From the IMG/VR virus record IMGVR_UViG_2061766007_000285: a stretch of DNA of 64,000 nt. One strand, 5' to 3'. Below, in pieces: positions 1-64,000 of the stretch (position 1 is its first letter; each line of letters begins with the position of its first letter). The DNA comes from an uncultured virus (IMG/VR IMGVR_UViG_2061766007_000285) (Duplodnaviria > Heunggongvirae > Uroviricota > Caudoviricetes). A program made the translations under genes and the position numbers. A model generated the notes under the pieces. That model searched no databases. It had not been told where the DNA came from and worked only from the letters and a program-made list of their open reading frames with translations.

Positions 1-614
1 CTGCCCATCCCCTATCCCGTTTACATCAACGAGATTGCGCTGGTATTCATCTACGGGCGACCCGTGAAATGGACGCAACTCTCGGAGGGGACGGACGATG
101 CCTTCAAGGCTTACCTCGACTTCATCAAGGATTCCCACTTCAACAGCAAGATTCGCCAATGCAAGCGGCTGGCCGGTGCAGAGACGGAATCGGCCATGCT
201 TTTCAGGTGCTATCGTGATGAGGACGGGGCTTCGGCTTGCCAAATCAGGGTGTTGGCTCGGAGCAAGGGCGATGAGATTTACACCATGTTTGACCAATTC
301 GAGAACCTGATTGCCTTCGCGTGGGGCTACTACCTAAAGGATGACAAGGAGGGTGCCGTGTACCACTTCGATGTGTACACAAGGAAAGTCATCTACCATT
401 GCACAAAGAAGTCGATTGGCTGGGATGTGGTCGAGGAAATCAACTTCGTGGGGAAAATCCCCGTGATTTATTTCCGTCAGGAAAAGGAATGGGATGGCGT
501 TGAGGCGTTGATTGACCGTGAGGAAAACATCGCTTCAGGCACCGCCGACACCAACGACTACTTCGCCGACCCGATTTCCATCATGTCGGCTGAAATCATC
601 AAGAATCTTCCCGA
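1..614 (+). CDS. Portal protein, internal fragment (SPP1-like)
   Basis: Open frame overlapping the portal pieces at 60513-60872, 59007-59294 and 57388-58065 (PIPYPVYINEIALVFIYG...GKIPVIYF...DTNDYFADP); truncated by N gap. Confidence 0.8.
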
Positions 615-805
615 NNNNNNNNNNNNNNNNNNNNNNNNNNNNNNNNNNNNNNNNNNNNNNNNNNNNNNNNNNNNNNNNNNNNNNNNNNNNNNNNNNNNNN
701 NNNNNNNNNNNNNNNNNNNNNNNNNNNNNNNNNNNNNNNNNNNNCAGCCTGAAAGCCCTTTCCCAGCTTTCGGCCAAGGCTTTGAAAACCGTGATNNNNN
801 NNNNN

Positions 806-2633
806 TGAATTTACGGCATGGACGCAACGGAACACCGCCGCCCGTGACGCTTTCCTTGCGAGGTCGGAAAAGGGTTTGAACCTATCCGATAGGGTTTGGA
901 AATCGGTCAGGCAGTTGCGGGATGAAATGGAGGTTGCAATGACAGTGAGCATGGGCGAGGGTAAGTCGGCCAGCGCAATGTCGAGGGAGGTCAGGCAGTA
1001 CCTCAACGACCCCGATTTGATGTTCAGGCGTTTCCGCTATAAGAAGGGCGAGGATGCCGAGGGCAACCCCATCTACGGCCGCAAGTGGAAAAAGNNNNNN
1101 NNNNCGAATTTACGGCATGGACACAGCGCAACACCGCCGCCCGTGACGCTTTCCTTGCGAGGTCGGAAAAGGGCTTGAACTTGTCCGATAGGGTTTGGAA
1201 ATCGGTCATGCAGTTGCGGGACGAGCTGGAGGTGGCCGTTACCGTCTCGATGGGTGAAGGCAAGTCGGCCAGCGCGATGTCGAGGGAGGTGAGGCAGTAC
1301 CTGAACGACCCTGATTTGATGTTCAGGCGTTTCCGCTATAAGAAGGGCGAGGATAAGGACGGCAATCCCGTGTACGGCCGCAAGTGGAAAAAGCGGGTGA
1401 AGGATGAGGCCACGGGAAAATACAAGTGGATTGACTACGACCGCGATTCATACAAGACGGGCGCGGGTGTCTATAAGTCGTCAGCAAAGAACGCCATGCG
1501 CCTGACCCGCACCGAGACCAACATCGCCTACCGCCGTGCCGACCATGAGCGGTGGCAGCAGATGGATTTTGTGGTAGGCCAGCGGGTGCAGTTGTCAAGG
1601 ATGCACCCCAAGCCCGATATCTGCGACAAACTCCAAGGGGATTATCCAAAGGACTTTGTTTTCGATGGCTGGCACCCTCAATGCTTTTGCTACGCCACGC
1701 CCATACTGTTGCCTGACGCGGAGACNNNNNNNNNNTCAGCGGGTTCGTGTTTCAAAAAAACATCCGAAACCCGATATCTGCGACAAGTTACAAGGTGACT
1801 ATCCAAAAGAGTTCGTTTTCGATGGCTGGCATCCTCAATGCTTTTGCTACGCCACGCCCATACTGTTGCCTGACGCGGAGACTGACTTCATGGAGGACTG
1901 GTTCCTTGAGGGCAAGGATTGGGAGGGCGAGCTGAAGCGGCGGGCGGAGGCTCGTATGGTTAGGGACTATCCCGAAGGCTTCAAGGACTGGGTGGCCGGA
2001 CACGCGGAGGACATCAAGGCGGCGCGGCGGCGCGGCACGGAGCCGTACTTCATCCGCGAGAACGCCGCCATCGTTGACCGGTTCATGGGGGTGGAGGGCG
2101 GCAAACAACCTGAAAAGGACATCCACGACCAAATGGACACCTCATCGCCAAGGAAGAAAGCCGCGATGAAAGTGCATTACTTCAAGGGCGACTTGAAGCA
2201 GTTCGCCACGGAGTTGCTGACCAATAAGAAGGGCAACGGTCAGGTGGTGAATTTGGCCGAAATAGACAAGGCTATCGTGAAGGAAATGGAGAAAAACAAC
2301 GTGAGGCTGCAAGCGATGGCGGTGGTGGCGATGCAAAACACTGTCTTCAAGTATGCCAACCACCCGAAAGCGAAGAAGGGCGCGGTGGTTCCCGTTGGGG
2401 ATTACGACCTCATAGAAAAGGCGTTGAAGCAACCCCTTCATATCTACCAGGACACGGCGCAAAAGGATTTGGTGTATGTCTATACCTATCCCTACGACAA
2501 AGGCAGGCTGGTGAAGGTTGTGGTGCATCCCAATTTCAAGGTGAACGGGAAACTCACGATAAACAATGCGAAATCGTGGGGAATAGTTGATGAAAGCAAG
2601 ATGAACGCCCCTCAATACAAACTCATCAAATAA
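806..2633 (+). CDS. MuF/SPP1 gp7-like minor head protein with C-terminal toxin-like extension (fragmented by gaps, alleles duplicated)
   Basis: RLTRTETNIAY and CDKLQGDYPK..GWHPQCFC motifs; N-terminus at 57093-57380(-) follows the portal; extra ~160-aa C-terminal domain at 2150-2633. Confidence 0.8.
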
Positions 2634-2634
2634 G

Positions 2635-2659
2635 AAACGGGGCCTGATTGACCCCGTTT
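2635..2659. terminator. Intrinsic terminator hairpin, possibly bidirectional
   Basis: AAACGGGG-N9-CCCCGTTT; T-rich tail on the minus strand (TTTCTTATTT). Confidence 0.65.
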
Positions 2660-2741
2660 GAGTTGGCGGAGGGAGTCGAACCCTCAATATAAAGCGGCTT
2701 GCGCCGGTTCCCCGCTACCATGTTGCGACCATCAACCAACT
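2660..2741 (-). ncRNA. tRNA-like (degenerate) small RNA, convergent with MuF-toxin gene
   Basis: Minus strand has T-arm GAGGG-TTCGACT-CCCTC, acceptor-like AGTTGG/CCAACT pairing and an AGCGG/CCGCT stem; no canonical D or anticodon arm; -7 box TATTTTTG at 2769-2762 upstream. Confidence 0.5.
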
Positions 2742-2818
2742 TGTCTTGCAAACAGACGATGCAAAAATACACAATAATCGGCATAGCAAACACAAAAAAC
2801 GAAAAAAATTCAAAAAAA

Positions 2819-3247
2819 ATGGAAAAAAACCTGAAAAAGGACTACGAGGACGCCGTTGATGCCTACCTGAAGGCGTTCTGCGAGATGTACGGACTGCAAT
2901 ACGATGAGGATTGCTGGGTAGGCCGCGAGCCTGGCACCGTGGCCGGGGTGGGCGACTACTTCTTCGGCTTCGATGACATCAGGCGTTGCGTTGACGAGGG
3001 CTACGAGTGGGACGAGGTGCTGGAGTGGTACGACTATTGCGTTGAGGCGGGCATGTACGGCATCGCCACGCCCAACCTGAAAAGCTGGATGATGGGATGC
3101 CCCCACCTGAACGGGCCCGAGATGGAGCGCATACGAGCCGCCAGCCGCCGCGTGGAAGAGGCCAAGGCCGCTTTGGAGGCCGAGATAAGGGAATTGACCC
3201 AAAAGGAAAAGAAAACCGCCCACAGGCCAAGGAACGGCGGCTTTTGA
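2819..3247 (+). CDS. Hypothetical phage protein
   Basis: 142-aa ORF with A-rich upstream region (YLKAFCEMY..WVG..G..DYFFGFDDIR). Confidence 0.7.
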   Translation: MEKNLKKDYEDAVDAYLKAFCEMYGLQYDEDCWVGREPGTVAGVGDYFFGFDDIRRCVDEGYEWDEVLEWYDYCVEAGMYGIATPNLKSWMMGCPHLNGPEMERIRAASRRVEEAKAALEAEIRELTQKEKKTAHRPRNGGF

Positions 3248-3319
3248 GCCTTTTCTTTCTTTCCGCGCAACCTTTCTTTCTTTCCGTGGCCTCCCTTGGG
3301 GGGCTGCGGATTGTTTTTT

Positions 3320-3915
3320 CCAAATTCAAAAATTCAAAAATTCAAAAATTCAAAAAACAAAAAAATCGCCTTCTTTATTTCTTTATTTCTTTATTTCTTT
3401 AAATATAATATTAATATTAATGATTAATGGTAGAATATTACCTCGCGCGAGGGCTGCGTTTCGGTTTGTCGTGCCGTTTGGTGTGCCGTTTGCAGTGCTT
3501 TTTGTTGTGTTTTTTGTTGTGTTACTTTTCCGAAACCGCCTTTGCAACACAATGAAAGCCAAAGCGTTACGAGCCAATTTTGTTGTGTTATCTGTTGTGT
3601 CGTTTGTTGTTCCGTTTGCCGTTCCGTTTGTGTTTCGGTCTGCGTTCCGCGCTGGATTAGGGTATAAACTATGGTGTAAACTATGGTATAAACCAGGGTA
3701 TAAAGCCCATGCCCGCTGCTGACTGCCTAAATACCTGCATTTCAGCGGTTTGTTGTGTGGATTATGGTATAAAGCCAAGGCGACAAAGGGGCGGTTTTGG
3801 GTATAAAATAGGGTATAAACCATGGTATAAAACGGGTATTTGTGGCGGTGTGGCTATATGGCTGTATTCCATTTTGTTAGGTGCTGAATTAGGGTATAAA
3901 GCAGGGTATAAAAGG
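3320..3915. repeat. Short tandem repeat region: (AAATTCAA)n, (TTTATTTC)n and 12-bp-period GTGCCGTTTG and GGTATAAA repeats
   Basis: Directly visible; about ten GGT(A/G)TAAA units between 3660 and 3912. Confidence 0.8.
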
Positions 3916-3983
3916 CGGACGGCCTCGAGCGTTGCCGCCCTTGGCCGTCCGGCTGGTGATTCAGGTTGCGTTGAAAAACCCGC

Positions 3984-4178
3984 TCAAACGCCCGCCACGA
4001 TGCGGAGCGTCTCGGTGTGGAGGTCTTGGTAGGCGGTCAGTATGTCGATGGCGGCCTCGTCCCCCTTGTCGTGGTCGGTGGCGGCGGCCTGCACGGCCTT
4101 GGCCATCTCCACAACGGCCTTGTCCATGCCGCCGATGGCCGCGAATGCGGCGGCAACCCTCTCGTTGTCGCTAATCAT
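3984..4178 (-). CDS. Hypothetical protein (antirepressor operon)
   Basis: 64-aa ORF, overlapping stop/start with upstream gene. Confidence 0.55.
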   Translation of the reverse strand: MISDNERVAAAFAAIGGMDKAVVEMAKAVQAAATDHDKGDEAAIDILTAYQDLHTETLRIVAGV

Positions 4179-4414
4179 TGCGCGCCTCCTTTCGTGTTGA
4201 GTTCTTCATTGACCCTTTGCAGGTTGCGGATGATGTAGCTGATTTCCACGCACATTATTGTCAGCTCCTTGTCGCCGTCGGCGTCGGCAACGAGGCGGGG
4301 CAGTATGCCGGTGATGGTTTGGATGTCGCTGTCTAGTTGGCTCTCCCCTTTCGGCCTGATGCCTATTCCGAGGTATTCGGCGGTCTTCGGGTAGTTTTGG
4401 CTGTTGAAAATCAT
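4175..4414 (-). CDS. Hypothetical protein (antirepressor operon)
   Basis: 79-aa ORF ending KGGAQ, translationally coupled. Confidence 0.6.
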   Translation of the reverse strand: MIFNSQNYPKTAEYLGIGIRPKGESQLDSDIQTITGILPRLVADADGDKELTIMCVEISYIIRNLQRVNEELNTKGGAQ

Positions 4415-4731
4415 AGCGCGCCTCCTTTCCCGCCTTGTTCGCCGGCGAAGCGTTCGAGGTTGTCGTCAATCATGGAGCCCAGCACGCTCTCGATGCCGCG
4501 CTGGATTTCGGTGAGTTTCGCCTCGATGCCGAGGGCTTCGATGCGCTGGCGGTAGTGGTCGCTGCCGAGGGTGGTTTTGCACGATAGGGCGGAGTAGCCG
4601 AGCAGGTTGCAGTCGGCCTTGAGCTTGTCGATGCCGCGCATGAGCGACTTGGCGTAGATGAGGTTGCACATGGCGTTGCCGTTGTGGGTCTCGCGCGCCT
4701 TTTCCCATTGTTTGTCGAAGCGGGTGTTCAT
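4411..4731 (-). CDS. Hypothetical protein (antirepressor operon)
   Basis: MNTRFDKQWEK... coupled to the antirepressor stop. Confidence 0.6.
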   Translation of the reverse strand: MNTRFDKQWEKARETHNGNAMCNLIYAKSLMRGIDKLKADCNLLGYSALSCKTTLGSDHYRQRIEALGIEAKLTEIQRGIESVLGSMIDDNLERFAGEQGGKGGAL

Positions 4732-5768
4732 TGCGCACCTCCTTCCTCGATGATGACGGTTTCGGACGGCCTCCAGTTGGGGTCGATGTGGAATACGGTT
4801 TCGGGCTGGGCTGGCTGGGCCTGACGCTGCGCGGCCTGTGCCGCGGTGCGCCGCCGCCATTGGGCGAGGGCGTTGTGGAGCATGGCGCGCCCCGCCTCGG
4901 TGACGACCGTGGAGATGTTGCTGCCTATGCTGCCGTCAGCCTTGACGAACTTGCAGGTGCGGGTGGCGAACCAGCCCCTGCCCGTGTAGCGGCTCATGGG
5001 CATCCATTGCCCGCTTTGGTAGTAGAGGATTCCCGCGAGGTGCGCCCACGCGGTGAACTTGTAGACTGACGGGAAGCCCAAGTCCTTCGATACCTGCGTG
5101 AGGGTGTAGGTGGAGTTGCTTTGCAGCACCTCCTTGGTGTAGTCGGCCAGCGGGGCGAGCGCCTTGATTTCGGCTGACTGCGCCTCGATGGTGCCTTGCG
5201 CGGCCTGGATTTGCGCCTGCTTTTCGTCAAGCCTCTTTTGAAGCACCTGCATGGCGTGGGCAATGACGGCATCGTCATCGCTGACAGTTGCAACGCCTTC
5301 GCGGGCGAGTTCCTTGATGCGGTCGTTGCACCAAATAGCGAATTGAGGTGAAAGCCAGCGGGCAAATTCGATGGCTACATCCTCGTGCATCCACGTGCCT
5401 TGTTGCTTGGNNNNNNNNNNCCCGCTCTTGCGGATGGCGGGAAGCACCTCCTCGCACACCCATTCCTGGAACGGCTCGGCCATCGGTTTGTCGCTCCGCA
5501 TGATGAGGCGGTACATGTTTGCCTCGTTGATGTACAACAGTTGTTGCTTGCCTCCAGCCGTAGGGGTGTAGATTGAAACTACCCCCTTTTGATTGAGGTA
5601 CTTCTTTTTCGCATCGCTTGCGTTCTTGATTTCAAGAGCGCGGCATAGGTCTGCGAGGCAGAAGTAGGGATTGTCAGGCGTGCCAGCCGTGCGGATTGTT
5701 CCGAACTCATCGGAATTGAACACTTGGATTGCGGTCTCTCCCGCCGTCTCATTCTTACTCGTTAGCAT
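4728..5768 (-). CDS. Phage antirepressor (BRO-N, KilA-N-like remnant, KilAC C-terminus); gap-joined, possibly chimeric between alleles
   Basis: QVFNSDEFGTIRT...FCLADLCRAL...FQEWVCEEVLPAIRK (BRO-N); GTWMHEDVAIEFARWLSPQF (KilA-N); STVVTEAGRAML (KilAC). Confidence 0.85.
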   Translation of the reverse strand: MLTSKNETAGETAIQVFNSDEFGTIRTAGTPDNPYFCLADLCRALEIKNASDAKKKYLNQKGVVSIYTPTAGGKQQLLYINEANMYRLIMRSDKPMAEPFQEWVCEEVLPAIRKSGXXXXKQQGTWMHEDVAIEFARWLSPQFAIWCNDRIKELAREGVATVSDDDAVIAHAMQVLQKRLDEKQAQIQAAQGTIEAQSAEIKALAPLADYTKEVLQSNSTYTLTQVSKDLGFPSVYKFTAWAHLAGILYYQSGQWMPMSRYTGRGWFATRTCKFVKADGSIGSNISTVVTEAGRAMLHNALAQWRRRTAAQAAQRQAQPAQPETVFHIDPNWRPSETVIIEEGGAQ

Positions 5769-5927
5769 CTTGATAAGAATTGCGACAAAAAGCAACGCCC
5801 CCGTAGGTGTGCTAATCCATACGCAGGGCGTTATTGGTTGCAGGCGTTTCCGTTGCTGCCACCGTAGAGGCGTTGCCGTTTATCGGTTCAAAATAAAGTC
5901 GTGATTATTTGCCCCGNNNNNNNNNNC

Positions 5928-6167
5928 AGCCGTAGGGGTGTGTATCAAATACACCCCCTTTTGATTGACGCTTCTTTTGGCATTGTTTGTTGTAAGTTCA
6001 AGTACACGGCAAATGTCAACAAGGCAGAACATTGGATTTTCAGCCGTGCCAGCGGTGCGGATTGTTCCGAATTGCTCGGAGTTGAAGATTTGGATTACGG
6101 ACTCTTCCGCCAAAGGGGTGTCGGTTGAACCACCCCCCCTTTGATTTTCATTCTTACTATTAGACAT
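5928..6167 (-). CDS. Second BRO-N antirepressor allele, N-terminal fragment
   Basis: MSNSKNE...QIFNSEQFGTIRTAGT; same upstream leader as 5768; ends in N gap. Confidence 0.7.
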
Positions 6168-6559
6168 TTTCATAAGAATTGCGACAAAAAGCAACGCCCC
6201 TGTAGGTGTGTCTATCCATACAAAGGGCGTTTGTTGGTTGCAGGTGTTTCCATTGCTGCCACCTTGGAGGCGTTGCCGTTTATCGGTTCAAAATAAAGTC
6301 GTGATTATTTGCCCCGATTTGTATGAATTAGCGACGCAAAAATACGGCTTTTTTCGGTACGCGCAAGATAAATTTTCGTGCGCCGTCCTATGCAAGTGCC
6401 TGATAGATACCTTTTTTTGTGTGGTTTTGGTGTCTGTTGGGTACTTGTTCGGGTCGCAAAGGTCGGGAAAAATCCATTGAAGTCAAGTGTTTTTCGGGAA
6501 AATGTGGCGATTTGTTGAAAAAAAGCGGATTTTTTCGGGTGGTGCCTGATAGGTAGCGG

Positions 6560-6829
6560 TCAGTTTTTGCCGCTTCTTTTCTTCGTGTCGCGGGCTTTGA
6601 GCCACGCTCGCAGGTCGGCGGCGGTCAGTCCCATGTTGCGGAGGTTGTTCCTGACGATGAACTCGGGGATGGGGTCGATGTGGGTTTGGAACACCACGGG
6701 TCGGAGCATCCCTTCCTTGTTCCATTTCTCGTGTCCCGTGTTGCCCGACTCGACTTCCTTGAGTCCCTTGTCTGAAAGAAACTGCCTGAAGTCGGCGATT
6801 GAGATGTTGCCGGTGCGGTAGGTGTTCAT
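6560..6829 (-). CDS. hicA: HicA-like toxin (mRNA interferase)
   Basis: 89 aa; FRQFLSDKGL..GHEKW..RPVVFQTH..PIPEFIVRNNLRNMG; adjacent to HicB-like gene. Confidence 0.7.
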   Translation of the reverse strand: MNTYRTGNISIADFRQFLSDKGLKEVESGNTGHEKWNKEGMLRPVVFQTHIDPIPEFIVRNNLRNMGLTAADLRAWLKARDTKKRSGKN

Positions 6830-7191
6830 GCGAGTGCGCAGGTGGTGTTGAGGTTGGTCTTCATGTAGGAGCCTGCAACGAGTGTGCGCAGTTGCTCGTT
6901 CATTCCGAGCAGTTCGGACAATGGCGGCTCGTTGCCCTTGGCCTTGCCGATGTGCCAGCCGTGGGCGGAGAGGTCGGCGCGGAGCGTTCCGTTTCGCATC
7001 TGCCATGCGAGGTAGTCGGCCAGCATGGCCTCGAAGTCGGCCTTTGCCTTGGCCTCGTCATGGTCGTAGCCGGAGAGGTCGAGCGATGGGCAGTAGGCAA
7101 TATAGACATCGCCTTCCTTGAAGGTGAACAACGAGACGCTGATTTCAACGCCTCCGTTGCTGTCGAAGCTGATGTAGTTGCTTGTTTTCAT
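6826..7191 (-). CDS. hicB: HicB-like antitoxin
   Basis: FKEGDVYIAYCPSLDLSGYDHDEAKAKADF; overlaps hicA start. Confidence 0.7.
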   Translation of the reverse strand: MKTSNYISFDSNGGVEISVSLFTFKEGDVYIAYCPSLDLSGYDHDEAKAKADFEAMLADYLAWQMRNGTLRADLSAHGWHIGKAKGNEPPLSELLGMNEQLRTLVAGSYMKTNLNTTCALA

Positions 7192-7451
7192 GCCGCAATC
7201 CTCATTGTTGAATGGTAGGTGATGAATGTGTAGTCCTTGGGGCCTTCGGAGCAACGCTGCACGATGAAGGTGCCTTGTGGATAGGTCTTTTGCGCCTCGG
7301 TGACGGCCTCGGCGAAGGTGGCGAAGTCGCCCACCACGCGCTGCCCCGCGATGACGATGTAGCGGCCATCGTACCGCCCTACGAGTTCGTCCTGGTGCTG
7401 GAGGTAGTATTGGAACTCGCGCTCCAGCGTTGGTTTCATCTCTTCTGCCAT
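7188..7451 (-). CDS. Small DUF5678-like protein
   Basis: EREFQYYLQHQDELVGRYDGRYIVIAGQRVVG; -7 box TACCTTTG at 7486-7479. Confidence 0.6.
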   Translation of the reverse strand: MAEEMKPTLEREFQYYLQHQDELVGRYDGRYIVIAGQRVVGDFATFAEAVTEAQKTYPQGTFIVQRCSEGPKDYTFITYHSTMRIAA

Positions 7452-7659
7452 GTGTGTTTCCGTGTTGGTTTCAGGCTGCAAAGGTAGGCGTTTTTCGGGA
7501 AACGGCAAGGGGTTGGGCGATTTTTTTTCGGTGCAAGTGTTTAATAATGTGTGTTTTAGGACTTGTTAGGTACTTTTTCGGGCTGTGCTTTTATAGGCTG
7601 GTTTTCAGCGTGTTTTATGAAAGAAAGGTGACCAAAGGCAACGAAAAGCAAATTTTTTT

Positions 7660-7700
7660 GGTACTTGTTAGGTATCATTTTGAAAACTTGCGTATTTTTG
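7660..7700 (+). promoter_or_regulatory. Head-operon promoter: 17-bp operator-like site plus Bacteroidetes -7 box (duplicated at 7828-7868)
   Basis: GGTACTTGTTAGGTATC then TATTTTTG (TAnnTTTG) upstream of scaffold gene. Confidence 0.6.
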
Positions 7701-7904
7701 CCGCTGAATTTGGTTTCAAACTTAAATGAGTGAATTATGANNNNNNNNNNATGTGATTTTATGGGCTGGTTTTCAGCGTGTTTTGTGAAACAAAGGCGAC
7801 CAAAGGCAACAAGAAGCAAAATTTTTTGGTACTTGTTAGGTATCATTTTGAAAACTTACGTATTTTTGCCGCTGAATTTGGTTTCAAACTTAAATGAGTG
7901 AATT

Positions 7905-8796
7905 ATGAACACAAAACTTCGTAAGACCATTTCCGAGCTGTGCAAGGACATGGGATTAACTGAAAAGGCATTGGACGAACTCGCTGAATTGGGTTCGCAA
8001 GGCCTTACTGACACCTCGACCGATGAGGACATCAAGAAAGCTGCGGATTCGCTTGTACCTTACGCAAAGCTGATGCAGGGCGAAATCACAAGGAAGACCA
8101 GCAAGCGCAATCAGACNNNNNNNNNNCAAAATTACGTAAGACCATTTCCGAGCTGTGTAAGGATATGGGATTAACTGAAAAGGCATTGGACGAACTCGCT
8201 GAAATCGGGTCGCAAGGCCTTACCGACACCTCAACCGATGAGGAAATCAAGAATGCTGCGGATTCGCTTGTACCTTACGCCAAGCTGATGCAGGGCGAAA
8301 TCACAAGGAAGACCAGCAAGCGCAATCAGACNNNNNNNNNNTTTTGACGACATTCAGGGAATCATCGATGCCGCCCAAGACAAGGTCGTTTTNNNNNNNN
8401 NNCCCAAAGCCAAAGAAAAAGGACGATGGGGATGAGGGTGATGACGATGACGATGACAAAGGAATCGCCGCTATTGTTGCCAAGCAATTAGCCCCGTTCA
8501 AGGAGCAGATGGATAAACTGCAGTCCGAGAACGATGCGCTGAAAGCTGAAAAGGCCAAGGGTGAGCGTGACGCACTCATCGCCGCCGAAGCCAAGAAACT
8601 TGGAATCCCCGACTATCTTATCAAGCGCATTGCCATCGCTGACGATGCCGATGTGGCGAAGGAGCTGGCGGCTTTCAAGCAGGACTTGGTAAACAACAAC
8701 CTGATGCCAAAGGATGCGGCATCGGTGACGGCTGGGACTGACGACCAAATGAAAGCGGCTGCAAAGTCGTGGGCTGAATCCCTGCCCGATAAGTAA
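7905..8796 (+). CDS. Head scaffolding protein (fragmented by gaps)
   Basis: Acidic and coiled-coil protein just before decoration and capsid genes. Confidence 0.65.
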
Positions 8797-8835
8797 GGCA
8801 TCCGTAATTATTCACCCTTAAAATTCGCAGTAACA

Positions 8836-9573
8836 ATGCCTATCGAATTTAAGAAAACGACCTACAAGGGTCACACCCCCGAAATTTGGCGTGGTGAATG
8901 TAAGATGCTGCCTGGCGGCTTCAAGCCGAAAAACACCATTTCAACGGGTACGGTGCTGAACCGTGGCCTGCTGTGTCAGGTGTTCTTCGACACGATGGAG
9001 GCCGCTGTGGTCAAGGTGGCCAAGGTGCTGACCGGCGGCACCACCTCCAAAGCCCGCGTTGCCAAGGGTCATCTTTTCGCCGTTGGCGATGTGGTGTTCA
9101 AGGTCGGTAAGAACGACAAGTCCGTTACCGTTTCGAAAATCGACACCAGCAATGCCGATTACGATGTGCTGGAACTTTCAGCCGCCATCACCGGCCTGAC
9201 CACCAACGATGTGCTGTGTGAGGCCTTGCCTTACGGCTATATCGATGCCGAATCGGGTGACGAAGGCGCATTGAAGATTGTCGCCTCCAACCCGAGCGAT
9301 GGCCAAATCGCCCTCGCTTCCGTGACCCCGTACCTTGGCGAAAAGACGCTTGCAGCTAACGACTACGTGAAGTTGCAGAACGCCGCTCCCCTCTACACGC
9401 CCAACATGATTGTCGGAGCCGTGAAAACCTTTGACGGCAAGGGTCTGCCGACCATTGATGCCGCCTACGAAGCCGTTGTCCTTTATCCGAGCCTGAACTT
9501 CCCCTTGCTGGATGATTGGCTGAACGGCTGCTGCCTCAAGTCTAACCCGAACATCTTGTTCATCAAACAGTAA
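8836..9573 (+). CDS. Head decoration-like structural protein
   Basis: 245 aa between scaffold and major capsid; GGF..GT motif. Confidence 0.6.
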   Translation: MPIEFKKTTYKGHTPEIWRGECKMLPGGFKPKNTISTGTVLNRGLLCQVFFDTMEAAVVKVAKVLTGGTTSKARVAKGHLFAVGDVVFKVGKNDKSVTVSKIDTSNADYDVLELSAAITGLTTNDVLCEALPYGYIDAESGDEGALKIVASNPSDGQIALASVTPYLGEKTLAANDYVKLQNAAPLYTPNMIVGAVKTFDGKGLPTIDAAYEAVVLYPSLNFPLLDDWLNGCCLKSNPNILFIKQ

Positions 9574-9579
9574 TGAGCC

Positions 9580-10683
9580 ATGAATGAAAAACTCACTTCA
9601 CTTTTCGGCGAACTGACCCGCAATGTGCAGGTTCGCTTTGACACGGCCACCGAGCTGAACAAGCGTTTGTTCGACAATGTCATCTTCGAGCGTTTCCTTG
9701 ATTGGGATGTGCCGAGCATCGGCCTGAACTTCGAGGAATTGATTGGTCAGTACAACATCACCATCGCCGCCCCGACCATCGGCACCGATGCAAAGGAGGC
9801 CATTTTGGGGACTGAAGGCTTGGAAACCCTCAAGGAGACCTTGCTGAACCATGCCCTGACCAAGCCGATGACCATTCAGGACTATCGTAAGGTGCTGGCC
9901 ATTTTGGATTCCAAGTCGCTGCCTGACAAGGCGAAGTCGGAGCAACTCATCAAACTGATGTGGGGCGATGTCTCGACCGTGACCGGCGGCGTGCTGGGCA
10001 AGCTGGATATGATTTTCCTTGGTGCCATGTCGAACGAGGGCAAGTTCACCCTCGATGAGACCACCAACCCTGAAGGCGGTGCCCGTGGACTGATTGACTA
10101 CAACCAGCCCGCCGACAACATCGCCACCGCAACGACCCCGTGGATTGACGACAACCTTGAAACGGTGGATTGCTTTGACGACATTCAGGGAATCATCGAT
10201 GCCGCCCAAGACAAGGTCGTTTTCAAGACCATCCTTTGCGCCCCCGCCATTATCTCCTACATCTGCCGTTCCAAGAAAATCAAGCAGATGGTTTGGGGTA
10301 CTGACAAGTCCGCAAGAATGGTGCAGATGGCCGACCTGAACGCCTACATGACCGCCAACGGCTTCCCCGTGTTTGAGCCTATCCGCCGTCAGGTTCGCAT
10401 TCAGAACGGCACCCAGCGCACTCCTTACAGCCCGTGGAATGTCAAGAATATGGTCTTCATCCCTGACGGCAAGTTGGGCATCGTGAAGAACGCTTGGGCT
10501 AACAACGAGCTGAAGCCCGAACCTGGGGTCGCCTATTCCAACTACGGCCGCATCCGCGTGTCGCAGTGGGGTGTCGGCGAGACCCAAGGCAGCAATGGCG
10601 TGGAGTTCACCAAGGCCGAGGTCTTGGCGTTGCCCGTCATCACCGAAATGAACGGTATCTACACCCTCAAAACCCGCACCTAA
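9580..10683 (+). CDS. Major capsid protein (lambda gpE-like)
   Basis: 367 aa; position and composition (IDYNQPADN, NMVFIPDGKLG, KAEVLALPVI). Confidence 0.8.
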   Translation: MNEKLTSLFGELTRNVQVRFDTATELNKRLFDNVIFERFLDWDVPSIGLNFEELIGQYNITIAAPTIGTDAKEAILGTEGLETLKETLLNHALTKPMTIQDYRKVLAILDSKSLPDKAKSEQLIKLMWGDVSTVTGGVLGKLDMIFLGAMSNEGKFTLDETTNPEGGARGLIDYNQPADNIATATTPWIDDNLETVDCFDDIQGIIDAAQDKVVFKTILCAPAIISYICRSKKIKQMVWGTDKSARMVQMADLNAYMTANGFPVFEPIRRQVRIQNGTQRTPYSPWNVKNMVFIPDGKLGIVKNAWANNELKPEPGVAYSNYGRIRVSQWGVGETQGSNGVEFTKAEVLALPVITEMNGIYTLKTRT

Positions 10684-10686
10684 CCC

Positions 10687-11019
10687 ATGAACAACGCATT
10701 AGCATTGAGGAATTTGTGTAACGCTATGGCGAACACGTTCTACCCTGACCAAGGCACCATCGAGCTTGCCCTTTTCAATGAGGGCATTGACGCGGCGGCG
10801 GAGGCCACCCCGAAAGACCCTGAAATCTTCAAGGTGGCCGTGTCGCTGGTGATGGGCTATGTGGAAGGTAGCCGCAACGAGAACGGCGTTTCCACATCGG
10901 TAAGGGATGAGGCCGTGAAGGAAAGCATCCGCTATTGGTGCAACATCTACGGCCTCGATGCTGATGAGGTGTTGGGTGACTACATGCGTGTTATTGAGGA
11001 TTGTTCTCAAAGATGGTAG
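10687..11019 (+). CDS. Head-tail adaptor (putative)
   Basis: 110 aa after capsid; SRNENGVSTS motif. Confidence 0.6.
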   Translation: MNNALALRNLCNAMANTFYPDQGTIELALFNEGIDAAAEATPKDPEIFKVAVSLVMGYVEGSRNENGVSTSVRDEAVKESIRYWCNIYGLDADEVLGDYMRVIEDCSQRW

Positions 11020-11228
11020 CGGTATGAGGTACAACGGAAGCCTGAAATGTCAGACCCTGACCGGAAACGAGCAGATGAACGAGTACGGGGAACCCGTGGC
11101 GGCGCAAGTGTCGTGGGGCGACCCCGTGCCTTGTTCAATCAAGACCAACAGCGACACCCGAAAAGGAAAGTATGAGNNNNNNNNNNTTTGCGCGTTGTCG
11201 AGGATTGTTCTCAAAGATGGTAAGCGGC

Positions 11229-11533
11229 ATGAGGTACAACGGAACACTGAAATATCAGACCCTGACCGAAAACGAGCAGGTGAACGAGTACGGGGAACCC
11301 GTGGCGGCGCAAGTGTCATGGAGCGACCCATTGCCTTGTTCAATCAAGACCAACAGCGACACCCGAAAAGGAAAGTATGAGGACGGCGAGTTCCGCCATG
11401 CCTCGTTCACGGTGCTGATTGAGTACCGTGAAGGCTTCGCCGCCGAGAGGGTGAAGCTGGAACGCCTTGGAGAGGACTTGGGTGAGTTCCAGGTGATTTC
11501 CGTTGAACCTCTTACCACTGTCGGACGGATTCA
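11229..11533 (+). CDS. Head closure protein (putative; duplicate allele fragment at 11024-11176)
   Basis: MRYNGTLKYQ..NEYGEPV..WSDPLPCSI; synteny. Confidence 0.55.
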
Positions 11534-11681
11534 NNNNNNNNNNCAAGTCAACCGCGCCCTGCTGAACCGCAAGGAGGAGCTTGAGAGGTTGCTCATCAAG
11601 CGTTTCACCATGATTGGCGAGGAATGCGTGAGGATAGCCCGCGACCCCCACCCAGNNNNNNNNNNGATCATCGTGTGAGGA

Positions 11682-12182
11682 ATGGCAAAGTCGGTCACAT
11701 ACAGCAGCAAGTACAAGGGCGTGGTGGTGAGCACCACCGACTTCAAGAAAGTCAACCGCGCCCTGCTGAACCGCAAGGAGGAGCTGGAGCGCGTACTCGT
11801 CAAGCGTTTCACCATGATTGGCGAGGAATGCGTGAGGATAGCCCGCGAACCACACCCAGGCGACTGGGGCGATGTGACGGGCAACCTTCGCAGCTCCATC
11901 GGCTATGTGGTGCTGAAGGACGGCCAGCCCGTGGTTGAGGGCGCATCGAAGCAGTACAGCGGGCCGAAGGGTGACGGGTCGAACGGACCCGCCGCCGCCA
12001 AGGCTTTGCTGAACCAGCTTCAGGCGAAGTTCCCAACGGGCATCGTGCTGATAGTGTGTGCCGGGATGAACTATGCCGCATACGTTGAGAATGTCCGTCA
12101 CAAGGACGTGCTCACCACGGCCGAGTTGCTGATGGAGAGCCTTGTAAGGAATCATCTAATAAATAGGGGCATCGTGAAATGA
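11682..12182 (+). CDS. HK97 gp10-like neck/tail completion protein
   Basis: DVTGNLRSSIGY and AGMNYAAYVE motifs. Confidence 0.75.
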   Translation: MAKSVTYSSKYKGVVVSTTDFKKVNRALLNRKEELERVLVKRFTMIGEECVRIAREPHPGDWGDVTGNLRSSIGYVVLKDGQPVVEGASKQYSGPKGDGSNGPAAAKALLNQLQAKFPTGIVLIVCAGMNYAAYVENVRHKDVLTTAELLMESLVRNHLINRGIVK

Positions 12183-12595
12183 GCGGAATAAAGACGGAAA
12201 AGCAGGTCGAGCGGGATTTCTACACCTTCATCCGTGAAAGTGTGTTGGGTCAGGGAATCAGGGGGACGGTGTACCGCCCCAATATGAGACCCGCCAATGC
12301 CAAGACGGAGGATTTGGTGGTGAAGTTCCTTGCCGGCCTTGACGAACAAATCCAAAGCGGCGTGGTGATTATCAATATCTATGTGCCTGACATCCCCTTT
12401 GGGAATGACGGGCGCAAGGTTGAGGACTTGACCCGCGTGGATGAGTTGGAGAAAATGATACGTCAGTTCGTTGACGACAACGATAACACCGAGTATTGGA
12501 TGCAGACTGACGGCACCCCGCGCTCGACCGAGGTTGAGAACATCGAGCAACATTTGATTTACGCAAGAATTAAGTTTAACCGATTAGCACAATAA
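12179..12595 (+). CDS. Tail terminator protein (putative)
   Basis: 138 aa; INIYVPD; precedes tail tube. Confidence 0.6.
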   Translation: MSGIKTEKQVERDFYTFIRESVLGQGIRGTVYRPNMRPANAKTEDLVVKFLAGLDEQIQSGVVIINIYVPDIPFGNDGRKVEDLTRVDELEKMIRQFVDDNDNTEYWMQTDGTPRSTEVENIEQHLIYARIKFNRLAQ

Positions 12596-12599
12596 TACT

Positions 12600-13313
12600 A
12601 TGAGTAAAGTTATCATGTCATGGTCGAAGTGCAAGATTGAGGTCGGCAAGACTGGCGCGAATGACGCTATGGCCGTCTCCCTGACCTCGGTAGGCACTAT
12701 CAAAGACAAGTCCACCTCTCTCAATTCAGAGGATGGTGAAACGCTTACTGCAACGGCGACCGGCGGCATCGTGGTCGCCGAGGAAGAAGGCGAACCCGCT
12801 ATCAACATCACCACCCGCATTATGGAAATGCCCTTCTCCGTTGAAACCATGTTCACGGGCGCGGTCGCAAGCGAGACCGCCGCTGTTCAGGCTGGTTACT
12901 ACGATGCCACCTCGGGCGATGAGGGCGCGTTGCTGATTGTCAGCAATGAATCGACCCCGTCAACGGGCGAAATCAAGTTGAGCGCGGTCACTCCTTATCG
13001 CGGCAACAAGGGCAATTCCCTTGCCGCTGGCGATTATGTGGTTTTGAGGTCGGCAACGGAGGAAAGTTCCGAACTGACCGTGAAGACGAATGTCGTTTCC
13101 GATGAGTTCTCGGTCAAGCTGACCCCGAAAAATATCGGAGCCATCGGCATCAAGGCGCGTAAGACCCATGTTTCGTTCCGTCCTGGCCATTCAGAGGAGG
13201 AAGGCTCCTACGTGGACTTGACCTTCAAAATCCTTGCTTGCGAGGATGGCGAACTTTATAAGAAGTTCAAGGTCAAGGCTACTGATTGGCCAATCGTCCA
13301 AGCTGGCAGCTAA
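12600..13313 (+). CDS. Major tail tube protein
   Basis: 237 aa beta-rich protein; synteny before chaperones and tape measure. Confidence 0.7.
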   Translation: MSKVIMSWSKCKIEVGKTGANDAMAVSLTSVGTIKDKSTSLNSEDGETLTATATGGIVVAEEEGEPAINITTRIMEMPFSVETMFTGAVASETAAVQAGYYDATSGDEGALLIVSNESTPSTGEIKLSAVTPYRGNKGNSLAAGDYVVLRSATEESSELTVKTNVVSDEFSVKLTPKNIGAIGIKARKTHVSFRPGHSEEEGSYVDLTFKILACEDGELYKKFKVKATDWPIVQAGS

Positions 13314-13406
13314 CAACGAGCTGTATCATTTTCATGTTGAAATAATTTGATTTGGCGTGTGGAATTAGACACCCTTTTGCTGGTAGGTAGGAGAAACCAG
13401 CACAAC

Positions 13407-13479
13407 AGCGGGATGGAGCAGTAGGCAGCTCGTCGGACTCATAATCCGAAGGTCGGGGGTTCAAGTCCCTCTCCCGCTA
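13407..13479 (+). tRNA. tRNA with CAU anticodon (Met, initiator-like scaffold)
   Basis: Full cloverleaf: AGCGGGA/TCCCGCT, GAGC/GCTC, TCGGA-CTCATAA-TCCGA, GGGGG-TTCAAGT-CCCTC. Confidence 0.92.
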
Positions 13480-13499
13480 CCCATCAAATTCATACCACA

Positions 13500-14015
13500 A
13501 TGGAACGCACCATCGAGCAGCGGGTGGCGGCTGCGATACTTGAAAAGGCCACCGACAGCATAGAGATTGGCGGCGAGGTCTATCCGCTGGGCGACCCGTG
13601 TACGGCCACGCTGGTTCTCGTTTCCGAACTGATTTCAACCATGCCCATCGTGGATAAGAAGGTGCCGAAGGAACAAATCGTTTATTCGGTGCTTCACTAT
13701 GCCAAGGATTTCAAGACGCTGGGCGAGTTGTGCGCAATCCTGATACTCGGCGCGGGTCATTTGACCGAGGAACGGGAGATTACCGAATATGAGCGTTTCT
13801 GCGGAGTTTTCAGGCGCAAGGTGGTGCGTAAGGTTGTCATCGACAAAAAAGCCCTCCTTGCGCGTGAAATCAGCCTCAACATGCGTCCTTCCGTGATGTT
13901 CAACTGCATCATCCAGCGGTTGCAGGATATGGAGGTGGCGCATTTTTTCTCCATTATCACTTCCCTATCCGAGGCAAACATCCTAAAGCCGACAAGGGAA
14001 GTGGAAAATCCCTGA
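13500..14015 (+). CDS. Tail assembly chaperone
   Basis: Between tail tube and tape measure. Confidence 0.65.
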   Translation: MERTIEQRVAAAILEKATDSIEIGGEVYPLGDPCTATLVLVSELISTMPIVDKKVPKEQIVYSVLHYAKDFKTLGELCAILILGAGHLTEEREITEYERFCGVFRRKVVRKVVIDKKALLAREISLNMRPSVMFNCIIQRLQDMEVAHFFSIITSLSEANILKPTREVENP

Positions 14016-14251
14016 ATGACAGCATTTGGGCTACCGTCCTCGGAATTGCGAAGATGTTCGGATTGACGGCAAGGGAGGCGTTGTACGACATCAGCTATAA
14101 GAACGCCATCATGTATTCAAGGGCAATGCCGATGCCGAATGACGAGACGGAGGATGATTCGCCGCTGTATGACGACAGCCTCGATGCCAACAATCCCGAC
14201 AATTTCAACAAATTCAACGACTTTGAAGACGAGGAGGTAGTAAGAGCATGA
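14012..14251 (+). CDS. Tail assembly chaperone C-terminal (gpT-like) frame; ATG at 14054 or -1 frameshift product
   Basis: -1 frame open across the upstream stop (LNDSIWATVLGIAKMFG...). Confidence 0.5.
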   Translation: MNDSIWATVLGIAKMFGLTAREALYDISYKNAIMYSRAMPMPNDETEDDSPLYDDSLDANNPDNFNKFNDFEDEEVVRA

Positions 14252-17200
14252 ACACAGACGGCAACATTGACGGCACCTTGAGTTTCGGAACCGCATTGGA
14301 CACCAGCGGTTTCGATGAGGGGTCAAAACAATTGGAAGATAAGATTGCGGAGATTGGCGCAAAGGCCGAATCCGAAAGCGCAAGAATCAAAGAGGCCTTC
14401 GCCGATGTGCCGAAGGTCAACATTGATTTTGTCACCAACGCGGCTGAATCATTGCAGACGATTGATGATGCCTTTGCGGAGATTGATAGAGTGGTCGAGA
14501 CCAACAAGAGCCAAATCCGCGACCTTGAAACCGAGTACCAAAGACTTTCCCAAGCAAGCGGGAAAGCGATGATGACCGGCGCGGACAAAGAGGCGGCGCA
14601 AATCCAGCAGGACATGCGGGCTATCAAGGAACTTATCAAAGCCCGAAAGGATGCCATCAAGTACGCCGAAAAGACGGCGGATGAACTCTTGAAGGTCGAG
14701 CAGAAGTTGAAGGATGAAGCCGCTGCCGCCGCCAAGGTTGAGACCTCGAATGTTTCCCTGAAAACCAAGCTGCGTGAATTGACCATGCAACTTGTGGAGC
14801 TTGAAAGGGCTGGGAAACGCGGGACGGAGGAATTTCAGGCCATACAAAAAGAAGCGGCCGATTTGAGAGACCGCATTGCCGATGCCCAAGCCCAAGTCAA
14901 TATCCTTTCCAACGACCAAGCCGGATTCAAGGGTATGCTCTCGGTGATGAGCGGCGTGTCGGGAGGCTTTACCGCCCTGACGGGTGTTATGAGCCTATTC
15001 GGTGATGAGAACGAGGATTTGCAGAAGGTTATGACGAAGCTGCAAAGCGTGATGGCAATCACTATGGGCTTGCAGCAGGTTCAGGAAATGCTGAATAAGG
15101 ATTCGGCGGCTTCTTTGGTGGTGCTGAACGGCCTGAAAGAATGGTGGAATAAAATCACCATCGAGGCCACGGGTGTGCAGACCGCCGAGGCTGCGGCCAC
15201 CACCCTGAATGCGGAGGCCGTGGCGGCTGAAACCGTTGCGGAGGAAACCAACGCGGCGGCAAAGACCGCCAACATTGCGACCACCAATGCCGAGACCCTT
15301 GCCGATACCGCCCAAGCTGCGGCATCGGGTGAGGCTGCGGGTGCAGAGGTGATGCAGACGGGGGCTATCGTGGCAGAGACGGGGGCGGCGACCGCTGGTA
15401 CTGCGGCGAATTGGACGCTTGCGGCGGCTTTCAGGGCTGTGGCAGCGGCCATCAAGTCAATCCCCGTCATCGGCTGGATTCTTGCGGGTATCAGTGCCTT
15501 GATTGCCATTGTTTCGACCCTGACGGAAACGGAAGAGGAAAACACCGAGGCCATCGAGGAAAACAAGGAGAAAATCAAGCAGCAGATTGAGGCCTACAAC
15601 GCCCGTGAGCGGGTGATGAAAGAAGCGGCCTCCCTTTCGGCCAAGGAAAAGGCGCAGATTGAGACCCTTTCGGCTATCATCCACGACAATACGGCCGAGT
15701 TGGAGGATAGGAGAAAAGCCCTTCAGGAACTTAACCGTATCATCCCTGAATACAACGGCCTTTTGTCGGATGAGGGCGTTTTGACCGCCGAGAATACCCA
15801 AGCCGTTGAAGATTACATTGCCTCCTTGGATAGGCTGGCAATGGCCAAGGCTTTGCAGAACGAGCTTGAAAAGCTATCCCAAAAGGATGTCGAGAATAGA
15901 ATCAGGCAAAGGAAAGCACAGCGCAAGGTCGATGAACTTGAAGGGTACCAATACTATGACCCTTGGAGCCAAATGCAAAGCGCATACGGCGGCGGGTCGG
16001 TCGCCGAGATTGAGGCATCAATGCAACATGCCCAAGAACGGCAGTTGAAGTTGGCTATGGATTGGGGCGTGAACTCAATGCAGGATTTGGAGGATGTGCT
16101 TACGGAGGCCAAACAAGAGGTGACGGCCGCACAAAAGGAGGCCACCGAAATCTCCGAAGACAAGGCAGACCTCATGCAGATGATGAAGGATGAGAATTTG
16201 CAGGGCGACATCACCTCGACCATCATTGAGCCTGACAAAAACAACAATACCACCCCGTTTGACGCGAAGGGTGCCGCCCTTCAGCAGAAACAAGCCTTGG
16301 ACGAATGGCAAGCCGCCGTAAGGAAATACATACAAGGCGCAGAGGATGCCATCGGCGACTTCACCCTGAATGCTATGGCCGAAAACCAAGCGAAGCAACT
16401 TGCCCAAATAGATGCCAATGCCGAGGAATTGAAGCGGGATTGGATTGACAAGTTGCGTGGCCTTGCGGAGGTCAGGCTTCGCGCCGAAAAGCAAATCTAC
16501 ATGGCGCAAGAGGGGGCTACCGAAGTGGGCTGGGCTGAAAAGAACGGCAACAAGTCGGAGGATGAAATGGTGGCTGAATATGCCACCGCCTTACTCCAGC
16601 AAAAGGAAATCAAAGAGGAATTTGATGCCGTGATGAACGCAATCGAGGAAAAGAGGTTGCGGGAAAGAGCGGCTTTGCAGCAACAATATACGGATGCGCT
16701 GATTGATGACTACGGCACAACCGCCCAAAAGATAGAGAAATTGCAGCGTGAATGGAGCCAAAGAATCGCCATGTTGCCCGCTGAATTTGTGGGCGAGGCC
16801 ACAAGGCAGATGGAAAACGAATTGGCATCGGTCAGGTCGGAGCAATTCAAGGATTTGATTGATTGGGATAGCGTTTTCGGCGACCTTGACAATCAGTCCA
16901 TTCAGTCATTGAGGGCAAATCTCGATAGGATTAGAGCCTATTTCGAGCAGAACAAGGAATCGATGGACACCGAGACCATCAAGGATTTCACCGAGGCCAT
17001 GAAGCAGATGGAGGATGAGATTGCCGACCGCAATCCCTTTGAGGCCATGCACAAGTCGTTGAAGGATATCGGAGCCGCCAAGACTGAACTGATTGCCGCC
17101 CTGAATGAAATGGCCGCTGCCCAGCAGGGATTGACCGAAGCGCAAAACGAGTACAACGCCGCCCAAGAATACTACAACCAACTCCTTGCGGAGGTGCAAA

Positions 17201-18892
17201 ACGGCGACTTAACCGAAGACAGCCAAGAGTTGGTTGATGCCAAGAACGCCGAAGCGGAGGCAGAAAACAAGCTGACCCAAGCCAAGGAAAGGGGCGTGAA
17301 GGCCGAAAACAATGTCATCAGGGGGCGCAATAACCTGACCCAATCTTACCGAAACTTCGCCACACAATTGAAGAATTGCGGCTCGGTGGTGGGTGATGTC
17401 GGCACCAAGGCAAAGAACCTTGCGGCCGTGTTCTCGAAGGATTTGGCCGACAGCATGGAAAAGGGCATCGACTTCATGGATGAGATTATCGATGCCGCTT
17501 CCAATGTCATCAACGCCATTTCGGATGTGGGCAAGGGTGCCGCCACGGGCATTGAGGCCGCTGTGGAGGCATCGGCCACCGGCTCNNNNNNNNNNNNNNN
17601 NNNNNNNNNNNNNNNNAAAGGCATCGGTCATCCTGACCGTCATTTCAGCCGCCTTGCAGGTGGCCACGGCCATTGCCAATCTTTTCAATAGTGATGAGGC
17701 CAAAAATAGGCAAATCGAGAACCTGCAAGGTAGGATTGGGCAATTGCAGTGGGAATTGCAGAATCAGGATGTTATGCGCTTCAACGAGGATTATTTGGAT
17801 TCGTTGGAGCAAGTGCGTACCATACTTGCCGATTCGACTGAATATGCCCGTCAATTCAGCGAGGCATATAAGACGGCATGGGCGGAGGCTCAAGCTGCCT
17901 TGCAAGCATATTACAATAGTGCAGACCCTGAAATGGATAATGCCCTATACATGGAGTATCTCCATAAAAAGGCCATTGCTGAATCCATATTGCAGACCGA
18001 GGCCGAAAATGAGGCCGTTGATAGGATGGTCGATATTTGGGCAGATGTGGACTACGCCTCAACGAGGGCATTAGGCGATGAAAAGTTCAATCATGCAAGG
18101 GAACAAATTGAAAACCTGACAAAGCAGATGGTTTTGGTTCAGGAGCAACTTGAAGCCGAGCAGGACAAAAAGAATCCCGACAAAGAGAAAATCCAAGAGT
18201 ACGAGAACGAGATTAAGGAGTTGGGATTCGATGCTGCCAGCGTTATCCACGACATGATTGATGAAATTGTCGGAAGCACGGCAGAAGAACTTGCCTCTCA
18301 ATTGGGTGATGCCTTCATCGAAGCGGCCAGGCAAGGCGAGGACGCTATGGAGGCGTGGCATCAGAAAGTCAATGACATCGTGGCCGATGTTGTGAAAAAG
18401 ATGCTGATTCAGAAAGTCATCGAGGAGCCGATGGGCAAGCTGTTCAACCAAATGAGGGATAAATGGTTTGACGAAGAAGGAAATTTCTTGGGTGCTCAAG
18501 CGGTGTTGGATTCGTCTCAATTTTTTGCCGATGGTTTGAATGATATAGGAAACCAATTCCAAGCGATTTGGGAAAACCTCCCCGATGACCTGAAAGATTG
18601 GTTTGGTATGGATGAGCGTGAGGCTTCCCAGCGCGGCATCGCCACGGCCTCGCAGGATTCCGTTGATGAGAACAACGCCCGCCTGACCACCATTCAGGGT
18701 CACACCTACAGCCTCGTTCAGGGGCTGGAGGAATTGAACGGGACGGCCAATGAAATCCTCGTCAGGGTGACGGGCATCGAGGCCAACACCACCGAGGCCA
18801 ACAATAAACTCGATAATATGGGCAACCGTGTACGCAACATCGAAAACACGGTTGATGATATACAACGAAACGGAATAAGGATAAGGGGATAA
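14248..18892 (+). CDS. Tape measure protein (one gene interrupted by N gap at 17586-17616)
   Basis: ~1540 aa helical Ala/Glu/Gln-rich; hydrophobic segment IPVIGWILAGISALIAIV. Confidence 0.85.
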
Positions 18893-18896
18893 AGCG

Positions 18897-19382
18897 ATGA
18901 AAGAGATTAAGGATGCACAAGGGCAATGGCTGGAGGCCAAGGCCAAGGCCGCAAGGCTTCAGGAGGGCAAGGGAAACTTCGACCTTGCCGCAAAGTTGAA
19001 CGCCTGCCAAATGTTCAAGGGTGATGAGAGCATCGAGGATTTGGCGGCTTTGATGTTCAGTCCGCAGGGGGTCGAGTTCCTGACCCGCTACAAGTTCCCC
19101 GATTTGGCCGTTTTCCGCAAGTTCAAGAGGTTTTCCCCTGAAAAGTTGGGGGTTTACATAGATGCGGGGCAAATCACCCTGAAAAACCCTGAAAAGGCCT
19201 TTTTGGTGGGCAATACCGTGGCCGTGCTTCAATACGATGAGCTGAAGGCCAAGCGGCTTGTTATGATGCACGGGGCGAAGGCCACCGTTGAGGCTTCGGG
19301 CTGGGCTGTCGTGAGGATTGACACGGATGGCACCTGCAATGTGGATGTGAAAAAGGCTGACCATGCAAAAGTACTGCGATGA
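18897..19382 (+). CDS. Hypothetical tail-region protein
   Basis: 161-aa ORF coupled to next gene. Confidence 0.65.
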   Translation: MKEIKDAQGQWLEAKAKAARLQEGKGNFDLAAKLNACQMFKGDESIEDLAALMFSPQGVEFLTRYKFPDLAVFRKFKRFSPEKLGVYIDAGQITLKNPEKAFLVGNTVAVLQYDELKAKRLVMMHGAKATVEASGWAVVRIDTDGTCNVDVKKADHAKVLR

Positions 19383-20317
19383 TGCAACGACATAAACTAT
19401 ATATCGACAATTTAGACGCGATGACCGAGTACGGGGTCTTTGTCGAGAAAGGCGGCTATAAGCAAGTGATTCAGATGCCTTCTTTCAAGAAGATTGACAC
19501 TACCGACTGGCCTGAATATGACGGCGTGGAGGCCGACCTGACCAGCCCCAATCTTGATACGAGGCAGTTGCAAATCCCGTTTTGTATCGTCAACAAGCGA
19601 TGGGCAGAGGATTTGTTCATCGCCCTTTCCGATGGCGTTTACCATGACTTCTATTTCCGCGAGATTGGCAAGACCTACCGTTTGCGCCTGGTATCAAACG
19701 GAACATTTTCGTCATTCATCAAATTGGGGAAACTGACCCTTACCTTCGCCGATGACTTCCCGTCAATCGGCAAGGCCGACCCTTACGAACTTGGAGAAAC
19801 CGAAGTCACGCAAAGGGGCTATTTGATTGAAGATGTGGATTTGTCGCAGTTCGGCATTTGGGTGCTTCGCGGTACTGACGATTCCATCAGGAAAGCCCCG
19901 AATGTAAGGGGCAACCTGAAAAGGGGAAACAAGATAATGCAGGGCGTTGTATATGACGATGAGGAAGTGCATTTCAAGTCGAAGGATGTCACGCTGAAAC
20001 TACTTATCAACGCGCCCGACCTCACGGAGTTTTGGTATCGGTGGGATGCCTTTTTCCAATGGTTGATTGTGGGCAGCGGCACAAAGACCTTCTATTTCGC
20101 CGGCCTCGAAAGTGAATACGAATGCTTCTACAAAAGCAACTCGGTATCGAGATTCGAGGTATTGCAGCATAATGGGCATGTATGGTGCGAGTTCTCCGTG
20201 GTGCTGACCTTCACGGAATTTGCCTTCAACTCGTCATGGCGGCTGTTGGCTACGGAGTTCGATGATTTGGTGCTGACGGAAGATGCACTTGCCAATATCA
20301 AGATAAGGTTATCATAA
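19379..20317 (+). CDS. Distal tail-like protein (two similar halves)
   Basis: Position after tape measure; DWPEYDGVEADL motif. Confidence 0.6.
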   Translation: MMQRHKLYIDNLDAMTEYGVFVEKGGYKQVIQMPSFKKIDTTDWPEYDGVEADLTSPNLDTRQLQIPFCIVNKRWAEDLFIALSDGVYHDFYFREIGKTYRLRLVSNGTFSSFIKLGKLTLTFADDFPSIGKADPYELGETEVTQRGYLIEDVDLSQFGIWVLRGTDDSIRKAPNVRGNLKRGNKIMQGVVYDDEEVHFKSKDVTLKLLINAPDLTEFWYRWDAFFQWLIVGSGTKTFYFAGLESEYECFYKSNSVSRFEVLQHNGHVWCEFSVVLTFTEFAFNSSWRLLATEFDDLVLTEDALANIKIRLS

Positions 20318-20333
20318 CTAAAACTACAATACT

Positions 20334-21170
20334 ATGGCAGACCAGCAGAGTAAAATATCGGAACTACCTTGGAGCGGCTCAGTACACGGGGTCTATACCA
20401 TTGGCGTTGATGAAAACGAAGACAGCGTAAAGATTCCCCTTGGCGAAATCGTAGAGGATATGGAGCATTCGGTATTCGATGCCAATACAAAGGCGGGCAA
20501 TGCCATCCATGAGGCTGAATCGGCAACTGCGGCGGCAGAGGCCGCGCAAACCACAGCAGCCGGAGCGGTCGCAACGGCGCACGAAGCCAATCAAACCGCC
20601 AATGAAGCCGAAGGCACGGCCAACGATGCGCTGAATACCGCAAATCAGGCATTGTCAGCGGCGCAAGCGGCACAAGGTGCATCGCAGCAAGGCGGTCAGG
20701 CATCAAGCCAAGCCATCCAAACCGCCAACGCTGCCCTATCGGTGGCCAATGAAGCCAACCAAACCGCACACGGGGCATTGAACACGGCACAGCAAGCCGT
20801 TCAGTTTGCCCAAAACGCTAACCAAAAGGCAGAGGCGGCGCAAGGCACGGCCAACACCGCTTTGGAGACGGCAGAGGGCGCGGTGGCGACCGCCCATGAA
20901 GCCGATGCCCTCGCCTATCAGGCACAACAAGCGGCGCAAGAGGCGGCGAACAATTCAAGTTCTGCCAACCAAACGGCGGCGGCGGCAATGCAAGCGGCAA
21001 GTCAGGCGCAAGCGGCGGTTCAGGAACTGCACAATACCGATGACGCATTGGCAAGGCGAATCCTTTTCCTTGAAAACCGATTCGTTGAAAAGACTGAAGC
21101 CCAAATAGAGGCGATGATTGAGAATCATTCTTGGGTTGAAAATGTCATCTACTACACCGTGGAGGATTAG
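20334..21170 (+). CDS. Ala-rich coiled-coil tail fibre-like protein
   Basis: KISELP N-terminus; heptad A/N/Q/T repeats. Confidence 0.65.
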   Translation: MADQQSKISELPWSGSVHGVYTIGVDENEDSVKIPLGEIVEDMEHSVFDANTKAGNAIHEAESATAAAEAAQTTAAGAVATAHEANQTANEAEGTANDALNTANQALSAAQAAQGASQQGGQASSQAIQTANAALSVANEANQTAHGALNTAQQAVQFAQNANQKAEAAQGTANTALETAEGAVATAHEADALAYQAQQAAQEAANNSSSANQTAAAAMQAASQAQAAVQELHNTDDALARRILFLENRFVEKTEAQIEAMIENHSWVENVIYYTVED

Positions 21171-21173
21171 GCC

Positions 21174-21344
21174 ATGCTGAATATCAACGGAAAGAATATC
21201 GCCTCCATGATGATTAACGGCAAGATGATTCAGACGAAGCATCTTAACGGGCATCTGATATGGCAAGCGGTGCGCTCTTGTTTCGGCAGCGGCGTATGGA
21301 TTGACGAAAAGCCTTGGATTGACGATGAGGCTTGGAAAGACTAA
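21174..21344 (+). CDS. Small tail-associated protein (56 aa; not in ORF track)
   Basis: MLNINGK...VRSCFGSGVWIDEKPWIDDEAWKD, read by hand. Confidence 0.6.
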   Translation: MLNINGKNIASMMINGKMIQTKHLNGHLIWQAVRSCFGSGVWIDEKPWIDDEAWKD

Positions 21345-21362
21345 CCATCAAATTACATAAAT

Positions 21363-24300
21363 ATGGCAAGAGAGATTATAGACGAACCTATTGAAAACCT
21401 TGATTCCCCGTGGGAAAACTACAAGGGAAAGCGCGTCAGGGAGTTTATTCAGGGCAAACTTACGGAGCATGAAACCTCACTCGGTCAGACAGTGAAGGGG
21501 GTGCGTGTCAATACTACGCCCGTTCCGAAAGATGCCAACGGAATGATTGACCTCAATATTCCGCCCGTGGATTCATCCCTTAACGAGGGAAGCGCGAACC
21601 CCGTTGAAAATGGCGTTGTGGCGACTGAAATCAACGGCCTGAAACAAAGCGCAGTGGCTAACATGAGAACAGAGCCGCACCCGACAGACCCCGACAGCCT
21701 CATGCTGATTATCGAGAACGAGAACGGCGATGAGGTGACATCATGCGCCATTCCGAAGGCAAGCGAGGGCGGCAACCAAACCTATCCCCGCGTCACCGTA
21801 TCGGTGTCGAAAAACCGCATCAAAAGAGGCGATTCGGTGGTGCTGACTTGGACTTACAACCACTATAACGGCGATGGAACGCCGACCGGCACGGCGGCTG
21901 AAACCGTCACTATCCGAGTGGTGAATGGAACTACCGAAACCTATCGTGAGGTATTGAGCAATATCCCCGACAATACCACCCGCCAACTCACGCTCGGAAG
22001 CGATGTATTGACGGCTGGAACGATTGGAATCTATGTCACGGCCGTAGTCATGGACGAAGGCGGCAATGAGCAAAGGGCGCAAGGCTACAAGGCAGTTCAG
22101 GTCGTGACCATCGACCTCACCTCCACCGCCGACCCCGCCGCTTTCCTCGCCTTCACCGATGGCTATACCGATGGGCAGACCATCGACATTCCGTTTGTCA
22201 TCACTGGGCCTCGTGGAAGCAGCGTAACGATGTGGCTTGACGGAGAGCAGTACGATACCACGACCATCAATTCAAGTTCTGCAACGATGGGGCATTTTTA
22301 TATACAAGCCTCAACCTTGGCCGCTGGAAGGCACAATGTTCAGATTGTGGCCGAAAGCGATGGATTGTTGAGTAATGTAATTTGGTGCGACATCCGCAAG
22401 GCCGGAAACAATGACCCGTACCTCGGACTGAAGATGACCCTTTCGGCTGACCTGATGAATGAAATGCCGCTCTCCTATGAGAACGGCAGCGAGGTAGCCA
22501 TCCCTATCTCGGTCGAACAATTCAGCGACCTGATTGTTTCATTCGGCGCATGGAATAGCGCAAGCAACACCTCAATGGTCATCGTGGCCATCGGCGGTCA
22601 GGCGGTGCAGACCCTCGCGGTCGGCAGGACGCTGGAGGAATTGTCGCAACGCTTTGACACGGCAGGGGCATCCGTAATGACCCTCTCTTTGGGTAATGAG
22701 GAAAGAACCTTGAATGTGTCCGTCATTCAGGCGCAAGGCATTGATGAACACGAAATCGCCGACTATTATATCAAGCTGACGGCGGCTGGCCGCTCGAACA
22801 ATGAGCAACACCCCGACAATTGGGGCGGCATCACCACCTTTGAGAATGTGGATTGGAATACCAGCGGCTGGGTGAAGAAAGACGGCGTTGATACCCTCAA
22901 CCTATCCAACGGCGCAAAGGCTGTGATTGGATATGCGCCTTTCGAGTTATTGAATGAGTACAGCATCGCGGGTAACGGCATGACGGTGGAAATGGAAGTC
23001 ATGGTCAGTCAGGTGCTTGAGAGAGGCGCAAGGGTGATGAGTTGCCTTGAATTGCAGCCCAATAACGCCTATCTCGGATTCGACATCACGACCGTTGAGG
23101 CCGGGCTGCACCTGGGTCAGATGCAGACCATCACGACCGCCGAAACTGACGAGCATGGCGACCCGATTGTCATTCAGAGAGAGCTGGGTGTTTCGATGGA
23201 TATTGCCCATGATAGATGGATGAAAGTCGCTTTCGTGATGCAGTCCACCTCCGAAGGCCGCAAGGTGTTTCTTTATATCAACGGAGTGCTTTCAAAGGCC
23301 AACCGCTACGACCAAGGGCTGAATTTGGTGCAGTCCAACCCCGTTGGAATCGCTTTCGATTCTGAAAAGGCCGACATTGCAATCCGCATGGTGAGAATCT
23401 ACCGCCGTGCCTTGACGAGAGGCGAAATCCTATCCAATTATATCGTTGACCGACCGACCGCCGCTGAAGTTCAAGCGAAGCATTTGAGCAATGTCACTTC
23501 CGAGGGAGGCAGTACCCTTGTGGTTGACCCTCAAACCTTAATCAGCAAAGGGCGCGGCGTTCTCGTAATCTATGGAAAGGATATTGAGGATGAAACCAAT
23601 ACGAGAACCATCCTGCAACTCCTTTACAGCAAGAATAACAAGAAATATGACGCGAAGGCCGACTATGTGAGATGGTACTCTCCTTTGGGCAGGAACTTTG
23701 ATTTTGAGGTATATAACAACTACCTCCGCATTCAGGGAACATCATCCACGAAATACCCGTGGAAGAATCTACGAATCTACCTGAACAAAGGACCGAAGAC
23801 CGAGGAGGAGCCATTGCGCCTACTCATTGGCGGCGTTGAGACCTCAACCCTCAAATATCCCTTGCGCGGTGCTACAAACTCGGTGGCTCAATCGGTGCTT
23901 TGCGCAAAGACCGACTTCGTGGATTCATCGATGACCTTGAACACGGGCGGCGCGAAGTTGTTTGACAATATCATGCGCACTCTCGGTTTGCTGACCCCGC
24001 CGCAAGCGTATGATGCAAGGGTGCGTCAGGCTATCGATGGCATCCCGTGCGATGTCTTTTGCGCCCGTGAAGTGGGCGACCCGCTTGTTTACTACGGACA
24101 ATATAACCTGAATAACGAGAAATCGAAATCAGGCGAATTGTTCGGCATGGAAAAGGTCAAGGATAGCGGCGGCAACAATGTGGTTTGGGATTGCCCGATT
24201 GCGCTTGAAGCCTTGAACAATGGTTCGCCCATGACCTTGTTCCAACCGGCGGGAAGCGCAAGCAGTGCGGAACTTGAAGCGCAGTTGATGCAATATTTTG

Positions 24301-27300
24301 ACGATGGCTTTGAGTTCAATTTCCCCGAAGATACCTTCTATAATCCTGCCAAAATCTCCGACCCGTCAAAAGAGAGCGAGGCATCGGCAGCACAAAAAAC
24401 CGCCTTGAAGCGTTGGCTGGGATGGATTTACGATGTCACGCCATCGGATATGAGAACCAATCCTGAATACGGCGACCGTTACGGATGGACGGCTGCAAGC
24501 AAGGCAAAATGGGTCAGTACGCGCTTCAAGAACGAGGCATCGCAGTACTTCGACATCAACCACTTGCTGACCTATTACCTCATTATTGACTATCTTGCAG
24601 GGGTTGACCAACGCGCGAAAAACATCATTTGGCGCACTTGGGATGGCCTGAAATGGTACAGCACATTCTATGATGGCGATACCGCCGAGGGTATTCGTAA
24701 TGATGCCTTCATCGCCTATCTCTACAATGTCACCCGCGACACTTGGGATGACGAACGCGCGAAATATGCCTTCGAGGGTCACGATTCATGGCTTTGGTGC
24801 CTGGTGCTGGCCAACTTCGAGGATGAGTTGAAGCAATGCGCCGCAAACCTGCGTAGCGCGATGAATACCGCCGTGCTTCTTTCGATGTTCAACGATACCA
24901 TCATGGGCAATTGGAGCGAGAGGCAGTACAACGAATCGCAGATGCTGAAATATGTAGATACGATGCCGGTTGCAGACACGGGCTATGTCTATACCCTTAC
25001 GGGCAACCGTGAGGCTCATAGGACGGCATTCTATACCGACCGTGGCCAACTCCTTGACGCGCGATATGCCGCTGGCGGCTATTCGGATGACAATATCGGC
25101 TTTTATGTTGGCAGAAACAGCTCTGATGCAAACGATGTCATCGTCATCAAGAGTGGCGACCTTTACTATTTCGGATGGCGTTTGGCAAACGGAGGCTGGA
25201 GATACGGGCCAATCAAGGCAGAGAATAACGAGGTGCTGAATATCCCCATCAACGGGACTTTGCAGGTGAATGACCCAATCGCGCTTTGCGGCGCAAGCCG
25301 AATCCGCGAACTCGACCTTACCAATATGCTGCAAGGCCATTTGAAGGGAAACCTTAATATCGGAAAGTGCGCGATGCTTTCAAAATTGCTCATGTCGGCC
25401 ACTCCCAATGGCGTGAATGGCGGCGTTACGATTTCGCTCGGAAGCATCACCAAACTTGAATATGTGGACTTGACGGGTCAGACCTCAACGGGAACAAACC
25501 AATCGGGGAATACGCTCGATATGAGCGCACAAGGCAGGTTGCACACGCTTCTTTGCGGCGGCACACATTTACAAATCGTGAACCTCCCTGAAGGCTCACC
25601 GCTTTCTACTTTGGTGCTGCCCGATACCCTGACAACGCTATCCTTGCGTTATCTGCCCAACCTATTGCCAAGCGGATTGACCTTGCAGGGAACGGCAAAC
25701 ATCACTACTTTCAACTTTGCAGCCTGCCCTCACCTCGATTGGCAAACCCTATTGGCATCATGCCAAAATGTGCAGTATATCCGCGTTGAAGGCATCACGG
25801 GCAAGGTGCATTACTCATTCCTGCAACAATACCTTGACAAGAGAGGTCTTGATGCCAACGGCAACCAAATCACATTCCCTGCCTTGGTCGGCAGCGTGAC
25901 CCTCATGGAAGTGATTACCGATGAACAAATGCAGGAACTGAACCAAAAGTTCATCTACCTTGATATTCAGGAATGCCAATATTCGGTGTATGAGATTAAC
26001 GATGCGGAGAGTGACCCCGCTTGCGTGACCAATCTCGAAAACAATACTTCGGGATATGACATCTACGACCCCGAAACGGGCGAACTGACCCATCAAGGCT
26101 ATCTTGCCAGCGGCCACGCAAAGAAGGTGCGCGACAAGATGAAACCTTATTTCGGCCATTTGGACGAAAACACGGGTAAATGGACGGGATTCAGGGTAAG
26201 CGATACCAACTACAAGCAGGATGCCAGCGGCAACGGCTACAACTATTCAGATTCAACGGGCGAGGGCAACGACTTGATGATGCTTTTGCCTCATTGCTGG
26301 TACAAGGGCATCAATGACTTCAAGAGCCAAAAGAAGTATATTTGTTGGAGTGCGCTCGATACAAGGCCGCAATCCAGCGCGTCAAGGACGGTAAGATACA
26401 GCTTGAATAATGCCGAAACCGAAGCCGCGTTGAGATATGGCACTTCCGTAGGTGTCCGTATTAACAATATCACGGTCAATGAAAGCATGATTGATGACGA
26501 AGGCGTTATCGCCAATGTCGGTGACGATGCAAGCACTTTCAATGTGTATAGGATTGATGTCGGAGGCATGAAGCAAATCAGATGGCCTGGTGTCAATAGA
26601 GCGAACTATGGCGTTTGCTTTACCGATGAAAGCGGCCTTATTCTTCGAAAGTGGAATTTGTCGGTCAATGACAATGATTTCGACTTCAACATGAGCTATT
26701 TCGATTACCTTTTCCTCAATGTGCTTGAAGGTGAAAAGTATTGCTATCTCACCGCTCCGAATGGGGTTACAAGCAGCGCGGACGGCGTTATCATTGTGAC
26801 CGATAGCGAAGAAGTCGAAGCCATCGAGCCTGATTGGGTCGAACACAAGCAATGCCTTGTCGGTGTCTATCAGGCAAGTTGGGTTGATAATAGACTTCGT
26901 TCCTTGACGGGAAAAACCGTCAAAAGAGGTGACGGAACTTCAACCACGGGGAATTGGTCTTACAATGATGAGACCGGCGACCAATACGGTACTTTTGACG
27001 GGAGCGGAAACAAGATTAACAGCCTACCTTCAACCCTTCATTTCACGATGAAGGATTTCCAAAATGTGTCAAGGCGTAGAGGTCAGGGCTACCAACTCAT
27101 TGACTATGAAATGTCGAAGTTTGTCGCAATCCTATTCTATTGTATTGAAGGCAATTTGAACTCGCAAGCCGTATGCGGTAGCGGTTATCCTACTGATACG
27201 GGCAGGATGGATGCAATTGGCAATAGGAATACCCGACCGACTGAATTTCTTGCCAGCGGCAACTACTATTATAGTAAGTGCCTTGGATTGGAATCCTTCT

Positions 27301-27764
27301 TCAGTAGTTATGTTGAATGGATGGATAATTGCTGCATCAATAGAAGCAGTTACGAATTATTCTATAAGGGCAAGATGACATCGGGCGGCTCGGTAGTCAA
27401 TGGAAGGTGGTCGATATTCAATCCTGATAGCATGGATTTGGACGGCAATGGAAATCAAATAAAGCAAAGATTCAACACTTGCCCATTCACAGCGAGTACC
27501 ACCGATACGGGCGGCTATATCAAGCGCGTGAGGCATGGCAGGTATTGCGACCTTGTACCTTCAATGCTTGCAGGAACTTCAATGACAAGATATTGCGACT
27601 ACTACTACTATAACACTTCCGGTCGGGTGCTGGGTCGGTCGCACAACCTCGGTTACGCGTATGGCGGTGTCGCCTCTGCGTATGCGGGCCACGCATCTTC
27701 GACCTCGCATACGAGCTTCGGTTCTCGGCTCGCCTTCAGAGGTGAAATTGAAGTATCAGAATAG
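21363..27764 (+). CDS. Giant tail/adhesin protein (2133 aa), DGR target 1: LamG-like, CotH-kinase-like, LRR-like and C-terminal CLec-type variable region
   Basis: VR1 at C-terminus (GRVLGRS...GSRLAF); domain motifs by eye. Confidence 0.85.
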   Translation: MAREIIDEPIENLDSPWENYKGKRVREFIQGKLTEHETSLGQTVKGVRVNTTPVPKDANGMIDLNIPPVDSSLNEGSANPVENGVVATEINGLKQSAVANMRTEPHPTDPDSLMLIIENENGDEVTSCAIPKASEGGNQTYPRVTVSVSKNRIKRGDSVVLTWTYNHYNGDGTPTGTAAETVTIRVVNGTTETYREVLSNIPDNTTRQLTLGSDVLTAGTIGIYVTAVVMDEGGNEQRAQGYKAVQVVTIDLTSTADPAAFLAFTDGYTDGQTIDIPFVITGPRGSSVTMWLDGEQYDTTTINSSSATMGHFYIQASTLAAGRHNVQIVAESDGLLSNVIWCDIRKAGNNDPYLGLKMTLSADLMNEMPLSYENGSEVAIPISVEQFSDLIVSFGAWNSASNTSMVIVAIGGQAVQTLAVGRTLEELSQRFDTAGASVMTLSLGNEERTLNVSVIQAQGIDEHEIADYYIKLTAAGRSNNEQHPDNWGGITTFENVDWNTSGWVKKDGVDTLNLSNGAKAVIGYAPFELLNEYSIAGNGMTVEMEVMVSQVLERGARVMSCLELQPNNAYLGFDITTVEAGLHLGQMQTITTAETDEHGDPIVIQRELGVSMDIAHDRWMKVAFVMQSTSEGRKVFLYINGVLSKANRYDQGLNLVQSNPVGIAFDSEKADIAIRMVRIYRRALTRGEILSNYIVDRPTAAEVQAKHLSNVTSEGGSTLVVDPQTLISKGRGVLVIYGKDIEDETNTRTILQLLYSKNNKKYDAKADYVRWYSPLGRNFDFEVYNNYLRIQGTSSTKYPWKNLRIYLNKGPKTEEEPLRLLIGGVETSTLKYPLRGATNSVAQSVLCAKTDFVDSSMTLNTGGAKLFDNIMRTLGLLTPPQAYDARVRQAIDGIPCDVFCAREVGDPLVYYGQYNLNNEKSKSGELFGMEKVKDSGGNNVVWDCPIALEALNNGSPMTLFQPAGSASSAELEAQLMQYFDDGFEFNFPEDTFYNPAKISDPSKESEASAAQKTALKRWLGWIYDVTPSDMRTNPEYGDRYGWTAASKAKWVSTRFKNEASQYFDINHLLTYYLIIDYLAGVDQRAKNIIWRTWDGLKWYSTFYDGDTAEGIRNDAFIAYLYNVTRDTWDDERAKYAFEGHDSWLWCLVLANFEDELKQCAANLRSAMNTAVLLSMFNDTIMGNWSERQYNESQMLKYVDTMPVADTGYVYTLTGNREAHRTAFYTDRGQLLDARYAAGGYSDDNIGFYVGRNSSDANDVIVIKSGDLYYFGWRLANGGWRYGPIKAENNEVLNIPINGTLQVNDPIALCGASRIRELDLTNMLQGHLKGNLNIGKCAMLSKLLMSATPNGVNGGVTISLGSITKLEYVDLTGQTSTGTNQSGNTLDMSAQGRLHTLLCGGTHLQIVNLPEGSPLSTLVLPDTLTTLSLRYLPNLLPSGLTLQGTANITTFNFAACPHLDWQTLLASCQNVQYIRVEGITGKVHYSFLQQYLDKRGLDANGNQITFPALVGSVTLMEVITDEQMQELNQKFIYLDIQECQYSVYEINDAESDPACVTNLENNTSGYDIYDPETGELTHQGYLASGHAKKVRDKMKPYFGHLDENTGKWTGFRVSDTNYKQDASGNGYNYSDSTGEGNDLMMLLPHCWYKGINDFKSQKKYICWSALDTRPQSSASRTVRYSLNNAETEAALRYGTSVGVRINNITVNESMIDDEGVIANVGDDASTFNVYRIDVGGMKQIRWPGVNRANYGVCFTDESGLILRKWNLSVNDNDFDFNMSYFDYLFLNVLEGEKYCYLTAPNGVTSSADGVIIVTDSEEVEAIEPDWVEHKQCLVGVYQASWVDNRLRSLTGKTVKRGDGTSTTGNWSYNDETGDQYGTFDGSGNKINSLPSTLHFTMKDFQNVSRRRGQGYQLIDYEMSKFVAILFYCIEGNLNSQAVCGSGYPTDTGRMDAIGNRNTRPTEFLASGNYYYSKCLGLESFFSSYVEWMDNCCINRSSYELFYKGKMTSGGSVVNGRWSIFNPDSMDLDGNGNQIKQRFNTCPFTASTTDTGGYIKRVRHGRYCDLVPSMLAGTSMTRYCDYYYYNTSGRVLGRSHNLGYAYGGVASAYAGHASSTSHTSFGSRLAFRGEIEVSE
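27621..27737 (+). repeat. DGR variable repeat VR1
   Basis: 117-nt ungapped match to TR; 16 mismatches, all at TR adenines. Confidence 0.97.
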
Positions 27765-27869
27765 GAGAAATGAATATGAAAAACGGCAAAGCGAAAAAGC
27801 GTAAAGCGCAAAGCGGGCGGTTTTCGAGACCGCCGCCGCCGTGAGCGGAATAAGGTGGAAAGCCTCAAC

Positions 27870-27986
27870 GGTCGGGTGCTGGGTCGGTCGAACAACAACG
27901 GTAACGCGAATGGCGGTGTCGCCTATGCGAATGCGAACAACGCATCTTCGAACTCGAATACGAGCTACGGTTCTCGGCTCGCAAAC
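27870..27986 (+). repeat. DGR template repeat TR
   Basis: AAC/AAT-rich copy of VR1 and VR2, immediately upstream of RT. Confidence 0.97.
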
Positions 27987-28203
27987 AATGTAAAGGGTTG
28001 GGCATTAGCCCAAGAAAGAATCGTTCCTACGGCATACCCTTACGGGTTGAGGGATAGCAGAGGACGAGAGGCTTGAACCTCAGTAACAGCAGCCCTATGG
28101 CTGGAAAACTGAAAAAGCACGAAATTCAAGTAGAGGCTGGTAGGTTCATTCTCGAACGCCTTGGACTTGAGAGATTGAAGGCAAAAAAGAAAATAGAATC
28201 AAG

Positions 28204-29550
28204 ATGAAACGCATCGGCTATGTAATAGAAGAAATCATCACCGAGGAAAACCTGAATAAGGCTTTCGATACGGTTGTGCGTGGCACGAGGCGAAAGGAAT
28301 CCGAGGAGGGTCAATGGCTCATTGCAAACCGTCAATCGTTCCTTGAAAGCGTTGCCGCCGAGGTGGTCACGGGTCATCTTGATTTGGGTAAAAGCCATGA
28401 GAGGGATATTGTCGAGGCTGGCAAGAAACGCCATTTGCAGATATTCAAAATGAAGGCGCGTATCAAGGTCGCCGCCGTGATGATTCCCGTTGACCGCCAC
28501 CTTCGCAAGCGGTATATCAGAACCACCGCAAGCAGCATCAAAGGGCGCGGTCTGCATGATTTGAAAGCCTATATTGAGCGTGACATAGCCCAAGACCCTC
28601 ACGGCACGATGTACGGCTATAAATTCGATATACGCAAGTTCTATGATACCGTGAGGCATGACTTTGTGAGATATGCCTTGCGGCGCGTGTTCAAGGATGA
28701 AAGGTTGCTACAAATCTTCGACCAATTCCTGACCGCTTTCGAGAACAGCACCTTTGAGGCATTGTACGCAGAGGGTGTCGGTCTTTCGATGGGCTTGCGT
28801 TCATCGCAGGGCTTCGGCAACATCCTATTGTCAACCTACCTCGACCATTATCTGAAGGATAGATATAGGGTGAGGTACTTCTACCGCTTTTGCGATGACG
28901 GCCTTGTGTTGGCAGGGATGAAGAAGATACTTTGGGCAATCAGGGACATCGTGCATGAGCGCGTTGGCAGCATCGGCCAAAGCATCAAGCCCAACGAAAG
29001 GGTGTTTCCCATTACCGAGGGCATCGACTTTCTCGGCTATGTGATTCGCCCTGATTTCACCTTAATGCGCAAGCGGGTGAAAAAGAACTTCGCCCGCAAG
29101 TTGAAAAAGGTAAAGAGCCGCAAGCGGAGGCAGGAGCTTGTAGGCTCGTTCTATGGCATGGCTAAACATGCCGATTGCAGAAACTTAATGAAAAAACTAC
29201 TAACCAAAAAAGAGATGAGGAAATTCTCGGAAATAGGGGTCACATATACTCCTTTTGACGGCAAGAAACGCTTCATGGGCGATACGAGGCGGCTTGGCGA
29301 GATAGTGAACAAAGAAATCGAAATCCACGACTTTGAACGCGATGTAAAGACCGCACACGGAGAGAAACGATATCTTGTTTCATTCCGCGACAAAGCGACC
29401 AACACCTTCGGCAAGTTCTTCACCAATTCGGACGAGATGAAGGCGATACTCGAGCAGATGGCCGAAATGGAAGATAATGTATTTCCTTTCGAGACCGTCA
29501 TACGGAGCGAAATCTACGGAAACGGAAAGATAAAATACAAATTCACATGA
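28204..29550 (+). CDS. DGR reverse transcriptase with ~111-aa C-terminal extension
   Basis: KFDIRKFY, GLSMGLRSSQ (DGR-type SQ), YRFCDD, GIDFLGY motifs; adjacent TR. Confidence 0.95.
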   Translation: MKRIGYVIEEIITEENLNKAFDTVVRGTRRKESEEGQWLIANRQSFLESVAAEVVTGHLDLGKSHERDIVEAGKKRHLQIFKMKARIKVAAVMIPVDRHLRKRYIRTTASSIKGRGLHDLKAYIERDIAQDPHGTMYGYKFDIRKFYDTVRHDFVRYALRRVFKDERLLQIFDQFLTAFENSTFEALYAEGVGLSMGLRSSQGFGNILLSTYLDHYLKDRYRVRYFYRFCDDGLVLAGMKKILWAIRDIVHERVGSIGQSIKPNERVFPITEGIDFLGYVIRPDFTLMRKRVKKNFARKLKKVKSRKRRQELVGSFYGMAKHADCRNLMKKLLTKKEMRKFSEIGVTYTPFDGKKRFMGDTRRLGEIVNKEIEIHDFERDVKTAHGEKRYLVSFRDKATNTFGKFFTNSDEMKAILEQMAEMEDNVFPFETVIRSEIYGNGKIKYKFT

Positions 29551-30053
29551 ACAACGGATTCATCAAATATCAGAATGGCGATGAGGCCATTGGAACAAGG
29601 CTGGTCAAATTCAGCAATGCAAAACACTATATCTTGCTCGTTGGCATCCATGAGGACGAAAACGGCAAATGGCAATGGCGCAAGGATTACTACGGCGACA
29701 TGCCCACGAAAGAGCGGCTGAAAACCGACATCGAGGAACTTATCAATTCGCAGACCGATGAGAGCATCCTCAAAGGTCTTGTTTGGAATGATATTCCCGT
29801 TTGGCTTGCGACCGAGAACCAAATCAATATCAAGGCGGCCTATGACCTTGCCTATCAGAATGACGGCAGGATATTGCCTATACGCTTCAAACTCGGCGAG
29901 GATGAAAGCGGCAATCCCATCTACTTTGATTTCACGGATATGGTCACTTTCGGCGACTTCTACACCGCTTGCGTCCAATGGATTCAGGCTTGCATCAATG
30001 ACGGCTGGAACGAGAAGGATTCAATCGACTATGACAAACTGATAGGAGAATAG
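29547..30053 (+). CDS. Tail-fibre-associated hypothetical protein (DUF4376-like)
   Basis: VWLATENQINIKAAYDLA..LPIRFKLG. Confidence 0.55.
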   Translation: MNNGFIKYQNGDEAIGTRLVKFSNAKHYILLVGIHEDENGKWQWRKDYYGDMPTKERLKTDIEELINSQTDESILKGLVWNDIPVWLATENQINIKAAYDLAYQNDGRILPIRFKLGEDESGNPIYFDFTDMVTFGDFYTACVQWIQACINDGWNEKDSIDYDKLIGE

Positions 30054-30056
30054 AAG

Positions 30057-32990
30057 ATGGTTACGATTAAATACTATGATAGCAACAATGTATTGCAGAC
30101 CCTCGATGTGCTTGAGGATGACAATAGCTATCGTTACCGTGGCTTGATGACGAAGCCTCAAATGGTGTTGAAATTCGCCCTGCCTGAATATGTGGAAATC
30201 CCCGTTGGGGCATATTGCGACTACCAAGGGGAGCGGTTTGTGTTGATGTCGCCGCAGAACATCAAAAAGCAGGGGACGCGCAATATCGAGTACACCCTGA
30301 CGATGGGGACATATCAGGACAATATGAGCCTCTACAAGATGAGGAACACCGTGGACGGGCGGCTGAAATACTCGATGTGCAGCACACCAACGGAGTTTAT
30401 CACGGAGATTGTGGCCAACCTGAATGCCCGTGACGGGGCTAATGTTTGGAGCGTTGGGGATTGCATCGACACGGCACCAAAGACGATTGAGTTCAACCAC
30501 ACCTATTGTGACGCGGCGTTGTCGATGGTTGCGGATGAGTTTGAAACGGAGTGGGAAATCGAGAACCATACCATCCACCTCCACACGGTGAAGTACTTCG
30601 AGGATGCGCCGTTGCCGCTGTCATACGGCAAGGGTAACGGATTCGTGCCTGGTGTTGGCCGTGCCACACCCGTTGGGGAAATGCCCATCAAGCGGCTGTA
30701 TGTGCAAGGCGGCAACCGCAACATCGACCGCTCGACCTATGGCCATTCTGACCTGATGCTGCCCTACGACCAGCTCCTTTCATTTGACGGTGAAAAATTC
30801 GAGGATGAAACGGGGTACGATTCCACGAAGGCACGGACTTACAAGTCCGATAAGGAGGGCTATTACATCGAGCGTTATGACATGGAAACCGATTCCTCAA
30901 AGGAGGATTCCATCGACTGCTCCGACCGTTACCCTTCGAGGGTGGGAATCGTAAAACAAGTTATTGAGGTGGATGCCAGTCGGAATTGGTATGATTTTAT
31001 TGATGACACGATTCCAAATGATATTAACTATGGTGATGATACCGTTCATCCAAACCCGCCAAGTTGCCAAATTAAAGGCGAAACCCTGACTGTGATTTTC
31101 CAAACGGGGATGCTGGCTGGCAAGGAGTTCGATGTGAAGTTCCACTACAATGACAAACGCTTTGAGATTGTGCCGTTTGAGTATGACGGAATCAAGATGC
31201 CCAATGGAGCGGCTTGGAGTCCGCAGGTGGGCGACACCTACGCCATTTTCGGATGTATGTTGCCAGCCGCCTATATTTGCGACAATAACAGCAAGGAGGG
31301 CGCATCGTGGGAAATGTTCAGGATGGCGGTTCGATACCTTTATGCCAATGAAGACCAAAAGTTCACCTTCACGGGCAAGTTGCAAGGCAAGTATGCCCGC
31401 GAGAATTGGGACACGATTAGCCCCAAGCTGAAGGTGGGCGGCTACATCCATTTTTCGGACACGCAGTTTGCGCCCAACGGCACGGATATTCGCATCATCG
31501 GAATCAAGGACTATATGACCGACCCCTACGCCCCGACCATCGACATATCCAACGGGATTGTCGGCCAAAGCGTGACCACCACGCTTGTTCAGGTGGGGTG
31601 TCAGGAGGTGACGATTGGCGAGGCTCACACCGATTCAATCAACTTCACCAAGCGGCGTTTCCGAGATACGATTGACACGATGCTGATGCTTCAGGAATCG
31701 TTGCTTGAGTTCTCGGAGGGCATCAACCCCATCACCGTCCATGCCATGCAGTTGCTGATTGGGGATGAGGGCTTGCAGTTCGTCTTCACCGATGAGAATG
31801 ACAACGAATGGCCTTCCGAATCGGTTATCATTATGAACAATTCCACAAAGCGTTTGAGCGTGGTGAACCCTAACCCGCAATCGGCCTTGCTACTGAAGCA
31901 TACCAGCATCATGCACGCCATTCATTCGACCATACCTCCGACTTATTCCATTTGGAAGATGAACACCTTTGTTTCTCAAGTGTTAAGCAACCAAAATCAG
32001 GGCTATTACCTTTACGCCAAGTGCAGCGTGGATGAGGATATTATGGGCGACTTTGTGTTGTCGGACACGGCAATAGCGATGGAATCGGTGACGGGCTATT
32101 ACCATTTCCTCGTTGGCATTTTGGGCAAGGAATATGACGGGGAACGGAGTTTTGTTTCGATGTACGGCTTCACGGAGATATTGCCGGGTAGAATCACGAC
32201 CGATAGGATTGTCAGCACTGACGGCCAAACCTATTTCGACCTGACGGGCGGAGGATATATCAGGGCAAAGAAAGCGGAGATTTGGGGCACTTTCAGGAGT
32301 CCATTCCATGATGCTGAAAACGGCGAGAACGCTTTTCAGGAATATGATAATATAAGAAGTACGAGCATTGCAAATCAAATAAACCTTATATGGGACACAA
32401 CTCAATCAGGACGAAAAATAACCGTTGTCGGCTCGGGATTCTTGATGAATCCACCATCGGGAAAGTATTACTTCATGCATGGAGGTAATTGGGGTCTTAC
32501 CTATTTTGATAAGGAAATTATTCAGTTGGTTGGTATTGGTACGGAAACCACTTTTTATGGATGGCAAGTTAATAGGCTCGGAGGCTTCCAAAATGACGGA
32601 ACCGTAGAGGCCTACGGAAAGCCAATAAACATCTTATTTGTTGGACATATCGCATGGAGTAAAGAGAGGGATGAGTATTACATGGAGGGCTCGTCATGTG
32701 GCAATGGTGGCGGTGCAGTGTTGGCTTTAGCAACTGGAGGTTATTTCAAAGTAAACATTCCTATATCATGGCTAAATATGACCTCTCAATGGTATATTGA
32801 TGCATATATGACTGTAATGGTTACATCGAGGACTATGGGTATGATGGTAAGCAATACGGCTAACACTGTCGATGTAAATAATAATGTTGTAGAGGTATAT
32901 TTCCAAATTGCTGCCGTTTCAGGGAGTAGTGCAAATAAAGCCGATTTCAATTTCTTCATATTTAATAGGCAGCATTGGAGTAACCACTAA
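30057..32990 (+). CDS. Tail tip / baseplate-hub-like protein (977 aa)
   Basis: LSYGKGNG..KRLYVQGGNRNI; TEILPGRITTDRIVS; AT-rich C-terminal domain. Confidence 0.7.
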   Translation: MVTIKYYDSNNVLQTLDVLEDDNSYRYRGLMTKPQMVLKFALPEYVEIPVGAYCDYQGERFVLMSPQNIKKQGTRNIEYTLTMGTYQDNMSLYKMRNTVDGRLKYSMCSTPTEFITEIVANLNARDGANVWSVGDCIDTAPKTIEFNHTYCDAALSMVADEFETEWEIENHTIHLHTVKYFEDAPLPLSYGKGNGFVPGVGRATPVGEMPIKRLYVQGGNRNIDRSTYGHSDLMLPYDQLLSFDGEKFEDETGYDSTKARTYKSDKEGYYIERYDMETDSSKEDSIDCSDRYPSRVGIVKQVIEVDASRNWYDFIDDTIPNDINYGDDTVHPNPPSCQIKGETLTVIFQTGMLAGKEFDVKFHYNDKRFEIVPFEYDGIKMPNGAAWSPQVGDTYAIFGCMLPAAYICDNNSKEGASWEMFRMAVRYLYANEDQKFTFTGKLQGKYARENWDTISPKLKVGGYIHFSDTQFAPNGTDIRIIGIKDYMTDPYAPTIDISNGIVGQSVTTTLVQVGCQEVTIGEAHTDSINFTKRRFRDTIDTMLMLQESLLEFSEGINPITVHAMQLLIGDEGLQFVFTDENDNEWPSESVIIMNNSTKRLSVVNPNPQSALLLKHTSIMHAIHSTIPPTYSIWKMNTFVSQVLSNQNQGYYLYAKCSVDEDIMGDFVLSDTAIAMESVTGYYHFLVGILGKEYDGERSFVSMYGFTEILPGRITTDRIVSTDGQTYFDLTGGGYIRAKKAEIWGTFRSPFHDAENGENAFQEYDNIRSTSIANQINLIWDTTQSGRKITVVGSGFLMNPPSGKYYFMHGGNWGLTYFDKEIIQLVGIGTETTFYGWQVNRLGGFQNDGTVEAYGKPINILFVGHIAWSKERDEYYMEGSSCGNGGGAVLALATGGYFKVNIPISWLNMTSQWYIDAYMTVMVTSRTMGMMVSNTANTVDVNNNVVEVYFQIAAVSGSSANKADFNFFIFNRQHWSNH

Positions 32991-33073
32991 ATTTTTCACA
33001 CAATGGTACTTATTAGATACTTATTTTATACCTTTGCGCCTGAAATTTAACCATCAACAAAGGAGGATTTGAA

Positions 33074-33574
33074 ATGAACATTACCATTTTGAGAGACATG
33101 ACCATCGTGGCTGTCATCGCTTGCATCATCGTATTCTTCGCCATGATGATAGACTTGGCAAGCGGACTTTACAAGGCGAAGCAACGGCATGAGTTCCGCA
33201 GCTCATGGGGGCTGAAACGAACCCTGACCAAGTTCATCACCTATGAGGGCGGCATGATGATAGCCTACGGGGTGGATATGCTAATCTATTTCAGCAGGCT
33301 ATTTGAGTTGTTCCACCTTGCGCCCATCGTGGGGATTCCCGTGGTGTCGTGTTTGGTGGGCATTTTCCTTTTGGTGGTGGAGTTTTTGAGCATACGCGAG
33401 AAGTCCGACAAAAAGACAAAGAAGGACTTTTCGGAGGCTGGGGAAATCATTACGAAGTTGCTGGAGAGCAAAACCTTCAAGGATGCGTTTATGAAGGCCA
33501 TTGAGGTACAGCAGGCGCAGAACCAGCCGCAAGCGGAGGCGGTGAATGATGAGTACGAACCAACAATTGAATGA
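33074..33574 (+). CDS. Holin
   Basis: Transmembrane segments; DLASGLYKAK..SSWGLKRT..VEFLSIRE; precedes endolysin; -7 box at 33029-33036. Confidence 0.8.
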   Translation: MNITILRDMTIVAVIACIIVFFAMMIDLASGLYKAKQRHEFRSSWGLKRTLTKFITYEGGMMIAYGVDMLIYFSRLFELFHLAPIVGIPVVSCLVGIFLLVVEFLSIREKSDKKTKKDFSEAGEIITKLLESKTFKDAFMKAIEVQQAQNQPQAEAVNDEYEPTIE

Positions 33575-33576
33575 CT

Positions 33577-34155
33577 ATGGCAAAAGTAGAGTTATTGCTG
33601 CCGAAAATCCTGAAATGGGAAGGCGGCTTCGTGAACGACCCCGCAGATAGCGGCGGCGCGACCAACAAGGGCGTGACCCTTGCGACCTATAAGGCATACC
33701 GCAAGGCTCACAAGATGAAGACCCCGACCGTTGAAGACCTGAAACGGATAACTGACGCGGAGGTGATGGCCATTCTCAAAGAGTTCTTTTGGGATAAGAT
33801 GCAGGCCGACCAAATCAATAGCCAATCCATCGCCAACCTTTGCGTCAATACCCTTTGGGGGTCAGGCAAGGGCTATATCAAGACCATTCAGGGCGTGTTG
33901 GGTGTTCGTCAGGATGGCGTTGTCGGACCCGTGACGCTGGCCAAGATTAACGGCTGGATGCCTCAAAAGGACTTGTTTGACCGCCTTTGGGCGCGGCGTA
34001 AGAAGTTCTTTGAGGATATTGTGGCCTCCAGCGTGAGAGCCTATGAGCGTAAGATTGGCCGCAAGGCCACGGAGCGCGAGCTTTTGAAGTACACCAAGAA
34101 ACGCTTTTTGAGGGGTTGGCTTAACCGCCTTAATGACTTCCGCTATGAGGACTAA
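33577..34155 (+). CDS. Endolysin, glycoside hydrolase family 108
   Basis: EGGFVNDPADSGGATNKGVT; DGVVGPVTL; FLRGWLNRL. Confidence 0.92.
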   Translation: MAKVELLLPKILKWEGGFVNDPADSGGATNKGVTLATYKAYRKAHKMKTPTVEDLKRITDAEVMAILKEFFWDKMQADQINSQSIANLCVNTLWGSGKGYIKTIQGVLGVRQDGVVGPVTLAKINGWMPQKDLFDRLWARRKKFFEDIVASSVRAYERKIGRKATERELLKYTKKRFLRGWLNRLNDFRYED

Positions 34156-34669
34156 TTTACCCAAACCATATATTTTCCTCTTGTTGGCCTTCGCCACGGC
34201 ATTCCTCACGGGGTGCCGTGGTTGGAGGCTGGTAAGGTCGGAAAGTGAGCGGAGTAAGGATTCGGTCGTCATCAGGACGGAGTACATCCAGCGAATCGAC
34301 ACGGCCTACATTACCATCGAAAAGTGGTTTCAGCAGGTTTTGGCAGACACCACCTCGACCCTTGAAAACAAGTATTGCATTTCCCGAGCTGAAATCACGG
34401 CGATGGGGATGCTGTACCACACCCTTGAAACGAAGCCCCAGCAATTGCCCGTACCCGTGACCACCACGGAAAAGGTCAGGGACAGCGTTATATATAGGGA
34501 AAAGGAGGTGAAGGTGCGAGAACCTTACCCCGTGGAAAGGGAATTGACCCGATGGCAGAAGTTCAGGCTTCAGGGATTTTGGTATATGCTGGCCGCGTTG
34601 GTTTTGGCCGTGATTTGGATATGCCGAAAGCCACTGATAAAAATTTTCTTGCGGATTGTCGGGAAATAA
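34145..34669 (+). CDS. Spanin-like lipoprotein
   Basis: Lipobox LTGC plus C-terminal TM helix after endolysin. Confidence 0.65.
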   Translation: MRTNLPKPYIFLLLAFATAFLTGCRGWRLVRSESERSKDSVVIRTEYIQRIDTAYITIEKWFQQVLADTTSTLENKYCISRAEITAMGMLYHTLETKPQQLPVPVTTTEKVRDSVIYREKEVKVREPYPVERELTRWQKFRLQGFWYMLAALVLAVIWICRKPLIKIFLRIVGK

Positions 34670-34710
34670 CTACCTTTGCACCGCTGATGATTACTTCATC
34701 GGTTGCGTTG

Positions 34711-34752
34711 AAAAACCCGCTCGATGCGTCAGCTTCAGGGCGGGTTTTCTTG
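34711..34752 (+). terminator. Intrinsic terminator after lysis module
   Basis: AAAACCCGCT...GGGCGGGTTTTCTT. Confidence 0.6.
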
Positions 34753-35045
34753 TGTTTTGTTATCAGTTTGTTACTCAAAAATGGAAAGATGGACACAACA
34801 TATTGGAAATCACGGGACTTATGCGGGGTCGGTAGATTCTGCATCGGAAAGTAACCGGCGATTTCAGCCATTTTTCGGATAGTATTTCAGCGGTATCGGC
34901 ATAGTATTGGGATAGTATGCAGCACTTTATTTCCGTCAATATGGATTTTTTTTGATGCAATACTTTTCCGATACTGAATAAATACTATTTTTGCGTTGCT
35001 ATTTTGTTACCCGACCCCTGAAAGTAACAATTTGGAAACAAAATT
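34750..35045. other. Probable attP region
   Basis: Non-coding AT-rich gap between lysis and integrase with repeated TTTGTTA(C/T) and GTAACAA arm-like sites; core not identifiable. Confidence 0.4.
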
Positions 35046-35054
35046 CAACGCATT

Positions 35055-36242
35055 ATGGCCAAGGAAAAGAGAATCAAGGAGCCTATCAGGTTAAGGCAGA
35101 AAAAAATCAATGACGGAAATATAAGCCTATATCTCGACATTTATAGGAACGGTAAACGGACATACGAGTTCCTGAAGCTGTACCTCGTCCCCGAAAGAAC
35201 CAAGGAGGATAAGGAAAAGAATCGGCAGACCCTGCAGCTCGCCAATGCCGTGAAGGCACAGCGTATCGTGGAGTTGCAGAACGGGGAATTTGGCTTCAAG
35301 GGCGACTTCGCCACCGAGACCCTATTCTTCGACTACTACAAAGCGATGTGCCAAAAGCGGCTCGGGGCTGAAAGTAGAAGCAATTGGGGCAATTGGTTTT
35401 CGTGCCTCCACCACCTGAAAAAGTATGAGAAAAACGAGAGAATCACCTTTGCCGAAATCACCCCTGAATGGGTGGAGGGCTTCAAGGATTATCTTGATGA
35501 CGATGCACGGGCATGGGAACACGACAAGCGCAAACGGAACAAGGAAAAGCCCCTCGCCCGCAATTCCAAGTTGTCGTACTTCAATAAGCTGCGGGCTTGC
35601 CTGAATCAGGCATTTGAGGAAAGAATAATTCCGATAAACCCGTGCCGTGGGGTCGAGAACTTCAAGGCCGAAGAAGGCACGAGGATGTACCTGACCATTG
35701 ACGAGGTGAGGAAATTGGCGCAGACGGAGTGCGAGTACCCAAGAATCAAGGACGCTTTCCTATTCAGTTGCCTGACGGGATTAAGGCGTAGCGACATCGA
35801 GCGGCTTCATTGGGGCGATGTGTTCCAGCAGGGCGACTACACCCGCATCATATTCAGGCAGAAAAAGACCCAAGGCCAGGAATACCTCGACATCACCGAC
35901 CAAGCGGCCGCATTGATGGGCGACCGTGGCGACCCTGCGGATTTGGTCTTTGAAGATATCCACTGCCCCACCTGCACCAATAGGGCGGTTCAGGAATGGG
36001 TGTTGCGTGCCGGCATCAATAAGAAGATTACATTCCATTGCGGGCGGCATACCTTTGCCACGATGATGCTTGACATAGGCACGGACATTTATACGGTGTC
36101 GAAGCTGTTAGGCCACAAGGAACTTTCCACCACGCAGATATATGCGAAGGTGATGGATAAGAACAAGCAGAAGGCCGTGTCGCAGATTCCCGATGTGCTG
36201 GGCGATGACGGCGAAACGGTTTGGCGGCTGGATGGCCTTTGA
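35055..36242 (+). CDS. int: Tyrosine integrase
   Basis: Arm-binding N-terminus (SLYLDIY), TGLRRSDI, HCGRHTFAT, LLGH, TTQIY. Confidence 0.95.
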   Translation: MAKEKRIKEPIRLRQKKINDGNISLYLDIYRNGKRTYEFLKLYLVPERTKEDKEKNRQTLQLANAVKAQRIVELQNGEFGFKGDFATETLFFDYYKAMCQKRLGAESRSNWGNWFSCLHHLKKYEKNERITFAEITPEWVEGFKDYLDDDARAWEHDKRKRNKEKPLARNSKLSYFNKLRACLNQAFEERIIPINPCRGVENFKAEEGTRMYLTIDEVRKLAQTECEYPRIKDAFLFSCLTGLRRSDIERLHWGDVFQQGDYTRIIFRQKKTQGQEYLDITDQAAALMGDRGDPADLVFEDIHCPTCTNRAVQEWVLRAGINKKITFHCGRHTFATMMLDIGTDIYTVSKLLGHKELSTTQIYAKVMDKNKQKAVSQIPDVLGDDGETVWRLDGL

Positions 36243-36509
36243 TTAGCCGAACATCTGCCCTTTGCCCGTCATTAGCCAATAGGCCGAAACATGGCATTTC
36301 TCCACCAGCGGAATCATCCAGCCGACCTCAAAGAAACCCCTATTGAGGTCTTTGCGCTGGATGTAGTAGTGAGGCGTTGGTACACCTATTTCGGCGCAAT
36401 ACTCCCTGACGCTTTTGATGTGTTTTTGCTGTTTGCAGGCTTCCATTGCCTGAAAGAAACGCCCCATGACCGCAAGGGTGTTTTCGCTGTAAACCCTTCT
36501 CCTACTCAT
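36243..36509 (-). CDS. Small HTH-like protein
   Basis: VSAYWLMTGKGQMF C-terminus typical of CI-like HTH proteins. Confidence 0.6.
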   Translation of the reverse strand: MSRRRVYSENTLAVMGRFFQAMEACKQQKHIKSVREYCAEIGVPTPHYYIQRKDLNRGFFEVGWMIPLVEKCHVSAYWLMTGKGQMFG

Positions 36510-36709
36510 TTTTCAATCTCCCCTTTGAGCCACACGGCCGTTTGATAGAGATAGTCAAGTTCGGCGGTGGGCTGGTTTGCTATTTTGGCTCGGTCGATGG
36601 CCGTGCCGATTTGGAGGATGATTTCGGACGATTTTTCCGAAAGCAAGTCCTCCTTATTTATATATGACTTCATCAGGTCGATGAGGTAGAAAGATAGTTG
36701 CTTTTCCAT
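36506..36709 (-). CDS. Hypothetical protein
   Basis: 67-aa ORF coupled to neighbours. Confidence 0.5.
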   Translation of the reverse strand: MEKQLSFYLIDLMKSYINKEDLLSEKSSEIILQIGTAIDRAKIANQPTAELDYLYQTAVWLKGEIEK

Positions 36710-37170
36710 TATTGTTTCCTTTTGTAAACCTTTTCGTTCAATGCGCTCAATTGCTGGTCGTGCAGCCTGATAGTGTTTTCATCAACTATTTTGTAGTCAT
36801 AGGCTTTGGTTTGGTTCAATGCGTATGTTTGGCTTTGGGTGATGCCATAGGCGGCGATTACTTTTTTGCTGGGCAGGATTTGGAAATAGTAGTCGTCATG
36901 TTCCCAAGTGTCGCCCAAGTAGCGGTAATCCCTTTGCATGGTGCCGTGGAATGACATTGCCGGCCAATCGGATGATGCGGATTGGATTTCGGTGGGTGCC
37001 TCAAACGCCGTGAAGGTGATGGTCTCGGCGTTGTAGGTGTCTTCGCTTTCCCAAGTGCCTACGATGGTGTTCAATACCTCCTGAACATCGGAGGGGAATT
37101 TGGGGCTGTCGTCCTTTTTGCAGCCCGTGAAGGCCAAGGCGATGGCCAATACATAGATTATCCTTTTCAT
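36709..37170 (-). CDS. Lipoprotein co-transcribed with repressor (possible superinfection exclusion)
   Basis: MKRIIYVLAIALAFTGC-KKDD lipobox. Confidence 0.7.
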   Translation of the reverse strand: MKRIIYVLAIALAFTGCKKDDSPKFPSDVQEVLNTIVGTWESEDTYNAETITFTAFEAPTEIQSASSDWPAMSFHGTMQRDYRYLGDTWEHDDYYFQILPSKKVIAAYGITQSQTYALNQTKAYDYKIVDENTIRLHDQQLSALNEKVYKRKQ

Positions 37171-37177
37171 GGCTGGT

Positions 37178-37519
37178 TCATTTTGAGTTGATTCTTTCAT
37201 AGATGGTCATCATGTCCTTCATTATTTCCTGATATTGCTCTTGGTTGCGCAGGAAACGTGACAATATGGCCATTAAACTTGACACATCGTTTTTGCTTTG
37301 TTTGTAGTCGGTGCGTATTAGGTTATCATCATCGGAGAAAAATTCGGCCGTTGGGATGCCCAAAACCTCCGATAACTTCACTATTGTGCTGATTTTCACA
37401 TCTGCACCGCTCAATAGGTTGTTGAGTGTTGTACGGGAAAACCCGCATTTTTTGGCTATCTCGTCCTGGGTCATTCGGCTGTCTTCGATAGCGTTTTTTA
37501 TTTTATTGATATTCAGCAT
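37178..37519 (-). CDS. CI-like XRE repressor
   Basis: MTQDEIAKKCGFSRTTLNNLLSG HTH; divergent from Cro-like gene. Confidence 0.85.
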   Translation of the reverse strand: MLNINKIKNAIEDSRMTQDEIAKKCGFSRTTLNNLLSGADVKISTIVKLSEVLGIPTAEFFSDDDNLIRTDYKQSKNDVSSLMAILSRFLRNQEQYQEIMKDMMTIYERINSK

Positions 37520-37693
37520 TTTAATTTTTTATTTGTAAACTTTATGAGATTTTTTTGAAAAAAATGTAAATTTTATTGCACTGCATTGAAAACTTTGTTG
37601 TACTTTTGCATCGCAAAATAAAAAGTTATTGCCGCAAAAATAGTAAAAAGATACCTAACAAGTAAAAGTTTCACAAATAAATAATTAAAAGGT

Positions 37694-37936
37694 ATGAGCA
37701 ACAAATCATTTATTGAACTCTACAATGAGAGTAAAAACAAGCCCACACCTGCACAAGAGTTTGTTGCGGAGGTGGCAAGGATTACCCACCGCTCCGAAAC
37801 GACCGTGAGGATGTGGCTGGCAGGCAACCAAGTACCCGATGCGCTCGTCCAAAGCGTCATCGCCGACCACTTCAATGTGGATATGGCCGGACTATTCCCC
37901 GATGCTGAACCCAACGAGGAAGGAGGCCAGCAATGA
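37694..37936 (+). CDS. Cro-like HTH protein
   Basis: VARITHRSETTVRMWLAGNQVP. Confidence 0.75.
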   Translation: MSNKSFIELYNESKNKPTPAQEFVAEVARITHRSETTVRMWLAGNQVPDALVQSVIADHFNVDMAGLFPDAEPNEEGGQQ

Positions 37937-38247
37937 AAAAGAACGCAACCAAGACGCAATCATCAGCCAACGCAACCAAGACGCAACCATCGGCCAGCAT
38001 CGCCGAGGCCACGGTGTCGCAGGGCTATTTGCCGGGGGTTTCAAACCGACTGAAATTCACGGCGAAGTGTGGCACCGTGGAGCGGTCGCTGACCTTCCCA
38101 ATCACCAAGGAAATCGAGGATTGGATTTGGGCGGTGTATTCGCTTTACGGCGAGCCTGAAGTCGAACCCGAGGACACCTTCGAGCTGGAGGGCAGCGGCA
38201 AGATGAAAATCACATTGAGCATCGTGAACTTCAAAAAAACTTTCTGA
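37933..38247 (+). CDS. Hypothetical protein (27-bp tandem duplication near start)
   Basis: Coupled ORF; NATKTQSSA/NATKTQPSA. Confidence 0.55.
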   Translation: MKKNATKTQSSANATKTQPSASIAEATVSQGYLPGVSNRLKFTAKCGTVERSLTFPITKEIEDWIWAVYSLYGEPEVEPEDTFELEGSGKMKITLSIVNFKKTF

Positions 38248-38249
38248 CC

Positions 38250-38576
38250 ATGAAGACATTAGTAATTTTCCGCGACTGCCACTCGGCTCACAACCTTGTC
38301 GTCAAGGCATATAACGATGATGACGAAGCGTTGTACCGCAAGATGGCGGCAAAAAAGGGATGGAAGGTGGCCGTGCGCAAGCCCGTTGAACCCACCTGTG
38401 ACAATTGCGCCCACATGGACATTAAGTTGACCAGTGGAGGCAACCACCGCTATTGCGGTATGTTCGGGCAATGGATTCCCGACAATGAGCAATTTCCCGC
38501 TTGCGACTACCATACAGCCGTCCGCAAGTTCGAGGATATGATGACGGCAACGGCAAAGGAAAGGAGGGCAAAATGA
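38250..38576 (+). CDS. Hypothetical Cys-containing protein
   Basis: CDNCAH..C..C. Confidence 0.6.
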   Translation: MKTLVIFRDCHSAHNLVVKAYNDDDEALYRKMAAKKGWKVAVRKPVEPTCDNCAHMDIKLTSGGNHRYCGMFGQWIPDNEQFPACDYHTAVRKFEDMMTATAKERRAK

Positions 38577-38872
38577 GCATCGAGGAAAGGCTGGAGCGGA
38601 TTGAGCGGCTGCTGGTGATTGGCAGCAAGGAGGCGTTGAACACCAGCGAAGTCGCCCTGATGCTCGACATGGCCGTGCAGACCGTGCGAAACCTGATGCA
38701 CGACAAGGCCATCCCCTACTACAAGCGCGGGGGCAAGGCCTATTTCAGGAAATCGGAGATAGAGGCTTGGATGCTGAAAGGGCAGAGAATCGTGAGCAAC
38801 GAGGAAATCGCCGCCGAAGCTTCCACCTACATAGCAATCAAGAGAATGAACACCAAACAAGCGCAACAATGA
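38573..38872 (+). CDS. Excisionase-like HTH protein
   Basis: LNTSEVALML..TVRNL..IPYYKRGGKAYFRKSEIEAW. Confidence 0.8.
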   Translation: MSIEERLERIERLLVIGSKEALNTSEVALMLDMAVQTVRNLMHDKAIPYYKRGGKAYFRKSEIEAWMLKGQRIVSNEEIAAEASTYIAIKRMNTKQAQQ

Positions 38873-40815
38873 AAAAAGTAATCATCAAGAAACTTTCCCT
38901 TTTGAATTTCAAGGGAATCAGGGAGTTGGAAATCAACTTCAATGAATCGGTCACGAGTATTTCAGGCAGGAATGGCTCGGGCAAAACCACCGTTTTCGAT
39001 GCCTTCACATGGTTGATGTTCGGCAAGGATAGCGAAGACCGCAAGGCTTTCAACATCAAGACGCTGGATGCCAGCGGCAAGGCCATCGAGAAAATCCCGC
39101 ATGAGGTGACGGCCATTATAGAGGTGAACGGCGAGGAAATTACCCTTTGTCGCCGCTTCAAAGAGAAGTGGGTGCGCAAGCGCGGGTCGGTCTCCGAGGA
39201 GTTCACGGGGCATGAGGAGGAACGCCTATATAATGACGTGCCTATGTCGGTGAAGGATTGGACGGAGAAAATCAACGCCATCTGCACCGAGGAAACATTC
39301 AAGTTCATCACCAACCCCAACTATTTCCCATCGCAAAAGTCGGATGTCCAGCGGGCAATGCTGATGCGCATGGCCGGCAATGTGAGCGATGAGGAAATCG
39401 CCTTCGGGAACGATGATTTTCAGGTTTTGCTGGGTCAATTGACGGGTAAGACGATGGAGGAATACAAACGCGAAATTGCGGCCAAGAAACGCACGATTAA
39501 GGCCGAAATCGAGGGTATCCCCGTCCGCATCGAGGAATGTAAGAGGATGATGCCCGAAAGCGAGAATTGGCAAGAGCTGGAGGCCGAACTTGAAGGCAGG
39601 CAGAAACTCCTTGCCAATGTAGAAGGCCAAATCAGCGACAAGGCGACCGCCTTCACCGAGGCCAGCAACGAGAGGATGAAGAAGTCGAAGCGTGTCGGCG
39701 AGCTGAAGGGCGCAAGGATGGATTTGGAGTTCAAGATTAAGAACCAAGTCCAAGCCGACTACAACGAACGGAGAAACAAGCAGCTTGCCCTCCAAAGGCA
39801 GGTGCAAAATGACGAGCTGGAGCTGTCGAACAACGAAATCATGTTGAAGGGCTACGAGGGCGAAATGACCCGCCTGAAAGACAATCGTGAAGCCCTATTG
39901 AAGGAATGGCGGGAAATCAACGCAAGGGAAATCCATTTCAGCGACAATGAGTTTGTTTGCCCCACCTGCGGCCGTATGCTGGAGGTTGATGACATCGAGC
40001 GCAAGCAAAGTGAACTGATTGCCAAGTTCAACGCAAGGAAAGCCGCCGAACTTGAGGAAAGCAACCGCAAGGGCAAGGCCAACAAAGAGCGTATGAATGA
40101 GGTTGAGGCCTTGATTAGCGGGTGCAAGGCGAAGATTGCGGAGCTTCAGGAGAGAATAAAGAAGGCCAAGGAAAACGAGCTTTATGCCGCCACCCTGACC
40201 GCCCCCGATGCGACCCCAGCGATTGAGGTCGATGCCGAGTACCAGCGACTGACCTCCGAGATTGCTGCTTTGGAAAAGGAATTGGCAGAGCCAATCCAAT
40301 CCCCTGAAACGGCGGAGTTGTCGGAGCGCAAAAGGCAGTACGCCGCCGATATTGACGAAATGAAGGCCAAGCTGGCCAAGCGCGACACCATCAACCGTAC
40401 CAACCAGCGAATCAGCGAGTTGGAAACCCAGCTTCGCAACCAAAGCGATGAATTGAGCGGCCTTGAAGGAATCGAGTTCACGATGGCCGCATTCTCAAAG
40501 GCAAGGATTGAGGCCGTGGAAAGCCGTATCAACCACCTTTTCAGCATTGTGAGGTTCAAGATGTTTGAGACCCAAATCAACGGCGGCGAGGTGGAGACCT
40601 GCGAGGCCACGGTGGACGGTGTGCCTTACAGCGACCTGAACAATGCCATGAAGATAAACGCTGGCCTTGACATTATCAACGCAATATGCAAGTCGGAAGG
40701 CGTGACCGCCCCCATATTCATCGACAACGCGGAGAGCATCAATGAGTTGATGCCGACCGAATCGCAGATGATTAGGCTGGTCGTGACCGAGGACGATACA
40801 CTTATAGTTCAATAA
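38869..40815 (+). CDS. SMC/Rad50-like ATPase
   Basis: NFKGI, Walker A GRNGSGKT, coiled coil with CPTCG hook, PIFIDNAES. Confidence 0.9.
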   Translation: MKKVIIKKLSLLNFKGIRELEINFNESVTSISGRNGSGKTTVFDAFTWLMFGKDSEDRKAFNIKTLDASGKAIEKIPHEVTAIIEVNGEEITLCRRFKEKWVRKRGSVSEEFTGHEEERLYNDVPMSVKDWTEKINAICTEETFKFITNPNYFPSQKSDVQRAMLMRMAGNVSDEEIAFGNDDFQVLLGQLTGKTMEEYKREIAAKKRTIKAEIEGIPVRIEECKRMMPESENWQELEAELEGRQKLLANVEGQISDKATAFTEASNERMKKSKRVGELKGARMDLEFKIKNQVQADYNERRNKQLALQRQVQNDELELSNNEIMLKGYEGEMTRLKDNREALLKEWREINAREIHFSDNEFVCPTCGRMLEVDDIERKQSELIAKFNARKAAELEESNRKGKANKERMNEVEALISGCKAKIAELQERIKKAKENELYAATLTAPDATPAIEVDAEYQRLTSEIAALEKELAEPIQSPETAELSERKRQYAADIDEMKAKLAKRDTINRTNQRISELETQLRNQSDELSGLEGIEFTMAAFSKARIEAVESRINHLFSIVRFKMFETQINGGEVETCEATVDGVPYSDLNNAMKINAGLDIINAICKSEGVTAPIFIDNAESINELMPTESQMIRLVVTEDDTLIVQ

Positions 40816-40835
40816 CCAATCAAATTTTCAACACA

Positions 40836-41777
40836 ATGGAAAACAACAAACAAACCCAAGCGGTTGCCCAGCAGCAACCCAAGCCCGTTGACCTCCTTAA
40901 ATCGGTCATCAGGGCTGAAAGCGTACAACAGCAGTTCCAAAACGCCCTTGGCAAGCACAAGGACGAATTCGTGGCCTCCCTGATTGATCTCTACACGGGC
41001 GACCCTCAACTTCAAAGATGCAAGCCTCAGGCGGTGGTGGCCGAGGCATTGAGAGCCGCCACCATGCGCCTTGCCCTGAACAAGGCATTGGGCTTTGCCT
41101 ACATCATCGTTTTCAACAACTCGGTAAAAGACCCCGCCACGGGTCAATGGACGAAGGTGCCGACCCCTACCTTCGTGCCTGGTTACAAGGGCTACATCCA
41201 ACTTGCCATGAGGACGGGGCAGTACCGCACCATCAACGCCGATATGGTGTACGAGGGCGAGCTTCGCAACGTGGATAAGCTGTCGGGTACCATCGCCTTT
41301 GACGGCGAAAAGAAGTCGGATAAGGTGGTCGGCTACTTTTGCTATTTTGAGCTGTTGAACGGCTTTTCCAAGGTGCTTTACATGAGCGTTGAGGATATGG
41401 CCAAATACGCCCTGCGTTACAGCCCATCGTTCAAGGGCAAGGAAAAGCCGACCTTTGACGCTCTTGTCAAGCAGGCGCAGTCGGGTCAGGTGTCAAGTGA
41501 AGTCGGTTGGAAAGGCAATTTCAACGACATGGCCTTGAAGACCGTAATCCGCCGCCTCTTGTCGAAGTACGGCTACCTTTCAATCGAAATGATGAACGTG
41601 ATTGCCAAGGATGACGATGAGGCGATGAGCGACCGCAACGGCCTGATTGCCGAGAACGCCAATGCCGAGGTGCTGCCAGCCGATTCCGCGACCTATGAGG
41701 AAATCGACCCAGCAACGGGCGAAATCAAGGAAAGTGCCGCCGATGGTGGCGAGGCCAAACAACCCGATTGGGCGTAA
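40836..41777 (+). CDS. recT: RecT-family recombinase
   Basis: LGFAYII, GYKGYIQLAMRTGQY, MALKTVIRRLLSKYG. Confidence 0.9.
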   Translation: MENNKQTQAVAQQQPKPVDLLKSVIRAESVQQQFQNALGKHKDEFVASLIDLYTGDPQLQRCKPQAVVAEALRAATMRLALNKALGFAYIIVFNNSVKDPATGQWTKVPTPTFVPGYKGYIQLAMRTGQYRTINADMVYEGELRNVDKLSGTIAFDGEKKSDKVVGYFCYFELLNGFSKVLYMSVEDMAKYALRYSPSFKGKEKPTFDALVKQAQSGQVSSEVGWKGNFNDMALKTVIRRLLSKYGYLSIEMMNVIAKDDDEAMSDRNGLIAENANAEVLPADSATYEEIDPATGEIKESAADGGEAKQPDWA

Positions 41778-42532
41778 TGATGGAGGGACTTGGAATGAGA
41801 ATGACGTGCTTGGGTTCGGGTTCATCGGGTAATTGCTACCTTTTGGAGGCCGCTGACGGGGTTTTGATGCTGGAGGCTGGTGTTCGCTTCAATGAAGTGA
41901 AAAAAGCCCTCAGATTCAAGATTTCGGGCATCGTGGGCTGTTTGGTGACCCATGAGCATAAAGACCATTCCAAGTCCCTGAAAGATGTCATCGGGTGCGG
42001 AATCAGGGTGCTTGCCTTGGATGAGGTGTTCCAAAGCCAAGGTATCGCCAACCGCGCCTTCTGCAAGTCGATTGAGCCGATGCACGGCTACAAGGTGGGC
42101 GGCTTCAAGGTGTTTGCATTCGCCGTTGCCCATGATGTGCCGTGTGTCGGCTTTGTCATCGAGCATGAGGAAATGGGCAAGCTGTTGTTCGTGACGGACA
42201 CGATGATGCTGGAGTACCGTGTTCCCAGCCTCAATCATATCATGCTGGAGGCCAACTACGCCGATGACATCTTGCAGTACAACATCGAGCATGGCATTGT
42301 CCCCTTTGCGATGCGTGACCGCCTCCTTCATTCACACATGGAGTTGGAGACGGCCAAGGGCATAATTAGAGCCAATGACATGGCCGATGTGAACGAAGTG
42401 ATATTGATACACCTTTCAGGCAACAATAGCGATGCAGGGCGGTTTGAGCGTGAAATCAGCGAGGTTTCAGGAAAGCCGACCTACACCGCCACGGCCGGAA
42501 TGACCTTTGACCTATCCAAGACCCCCTATTGA
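41777..42532 (+). CDS. Metallo-beta-lactamase-fold hydrolase (nuclease)
   Basis: GSGSSGNCY, THEHKDH, HD, TDT, EANY, HLS. Confidence 0.9.
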   Translation: MMEGLGMRMTCLGSGSSGNCYLLEAADGVLMLEAGVRFNEVKKALRFKISGIVGCLVTHEHKDHSKSLKDVIGCGIRVLALDEVFQSQGIANRAFCKSIEPMHGYKVGGFKVFAFAVAHDVPCVGFVIEHEEMGKLLFVTDTMMLEYRVPSLNHIMLEANYADDILQYNIEHGIVPFAMRDRLLHSHMELETAKGIIRANDMADVNEVILIHLSGNNSDAGRFEREISEVSGKPTYTATAGMTFDLSKTPY

Positions 42533-42533
42533 C

Positions 42534-42716
42534 ATGAGGAAAGTGCCTAACGATATGGTCACAACGCTGCTTCGGTGCCTCCCCGTCATCCTTGAAAATG
42601 TGGATGCCAGCAAAGGCAGTACGAAGTTGCTGAATGCTATAAGACTTACCAAAAAAGAGATTACCAAACTTCAAAAAATAGAACAAGATGGAAAACAAGG
42701 AAATTGTAGTCAGTAA
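42534..42716 (+). CDS. Hypothetical protein
   Basis: Short ORF MRKVPND... between MBL and target 2. Confidence 0.5.
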   Translation: MRKVPNDMVTTLLRCLPVILENVDASKGSTKLLNAIRLTKKEITKLQKIEQDGKQGNCSQ

Positions 42717-43266
42717 AAGTGCCGTCCTTGATGCCCACAAAAATGCCGATGTAAGCGGCAAGGAATTGTTGGAGCATTTATTCGGTGACACCGTTTTTGC
42801 CAAAATCGACATCAGGGAGAGGGTGAAAACCTTCGATGATGCCGTTGAAATACTTGGCGTTGAGCATCCATTTATTAAAGCCTTGAAGAATCATCAAAAT
42901 ATGTTTGATGGCGCGGATGGGAACGAGGATGTGACCGCCTACCTGAAACTGCGTATCATTACCGCCGCCCTGAATGAAGGCTGGAAACCGAAATTTGACG
43001 GCGATGAAATCCGCTATTATCCGTGGTTTTATATCTATACAAAAGAGGAATTGGATTCCCTCGATGATGAGGAAAGAAGTCGGGTGCTGGGTCGGTCGTA
43101 CAGCTACGGTAACGCGAGTGGCGGTGTCGCCTGTGCGTATGCGGTCAACGCATCTTCGATCTCGTATACGAGCTACGGTTCTCGGCTCGCCTTCAAGACC
43201 AGCGAATTGGCGGAGTACTGCGGCAAACAATTCATTGATATTTGGATGGAGTACCTGATTGGGTGA
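42688..43266 (+). CDS. 192-aa early protein, DGR target 2
   Basis: Contains VR2 in frame (RVLGRS...GSRLAF); no signal peptide or TM segment. Confidence 0.9.
   Translation: MENKEIVVSKSAVLDAHKNADVSGKELLEHLFGDTVFAKIDIRERVKTFDDAVEILGVEHPFIKALKNHQNMFDGADGNEDVTAYLKLRIITAALNEGWKPKFDGDEIRYYPWFYIYTKEELDSLDDEERSRVLGRSYSYGNASGGVACAYAVNASSISYTSYGSRLAFKTSELAEYCGKQFIDIWMEYLIG
43079..43194 (+). repeat. DGR variable repeat VR2 (remote)
   Basis: 116-nt ungapped match to TR 27871-27986; 13 mismatches, all at TR adenines. Confidence 0.96.
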
Positions 43267-44024
43267 TGGCTGGCTGGATAAAGATAAGTCGTGACATTGT
43301 CAACCATTGGCTTTGGCAAGATGCCGAGCGGTTGAAATGGTGGTTTGATTTGCTTTTCATGGCGACATGGGAGGATAAGCAGACCATGCACGATTCTCAT
43401 TTATTCACGTTGCGTAGGGGGCAGATGATTGCGTCTGTCTCCTACCTTTCCGACCGCTGGGGTAAGAGCCACCCGACAATTATCCGATTCCTGAAATTGT
43501 TAGAGGATGAGGGGATGATTTATAGGCAAACTCTTTATAGGCAAACACCCATCATAACTATTTGTAATTACGACAAATATCAAATTGGACTTGATACCCA
43601 AGTTGATACCCAAATTGATACCATAATTGACCCCCAAGTTGACCCCCAACTTTACACAAATAAAGAATTAAATGATAATAATAATCCTTTGAAAGAAAAA
43701 TCAGAAAAAGAAAAAAAATCGGCCAAAACGGCTTTTGACCTTGCGAAATATGGTGACGGCTGGGATGCCTTAATCGGGCAATGGCTTGAATACAAGTCGA
43801 GCCGCCGCCAATCGTACAAGTCGCAGGCTTCGGTCGATATTCTTTTCAAAAAGCTGCAAAACCTTTCATGTGGCGACCTTGGAAAAGCAAGGATGATTGT
43901 GGAGCAGTCCATCGGCAATAATTGGTCGGGATTGTTCCCCCTGAAAGATGTAGGCTTCGGCGGTGGCCAAAACACCGTGCCTGGCCGTGAAGTTTTAGGT
44001 TCAAACTTTGAAAATAGAGATTGA
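43266..44024 (+). CDS. Replication initiator / replisome organizer
   Basis: GWIKISRDI, RGQ..S..LSDRW, ITICNYDKYQ; internal iterons; SIGNNWSGLF. Confidence 0.85.
   Translation: MAGWIKISRDIVNHWLWQDAERLKWWFDLLFMATWEDKQTMHDSHLFTLRRGQMIASVSYLSDRWGKSHPTIIRFLKLLEDEGMIYRQTLYRQTPIITICNYDKYQIGLDTQVDTQIDTIIDPQVDPQLYTNKELNDNNNPLKEKSEKEKKSAKTAFDLAKYGDGWDALIGQWLEYKSSRRQSYKSQASVDILFKKLQNLSCGDLGKARMIVEQSIGNNWSGLFPLKDVGFGGGQNTVPGREVLGSNFENRD
43591..43650 (+). repeat. Five 12-bp iterons (probable origin)
   Basis: TTGATACCCAAG, TTGATACCCAAA, TTGATACCATAA, TTGACCCCCAAG, TTGACCCCCAAC then AT-rich tract. Confidence 0.75.
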
Positions 44025-44700
44025 TATGGAATTTATTAGTAACCCCGATTTCGACAAATTCGCCGATGTGTGCAATGCCATTCAGGTCAAGCCGCGCTTC
44101 GCCCTGCCTTTCAAGGCTGTGGATATTGCCAAGGCCATCAACTCGGCATACAACGCCGAGGTTGCCGCCCGAAACTGCAAGATGGAGAGCGGCGAGGATT
44201 ACAAGGCCAAGGTGATGTCGGTGGCTGAATGGTGTGCCGACAGCTACGGCCGTGTCGGTTTGCTTTTGTTCGGCACCGTTGGCACGGGCAAAACCACGAT
44301 GATGAACGCCCTTTGCAGGGTCATCAATTACTTTGTGAGGCCTGAATATAGGGAACTTGTACTTGATGAGGACTACAAAAAGGCTATTGACACCGTGCGG
44401 GCAAAGGATGTGGTCGAGGCGTACCAAAACGACCGTGGCCTTTACGATAGGATGTGCAAGGTGAAGTTGCTGGCCATTGATGAGTTCGGCATTGAGGCAA
44501 TCGATGTGAAGTCCTTTGGTAACAGCAACGAGCCGATTATCGACCTCCTTTCAATGAGGTACGACCGCCGCCTTTGCACGGTGATTTCCTCAAACCTTGA
44601 CCTGAACGAGATTCGCAACCGCTATGGCCTGCGCCTTCAAGACCGATTCATTGAAATGTTCAAGATGATTGCTTTCACCGGAAAATCTTATAGGAAATGA
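44008..44700 (+). CDS. DnaC/IstB-like ATPase (helicase loader)
   Basis: GTVGTGKTT, LAIDEFG, SSNL, DRFIEM. Confidence 0.88.
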   Translation: MKIEIDMEFISNPDFDKFADVCNAIQVKPRFALPFKAVDIAKAINSAYNAEVAARNCKMESGEDYKAKVMSVAEWCADSYGRVGLLLFGTVGTGKTTMMNALCRVINYFVRPEYRELVLDEDYKKAIDTVRAKDVVEAYQNDRGLYDRMCKVKLLAIDEFGIEAIDVKSFGNSNEPIIDLLSMRYDRRLCTVISSNLDLNEIRNRYGLRLQDRFIEMFKMIAFTGKSYRK

Positions 44701-45133
44701 GAATCAACGACAAAAAAGAGTATTTCGGCAAGTCCTATACCGCCGTGGAATACAACGGCGAACCTGCGGACTTCATGCCGAGTGACGATGACCCGCAATG
44801 CAAGATTTGCGCGGTCGAACCCAATTACTGCAAGATGAGGAATGAATGTCACGGGGAAACCCCATTCGTCTTCGTCAAGTCAGAGTACGCAAGCGCGATG
44901 GATATTGTGGCAATGGTCATGGGATAAGGAGGGCATCATGGGAAAGTCAATGCAAATGGAAAAGGGTGTTGAGGTCATCGCTGGCAATGTGGTGATTATC
45001 CGCTGCCCGAAATGCGGCAAGCCCAACTACAAGGATTTCCCCTCCGATATCTGCCGCCATTGCGGCTACAACGCTGGCAGGGCATACAAGAAACAACTCA
45101 AAAAATAAGGAAAACCAAAAAATCAACGCAACA

Positions 45134-46852
45134 ATGAAGAACGAAGAAATCAGATTGATGTATGTGGATTTGTTCTGCGGTGCTGGCGGGACATCAACGG
45201 GGGTTGAGAAAGCGACTTGGCACGGCCATAAGTGCGCCCGTGTGGTCGCCTGCGTCAACCATGACCCGATGGCCATTGCCAGCCATGCGGCAAACCACCC
45301 TGAAACGATGCACTTCACCGAGGACATCCGCACGCTGAACCTCGACCCGCTAATCCGCCACCTTGACGGGTGCCGCAAAAAGTACCCTGACGCTTTGGTG
45401 GTGCTGTGGGCATCGTTGGAGTGTACCAATTTCAGCAAGGCCAAAGGTGGCCAGCCCCGTGACGGCGACAGCCGCACCCTTGCGGAGCATCTTTTCCGCT
45501 ACATCGATGCAATCAAGCCCTCTTACATTCAGATTGAGAATGTGGAGGAATTTATGAGCTGTGGCGACCTTGACGCTAACGGCCACCCCGTGAGCAAGGA
45601 CAAAGGCCGTTGCTACGTGAAATGGTGCAACGAGGTGATGCGCCGCGGCTACCACTACGACTTCAGGCTGTTGAACGCCGCCGATTTCGGGGCATACACG
45701 AGCCGTAAGCGGTTTTTCGGCCAGTTTGCGGCCAATGGCCTTCCCATCAACTTCCCCATGCAGACCTATTCGAAAAACGGGGATGATGACGGCGGTCTTT
45801 TCCAGCTTTACAAGAAATGGAAACCCGTGCGCGAGGTGCTGGATTTGGAGGATGAGGGCGTGAGTATCTTCACCCGTGAAAAGCCCCTTTGCGAAAAGAC
45901 CCTTGAACGGATTTTCGCTGGCCTGATTAAGTTCGTGGCCGGTGGCAAACAGCAATATGACGCATGGCTATTGAAATATAACTCGATGAATCAGGACGGC
46001 CACCACAACGCCCCTTCGATTGACGAACCCTGCCCCACCGTTGCCACACAAAACCGCATCGGCCTGGTTAAGGTGCAGTACCTATCGAAGCAGTTCGGGG
46101 GCGACCCAGCGGGAAAGAATATCCCGATTGACCGTCCCGCTGGCACCCTGACCACCATCGACCACCACGCTTTGGTGTCGGCGCAATTCATTGATTCCTA
46201 CTACGGGAACGGCAACAACCATTCCATCGACAAGGCCGCGCCTACCGTGACCACGAAGGATAGGCTGGCCTTGGTCACGCCAAAGTTCCTCGATATGCAG
46301 TACGGCAACGGAACGCCGATGTCGGTGGATGTGCCGGCTGGGGCTGTGACCACCAACCCGAAACACATACTCGTTTCCCCGCAATGGATTATGAGTACCA
46401 ACTTCAACAACGTGGGCAGCTCTTTGGATGAGCCATCGCCCACGGTGACGGCCAACCACAAGTGGCATTACCTGATGAACCCGCAATTCCAATCGGCTGG
46501 CGGCAGCGTTGACAGCCCCGCCTTCACGCTGATTGCCCGCATGGATAAGATGCCGCCGTACCTGATTACCGCCGAGGGCGGGGCGTTGGGGATTGAGGTG
46601 TACGACACCGACAGCCCAATGACCGTGAAGATTAAGGAGTTCATGGCGGCTTACGGCATCATCGACATCAAGATGCGGATGCTGAACATTCAGGAGCTGA
46701 AGCGGATAATGGGCTTCCCTGACGACTATATCCTGAAAGGCAGTCAGGCCGACCAAAAGAAGTTCATCGGGAACGCCGTGGAGGTGAATATGTCGAGGGT
46801 GCTTTGTGAGGCACTTTGCAACGGATTAAAGAAGGAAAGGGCTACGGCATGA
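45134..46852 (+). CDS. C5-cytosine DNA methyltransferase
   Basis: DLFCGAGG, SLECTNFS, ENV, RKRFF, IGNAV; repeated P.PTVTT target-recognition-like units. Confidence 0.92.
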   Translation: MKNEEIRLMYVDLFCGAGGTSTGVEKATWHGHKCARVVACVNHDPMAIASHAANHPETMHFTEDIRTLNLDPLIRHLDGCRKKYPDALVVLWASLECTNFSKAKGGQPRDGDSRTLAEHLFRYIDAIKPSYIQIENVEEFMSCGDLDANGHPVSKDKGRCYVKWCNEVMRRGYHYDFRLLNAADFGAYTSRKRFFGQFAANGLPINFPMQTYSKNGDDDGGLFQLYKKWKPVREVLDLEDEGVSIFTREKPLCEKTLERIFAGLIKFVAGGKQQYDAWLLKYNSMNQDGHHNAPSIDEPCPTVATQNRIGLVKVQYLSKQFGGDPAGKNIPIDRPAGTLTTIDHHALVSAQFIDSYYGNGNNHSIDKAAPTVTTKDRLALVTPKFLDMQYGNGTPMSVDVPAGAVTTNPKHILVSPQWIMSTNFNNVGSSLDEPSPTVTANHKWHYLMNPQFQSAGGSVDSPAFTLIARMDKMPPYLITAEGGALGIEVYDTDSPMTVKIKEFMAAYGIIDIKMRMLNIQELKRIMGFPDDYILKGSQADQKKFIGNAVEVNMSRVLCEALCNGLKKERATA

Positions 46853-49062
46853 CTGACAATGAAATGAGAGAATACAACGACCTCTTGGAGGCCAAAAAGA
46901 CCAAAAAGATTGAGAGCGGTTTCGATGTCGAGGAAAGCGGGCTTAATCCCCTCCTTTTCGATTTCCAAAAGTACTGCGTGAAGCGGATGGTGAAAGAAGG
47001 CCGTGGCGCGGTGTTCGCTGGCTGCGGCAACGGTAAGACCCTGATTAGCCTTGAATGGGCTACCAAGGTGGCGGAACACGAAGGAAAGCCAATCCTGATA
47101 CTTGCCCCGCTGTCGGTGAGTAGGCAGACCATCAAGGAGGGCGCGAAATTCGGCTACAAGGTGGATTTGTACCGCGATATGGACGAAGCCACGACAATAG
47201 CCATAACCAACTACGAGCAGATTGAAAACGTGGATATTTCACGCTTTGTGGGTGTGGTGCTGGATGAGAGTTCAATCCTCAAGAACTTCACGGGGTATTA
47301 CCGCAACCTCCTGACGGAGAAATTCAAGGGTATGCCTTACAAGCTGTGTTGCACGGCCACACCAAGCCCCAACGACTTGAACGAGATTGGCAACCATTCG
47401 GAATTCCTTGAAATCCTCGATTCACAAGACATGCGTTCCAAGTGGTTCGTGCGTGAGGAAGGTATGAACAACTACCGCCTCAAGGGTCACGCCAAGGGTG
47501 ACTTTTACGGCTGGATTGCATCGTGGGCTATCATGTTTGAGAACCCTGCAGATATCGGATTCGTTGAGACGGGCAAGTTGTTCAAGCTGCCCGAGCTGAC
47601 GGTGACCGACCACCTCATTGAGACCAAGCCCGAGGACGGGTTGCTGTTTTCAACGGGGATAGTCAATGCCACCAACTTCAACATGGAGCTTCGCAAAACC
47701 ATGAATGAGAGGCTTGCCCTTGCCGCCGAGATTGCAAGCGAGGCAGATGGTCAGGTCATCATTTGGATTAAGCAGAACCAAGAGGGCGACATATTGGGCA
47801 AGCTGATTCCTGAAGCTGTCGAGGTGAGGGGGTCGGATTCCGATGCCGACAAAGAACAAAGGTTGCTGGATTTCGCCGAAGGCAAGTTCCGCATCCTGAT
47901 TAGCAAGGCCAAGATTTGCGGCTATGGGATGAACTTTCAGAATTGCGGCACGCAGATCTTCGCTTCCCCTGATTTTTCCTTCGAGGATTACTACCAGCAA
48001 GTTAGACGCTCGTATAGGTTCGGGCGCAAGGGTAATGTAAACATTCACTTAATAATCACAGATACAATGACAAACGCAAGGGCAATCGTTGAAAAGAAGC
48101 AACAAGCCTTCGAGGAAATGGTTCGTGAAATGAACCGCAACGTGAACGAGAACCGATACGGCCTCCTCGACCATTACGAGTATCGGGAATACAAGGACGA
48201 TGACGTGTTTTTGATGAAGGGTGACACCACCATCGAAATCAAGCGCATCCCCGACAATTCAGTTGACCTGATTATATTCTCCCCGCCGTTCAGTTCCCTT
48301 TTCACCTACTCGAACTACATCAACGACATGGGGAACAATGAGAGCCATGAGGAATTTTTCAAGCAGTACGCTTTTTTGCTGAAAGAGTTGTACCGCATAC
48401 TGAAGCCTGGCCGCTTGATGTGCTGCCATACAAAAGACCTTGGCGTTTACAAGAATTCGTCAGGCTACACGGGAATGTATGACTTCACGGGTGAGCATAC
48501 GAGGGCGGTGATGGCCGAGGGTTTCAAGCTGCATTCCAAGGTTACGATTTGGACTGACCCCGTGCTGGAAATGCAAAGGACGAAGACCCAGCGCCTCCTT
48601 TACAAGCAGGTGACTTCCGATTCATCGAAGACGGGCATCGGCATGGCCGAGTACATCACCATCTTCAAGAAATGGGAAGGTGACGAAGCGGATTGGGAAC
48701 CCATCGTGAACCTGAACCGCGACAATTTCCCGCTTGAGACTTGGCAGAAATGGGCTTCGCCCGTGTGGATGGACATTAGGCGTACCGATGTGCTGACCGC
48801 CAGCGAAGGCACGGCTATGGGTGACGAAAAGCACATTTGCCCCCTGCAGCTCGGAGTGATTGAGCGTTTGGTGAACCTTTGGAGCAACGAGGGCGAAACC
48901 GTCTTCACCCCGTTCCTTGGGATTGGCTCGGAGGTGTATGAGGCAGTCAGAAATAACCGCAAGGGCATCGGCTGCGAGTTGAAGGACAGTTATTTCGACA
49001 CGGCCGTCAAGAATATCAAGATTGCCGAATCGAAGAAATACCAAAGAACCCTATTCGATTGA
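46849..49062 (+). CDS. SNF2-like helicase fused to N4/N6 DNA methyltransferase
   Basis: GCGNGKT, LDESS, TATPSPN, RRSYRFG; C-terminal FSPPF and TPFLGIGS. Confidence 0.88.
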   Translation: MTDNEMREYNDLLEAKKTKKIESGFDVEESGLNPLLFDFQKYCVKRMVKEGRGAVFAGCGNGKTLISLEWATKVAEHEGKPILILAPLSVSRQTIKEGAKFGYKVDLYRDMDEATTIAITNYEQIENVDISRFVGVVLDESSILKNFTGYYRNLLTEKFKGMPYKLCCTATPSPNDLNEIGNHSEFLEILDSQDMRSKWFVREEGMNNYRLKGHAKGDFYGWIASWAIMFENPADIGFVETGKLFKLPELTVTDHLIETKPEDGLLFSTGIVNATNFNMELRKTMNERLALAAEIASEADGQVIIWIKQNQEGDILGKLIPEAVEVRGSDSDADKEQRLLDFAEGKFRILISKAKICGYGMNFQNCGTQIFASPDFSFEDYYQQVRRSYRFGRKGNVNIHLIITDTMTNARAIVEKKQQAFEEMVREMNRNVNENRYGLLDHYEYREYKDDDVFLMKGDTTIEIKRIPDNSVDLIIFSPPFSSLFTYSNYINDMGNNESHEEFFKQYAFLLKELYRILKPGRLMCCHTKDLGVYKNSSGYTGMYDFTGEHTRAVMAEGFKLHSKVTIWTDPVLEMQRTKTQRLLYKQVTSDSSKTGIGMAEYITIFKKWEGDEADWEPIVNLNRDNFPLETWQKWASPVWMDIRRTDVLTASEGTAMGDEKHICPLQLGVIERLVNLWSNEGETVFTPFLGIGSEVYEAVRNNRKGIGCELKDSYFDTAVKNIKIAESKKYQRTLFD

Positions 49063-49065
49063 GCC

Positions 49066-49470
49066 ATGAACACGAAGCCGAACAAAAAGACTTGTTACAG
49101 CCGCGCCGTGGTGGGGACGAACCTCACCACGGGAGAGCGGCGCAAGTGGCCGAGCGTGAAGACCGCCGCCGAGGGTTGCGGGATGCAGGCATCATGGTTC
49201 ACCCACCTATTGAGAGGCCACCAGCCCGCAAACGGCTGGCTTTGCGCCTACGAGGACGAACAAGATTGGTTCGCCGAGAGGCTCGACTACTTCAAGCGGT
49301 CGGGCAAGTTCAAGAGAACCGACCCCAGCAAGGACAAATCCATGAAGGGCAAGGTCGCCCTGCGGATTGACAGCCGGACGGTGATTTACGTGACCCCTGA
49401 CAAGGCCACACCCGAATACGCACAACATTATATCAACAAACTGAAAGGAATAAAAGATGAACAAGACTAA
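49066..49470 (+). CDS. NUMOD1-like DNA-binding protein
   Basis: KWPSVKTAAEGCG..ANGW. Confidence 0.5.
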   Translation: MNTKPNKKTCYSRAVVGTNLTTGERRKWPSVKTAAEGCGMQASWFTHLLRGHQPANGWLCAYEDEQDWFAERLDYFKRSGKFKRTDPSKDKSMKGKVALRIDSRTVIYVTPDKATPEYAQHYINKLKGIKDEQD

Positions 49471-50224
49471 AATCGCGTGGACTGAACGCACATGGAATCC
49501 CGTCACGGGATGCACCAAGATTTCCGAGGGTTGCCGCCATTGCTATGCCGAGGTCATGGCAAAAAGATTGCAAGGCATGGGGCAAAAGCGGTATAAGAAC
49601 GGCTTCACCCTGACCCTTCACCCCGAAGCCCTGAATGAGCCAAAGAAGGTCAAAGAGCCTTCGATGTTTTTCGTTTGCTCGATGGCCGACCTTTTCCACA
49701 AGGACGTGCCGTTTGAGTTTGTGGATAGGGTGATGAACACGATTGCGGAATGCCCTCAACACACTTTCCAAATCCTGACCAAAAGGATTGACAATTTGTA
49801 TTGCTACCTTATCGAGTGGCTGGACTACCCGTTTCAGTCAATCCCTGAAAACTGCTGGATTGGCACCACCGTGGAAAACGCCAGCGCGAAGGAAAGAATC
49901 AAGACCCTTGCGGAGTTGAAGGATTCCCCCGTCAGGTTCCTTTCGTGTGAGCCTCTTTTGGGCGATTTGGGAGAGTTAGACCTTCAAGGCATTGATTGGG
50001 TCATAGTGGGCGGCGAAAGCGGCTCACAAGCCCGAAAAATGAGCAAAGAATGGGTTTTGAACATTCAACGCCAATGCGCCGAGCAAGATGTCCCCTTCTT
50101 TTTCAAGCAATGGGGTACCTGGGGCGAGGATGGCATCAAGAGAAACAAAAAGGCCAACGGATTCCTGATTGACGGCAAGGTTTGTCAGGAATGGCCGAAA
50201 GTATGGAAAGGAGGTTTGCAATGA
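49457..50224 (+). CDS. DUF5131 / Gp37-Gp68 radical-SAM-like protein
   Basis: TWNPVTGCTKISEGCRHCYA, SMADLFH, SCEPLLG, VGGESG, FFFKQWG. Confidence 0.9.
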   Translation: MNKTKIAWTERTWNPVTGCTKISEGCRHCYAEVMAKRLQGMGQKRYKNGFTLTLHPEALNEPKKVKEPSMFFVCSMADLFHKDVPFEFVDRVMNTIAECPQHTFQILTKRIDNLYCYLIEWLDYPFQSIPENCWIGTTVENASAKERIKTLAELKDSPVRFLSCEPLLGDLGELDLQGIDWVIVGGESGSQARKMSKEWVLNIQRQCAEQDVPFFFKQWGTWGEDGIKRNKKANGFLIDGKVCQEWPKVWKGGLQ

Positions 50225-50487
50225 AAGTACAAGTAACTGCAATGAAACTCGTTTGCGACTGCTGCGGCGAGACCTACGAGAATTACAATGGATGGACTTG
50301 CATCGTTGGCGATGTGGATGGTAGTGACATCCTGCAAGAGGCATTGAATGATAATTGGTTGGAATTGGGTGGTAAGCACTACTGCCCAAAATGCTATTCA
50401 ATCGACAAAGACGATAATTATGCCACGAAAGACGGATGTGTTTACGATGGTGAAACCGAAGAACTACTGAAAGGAGGTCAGCAATGA
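50221..50487 (+). CDS. Small zinc-finger protein
   Basis: CDCCG...HYCPKC. Confidence 0.6.
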   Translation: MKVQVTAMKLVCDCCGETYENYNGWTCIVGDVDGSDILQEALNDNWLELGGKHYCPKCYSIDKDDNYATKDGCVYDGETEELLKGGQQ

Positions 50488-51191
50488 GTTTGAAACACAT
50501 TACATTTACGGGTATTGATTCAAAGACTGACATTAAGGCTTTGCAGGAAATAACCAAAAAATACCCGATTGTTGAATTTGGAGTATTGACAAGCTATCAT
50601 TATTACGAAAATGGGAATCGCTACCTTGAACCAACGCTAATGGGCGGGCTTCGTGATAAAAACCTTAATCTTTCACTTCATATTTGCGGAACTGCGGCTC
50701 ACGATGCTTCCCGTGGTTTTTGGGGTAAAATAATCGAACTGACGAAAGACAACCTCGATATTTTCAAGCGTTGTCAGGTGAACATTGCCAACCGAAAAGA
50801 CAATTACCCTTATTGTTGGATGGCTTCATACCCATATCAGGAAATCATTATCCAGCAGCGTAATATCTACGAACTTAAACTTTTCCAAGTCACGATGGAT
50901 TTATGGAGAGAGCCAGCCGCATTCTCCGTGTTGCTTGATGCTTCAGGAGGGCGTGGCATAGACACGGCTATCGAGATTCTCAATAGAGATTACAAAGTCG
51001 GCTATGCTGGCGGTTTTAACCCTGATAATGTCGGCGAAAAGTTGTCATACCTTATGGATAATGTCAAAGGTGACTTTTGGATTGATATGGAATCAGGAGT
51101 ACGGACAAACGATTGGTTTGATTTGGAAAAGGTTGTCAAAGTCTTGGAAATATGCGAACCTATTATCAAGAAAGGAGGTCAGGATGATTAA
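50484..51191 (+). CDS. Phosphoribosylanthranilate-isomerase-like TIM-barrel protein
   Basis: LLDASGGRG, GYAGGFNPDNV, WIDMESGVR. Confidence 0.65.
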   Translation: MSLKHITFTGIDSKTDIKALQEITKKYPIVEFGVLTSYHYYENGNRYLEPTLMGGLRDKNLNLSLHICGTAAHDASRGFWGKIIELTKDNLDIFKRCQVNIANRKDNYPYCWMASYPYQEIIIQQRNIYELKLFQVTMDLWREPAAFSVLLDASGGRGIDTAIEILNRDYKVGYAGGFNPDNVGEKLSYLMDNVKGDFWIDMESGVRTNDWFDLEKVVKVLEICEPIIKKGGQDD

Positions 51192-51474
51192 GGTCATAGT
51201 TGAGCGCAAAAGCACGGGCGACACCAAGGAATACCGCCGCCACAAGCTAATTGAAATCATCATCATGTATGTGGCCGCTGCCGTTTACGCTGCCCTGATG
51301 ATTGCCGTTGTCCTTTGGAGGGAATACATGCTTGCTTTGTGTTTCCTTTCCTACTCCTACATCTTTTTCGCAAAAGGCCGCGAATGGGATAGGCAAAACT
51401 TGTTGATTGAGTTTGTGGTGGACTTGTCGCAAGCCCTGACCGAAAAGACCGAGGAAGGAGGCGATGATGAATAG
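51184..51474 (+). CDS. Small membrane protein
   Basis: Two hydrophobic segments. Confidence 0.5.
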   Translation: MIKVIVERKSTGDTKEYRRHKLIEIIIMYVAAAVYAALMIAVVLWREYMLALCFLSYSYIFFAKGREWDRQNLLIEFVVDLSQALTEKTEEGGDDE

Positions 51475-52057
51475 ATACCACAAAAAGAAAAACCTCTTCA
51501 AGTTCTTCAAGTCGAAGGACTTCAATGAGGCAAGGATGAAGATGTGCGCGATTTATGTGCTGTTGTCGTATGCCAACGAGCTGCACGAGGATGTGGATAG
51601 GCTGTTGCAGGGCTACGAGGGGCTGATGATTGGGATGCTGAAACACAAGTCGAAGCTGGCTTCCAAGGCACTTGATGAGTACGACAAAGAATATGCCCTT
51701 CACATAGAGGGTGGCATGGGTACCGTGGCCGACACCACCATCATTGCCACTTCCGAGATCGAGACCGCCATCAAGCAAAACCAGTTTTTCCTTCAGGAGG
51801 GCTACAAGGCCGTGGCACGCGCCATATCCGAGCAGATGGAAAAGACCATCAACGACCCCGAAGAATTGGAAAAGGAGGCGTTTTGCGGCTTTGAGATTTT
51901 CGACCCCGAAAGCCACGAAGTGACCAAGAACGAGACCTTGCGGCTTATCCGCAGGGATTTGGACGGCAACCCTGATGTGGATGCCATTATGAAGGGTGTT
52001 GAACTCGGCTTCGACACCGCCGTGAACTATGTGAACAAGATTTATTTGGAGGCTTGA
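51464..52057 (+). CDS. Hypothetical protein
   Basis: 197-aa ORF in operon. Confidence 0.6.
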   Translation: MMNRYHKKKNLFKFFKSKDFNEARMKMCAIYVLLSYANELHEDVDRLLQGYEGLMIGMLKHKSKLASKALDEYDKEYALHIEGGMGTVADTTIIATSEIETAIKQNQFFLQEGYKAVARAISEQMEKTINDPEELEKEAFCGFEIFDPESHEVTKNETLRLIRRDLDGNPDVDAIMKGVELGFDTAVNYVNKIYLEA

Positions 52058-52061
52058 AACG

Positions 52062-52478
52062 ATGAAAAGGAAACCAATACCAAAGGAAATGCGCCAATCG
52101 GTATATGAAAAGTACCAAGGCCATTGCGCCTATTGCGGCAAGAAACTGAACATCGGTGAAATGCAGGTTGACCATGCCATACCCCTTGCGGGCTTATGGT
52201 ATGGCAAAGACCGAAAGAAGGTTGCCGATATGATTGAGGACGGTTCCATCAACAATATCGAGAACCTGATGCCAGCTTGCCGAGCCTGCAACTACTACAA
52301 AGGCGTTGGCGATATTGAGCAATTCCGCTACCGCATTAAGAATGAGTTAGACCACACCTGCAGGGGTACATTCCAAGCCCGCCTTGCGATTCAGTTTGGA
52401 ATCATTGAGTACCACCAATGGGATGGTAAGTTTTACTTTGAAAAAATGAATCAAAATGAAAAAGATAATGTTCAATGA
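52062..52478 (+). CDS. HNH endonuclease
   Basis: CAYCG..QVDH..NLMPACRACN..K. Confidence 0.88.
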   Translation: MKRKPIPKEMRQSVYEKYQGHCAYCGKKLNIGEMQVDHAIPLAGLWYGKDRKKVADMIEDGSINNIENLMPACRACNYYKGVGDIEQFRYRIKNELDHTCRGTFQARLAIQFGIIEYHQWDGKFYFEKMNQNEKDNVQ

Positions 52479-53067
52479 CAAGTACGGCCTGACCAATGCC
52501 GTGCTGAGTGGAAAAAAGACCATGACACGAAGGTTTTTCTTTGCCAATATCCATGAATACAATGTAATCCGTCAGAGTTTGCTGGATGTTGAGGAAAACC
52601 AAAATGAAAACCGCCGTGCCATTATCAAAAAGTATTCAAGATACCAAGTCGGTGAAATTGTCGCAGTGGCGCAAAGCTATGAAAGTATGGCCAATGGCGG
52701 CTATCTTGACCGAATGACCGTGCCAGCCGACAACGCCGTTGGGTTTGAGCTCAAACTTGAGTATTGCGGTGGCGGCTATAAAAACAAGATGTTTGTGAGT
52801 GCAGACCTTATGCCACACCATATTTACATTACTGACATCAAAATTGAGCTGTTGCAGGACATAAGCGATGAGGATTGTTTGAAAGAAGGTCTTGATTGGA
52901 TAATTGGAACGCCTGGAATACTCAAAAAATGGACGTTTTTCGGAACCAAAAAAACATGGAATACTCGGCGCGAAGCCTTTGCCGCCCTTATCGACAAGGT
53001 GAGTGGAAAAGGCACATGGGAAAACAACCCCTATGTTTTTGCATATTCATTCAAACTAATAGATTAA
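52456..53067 (+). CDS. ASCH/PUA-like phage protein
   Basis: IMFN..VLSGKKTMTRR...LQDISDEDCLKEG...WENNPYVF. Confidence 0.65.
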   Translation: MKKIMFNDKYGLTNAVLSGKKTMTRRFFFANIHEYNVIRQSLLDVEENQNENRRAIIKKYSRYQVGEIVAVAQSYESMANGGYLDRMTVPADNAVGFELKLEYCGGGYKNKMFVSADLMPHHIYITDIKIELLQDISDEDCLKEGLDWIIGTPGILKKWTFFGTKKTWNTRREAFAALIDKVSGKGTWENNPYVFAYSFKLID

Positions 53068-53078
53068 ATTTCATCATT

Positions 53079-53282
53079 ATGGAAAACCCCTACGAATTTA
53101 TCCACATGGCGACCGTTGAACGCCTTGCGGACATCATGGAACACCTCTACGATGAGGATGAGAGTTGCAACCCCCTCTACAACGAAAACGAGCGCATTGA
53201 GGCTGCAAAGGAGGCGGCATCGCGGCTGAGGATGCTGCACAATCGCCCCGAAAAATTCAACCACGAAGCATTCAGTTGTTAA
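53079..53282 (+). CDS. Hypothetical protein
   Basis: MENPYEF... short ORF. Confidence 0.45.
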   Translation: MENPYEFIHMATVERLADIMEHLYDEDESCNPLYNENERIEAAKEAASRLRMLHNRPEKFNHEAFSC

Positions 53283-53301
53283 ACCCCTAAATCAAAGTAT
53301 T

Positions 53302-53652
53302 ATGGCAAAAGAAAAAGAAATGACACTCGGCGAATTGATTGAGTCCGAGAAATTCAAGACCGAGCTGGAGACCCAAATCAATAAGGCGTTCAAGGAATAC
53401 GACACGGCCGCTGACAAGTTCGACAAAGTGAAGCGAAACCCGATGATGCGCCTGCGTGAAATGGGTGCCGAGAAACCACAAAAGATGATTGAGCTGTATA
53501 TCGGCATCATCGACCACAACAGCGACCTGCCAGCAACCTTGCGCGAGTATGTGACCAAGATTTGCGAGCCGATTCTTAACAAATGCCTCGTTGACCTCTA
53601 CAAGGAAATGAAGGCGAAGGAAAAGGAGGGCGAAGATGGCAACGAAGCATGA
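53302..53652 (+). CDS. Hypothetical protein
   Basis: 116-aa ORF. Confidence 0.6.
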   Translation: MAKEKEMTLGELIESEKFKTELETQINKAFKEYDTAADKFDKVKRNPMMRLREMGAEKPQKMIELYIGIIDHNSDLPATLREYVTKICEPILNKCLVDLYKEMKAKEKEGEDGNEA

Positions 53653-53793
53653 CCCCGATTCCATCGTGACCGAGAGCCGCATGGAGGTGCTGATGGACGG
53701 CTGGACGATTGTGGTCGTCTCCACCTTCAAGGACGGCAAGAATGTGGGAATCAATATCTACAAGGCAAAGCATAACCAAAAACAATTAGAATC

Positions 53794-54264
53794 ATGGCTT
53801 CAGTAAACATGGCAGTAGTGGTGGGGTTTGTCGGTGACACCCCACGAATCAACACGACCCAATCAGGGCGCAAGATGGCATCGTTCTCGATTGCCACCAC
53901 CGAAAAGGGCTACACCAACCAAAGCGGCCAGCAGATACCCGACAAAACCGAGTGGCACAACATTGTGTGCTGGGGAAAGACGGCGGAGGTGGTCGAGCGG
54001 TTTGTGCATAAAGGTAGCCAGCTCTACATTCAGGGCAAGATGCGGACCCGCACCTACGAAAAGGACGGGCAAACCCGCTACACCTTCGAAATCGAGTGCG
54101 AGACCCTGCAACTGCTTGACCGCCGCAATGACGGCCAAGGCCAACCGCAAACGGCCTACCAGCCCCAATCCCAGCCCCAACAGCAGTACCAGCAACCCCA
54201 ACCCCAACCACGAGTAAACAGTTGGGATGAACCCATCGAACCCATTGGCGACTTGCCCTTTTGA
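53794..54264 (+). CDS. ssb: Single-stranded DNA-binding protein
   Basis: TEWHNIVCWG, KGSQLYIQGKMRTR, C-terminal DLPF. Confidence 0.95.
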   Translation: MASVNMAVVVGFVGDTPRINTTQSGRKMASFSIATTEKGYTNQSGQQIPDKTEWHNIVCWGKTAEVVERFVHKGSQLYIQGKMRTRTYEKDGQTRYTFEIECETLQLLDRRNDGQGQPQTAYQPQSQPQQQYQQPQPQPRVNSWDEPIEPIGDLPF

Positions 54265-54266
54265 TT

Positions 54267-54614
54267 ATGAGACACCAAGAGAGTGAGATACAGCGTAATT
54301 GTGTGGCGTGGTTCAGGCTGCAATATCCAAGGCTTGCGTTGCTGTTGTTCGCCGTGCCGAATGGCGGGGCGAGGTGGCGGACGGAGGCCGCGATAATGAA
54401 GGCCGAGGGCGTGACGGCTGGGGTGGCCGATTTGCTATTCCTCTACCCTGCCAAAGGTTTTCACGGGCTTTGCATCGAAATGAAGACCCCTGACGGGAAA
54501 CAGCAGGCCACACAAAAGGCGTGGCAGAAGGCCGTTGAGGATGCGGGCTACAAATACGCCCTATGCCGTTCCTTCGAGGGCTTCATGGACGAGATAAACG
54601 CTTATTTGCGTTGA
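54267..54614 (+). CDS. VRR-NUC nuclease
   Basis: FAVPNGG, GVADL, IEMKT. Confidence 0.85.
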   Translation: MRHQESEIQRNCVAWFRLQYPRLALLLFAVPNGGARWRTEAAIMKAEGVTAGVADLLFLYPAKGFHGLCIEMKTPDGKQQATQKAWQKAVEDAGYKYALCRSFEGFMDEINAYLR

Positions 54615-54703
54615 TTTTCCTTTTTTTTGAGCGAAAAGGGTACTTAATAAGCACCCTTTTCGTATTTTTGCGGCGGTTATCAACTAACTTAAATTCAAGT
54701 AAT

Positions 54704-55807
54704 ATGAAAAGAATGACGATGAAACTCGGCGGATTGGTAAGGCTTGCCGCCTTGTTTGTCGCGCTTGCCTTCTGCATGACGGGGGCTGCGCAAAGGCCTT
54801 ACAAGTACGATTCAGGCCACAAGTACTCATTGCTGTCTAATTGGACGGTGGGCGTGGCCGGGCAATACTCAAACTACCACGGTGCTTCGGGCGTGGGCAT
54901 TTCGGCCTTGGCCACGAAGCGTGTGGATGACCTTTGGAGGCTTCGCTTTGAGGCCACCATGAACGGGCTGCGTGATGTCGAAGGCTTCGACCGCTACGGC
55001 ACGGCTATGGCCGGCGTTTCGTTTGATTTCCTGAATTGGATGTACCTCTTTGCCGATGCTGGCGCGGTGATTAACCCCACAATGGCCACCAAATGCGGCC
55101 TTGCGGGTGACGCTGGCCTTGGCCTGAATGTGAACTTCGGGAAACACTCGATGCTGTGGCTGGAGGGCGGCAGCGACCTGGTTCAGCATAATGCGTCATG
55201 GGACAATACATTCTTTGCCCGCCTTGGATATTCCGCAAGGATGGGAATCACGGAGGGCGACCGCGTGGCCATTGACATCGACAACAATATGCGAAACACC
55301 TATGGCGAAATCAAGCAGGAAAACGCCCTATTGAAATCCGAGGCCAAAAAGAAGGATGAGGATAATGCGAGGCTGACGGACTTGCTGGAGCGTTCCACCG
55401 CCGCGCTGGAGTTGGCAACGCAAAGGTTGAGCAATTGTCAGTCGGAAGTGCAGCAGGTGACGGAGAACTGCGCCAATATGGGTGATGAGTTGATGCCCAT
55501 TTTCTTCGACTATGCGAGTGCCGAGATTACCCCGATTGAGGATGCCAAGATTGAGCGCATTGCCCATTACATCAACACCCACGGCGGCGAGTATCGGGTG
55601 GAGGGGTATAGTTCCCCCGATGGCAATTCCTACAACAACCAAAAGTTGAGCGGCGACCGTGCCTTCAATGTGTATCAGGCTCTTATCGCCTACGATGTGG
55701 ACAAAGACCGCCTTATCCCGATGGCCAACGGCGTGACCTCCCAATATGGGGATGATTCAGCCCTGAATCGCATGGTAATAGTGAGAAAAACGGAGTATGG
55801 AAATTAG
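54704..55807 (+). CDS. OmpA-family outer membrane protein (beta-barrel, coiled coil, OmpA C-terminus)
   Basis: Signal peptide; IFFDY, GYSSPDG..YNQKLS..RA, NRMV; own -7 box at 54663-54670. Confidence 0.88.
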   Translation: MKRMTMKLGGLVRLAALFVALAFCMTGAAQRPYKYDSGHKYSLLSNWTVGVAGQYSNYHGASGVGISALATKRVDDLWRLRFEATMNGLRDVEGFDRYGTAMAGVSFDFLNWMYLFADAGAVINPTMATKCGLAGDAGLGLNVNFGKHSMLWLEGGSDLVQHNASWDNTFFARLGYSARMGITEGDRVAIDIDNNMRNTYGEIKQENALLKSEAKKKDEDNARLTDLLERSTAALELATQRLSNCQSEVQQVTENCANMGDELMPIFFDYASAEITPIEDAKIERIAHYINTHGGEYRVEGYSSPDGNSYNNQKLSGDRAFNVYQALIAYDVDKDRLIPMANGVTSQYGDDSALNRMVIVRKTEYGN

Positions 55808-56430
55808 TAAAGACATAAAGTCCTTGTTCGTTTGGCTCCCTCTTTCAGAGTTGGAGCCAAACGAGGGGCAACTTGAGGGGTTGCCAGCAAATCCACGCAA
55901 GATTTCCGAAAGCAAGTTGGAGTTGCTGAAAGAAAACATCATGCAATATCCTGAAATGCTGGAGTTGCATAGGATGAAGGTTTACCCTCTTGAAAATGGC
56001 CATTATATCATTGTCGATGGTAATATGCGCCACCGTGCCTTGACTGAACTCTGCTGGGAAAATGCGCCACCGTGCCTTGACTGAACTCGGCTGGGAAAAT
56101 GCGCCGTGTGTCATCATTCCAAAAGAAACCCCTACTGATAGGCTGCAAGCCTATGCTGCCCTTTGTAATGTGGGATTCGGCAAATGGGAATGGGATATGC
56201 TGGGGAATGAGTGGGATGCCGCCCAGCTTTCAGCCTGGGGCGTGGACTTGTTCATTAGCGAGGCCGAACTTAACCCCGATGACTTTTGCAGCGATGGTGA
56301 CGAGAGTAAGACCAAGAACGGGGAAAAGATTGTCATTGTATTGCCTGAAAAACTCATTGGGTCGAAGGATGAAATCAGGGTTATTCTTGAAAATGGGTTG
56401 AAAGCCTATGATGGTGTGACCGTAAAATAG
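55797..56430 (+). CDS. ParB-like N-domain protein, frameshifted by a 37-bp duplication
   Basis: NPRKI, DGNMRHRAL, N..FGKW; paralog of next gene. Confidence 0.75.
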
Positions 56431-56436
56431 TAATCT

Positions 56437-57009
56437 ATGGAAAAAGACAAATACACAATCGAGGTGCTTCCGTTGTCGCTTTTGGATGAGAATTTAGGCC
56501 AAATTGACGGACTGCCACAAAACCCAAGGGAAATCACCAAGGAAAACTTCGAGTTGCTGAAACAAAATGTCGAGGAATACCCTGAATTGCTTAATTATGA
56601 GCTTTTGAAGGTCTATCCCCTTAATGGCCGCTATGTGGTTATAGGCGGCAATATGAGGCTTCGGACTTTGCGGGATGATGGTTGTAGTGAAACGCTGTGC
56701 TATGTCCTTGACGAGGCCACCGATTCCGAGCGTTTGATGGCTTACACAATCCTTGACAACGCCTCCTTTGGTCGCTGGGATTGGGAAAAGCTGTTTAAAG
56801 ATTGGGATGTTACTATGTTGCCCCAATGGGGCTTGAATCTGCCGACCTATGAGGATTCCGACTTGGACGGCCTTTTCGAGACCGAGGAAAAGGAGGATAC
56901 CGACAAGCTGACGGTGGTGATTCCTGAAAGCCTTGCCGACATGAAAAAGGCCATCAAGGATGATATAGAGATATTATTAACCAATTATAAGGGTATAAAA
57001 ATACAATGA
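56437..57009 (+). CDS. ParB-like N-domain protein
   Basis: NPREI, GGNMRLR, DNASFGRWD. Confidence 0.8.
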   Translation: MEKDKYTIEVLPLSLLDENLGQIDGLPQNPREITKENFELLKQNVEEYPELLNYELLKVYPLNGRYVVIGGNMRLRTLRDDGCSETLCYVLDEATDSERLMAYTILDNASFGRWDWEKLFKDWDVTMLPQWGLNLPTYEDSDLDGLFETEEKEDTDKLTVVIPESLADMKKAIKDDIEILLTNYKGIKIQ

Positions 57010-57082
57010 AAAGAGTAGTGATTACCCACAACGAGATAGAGGGTTTCCATTATTACCCTGATGCGCCGAAGTTCTGCGCCTA
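57006..57082 (+). CDS. QueD-like protein, N-terminal fragment (continues at 63366)
   Basis: MKRVVITHNEIEGFHYYPDAPKFCA then N gap. Confidence 0.6.
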
Positions 57083-57092
57083 NNNNNNNNNN

Positions 57093-57380
57093 CTCGGCGT
57101 TGGCCTGCGCCCATTCAAGGTTCACGCCCTCACGAATGGCCATCGTTACGGACGAATGTAGGCGGCGAAGCAAGGCCTCGACCTCTTTTTGCTTTTTCAG
57201 GCTTTCACCGTCAAACGAGAACATCACGCCGTCATCCAATTTCGGCATGGTCTTGTTAATGGCGAGTATGTCATTCACGGTCTGCGCAAACAACAGCCTC
57301 ACTTTCTCGGCGTATGCCTCCGTCCGCTTAATCCTTGCGGCGGTGGAGGCTTTTGGGTCGATGCCTTGTTTCTTTGCCAT
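57093..57380 (-). CDS. MuF protein N-terminal fragment
   Basis: Directly follows portal stop; continues logically at 806/1105. Confidence 0.7.
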
Positions 57381-57387
57381 GATTCAC

Positions 57388-58065
57388 TTACTTTTTCTTG
57401 TTGTCGTCATCGTCATCATTGCCACCGTCACCAAACGAGGCGGCACCGCCTTCATCACCGCCTCCAAAGATGGACTGCTGCTCCTTTTGGCGTTCCTCCT
57501 TTTCCTCGGCCAGCCTATCCAGCTCGCGCTGTGAATCCTTGACAAGCGGGTTCATTTCCACGCCCGTCTCGGTGGAGAGGATGCCAGCATCCACGGCACT
57601 GATGATGTTGTTAAGGTCATCGGCCACATCGTCACCGAAAGGCTCCTGGTATTCGTGGCCAATGGTCATTTCCTTGCATTGCCCGGCCAGCGACACATCC
57701 AGCACATTGCCGATGATGGCCGTAATCAGGGAGGCCGTCCTATCCAACAGCTCATCGTGGCTTTCCTTGCGCTTCGAAGCCTTGATGTCGGCCAGCATCA
57801 TCACGGTTTTCAAAGCCTTGGCCGAAAGCTGGGAAAGGGCTTTCAGGCTATCGGTGGTGATGTTGGGGGTGAAGGACTTTTGCAGAATGTTCATCTGCAG
57901 CCACTCCATTTCTTGTTTCTTGCTTTCGGGTGCGCTGTCCCATGTCAGGTACTTTGCCGCCTTATCCACGCCGTCCTTTTCATTCGTCACCAGCATCTTG
58001 CCCTTTTCCCTCTTTTCGGGAAGATTCTTGATGATTTCAGCCGACATGATGGAAATCGGGTCGGC
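57388..58065 (-). CDS. Portal protein C-terminal fragment
   Basis: Overlaps the 1-614 fragment (ADPISIMSAEIIKNLP); AKYLTWD, ILSTETGV. Confidence 0.8.
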   Translation of the reverse strand, partial: ADPISIMSAEIIKNLPEKREKGKMLVTNEKDGVDKAAKYLTWDSAPESKKQEMEWLQMNILQKSFTPNITTDSLKALSQLSAKALKTVMMLADIKASKRKESHDELLDRTASLITAIIGNVLDVSLAGQCKEMTIGHEYQEPFGDDVADDLNNIISAVDAGILSTETGVEMNPLVKDSQRELDRLAEEKEERQKEQQSIFGGGDEGGAASFGDGGNDDDDDNKKK

Positions 58066-58075
58066 NNNNNNNNNN

Positions 58076-58689
58076 GCTCGTTGTTCAGCAAGTAGTATAT
58101 GTTAGGCAATTCGCGCCATTGGCCATCGTTTTTGTGCCTTCCGATCTCACGGAACAATGCCTCCCTTATATCCCTTATTTCGCTTTCGTTGTTTACGATG
58201 AATATCACATTGTCTGCCTTGCGTCCGTCCTTAATCAACTGCCTCAACGAATCTATGTTATTGTTGAATGCCGGTGCCTTGACATCCCACGTTTGGCCGT
58301 CAAAGTACGCATCGGGATAACCCCTTGGAGTATCCTTGCCGGGCTTGAACTTCAGCAAGTCGCTGTATTTCTTTCCGTCAACGGTGATTTTGTCAATCTT
58401 TCCAGGCACATTTTCAGGAAGGCGCAAAACACCCTTTCCGAGCGATGCAAGCAACATGCAGGCGTTCACCTCCGCCGCGATGCCTACACGGGTCATGTCG
58501 TCCTTATCCTTCAATGAGTGTTTGGCAACATATCCACCCGATTCATCGAAGAACTTCACCTTCAGCCATTCATCGGGCAACGCCTCATATTCTTTCCTTG
58601 CCAATTCTATTTCCTTCCCCTTTTGCAGTCTCTGCTTCGTTTGCGGCGATGAGGTGTCCATTTGGTCATGGATGTCCTTTTCGGTGACC
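58076..58689 (-). CDS. Alternative MuF C-terminal domain, PD-(D/E)xK / CdiA-CT-like nuclease (fragment)
   Basis: Starts with the EKDIHDQMDTSSP junction shared with MuF; PDAYFDGQTWDVKAP motif. Confidence 0.7.
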
Positions 58690-59006
58690 NNNNNNNNNNN
58701 NNNNNNNNNNNNNNNNNNNNNNNNNNNNNNNNNNNNNNNNNNNNNNNNNNNNNNNNNNNNNNNNNNNNNNNNNNNNNNNNNNNNNNNNNNNNNNNNNNNN
58801 NNNNNNNNNNNNNNNNNNNNNNNNNNNNNNNNNNNNNNNNNNNNNNNNNNNNNNNNNNNNNNNNNNNNNNNNNNNNNNNNNNNNNNNNNNNNNNNNNNNN
58901 NNNNNNNNNNNNNNNNNNNNNNNNNNNNNNNNNNNNNNNNNNNNNNNNNNNNNNNNNNNNNNNNNNNNNNNNNNNNNNNNNNNNNNNNNNNNNNNNNNNN
59001 NNNNNN

Positions 59007-59294
59007 AAAGTAGTCGTTGGTGTCGGCGGTGCCTGAAGCGATGTTTTCCTCACGGTCNNNNNNNNNNAACACATCGAAGTGGTACACGGCACCCTCCTTG
59101 TCATCCTTGAGGTAATAGCCCCATGCGAAGGCAATCAGGTTCTCGTATTGGTCAAACATGGTGTAAATCTCATCGCCCTTGCTACGGGCAAGCACACGGA
59201 TTTGGCAGGCCGAAGACCCGTCCTCATCCTGATAGCACCTGAACAGCATGGCCGATTCCGTCTCTGCACCGGCCAGCCGCTTGCATTGGCGAAT
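59007..59294 (-). CDS. Portal internal fragments (allelic duplicate)
   Basis: Near-identical to parts of 151-563. Confidence 0.7.
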
Positions 59295-59305
59295 NNNNNN
59301 NNNNG

Positions 59306-59565
59306 CCCTCGGCAAAGGCGGGGAAACTGCGGGAAATGATTTCGGACTTGCCGTGTTGGGGAGGCACGAAAACCATCAGGTTCTTAATCTTGCCCTCCAG
59401 CAACATCTGACAATGTTCCGCAATTACGCGGTGAAACCACTCAAGCTGGTACTTGGGATTGCTGTAGCCGAGAAAGCACGAAAAAGAGGTTGAAGCATTC
59501 AGCTTCAACTTCGCCTGCATCAATTTCATCAGCTTTTTCCGTCTTTCGGCTTCGGTCATCCTCAT
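59306..59565 (-). CDS. Terminase large subunit N-terminal fragment (allele 2)
   Basis: PPQHGKS; near-duplicate of 62098-62357. Confidence 0.8.
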
Positions 59566-60071
59566 TCCTTTTTCTCCAGCTTTTCAAGTCGTTCAATCTC
59601 GGCGTTGATTTCATCCTCGGTCATGTCCTTTTCATCGGACGACTTCAAGGCAGCGGCGATGTTTTGGCGGTTTTGGTAGTGTTCGGGGTCAAGATTGGTA
59701 ATCAGGAATATTGCAGCCCCCACGTTAGGCTCGAATATCAGCCTTTTGCGCTTCATCTTGGTGATGATGGGCTTCGAATCGTCCTTTGGGTTGGGGCGGT
59801 ACTCCGTCTCCGTCACCTCCTTTTCGTAACCCATCGCGGCCATCGCAAGCGTTTCGTGGAGGTTGTGGGTCAGGGTCTTCTTATAGTCGTCCTTCGCCCG
59901 CTCGATGGCGGTCTTGAACTCATCCTTTTCAATCATCCAGCGGCGATAGGTCTTGTCGTCAATCCCCAGCACCTTGATGAAGTCCTGAAGCTGGCCACCG
60001 CCATAGTCGATAAGGCCGTGTTGCCTCACCCAATCCTCGGCCACCTTGACCAATGCAAGTGAGTATTTCAT
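59562..60071 (-). CDS. Terminase small subunit (allele 2)
   Basis: HTH and PNVGAAIFLITN; upstream of terL. Confidence 0.8.
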   Translation of the reverse strand: MKYSLALVKVAEDWVRQHGLIDYGGGQLQDFIKVLGIDDKTYRRWMIEKDEFKTAIERAKDDYKKTLTHNLHETLAMAAMGYEKEVTETEYRPNPKDDSKPIITKMKRKRLIFEPNVGAAIFLITNLDPEHYQNRQNIAAALKSSDEKDMTEDEINAEIERLEKLEKKE

Positions 60072-60502
60072 GTCTGCAAATCAATTAGTTTATAGAACTC
60101 ATCGCGACACTCCTTATCGGTCTTGAAAAGGCCTTCAAGGTGTGCCACGGTCATGTTTCCGTCATTGCGCACCCCCCGCATCGTCTTGCAGAGGTGTTTT
60201 CCCTTCATCACCAAGGCCATCCCCAGCACCTTGCCGTCAAGGGCATCGGTCAGCATGGCCACGATGTCAGCGGCCAGCCGTTCCTGAAGCTGGAGCCTTG
60301 CGGCGCAGTACCCAACGACACGGGCAACCTTGGAAATGCCCAAAATGCGCCCGTCAGGGGCTGGGATGTAGGCGAAGTAGTACTTGCCGAAGAAGGGGAG
60401 GATATGATGCTCGCACATCGAATAATAGTCCCCAGCATCGAAAACGATGTCAGTCATCCCGTCCTCGTTGGCGAAGGTGGTAATCTTGGGCTTTTGGCTC
60501 GG
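60068..60502 (-). CDS. folE: GTP cyclohydrolase I, partial (allele 2)
   Basis: SMCEHHILPFFG, GISKVAR, RLQLQERL, HLCKTMRGV. Confidence 0.92.
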   Translation of the reverse strand, partial: PSQKPKITTFANEDGMTDIVFDAGDYYSMCEHHILPFFGKYYFAYIPAPDGRILGISKVARVVGYCAARLQLQERLAADIVAMLTDALDGKVLGMALVMKGKHLCKTMRGVRNDGNMTVAHLEGLFKTDKECRDEFYKLIDLQT

Positions 60503-60512
60503 NNNNNNNNNN

Positions 60513-60872
60513 AAGGTAAGCCTTGAAGGCATCATCCGTCCCCTCCGAGAGCTGCGTCCATTTCACGGGTCGCCCGTAAATGAATACCAGCGCAATCTCG
60601 TTGATGTAAACGGGATAGGGGATGGGCAGTTTCCAAGTGGGTTCAAACTTGACGAAATTCCCCTTTTTGTCGGTGATGGTTTTGTCAGGCCGCTTGGTGA
60701 TTTTATGCTCGGAGGTGGTGTATTCCTTCAAAGCATCAATCACTTCGTTCACCCTTGAAGTCATTTTCTCCTTGACCGCCGTGATGTCCTTTGCGGCCAA
60801 AAGTTTCTCGAACTCCTGATTTCTGCCAATCAGGGCGTTCAGGTAATTGCGGAATAATTCAAATAATGGCAT
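60513..60872 (-). CDS. Portal protein N-terminal fragment
   Basis: Follows terL; overlaps window start sequence. Confidence 0.8.
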
Positions 60873-60884
60873 AGTATTAAGTTT

Positions 60885-62357
60885 TTAGATTACATTGATA
60901 TTGTCGTAGTCTATATCGTCATCATCCTCGTAGAGGTCGTTTATGGCGTACCCGAGAATGTCCACAAATTCGTCATGCTCCAAGGCTGGGAAACCGCACA
61001 CCTCATCCAAGAAGTCATCATTCCACGACCCTTCGACCAACACCACACGGCCGCACTCGATACGGGGCGAAACCACCTTCAAACGGGTTTCCTTGCTGTC
61101 GGTCGGCGGCTCGGTTTCCTTCACATTCAAGGTCGAAATGGCCTTCAACATCTGCACCACGCTCTTGCCGTTGGCCTTCGGCTCCACGTGGAGCTTGCTC
61201 TCATCATTGCCGTTTTGCGCCCTGATATATTCAGGGAGGAATCGCAATAGGTCAGGCATTTCCTTGTAAACCTTCATCGCATGGGTGATGTAAACCAGCG
61301 TCCCGATACGGCAAGCCGCAAGGATGCCCGATGGGTCGTTGTCGGTCTTCACCTTCTTTTCCTCATAGGCCGTGTCAAGGTAGAAGTGAATCGGCTCGTT
61401 GAACCGCAACGCCTTGAAGTCGGCGGGCGTTATCCTTCCGAACCAATCACGCTTCACGATGTTGCCGCCCTCAATCACGGGACGCTGCTGGTACAATGCC
61501 GAGAACTCACGCGGGGAACGGTTCTTTTGTTTCTCCAACTTCGCCAGCGAGTGACGGTCAGGCCAAAGCGCATCCCCAACGTGGCGATGGCTCATTCCCC
61601 CGTCATTTTCCTTTTCGCAAATGGCGGGAATCGAAAGCACCGTCCACTCGTCAGGCTCCGTCTTCAATATGCGCCCAGCCAGGTCATCCTCATGCCAGCG
61701 GGTCATAATGAAGAGTTGCTTGGAATTGTTGTGCAAACGGGTGGTCAGTACGGTGTTGTACCAATTCCACACCCGTTCACGGTACACGGGCGAATAAGCC
61801 TCAGTCGCATCCTTCACGGGGTCGTCAATGATGGCAATGTCCACGGGCGTACCCGTCAATGGCCCGCCCACACCAACAGCCTTGTAGAATCCCGAATGCC
61901 CCACCAACTCGAAGAAGTCCAAGTTCTTTATGTAGGTCGTTGGGTCATCCTTGGCCTTGCGGCTCGATGCAAGGTAGGTGTCAGGGAAGATGTCCTGATA
62001 TTTGGGGCTTTCGATAATCCTCTGCACGCTCCGGCTGAACTGCTCCGAAAGGTCGCTGGCATACGAACAAGCGGCAATCTTCAAGTCAGGGTCGTAACCC
62101 TCGGCAAAGGCGGGGAAACTGCGGGAAATGATTTCGGACTTGCCATGTTGGGGAGGCATGAATACCATCAAATTCTTGATTTTGCCCTCCAACAGCTTTT
62201 GGCAAGCCTCCGCAATTACACGGTGGAACCATTCAAGCTGGTACTTGGGATTCATGTAACCGAGAAAGCACGGGAAATCGGTTGGAGCATTCAGCTTCAA
62301 CTTGGCCTGCTTCAACTTCATCAGCTTTTTCCGTCTCTCGGCTTCGGTCATCCTCAT
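60885..62357 (-). CDS. terL: Terminase large subunit
   Basis: PPQHGKS, IIDDPVKD, MTRWHEDDL, YQQRP, LDTA, HDEFVD. Confidence 0.95.
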   Translation of the reverse strand: MRMTEAERRKKLMKLKQAKLKLNAPTDFPCFLGYMNPKYQLEWFHRVIAEACQKLLEGKIKNLMVFMPPQHGKSEIISRSFPAFAEGYDPDLKIAACSYASDLSEQFSRSVQRIIESPKYQDIFPDTYLASSRKAKDDPTTYIKNLDFFELVGHSGFYKAVGVGGPLTGTPVDIAIIDDPVKDATEAYSPVYRERVWNWYNTVLTTRLHNNSKQLFIMTRWHEDDLAGRILKTEPDEWTVLSIPAICEKENDGGMSHRHVGDALWPDRHSLAKLEKQKNRSPREFSALYQQRPVIEGGNIVKRDWFGRITPADFKALRFNEPIHFYLDTAYEEKKVKTDNDPSGILAACRIGTLVYITHAMKVYKEMPDLLRFLPEYIRAQNGNDESKLHVEPKANGKSVVQMLKAISTLNVKETEPPTDSKETRLKVVSPRIECGRVVLVEGSWNDDFLDEVCGFPALEHDEFVDILGYAINDLYEDDDDIDYDNINVI

Positions 62358-62863
62358 TCCTTTTTCTCCAGCTTTTCAAGGCGTTCAATTTCGGCGTTGA
62401 TTTCGTCCTCGGTCATTTCCCTCTCATCGGACGACTTCAAGGCAGCGGCGATGTTTTGGCGGTTTTGGTAGTGTTCGGGGTCGAGGTTGGTAATCAGGAA
62501 TATCGCCGCGCCCACGTTAGGCTCGAATATCAGCCTCTTGCGCTTCATCTTGGTGATGATGGGCTTGCTGTCATCCTTTGGGTTGGGGCGGTACTCTGTT
62601 TCCGTGACCTCCTTTTCGTAGCCTTTTGCGGCCATCGCCAGCGTTTCGTGAAGGTCGTGGGTCAGGGTCTTTTTGTAGTCATCCTTCGCCCGCTCGATTG
62701 CGGTCTTGAACTCCTCCTTTTCAATCATCCATCGGCGGTATGTCTTATCGTCAATCCCCAGCACCTTGATAAAGTCCTGAAGCTGACCACCGCCGTAGTC
62801 GATGAGGCCGTGTTGCCTCACCCAATCCTCGGCCGTCTTGACCAATGCAAGTGAGTATTTCAT
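62354..62863 (-). CDS. terS: Terminase small subunit
   Basis: Directly upstream of terL; HTH. Confidence 0.8.
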   Translation of the reverse strand: MKYSLALVKTAEDWVRQHGLIDYGGGQLQDFIKVLGIDDKTYRRWMIEKEEFKTAIERAKDDYKKTLTHDLHETLAMAAKGYEKEVTETEYRPNPKDDSKPIITKMKRKRLIFEPNVGAAIFLITNLDPEHYQNRQNIAAALKSSDEREMTEDEINAEIERLEKLEKKE

Positions 62864-63294
62864 TGCTGCATATCAATTAGTTTGTAGAACTCATCGCGGC
62901 ACTCCTTATCGGTCTTGAAAAGGCCTTCAAGGTGCGCCACGGTCATATTTCCATCGTTGCGGACACCCCGCATCGTCTTGCAGAGGTGTTTGCCCTTCAT
63001 CACCAAGGCCATCCCCAGCACCTTGCCGTCAAGGGCTTGGGTCAGCATTTCCACGATGTCGGCGGCAAGCCGTTCCTGAAGCTGCAGTCGGGCGGCGCAA
63101 TAGGTCACGACACGGGCGACCTTGGAAATGCCCAAAATGCGGCCGTCAGGGGCAGGGATGTAGGCGAAGTAATACTTTCCGAAGAAGGGGAGGATATGAT
63201 GCTCACACATCGAATAATAGTCCCCTGAATCGAAGACTATATCCGTCATCCCGTCCTCGTTGGCGAAGGTGGTAATCTTGGGCTTTTGGCTCGG
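62860..63294 (-). CDS. folE: GTP cyclohydrolase I, partial
   Basis: CEHH, GISK, LQERL, HLC..MRGV motifs. Confidence 0.92.
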   Translation of the reverse strand, partial: PSQKPKITTFANEDGMTDIVFDSGDYYSMCEHHILPFFGKYYFAYIPAPDGRILGISKVARVVTYCAARLQLQERLAADIVEMLTQALDGKVLGMALVMKGKHLCKTMRGVRNDGNMTVAHLEGLFKTDKECRDEFYKLIDMQQ

Positions 63295-63365
63295 NNNNNN
63301 NNNNNNNNNNNNNNNNNNNNNNNNNNNNNNNNNNNNNNNNNNNNNNNNNNNNNNNNNNNNNNNNN

Positions 63366-63618
63366 TCTCGGAAACAAGCACCGCCATGTTTTCGTGGTGA
63401 GGTGCCATTTTGAGGTTTCCCACAACGAGCGGGAAATCGAGATTATCGACCGCCAGCGCGAGATAGCCGAGAGGGTTGCAAGGCAGTTCGGAAGCCCAGC
63501 GGACTTCGGCGGCTTTTCGTGCGAGGACATCGCCGAGTGGCTGATGGTCGAGTTTGAGGATATGGTGTATTGCAAAGTCTTGGAGGATGGCTATGGAGGT
63601 GCTGCATTGTCCCGATAA
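63366..63618 (+). CDS. QueD-like (6-pyruvoyl/6-carboxy-tetrahydropterin synthase-like) protein, C-terminal part
   Basis: HRHVF, REIEI, SCEDIA, VLEDG motifs; folE and dpdA-like context. Confidence 0.65.
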
Positions 63619-64000
63619 CATCAAAATCCACTATGCGGGAGCGGAGGTTCAGAACCAATTCGTTGCCGTGCGTGAGTTGGGCGTGAATTACGCCCTTTAT
63701 ACGGCTTTTCCCTTTGTGGAAAGAATGTTGTTCGGAAGCAAGGCCAAAAGCCCCATCATGGCCTTGAAAACGATGTCAGACCCGAAAATCGACATCCCCC
63801 GTGCCTGCACCTCGACCATGAAGCATTGCATTCAGGATTCGGGGCTGTTCACCCTGATGTTCGGGTCGCAGTCGGGAAACCATGATGAGGACACCATCAA
63901 CCGCTGGTATGACGCGCTTTGCGAGTTCACCATTAACCACGGGAGCGGTGCCACCTGCGTTGAGGTGGACTGCCAAAAGGTTCTCGGGGTTCAGAAGGCG
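63593..64000 (+). CDS. DpdA/TGT-like transglycosylase, N-terminal part (runs off window; not in ORF track)
   Basis: Read by hand: MEVLHCPDNIKIHYAG...IQDSGLFTLMFG...CVEVDCQK; DSGxF is the TGT-family catalytic motif. Confidence 0.65.
   Translation, partial: MEVLHCPDNIKIHYAGAEVQNQFVAVRELGVNYALYTAFPFVERMLFGSKAKSPIMALKTMSDPKIDIPRACTSTMKHCIQDSGLFTLMFGSQSGNHDEDTINRWYDALCEFTINHGSGATCVEVDCQKVLGVQKA

Follow-up and report, generated by a model that had tools for sequence, protein, structure and literature searches.

Retroelements of the DGR type are best understood as systems that change what a phage or a cell sticks to on the outside. The DGR of phage BPP-1 has one target, the structural tail-fibre protein Mtd, whose gene adjoins the cassette. 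The 2018 survey of Wu et al. reportedly includes bacterial DGRs in which one template repeat (TR) serves several variable repeats (VRs), some of them far from the reverse transcriptase (RT), and these remote targets are said to be mostly cellular surface or secreted proteins. A hypervariable protein encoded among replication genes points to a second use of DGRs, inside the cell.

A non-structural second DGR target in a phage is already in print. Benler et al. (2021, Microbiome 9:78; PMC8008677) describe such a target, designated 'ORF 84/80', in Quimbyvirus; their abstract presents the arrangement as unprecedented, and the passages of the paper that deal with these targets suggest a role in phage-host conflict for the second one and state a CLec fold for the Quimbyvirus targets. 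LoVEphage is equated here with Quimbyvirus because, by the published figures, each shares ~95% identity with one and the same B. dorei prophage (for Quimbyvirus, PMC8008677). A more recent report (Nature 2025;647:698; PMC12629997) describes four prophage species from the gut in which an additional VR is distal to the RT and near counter-defence genes. Roux et al. (2021) state in their text that their own metagenome survey could not detect remote targets, a 2025 paper in Gut Microbes lists, for related isolates, no targets other than those of ~2000 aa, and the words 'remote' and 'distal' are absent from a 2024 Bacteroides DGR preprint. A literature search, supplements and figures aside, returned no paper that names phrog_11581, the family of the protein discussed here, as a recurrent target or gives its function.

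The locus analyzed in this work belongs to an uncultured tailed virus (Caudoviricetes; IMG/VR record IMGVR_UViG_2061766007_000285) and lies in a stretch of 64,000 nucleotides, the whole of which is called the window below. The DGR in the window shares with that of BPP-1 the TR-RT cassette, adenine-specific mutagenesis, a C-terminal VR, a G+C-rich 3' element and a difference between VR and TR directly after that element. It differs from the BPP-1 system in that the second target is remote and resides in the replication block, and in that we found neither a downstream hairpin nor an Avd-like Pfam family anywhere in the DGR cassette. From the bacterial multi-target DGRs, the window element differs in belonging to a phage and in having its remote target among early genes.

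LoVEphage (MW660583.1) encodes a homolog of the remote target, an ORF at 33613-34197 that, aligned along 98% of its length, is 35-37% identical to the window protein (tblastn E 1e-14 to 9e-21). The VR of this homolog matches two minus-strand copies located by a frameshifted RT, ~15 kb away, one of which is A-rich and represents the TR, the other being VR1. The surrounding genes, namely, a DUF2400 nuclease-like gene, methyltransferases and RtcB, fit the description of Quimbyvirus in the text of PMC8008677. The differences are nevertheless substantial. Quimbyvirus/LoVEphage is a 71-75 kb phage from the human gut, whereas the window lineage is ~60 kb, has a tape-measure tail and is found in bovine gut runs; the RT is spread over three frames there but is a single intact ORF in the window; the methylase/RtcB island contrasts with the RecT, MBL hydrolase and DnaD-like initiator genes of the window; and the TR and VR sequences of the two phages are unrelated in detail.

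The preliminary description of the window singled out the remote target as the best candidate for an undescribed system. This view is not supported, given the account of Benler et al. (PMC8008677), the four additional prophage species (PMC12629997) and the homology of the LoVEphage gene: going by these published texts, the arrangement is not new in kind but was in print in 2021, and is found here in a rumen phage lineage. What is added here is the huge size of the family, the co-variation of its members with their cognate TRs, their location that is most often directly before a DnaD-like initiator, and their persistence with a fixed VR. No new principle follows from the window, but three points emerge: many unrelated Bacteroidota phages, in habitats that range from the human gut to the rumen, have this one small-protein family as their remote target; its members follow the template of their own phage; and their gene most often immediately precedes the replication initiator. 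These points make the question of its role testable in the cultivable relatives LoVEphage, Versailles and BT-TP2 and narrow where a binding partner may be sought.

VR2 as a second target of the same DGR

The features of the locus are listed in Table 1. When a 120-nt TR stretch was compared, without gaps, to both strands of the whole window, three copies with more than 70% identity were detected, and no others.

Table 1. Features of the DGR and of the early gene array in the window
Feature	Position	Strand	Description
TR, template repeat	27871..27986	+	28 adenines, 12 AAY codons in the VR frame
VR1	27622..27737	+	C-terminus of the 2133-aa tail-module protein
VR2, remote variable repeat	43079..43194	+	codons 131-169 of the 192-aa ORF; ungapped TR match
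VR2 3' boundary	43177..43194	+	14-nt G+C-rich GGTTCTCGGCTCGC, then CTTC (TR: AAAC); IMH-like
TR copy, 120-nt scan	27871		query position
VR1, 120-nt scan	27622		102/120 vs TR stretch
VR2, 120-nt scan	43079		105/120 vs TR stretch
Target 1 gene	21363..27764	+	2133 aa; Laminin_G_3, phrog_14959, C-terminal phrog_5302 'tail protein'
DGR reverse transcriptase	28204..29550	+	448 aa, intact ORF; RVT_1 and phrog_1423 matches
Divergent repressor region	36243-37519	-	VR2 gene array lies downstream
SbcC-like ATPase	38767..40815	+	family matches
RecT-like ssDNA annealing protein	40836..41777	+	family matches
MBL-fold metal-dependent hydrolase	41768..42532	+	upstream neighbor of VR2 gene; phrog_392 E 2.1e-68; Lactamase_B_2
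VR2 target gene	42688..43266	+	192 aa, phrog_11581; helical N-terminal scaffold, VR, 23-residue C-terminal helix
DnaD-like helicase loader / replication initiator	43266..44024	+	phrog_2514 E 2.7e-30
DnaC-like helicase loader	44008..44700	+	family match

VR2 and TR align without gaps over 116 nt, with 10 core mismatches (6 A>T and 4 A>G) and a change of GCAAAC to GCCTTC at the 3' end. All 13 differences fall on TR adenines and none on any other base, the chance of which is ~9e-9 given that A accounts for 28 of the 116 TR bases. VR1 shows 13 core mismatches to TR, every one at A, and the same CTT end as VR2. Eight positions are substituted in both VRs, with the same base at only two of these, and each VR carries private substitutions besides; hence VR2 was diversified independently and is not a copy of VR1. 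By codon position in the VR frame, the 28 TR adenines are distributed as 13, 13 and 2 over the first, second and third positions, respectively. The element GGTTCTCGGCTCGC is identical in TR, VR1 and VR2. The letters next to it are CTTCA in either VR and AAACA in TR; past CTTCA, the sequences of VR1 and VR2 diverge. No convincing hairpin or cruciform was identified within 80 nt 3' of either VR. A downstream hairpin, as in BPP-1, is not required of all DGRs, so its absence does not exclude membership in this class.

The RT that would act on these repeats contains the sequence MGLRSSQ at residue 196 and the catalytic box FCDD. The hallmark motif of the DGR clade of RTs is [I/L/V]GxxxSQ; the window RT has M at the first position of this motif. 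The RT gene starts 217 nt after the end of TR, and the C-terminal ~110 residues of the RT correspond to phrog_19665 and match free-standing ORFs of 115-130 aa adjoining the RT in relatives.

VR2 is in frame within its ORF and ends at residue 169, so that 23 residues remain, and is separated from TR by 15.2 kb and from the end of the RT gene by 13.5 kb. Thus, VR2 is a genuine, remote and independently diversified second target of the same DGR. The alignment, the independent diversification, the 23-residue extension and the remoteness from the cassette agree in full with the preliminary description, and so do the two points on gene context and relatedness given next.

The VR2 gene lies between the MBL hydrolase gene and that of the DnaD-like initiator, and its stop codon overlaps the initiator start in the sequence TGATG (43264-43268); the alignment of the DnaD-like protein with its homologs begins at this overlapping ATG. 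Apart from residues 132-170, to which all similarity is confined, the protein is unrelated to target 1. The gene is part of a long early same-strand array that consists of the SbcC-like, RecT, MBL hydrolase, VR2, DnaD-like and DnaC-like genes, a C5 methylase and an SNF2 helicase with an N6 methylase. The C5 and N6 methylase genes are located 2-6 kb downstream of VR2, a proximity that, as regards an anti-defense role, amounts to context. Elsewhere, the window encodes capsid, tape-measure, tail and endolysin proteins and an integrase with Arm-DNA-bind_5 and Phage_int_SAM_5 domains, and the virus is a temperate phage of the Bacteroidota type. Near-identical DNA is present in runs recorded as bovine gut metagenomes in 12 studies; among GenBank phages, megablast produced no match to positions 42000-44000.

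The phrog_11581 family and its templates

The VR2 protein matches the phrog_11581 profile with an E-value of 1.6e-59, residues 6-191 aligning with profile positions 4-192 of 200. This family is annotated as being of unknown function. The only other PHROG matched by the protein is the family of target 1, via residues 128-170. Homologs are abundant: 4484 proteins from 90%-identity clusters match at E <= 1e-3, 1816 clusters at 50% identity contain family members (815 of them at 1e-10 or better), and 466 IMG/VR stretches carry a family gene. In an alignment of 30 close homologs, the scaffold is near-invariant and the VR is scrambled, with the consensus RVVGRSxxxAxAxGGVVCAxAxxASSxSxTxxGSRLAF, where x denotes AAY-templated codons. 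Even in the closest homolog, at 93% identity, the VR accounts for 10 of the 13 residue differences.

The preliminary description had proposed that homologs be surveyed for co-evolution of VR and TR. Among 36 IMG/VR viral records with a family gene and a length of 40 kb or more, an RT was found in 26 (18 of the 20 records that are at least 90% complete), and in 24 of these 26, the VR of the family gene matches a copy adjoining the RT at 63-87 of 90 positions. The mismatches in these 24 records are mostly at adenine, and exclusively so in 12; a second nearby copy with mixed mismatches represents VR1, and the linear distance between VR2 and the RT-adjoining copy is 7.5-48 kb. When 25 VR2s, that of the window included, were compared all-against-all with 25 TRs, none of the 25 was matched better by another TR than by its cognate one, and ties were confined to records of the same lineage. 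Against its cognate TR, a VR2 shows at most 3 non-adenine mismatches in 80 positions (median 0), compared to a median of 15 against non-cognate TRs. Within one lineage, represented by 17 contigs with 93% or higher identity over the gene, 24 of the 28 TR-A columns are polymorphic, whereas variation affects 9 of the 78 remaining VR columns and, beyond the VR, 46 of 482; 15 of the 24 TR-A columns show all four bases, and the VR2 sequences of all 17 contigs are distinct. Together with the VR of the homolog in phage Versailles, which matches two copies adjoining the RT of that phage, ~43 kb away, these results bear out the expected co-evolution: the family is a recurrent remote target that tracks the TR of its own phage and is hypervariable at the TR-adenine positions.

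Several records depart from this pattern. Two of them are the exceptions among the 26 records with an RT. In one (G032, at locus L091), the family gene has no TR match at >=63/90, and a 60-nt segment matched only a VR1-like copy, at 46/60. In the other (G035), the family gene was considered as an RT-proximal target and rejected, being a recombinant that lacks the C-terminal helix of the family: its own N-terminus continues through the VR directly into the sequence that is usually found after VR1. Two complete relatives (G031 and G036) have the family gene but no detectable RT, and a tandem paralog of the family gene at a further locus (L052) has no TR match. These RT-less genomes and the paralog imply that the scaffold can work without ongoing diversification and can persist with a fixed VR.

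The genomic neighborhoods of the family were compared for 35 dereplicated loci by scanning two same-strand ORFs on each side, as called by a simple custom script, against PHROG, 140 ORFs in total. A DnaD-like loader is the immediate downstream gene in 16 of the 35 loci, and an MBL hydrolase is encoded at most two genes upstream in 17; the other neighbors include a RecE-like exonuclease, a resolvase-like protein, a DnaB-like helicase with a clamp, a replication initiator and a DNA methylase. None of the 140 ORFs in these 35 loci belongs to the PHROG head, tail, connector or lysis categories, in accord with the initial assignment of the target to the replication module. The gene order in Versailles, SbcC, RecT, MBL hydrolase, NinB, family gene, replisome organizer and DnaC, agrees with that of the window. 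In LoVEphage, the neighbors are the DUF2400 protein, methylases and RtcB, with no replication initiator, and because these neighbors differ, no single partner is implied for the family protein. The family gene is consistently located among early DNA-metabolism genes, outside the structural module.

The VR2 protein and its possible roles

Searches of Pfam and NCBIfam assigned the VR2 protein to no family. A comparison to the PADLOC defense families produced no match at E <= 0.01, the sole hit being Cas3a2 at E 0.026. The protein has no effector domain. AF2 was run twice, on alignments of 60 and 86 sequences, and yielded models with mean pLDDT of 78.2 and 78.5. The confident parts of both are the scaffold, with its helices located between residues 10 and 96, and a C-terminal helix pair (172-191), whereas pLDDT in the VR falls below 50 in both models, over residues 132-162 in one and 132-152 in the other. 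With a model of which the VR has such low confidence, a Foldseek search of the PDB returned nothing at E <= 0.001, and the best Z in a wide VIA-align search, 4.7, is at the level of helical-bundle noise. When the PDB was searched by sequence, neither the VR2 protein nor the family profile nor the tail of target 1 retrieved anything above chance level. Accordingly, no solved CLec protein was matched by sequence, or by structure using models with VR pLDDT <50. The matches in BFVD are exclusively uncharacterized gut-phage proteins, which are probably members of the family, and the ESM Atlas contains only unnamed clusters of the family itself and no model of the VR2 protein.

The mechanism that we envisage is as follows. 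The TR RNA would be reverse-transcribed with misincorporation at adenines, and the cDNA would replace VR2 by homing guided by the common G+C-rich 3' element followed by the VR-specific CTTC (AAAC in TR), recoding ~12 AAY-templated codons. The product would be made early, together with the proteins for recombination and replication initiation, and would stay in the cytoplasm without becoming part of the virion. Its conserved helical scaffold would present a putative hypervariable binding surface; we assume here that the VR forms a surface-exposed binding site. The protein would bind a strain-variable intracellular factor of the host, either a defense protein or a replication or repair partner, so that the DGR could broaden the range of compatible hosts not only at adsorption but also once the DNA is inside the cell. 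We are inclined, with moderate confidence, to regard VR2 as a DGR target within such an early cytoplasmic non-virion binder of a strain-variable host factor. The extension of this reading to all of phrog_11581, as a widespread set of DGR-diversified cytoplasmic early proteins that adapt phages to strain-variable intracellular host proteins at a post-entry stage, is offered more tentatively, as a possibility that falls short of being probable. If it holds, one retroelement widens the host range twice, at adsorption through VR1 and at post-entry establishment through VR2, and the host protein involved is either a defense factor that is neutralized or a replisome or repair partner that is recruited.

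The non-virion role in this reading is one that we infer from gene position alone, and the main competing explanation is that the VR2 protein, although encoded away from the structural genes, is part of the virion, namely, a small accessory adhesin or second receptor-binding protein that docks via its helical N-terminal domain. The lack of a signal peptide, adduced in the preliminary description in favor of an intracellular role, is uninformative: phage virion proteins assemble in the cytoplasm and have no signal peptides either, so this feature cannot separate the two roles. VR2 and the VR of the tail protein are templated by the same TR, so that the two surfaces explore the same sequence space, and the homolog in Versailles is annotated as a 'tail protein'. 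Furthermore, TaqVP-like variable proteins that are encoded by prophages and have no other domains may act in tail fibres, according to the 2024 preprint on Bacteroides DGRs. The Versailles label, however, is best explained by annotation transfer via the common VR, given that the only other PHROG match of the VR2 protein is to the target 1 family and involves VR residues. The early recombination/replication position is retained in divergent phages, where none of the surveyed neighbors is structural, and in the window, the start of the replication initiator overlaps the stop of the VR2 gene. We consider a virion role to be unlikely on balance, albeit a serious contender. The gene could, alternatively, be expressed from the prophage as a recognition module for superinfection exclusion or defense, the hypervariable protein acting as a sensor for competing phages whose proteins it would bind. 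The phage encodes an integrase and repressors and is temperate, the involvement of DGRs in prokaryotic immunity is the subject of a review (PMC10053308), and published accounts of such targets, in the relevant passages, stress their proximity to defense and counter-defense genes. Yet the VR2 gene belongs to a same-strand early lytic array downstream of divergent repressors, a position that probably renders it silent in the lysogen, and the protein shows neither an effector domain nor a significant PADLOC match, which makes a sensor function quite improbable.

Two further explanations pertain to the repeat rather than to the protein. VR2 might be a relic, formerly diversified but not used for homing in this phage any more, the protein working with a fixed sequence. 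The likely source run contains one contig over 27000-44000, with 0 differences and no alternative VR2 contig, no hairpin was found 3' of VR2, and the RT-less relatives and the TR-less paralog retain the scaffold. The single haplotype is, however, weak evidence because contigs cannot show rare variants, and in the window, neither the RT ORF, which includes the SQ motif, nor TR nor the 3' element is disrupted, and there is not a single non-adenine difference between VR2 and TR over 116 nt; moreover, even the 93%-identical homolog has most of its differences in the VR. We therefore deem decay of this target improbable. Finally, the similarity between VR2 and TR might be due to chance or to ordinary recombination with VR1, without any DGR activity. 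Recombination between VRs does occur, as in the recombinant family gene described above, but VR2 differs from VR1 at most of the variable sites, and an origin by chance or recombination is refuted by the confinement of all mismatches to adenines, by the co-variation with the cognate TR in 25/25 genomes and by the polymorphism among the 17 contigs; this possibility can be considered negligible.

Contigs from three runs of other studies follow the window collinearly before and after VR2, with 0-4 differences per ~750-800 bases downstream, but positions 42990-43203 are replaced by 220 other letters. The DGR region is poorly covered in these three runs. The replacement fits the divergence of three homologous proteins (P0002-P0004), both ends of which match the VR2 protein, whereas residues ~101-172 differ and include a two-residue insertion. 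The VR-bearing segment thus appears to have been swapped as a module, probably one matched to a different resident TR.

Possible exchange of the variable segment

In contigs from three independent metagenome runs of other studies (X5, X7 and X11), which are elsewhere near-identical to the window, the 214-nt stretch at 42990-43203 that holds VR2 is exchanged for 220 other letters, suggesting that the VR-bearing segment is swapped as a module. The family gene (phrog_11581) of the provirus record G035 is found at L094 9782-10525. This gene runs from the usual N-terminus through a VR directly to a stop (…GSRLCFIPA), without the C-terminal helix typical of the family, and resides immediately 5' of a 115-aa accessory ORF and the RT; the arrangement looks like the outcome of a recombination between VR2 and VR1 that deleted all the intervening DNA.

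The homologue from phage Versailles, WAK79127.1 (L002 5986-6567), is labelled 'tail protein', and its gene is located between recombination and replication genes. The label is probably an annotation transfer via the VR, which is common to the true tail target.

Homologues lacking a template match, an RT or the variable part

A 209-aa paralogue, encoded at L052 11282-11911, 700 nt 3' of the family gene, retains the core motifs and the C-terminal helix of the family, has a different N-terminus and matches phrog_11581 on the C-terminal part (E 8.6e-17). It shows no match to the TR and is a tandem, non-diversified copy. The crAss-like phage cr56_1 encodes a 135-aa protein, gp09 (L014 2980-3387; 37% identity over 73 residues), that has in common with the family the scaffold core only (KxxEDA..LG … LNEGWKP … RYY.W) and has no VR-like tail; hence crAss-like phages have the scaffold as well, in a form that lacks the variable part.

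The family gene is also present in two records rated 100% complete, G031 (L086) and G036 (L095), in neither of which an RT is detectable. The L086 protein is identical to that of L084 and differs from that of L091 solely in the VR. In the homologue at L029 6743-7318 (record G009), the VR is nearly like an unmutated template (…ANANGGLAYANANNASSNSNT…), as if it had been reset not long ago; this record is 87% complete and revealed no RT.

The RT C-terminal part and other features of the window

The last ~110 residues of the RT (residues ~338-448, window 29203-29550) match phrog_19665 and no Pfam family. In relatives, this part matches separate, free-standing ORFs of 115-130 aa that are located either between VR1 and TR, which is the usual place of Avd, or directly 3' of the RT. 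In the window, the RT and the accessory protein appear to form a single fused protein.

Additional features of the window
Feature	Coordinates	Strand	Match	Location
Protein with Bxa-like ADP-ribosyltransferase / head-morphogenesis match	1656-2633			5' of capsid genes
Ant-type anti-repressor	4728-5795	minus		5' of capsid genes
tRNA-Met (CAT)	13407-13481			in structural module
Terminase large subunit	60885-62357	minus	phrog_38, E 5e-101	past early array
169-aa ORF pair	59562-60071 and 62354-62863			near terminase, ~2.8 kb apart
190-aa ORF pair	59490-60062 and 62282-62854			near terminase, ~2.8 kb apart

The terminase gene is on the strand opposite to the early array, and the window may extend either into this phage's own packaging genes or into a second element.
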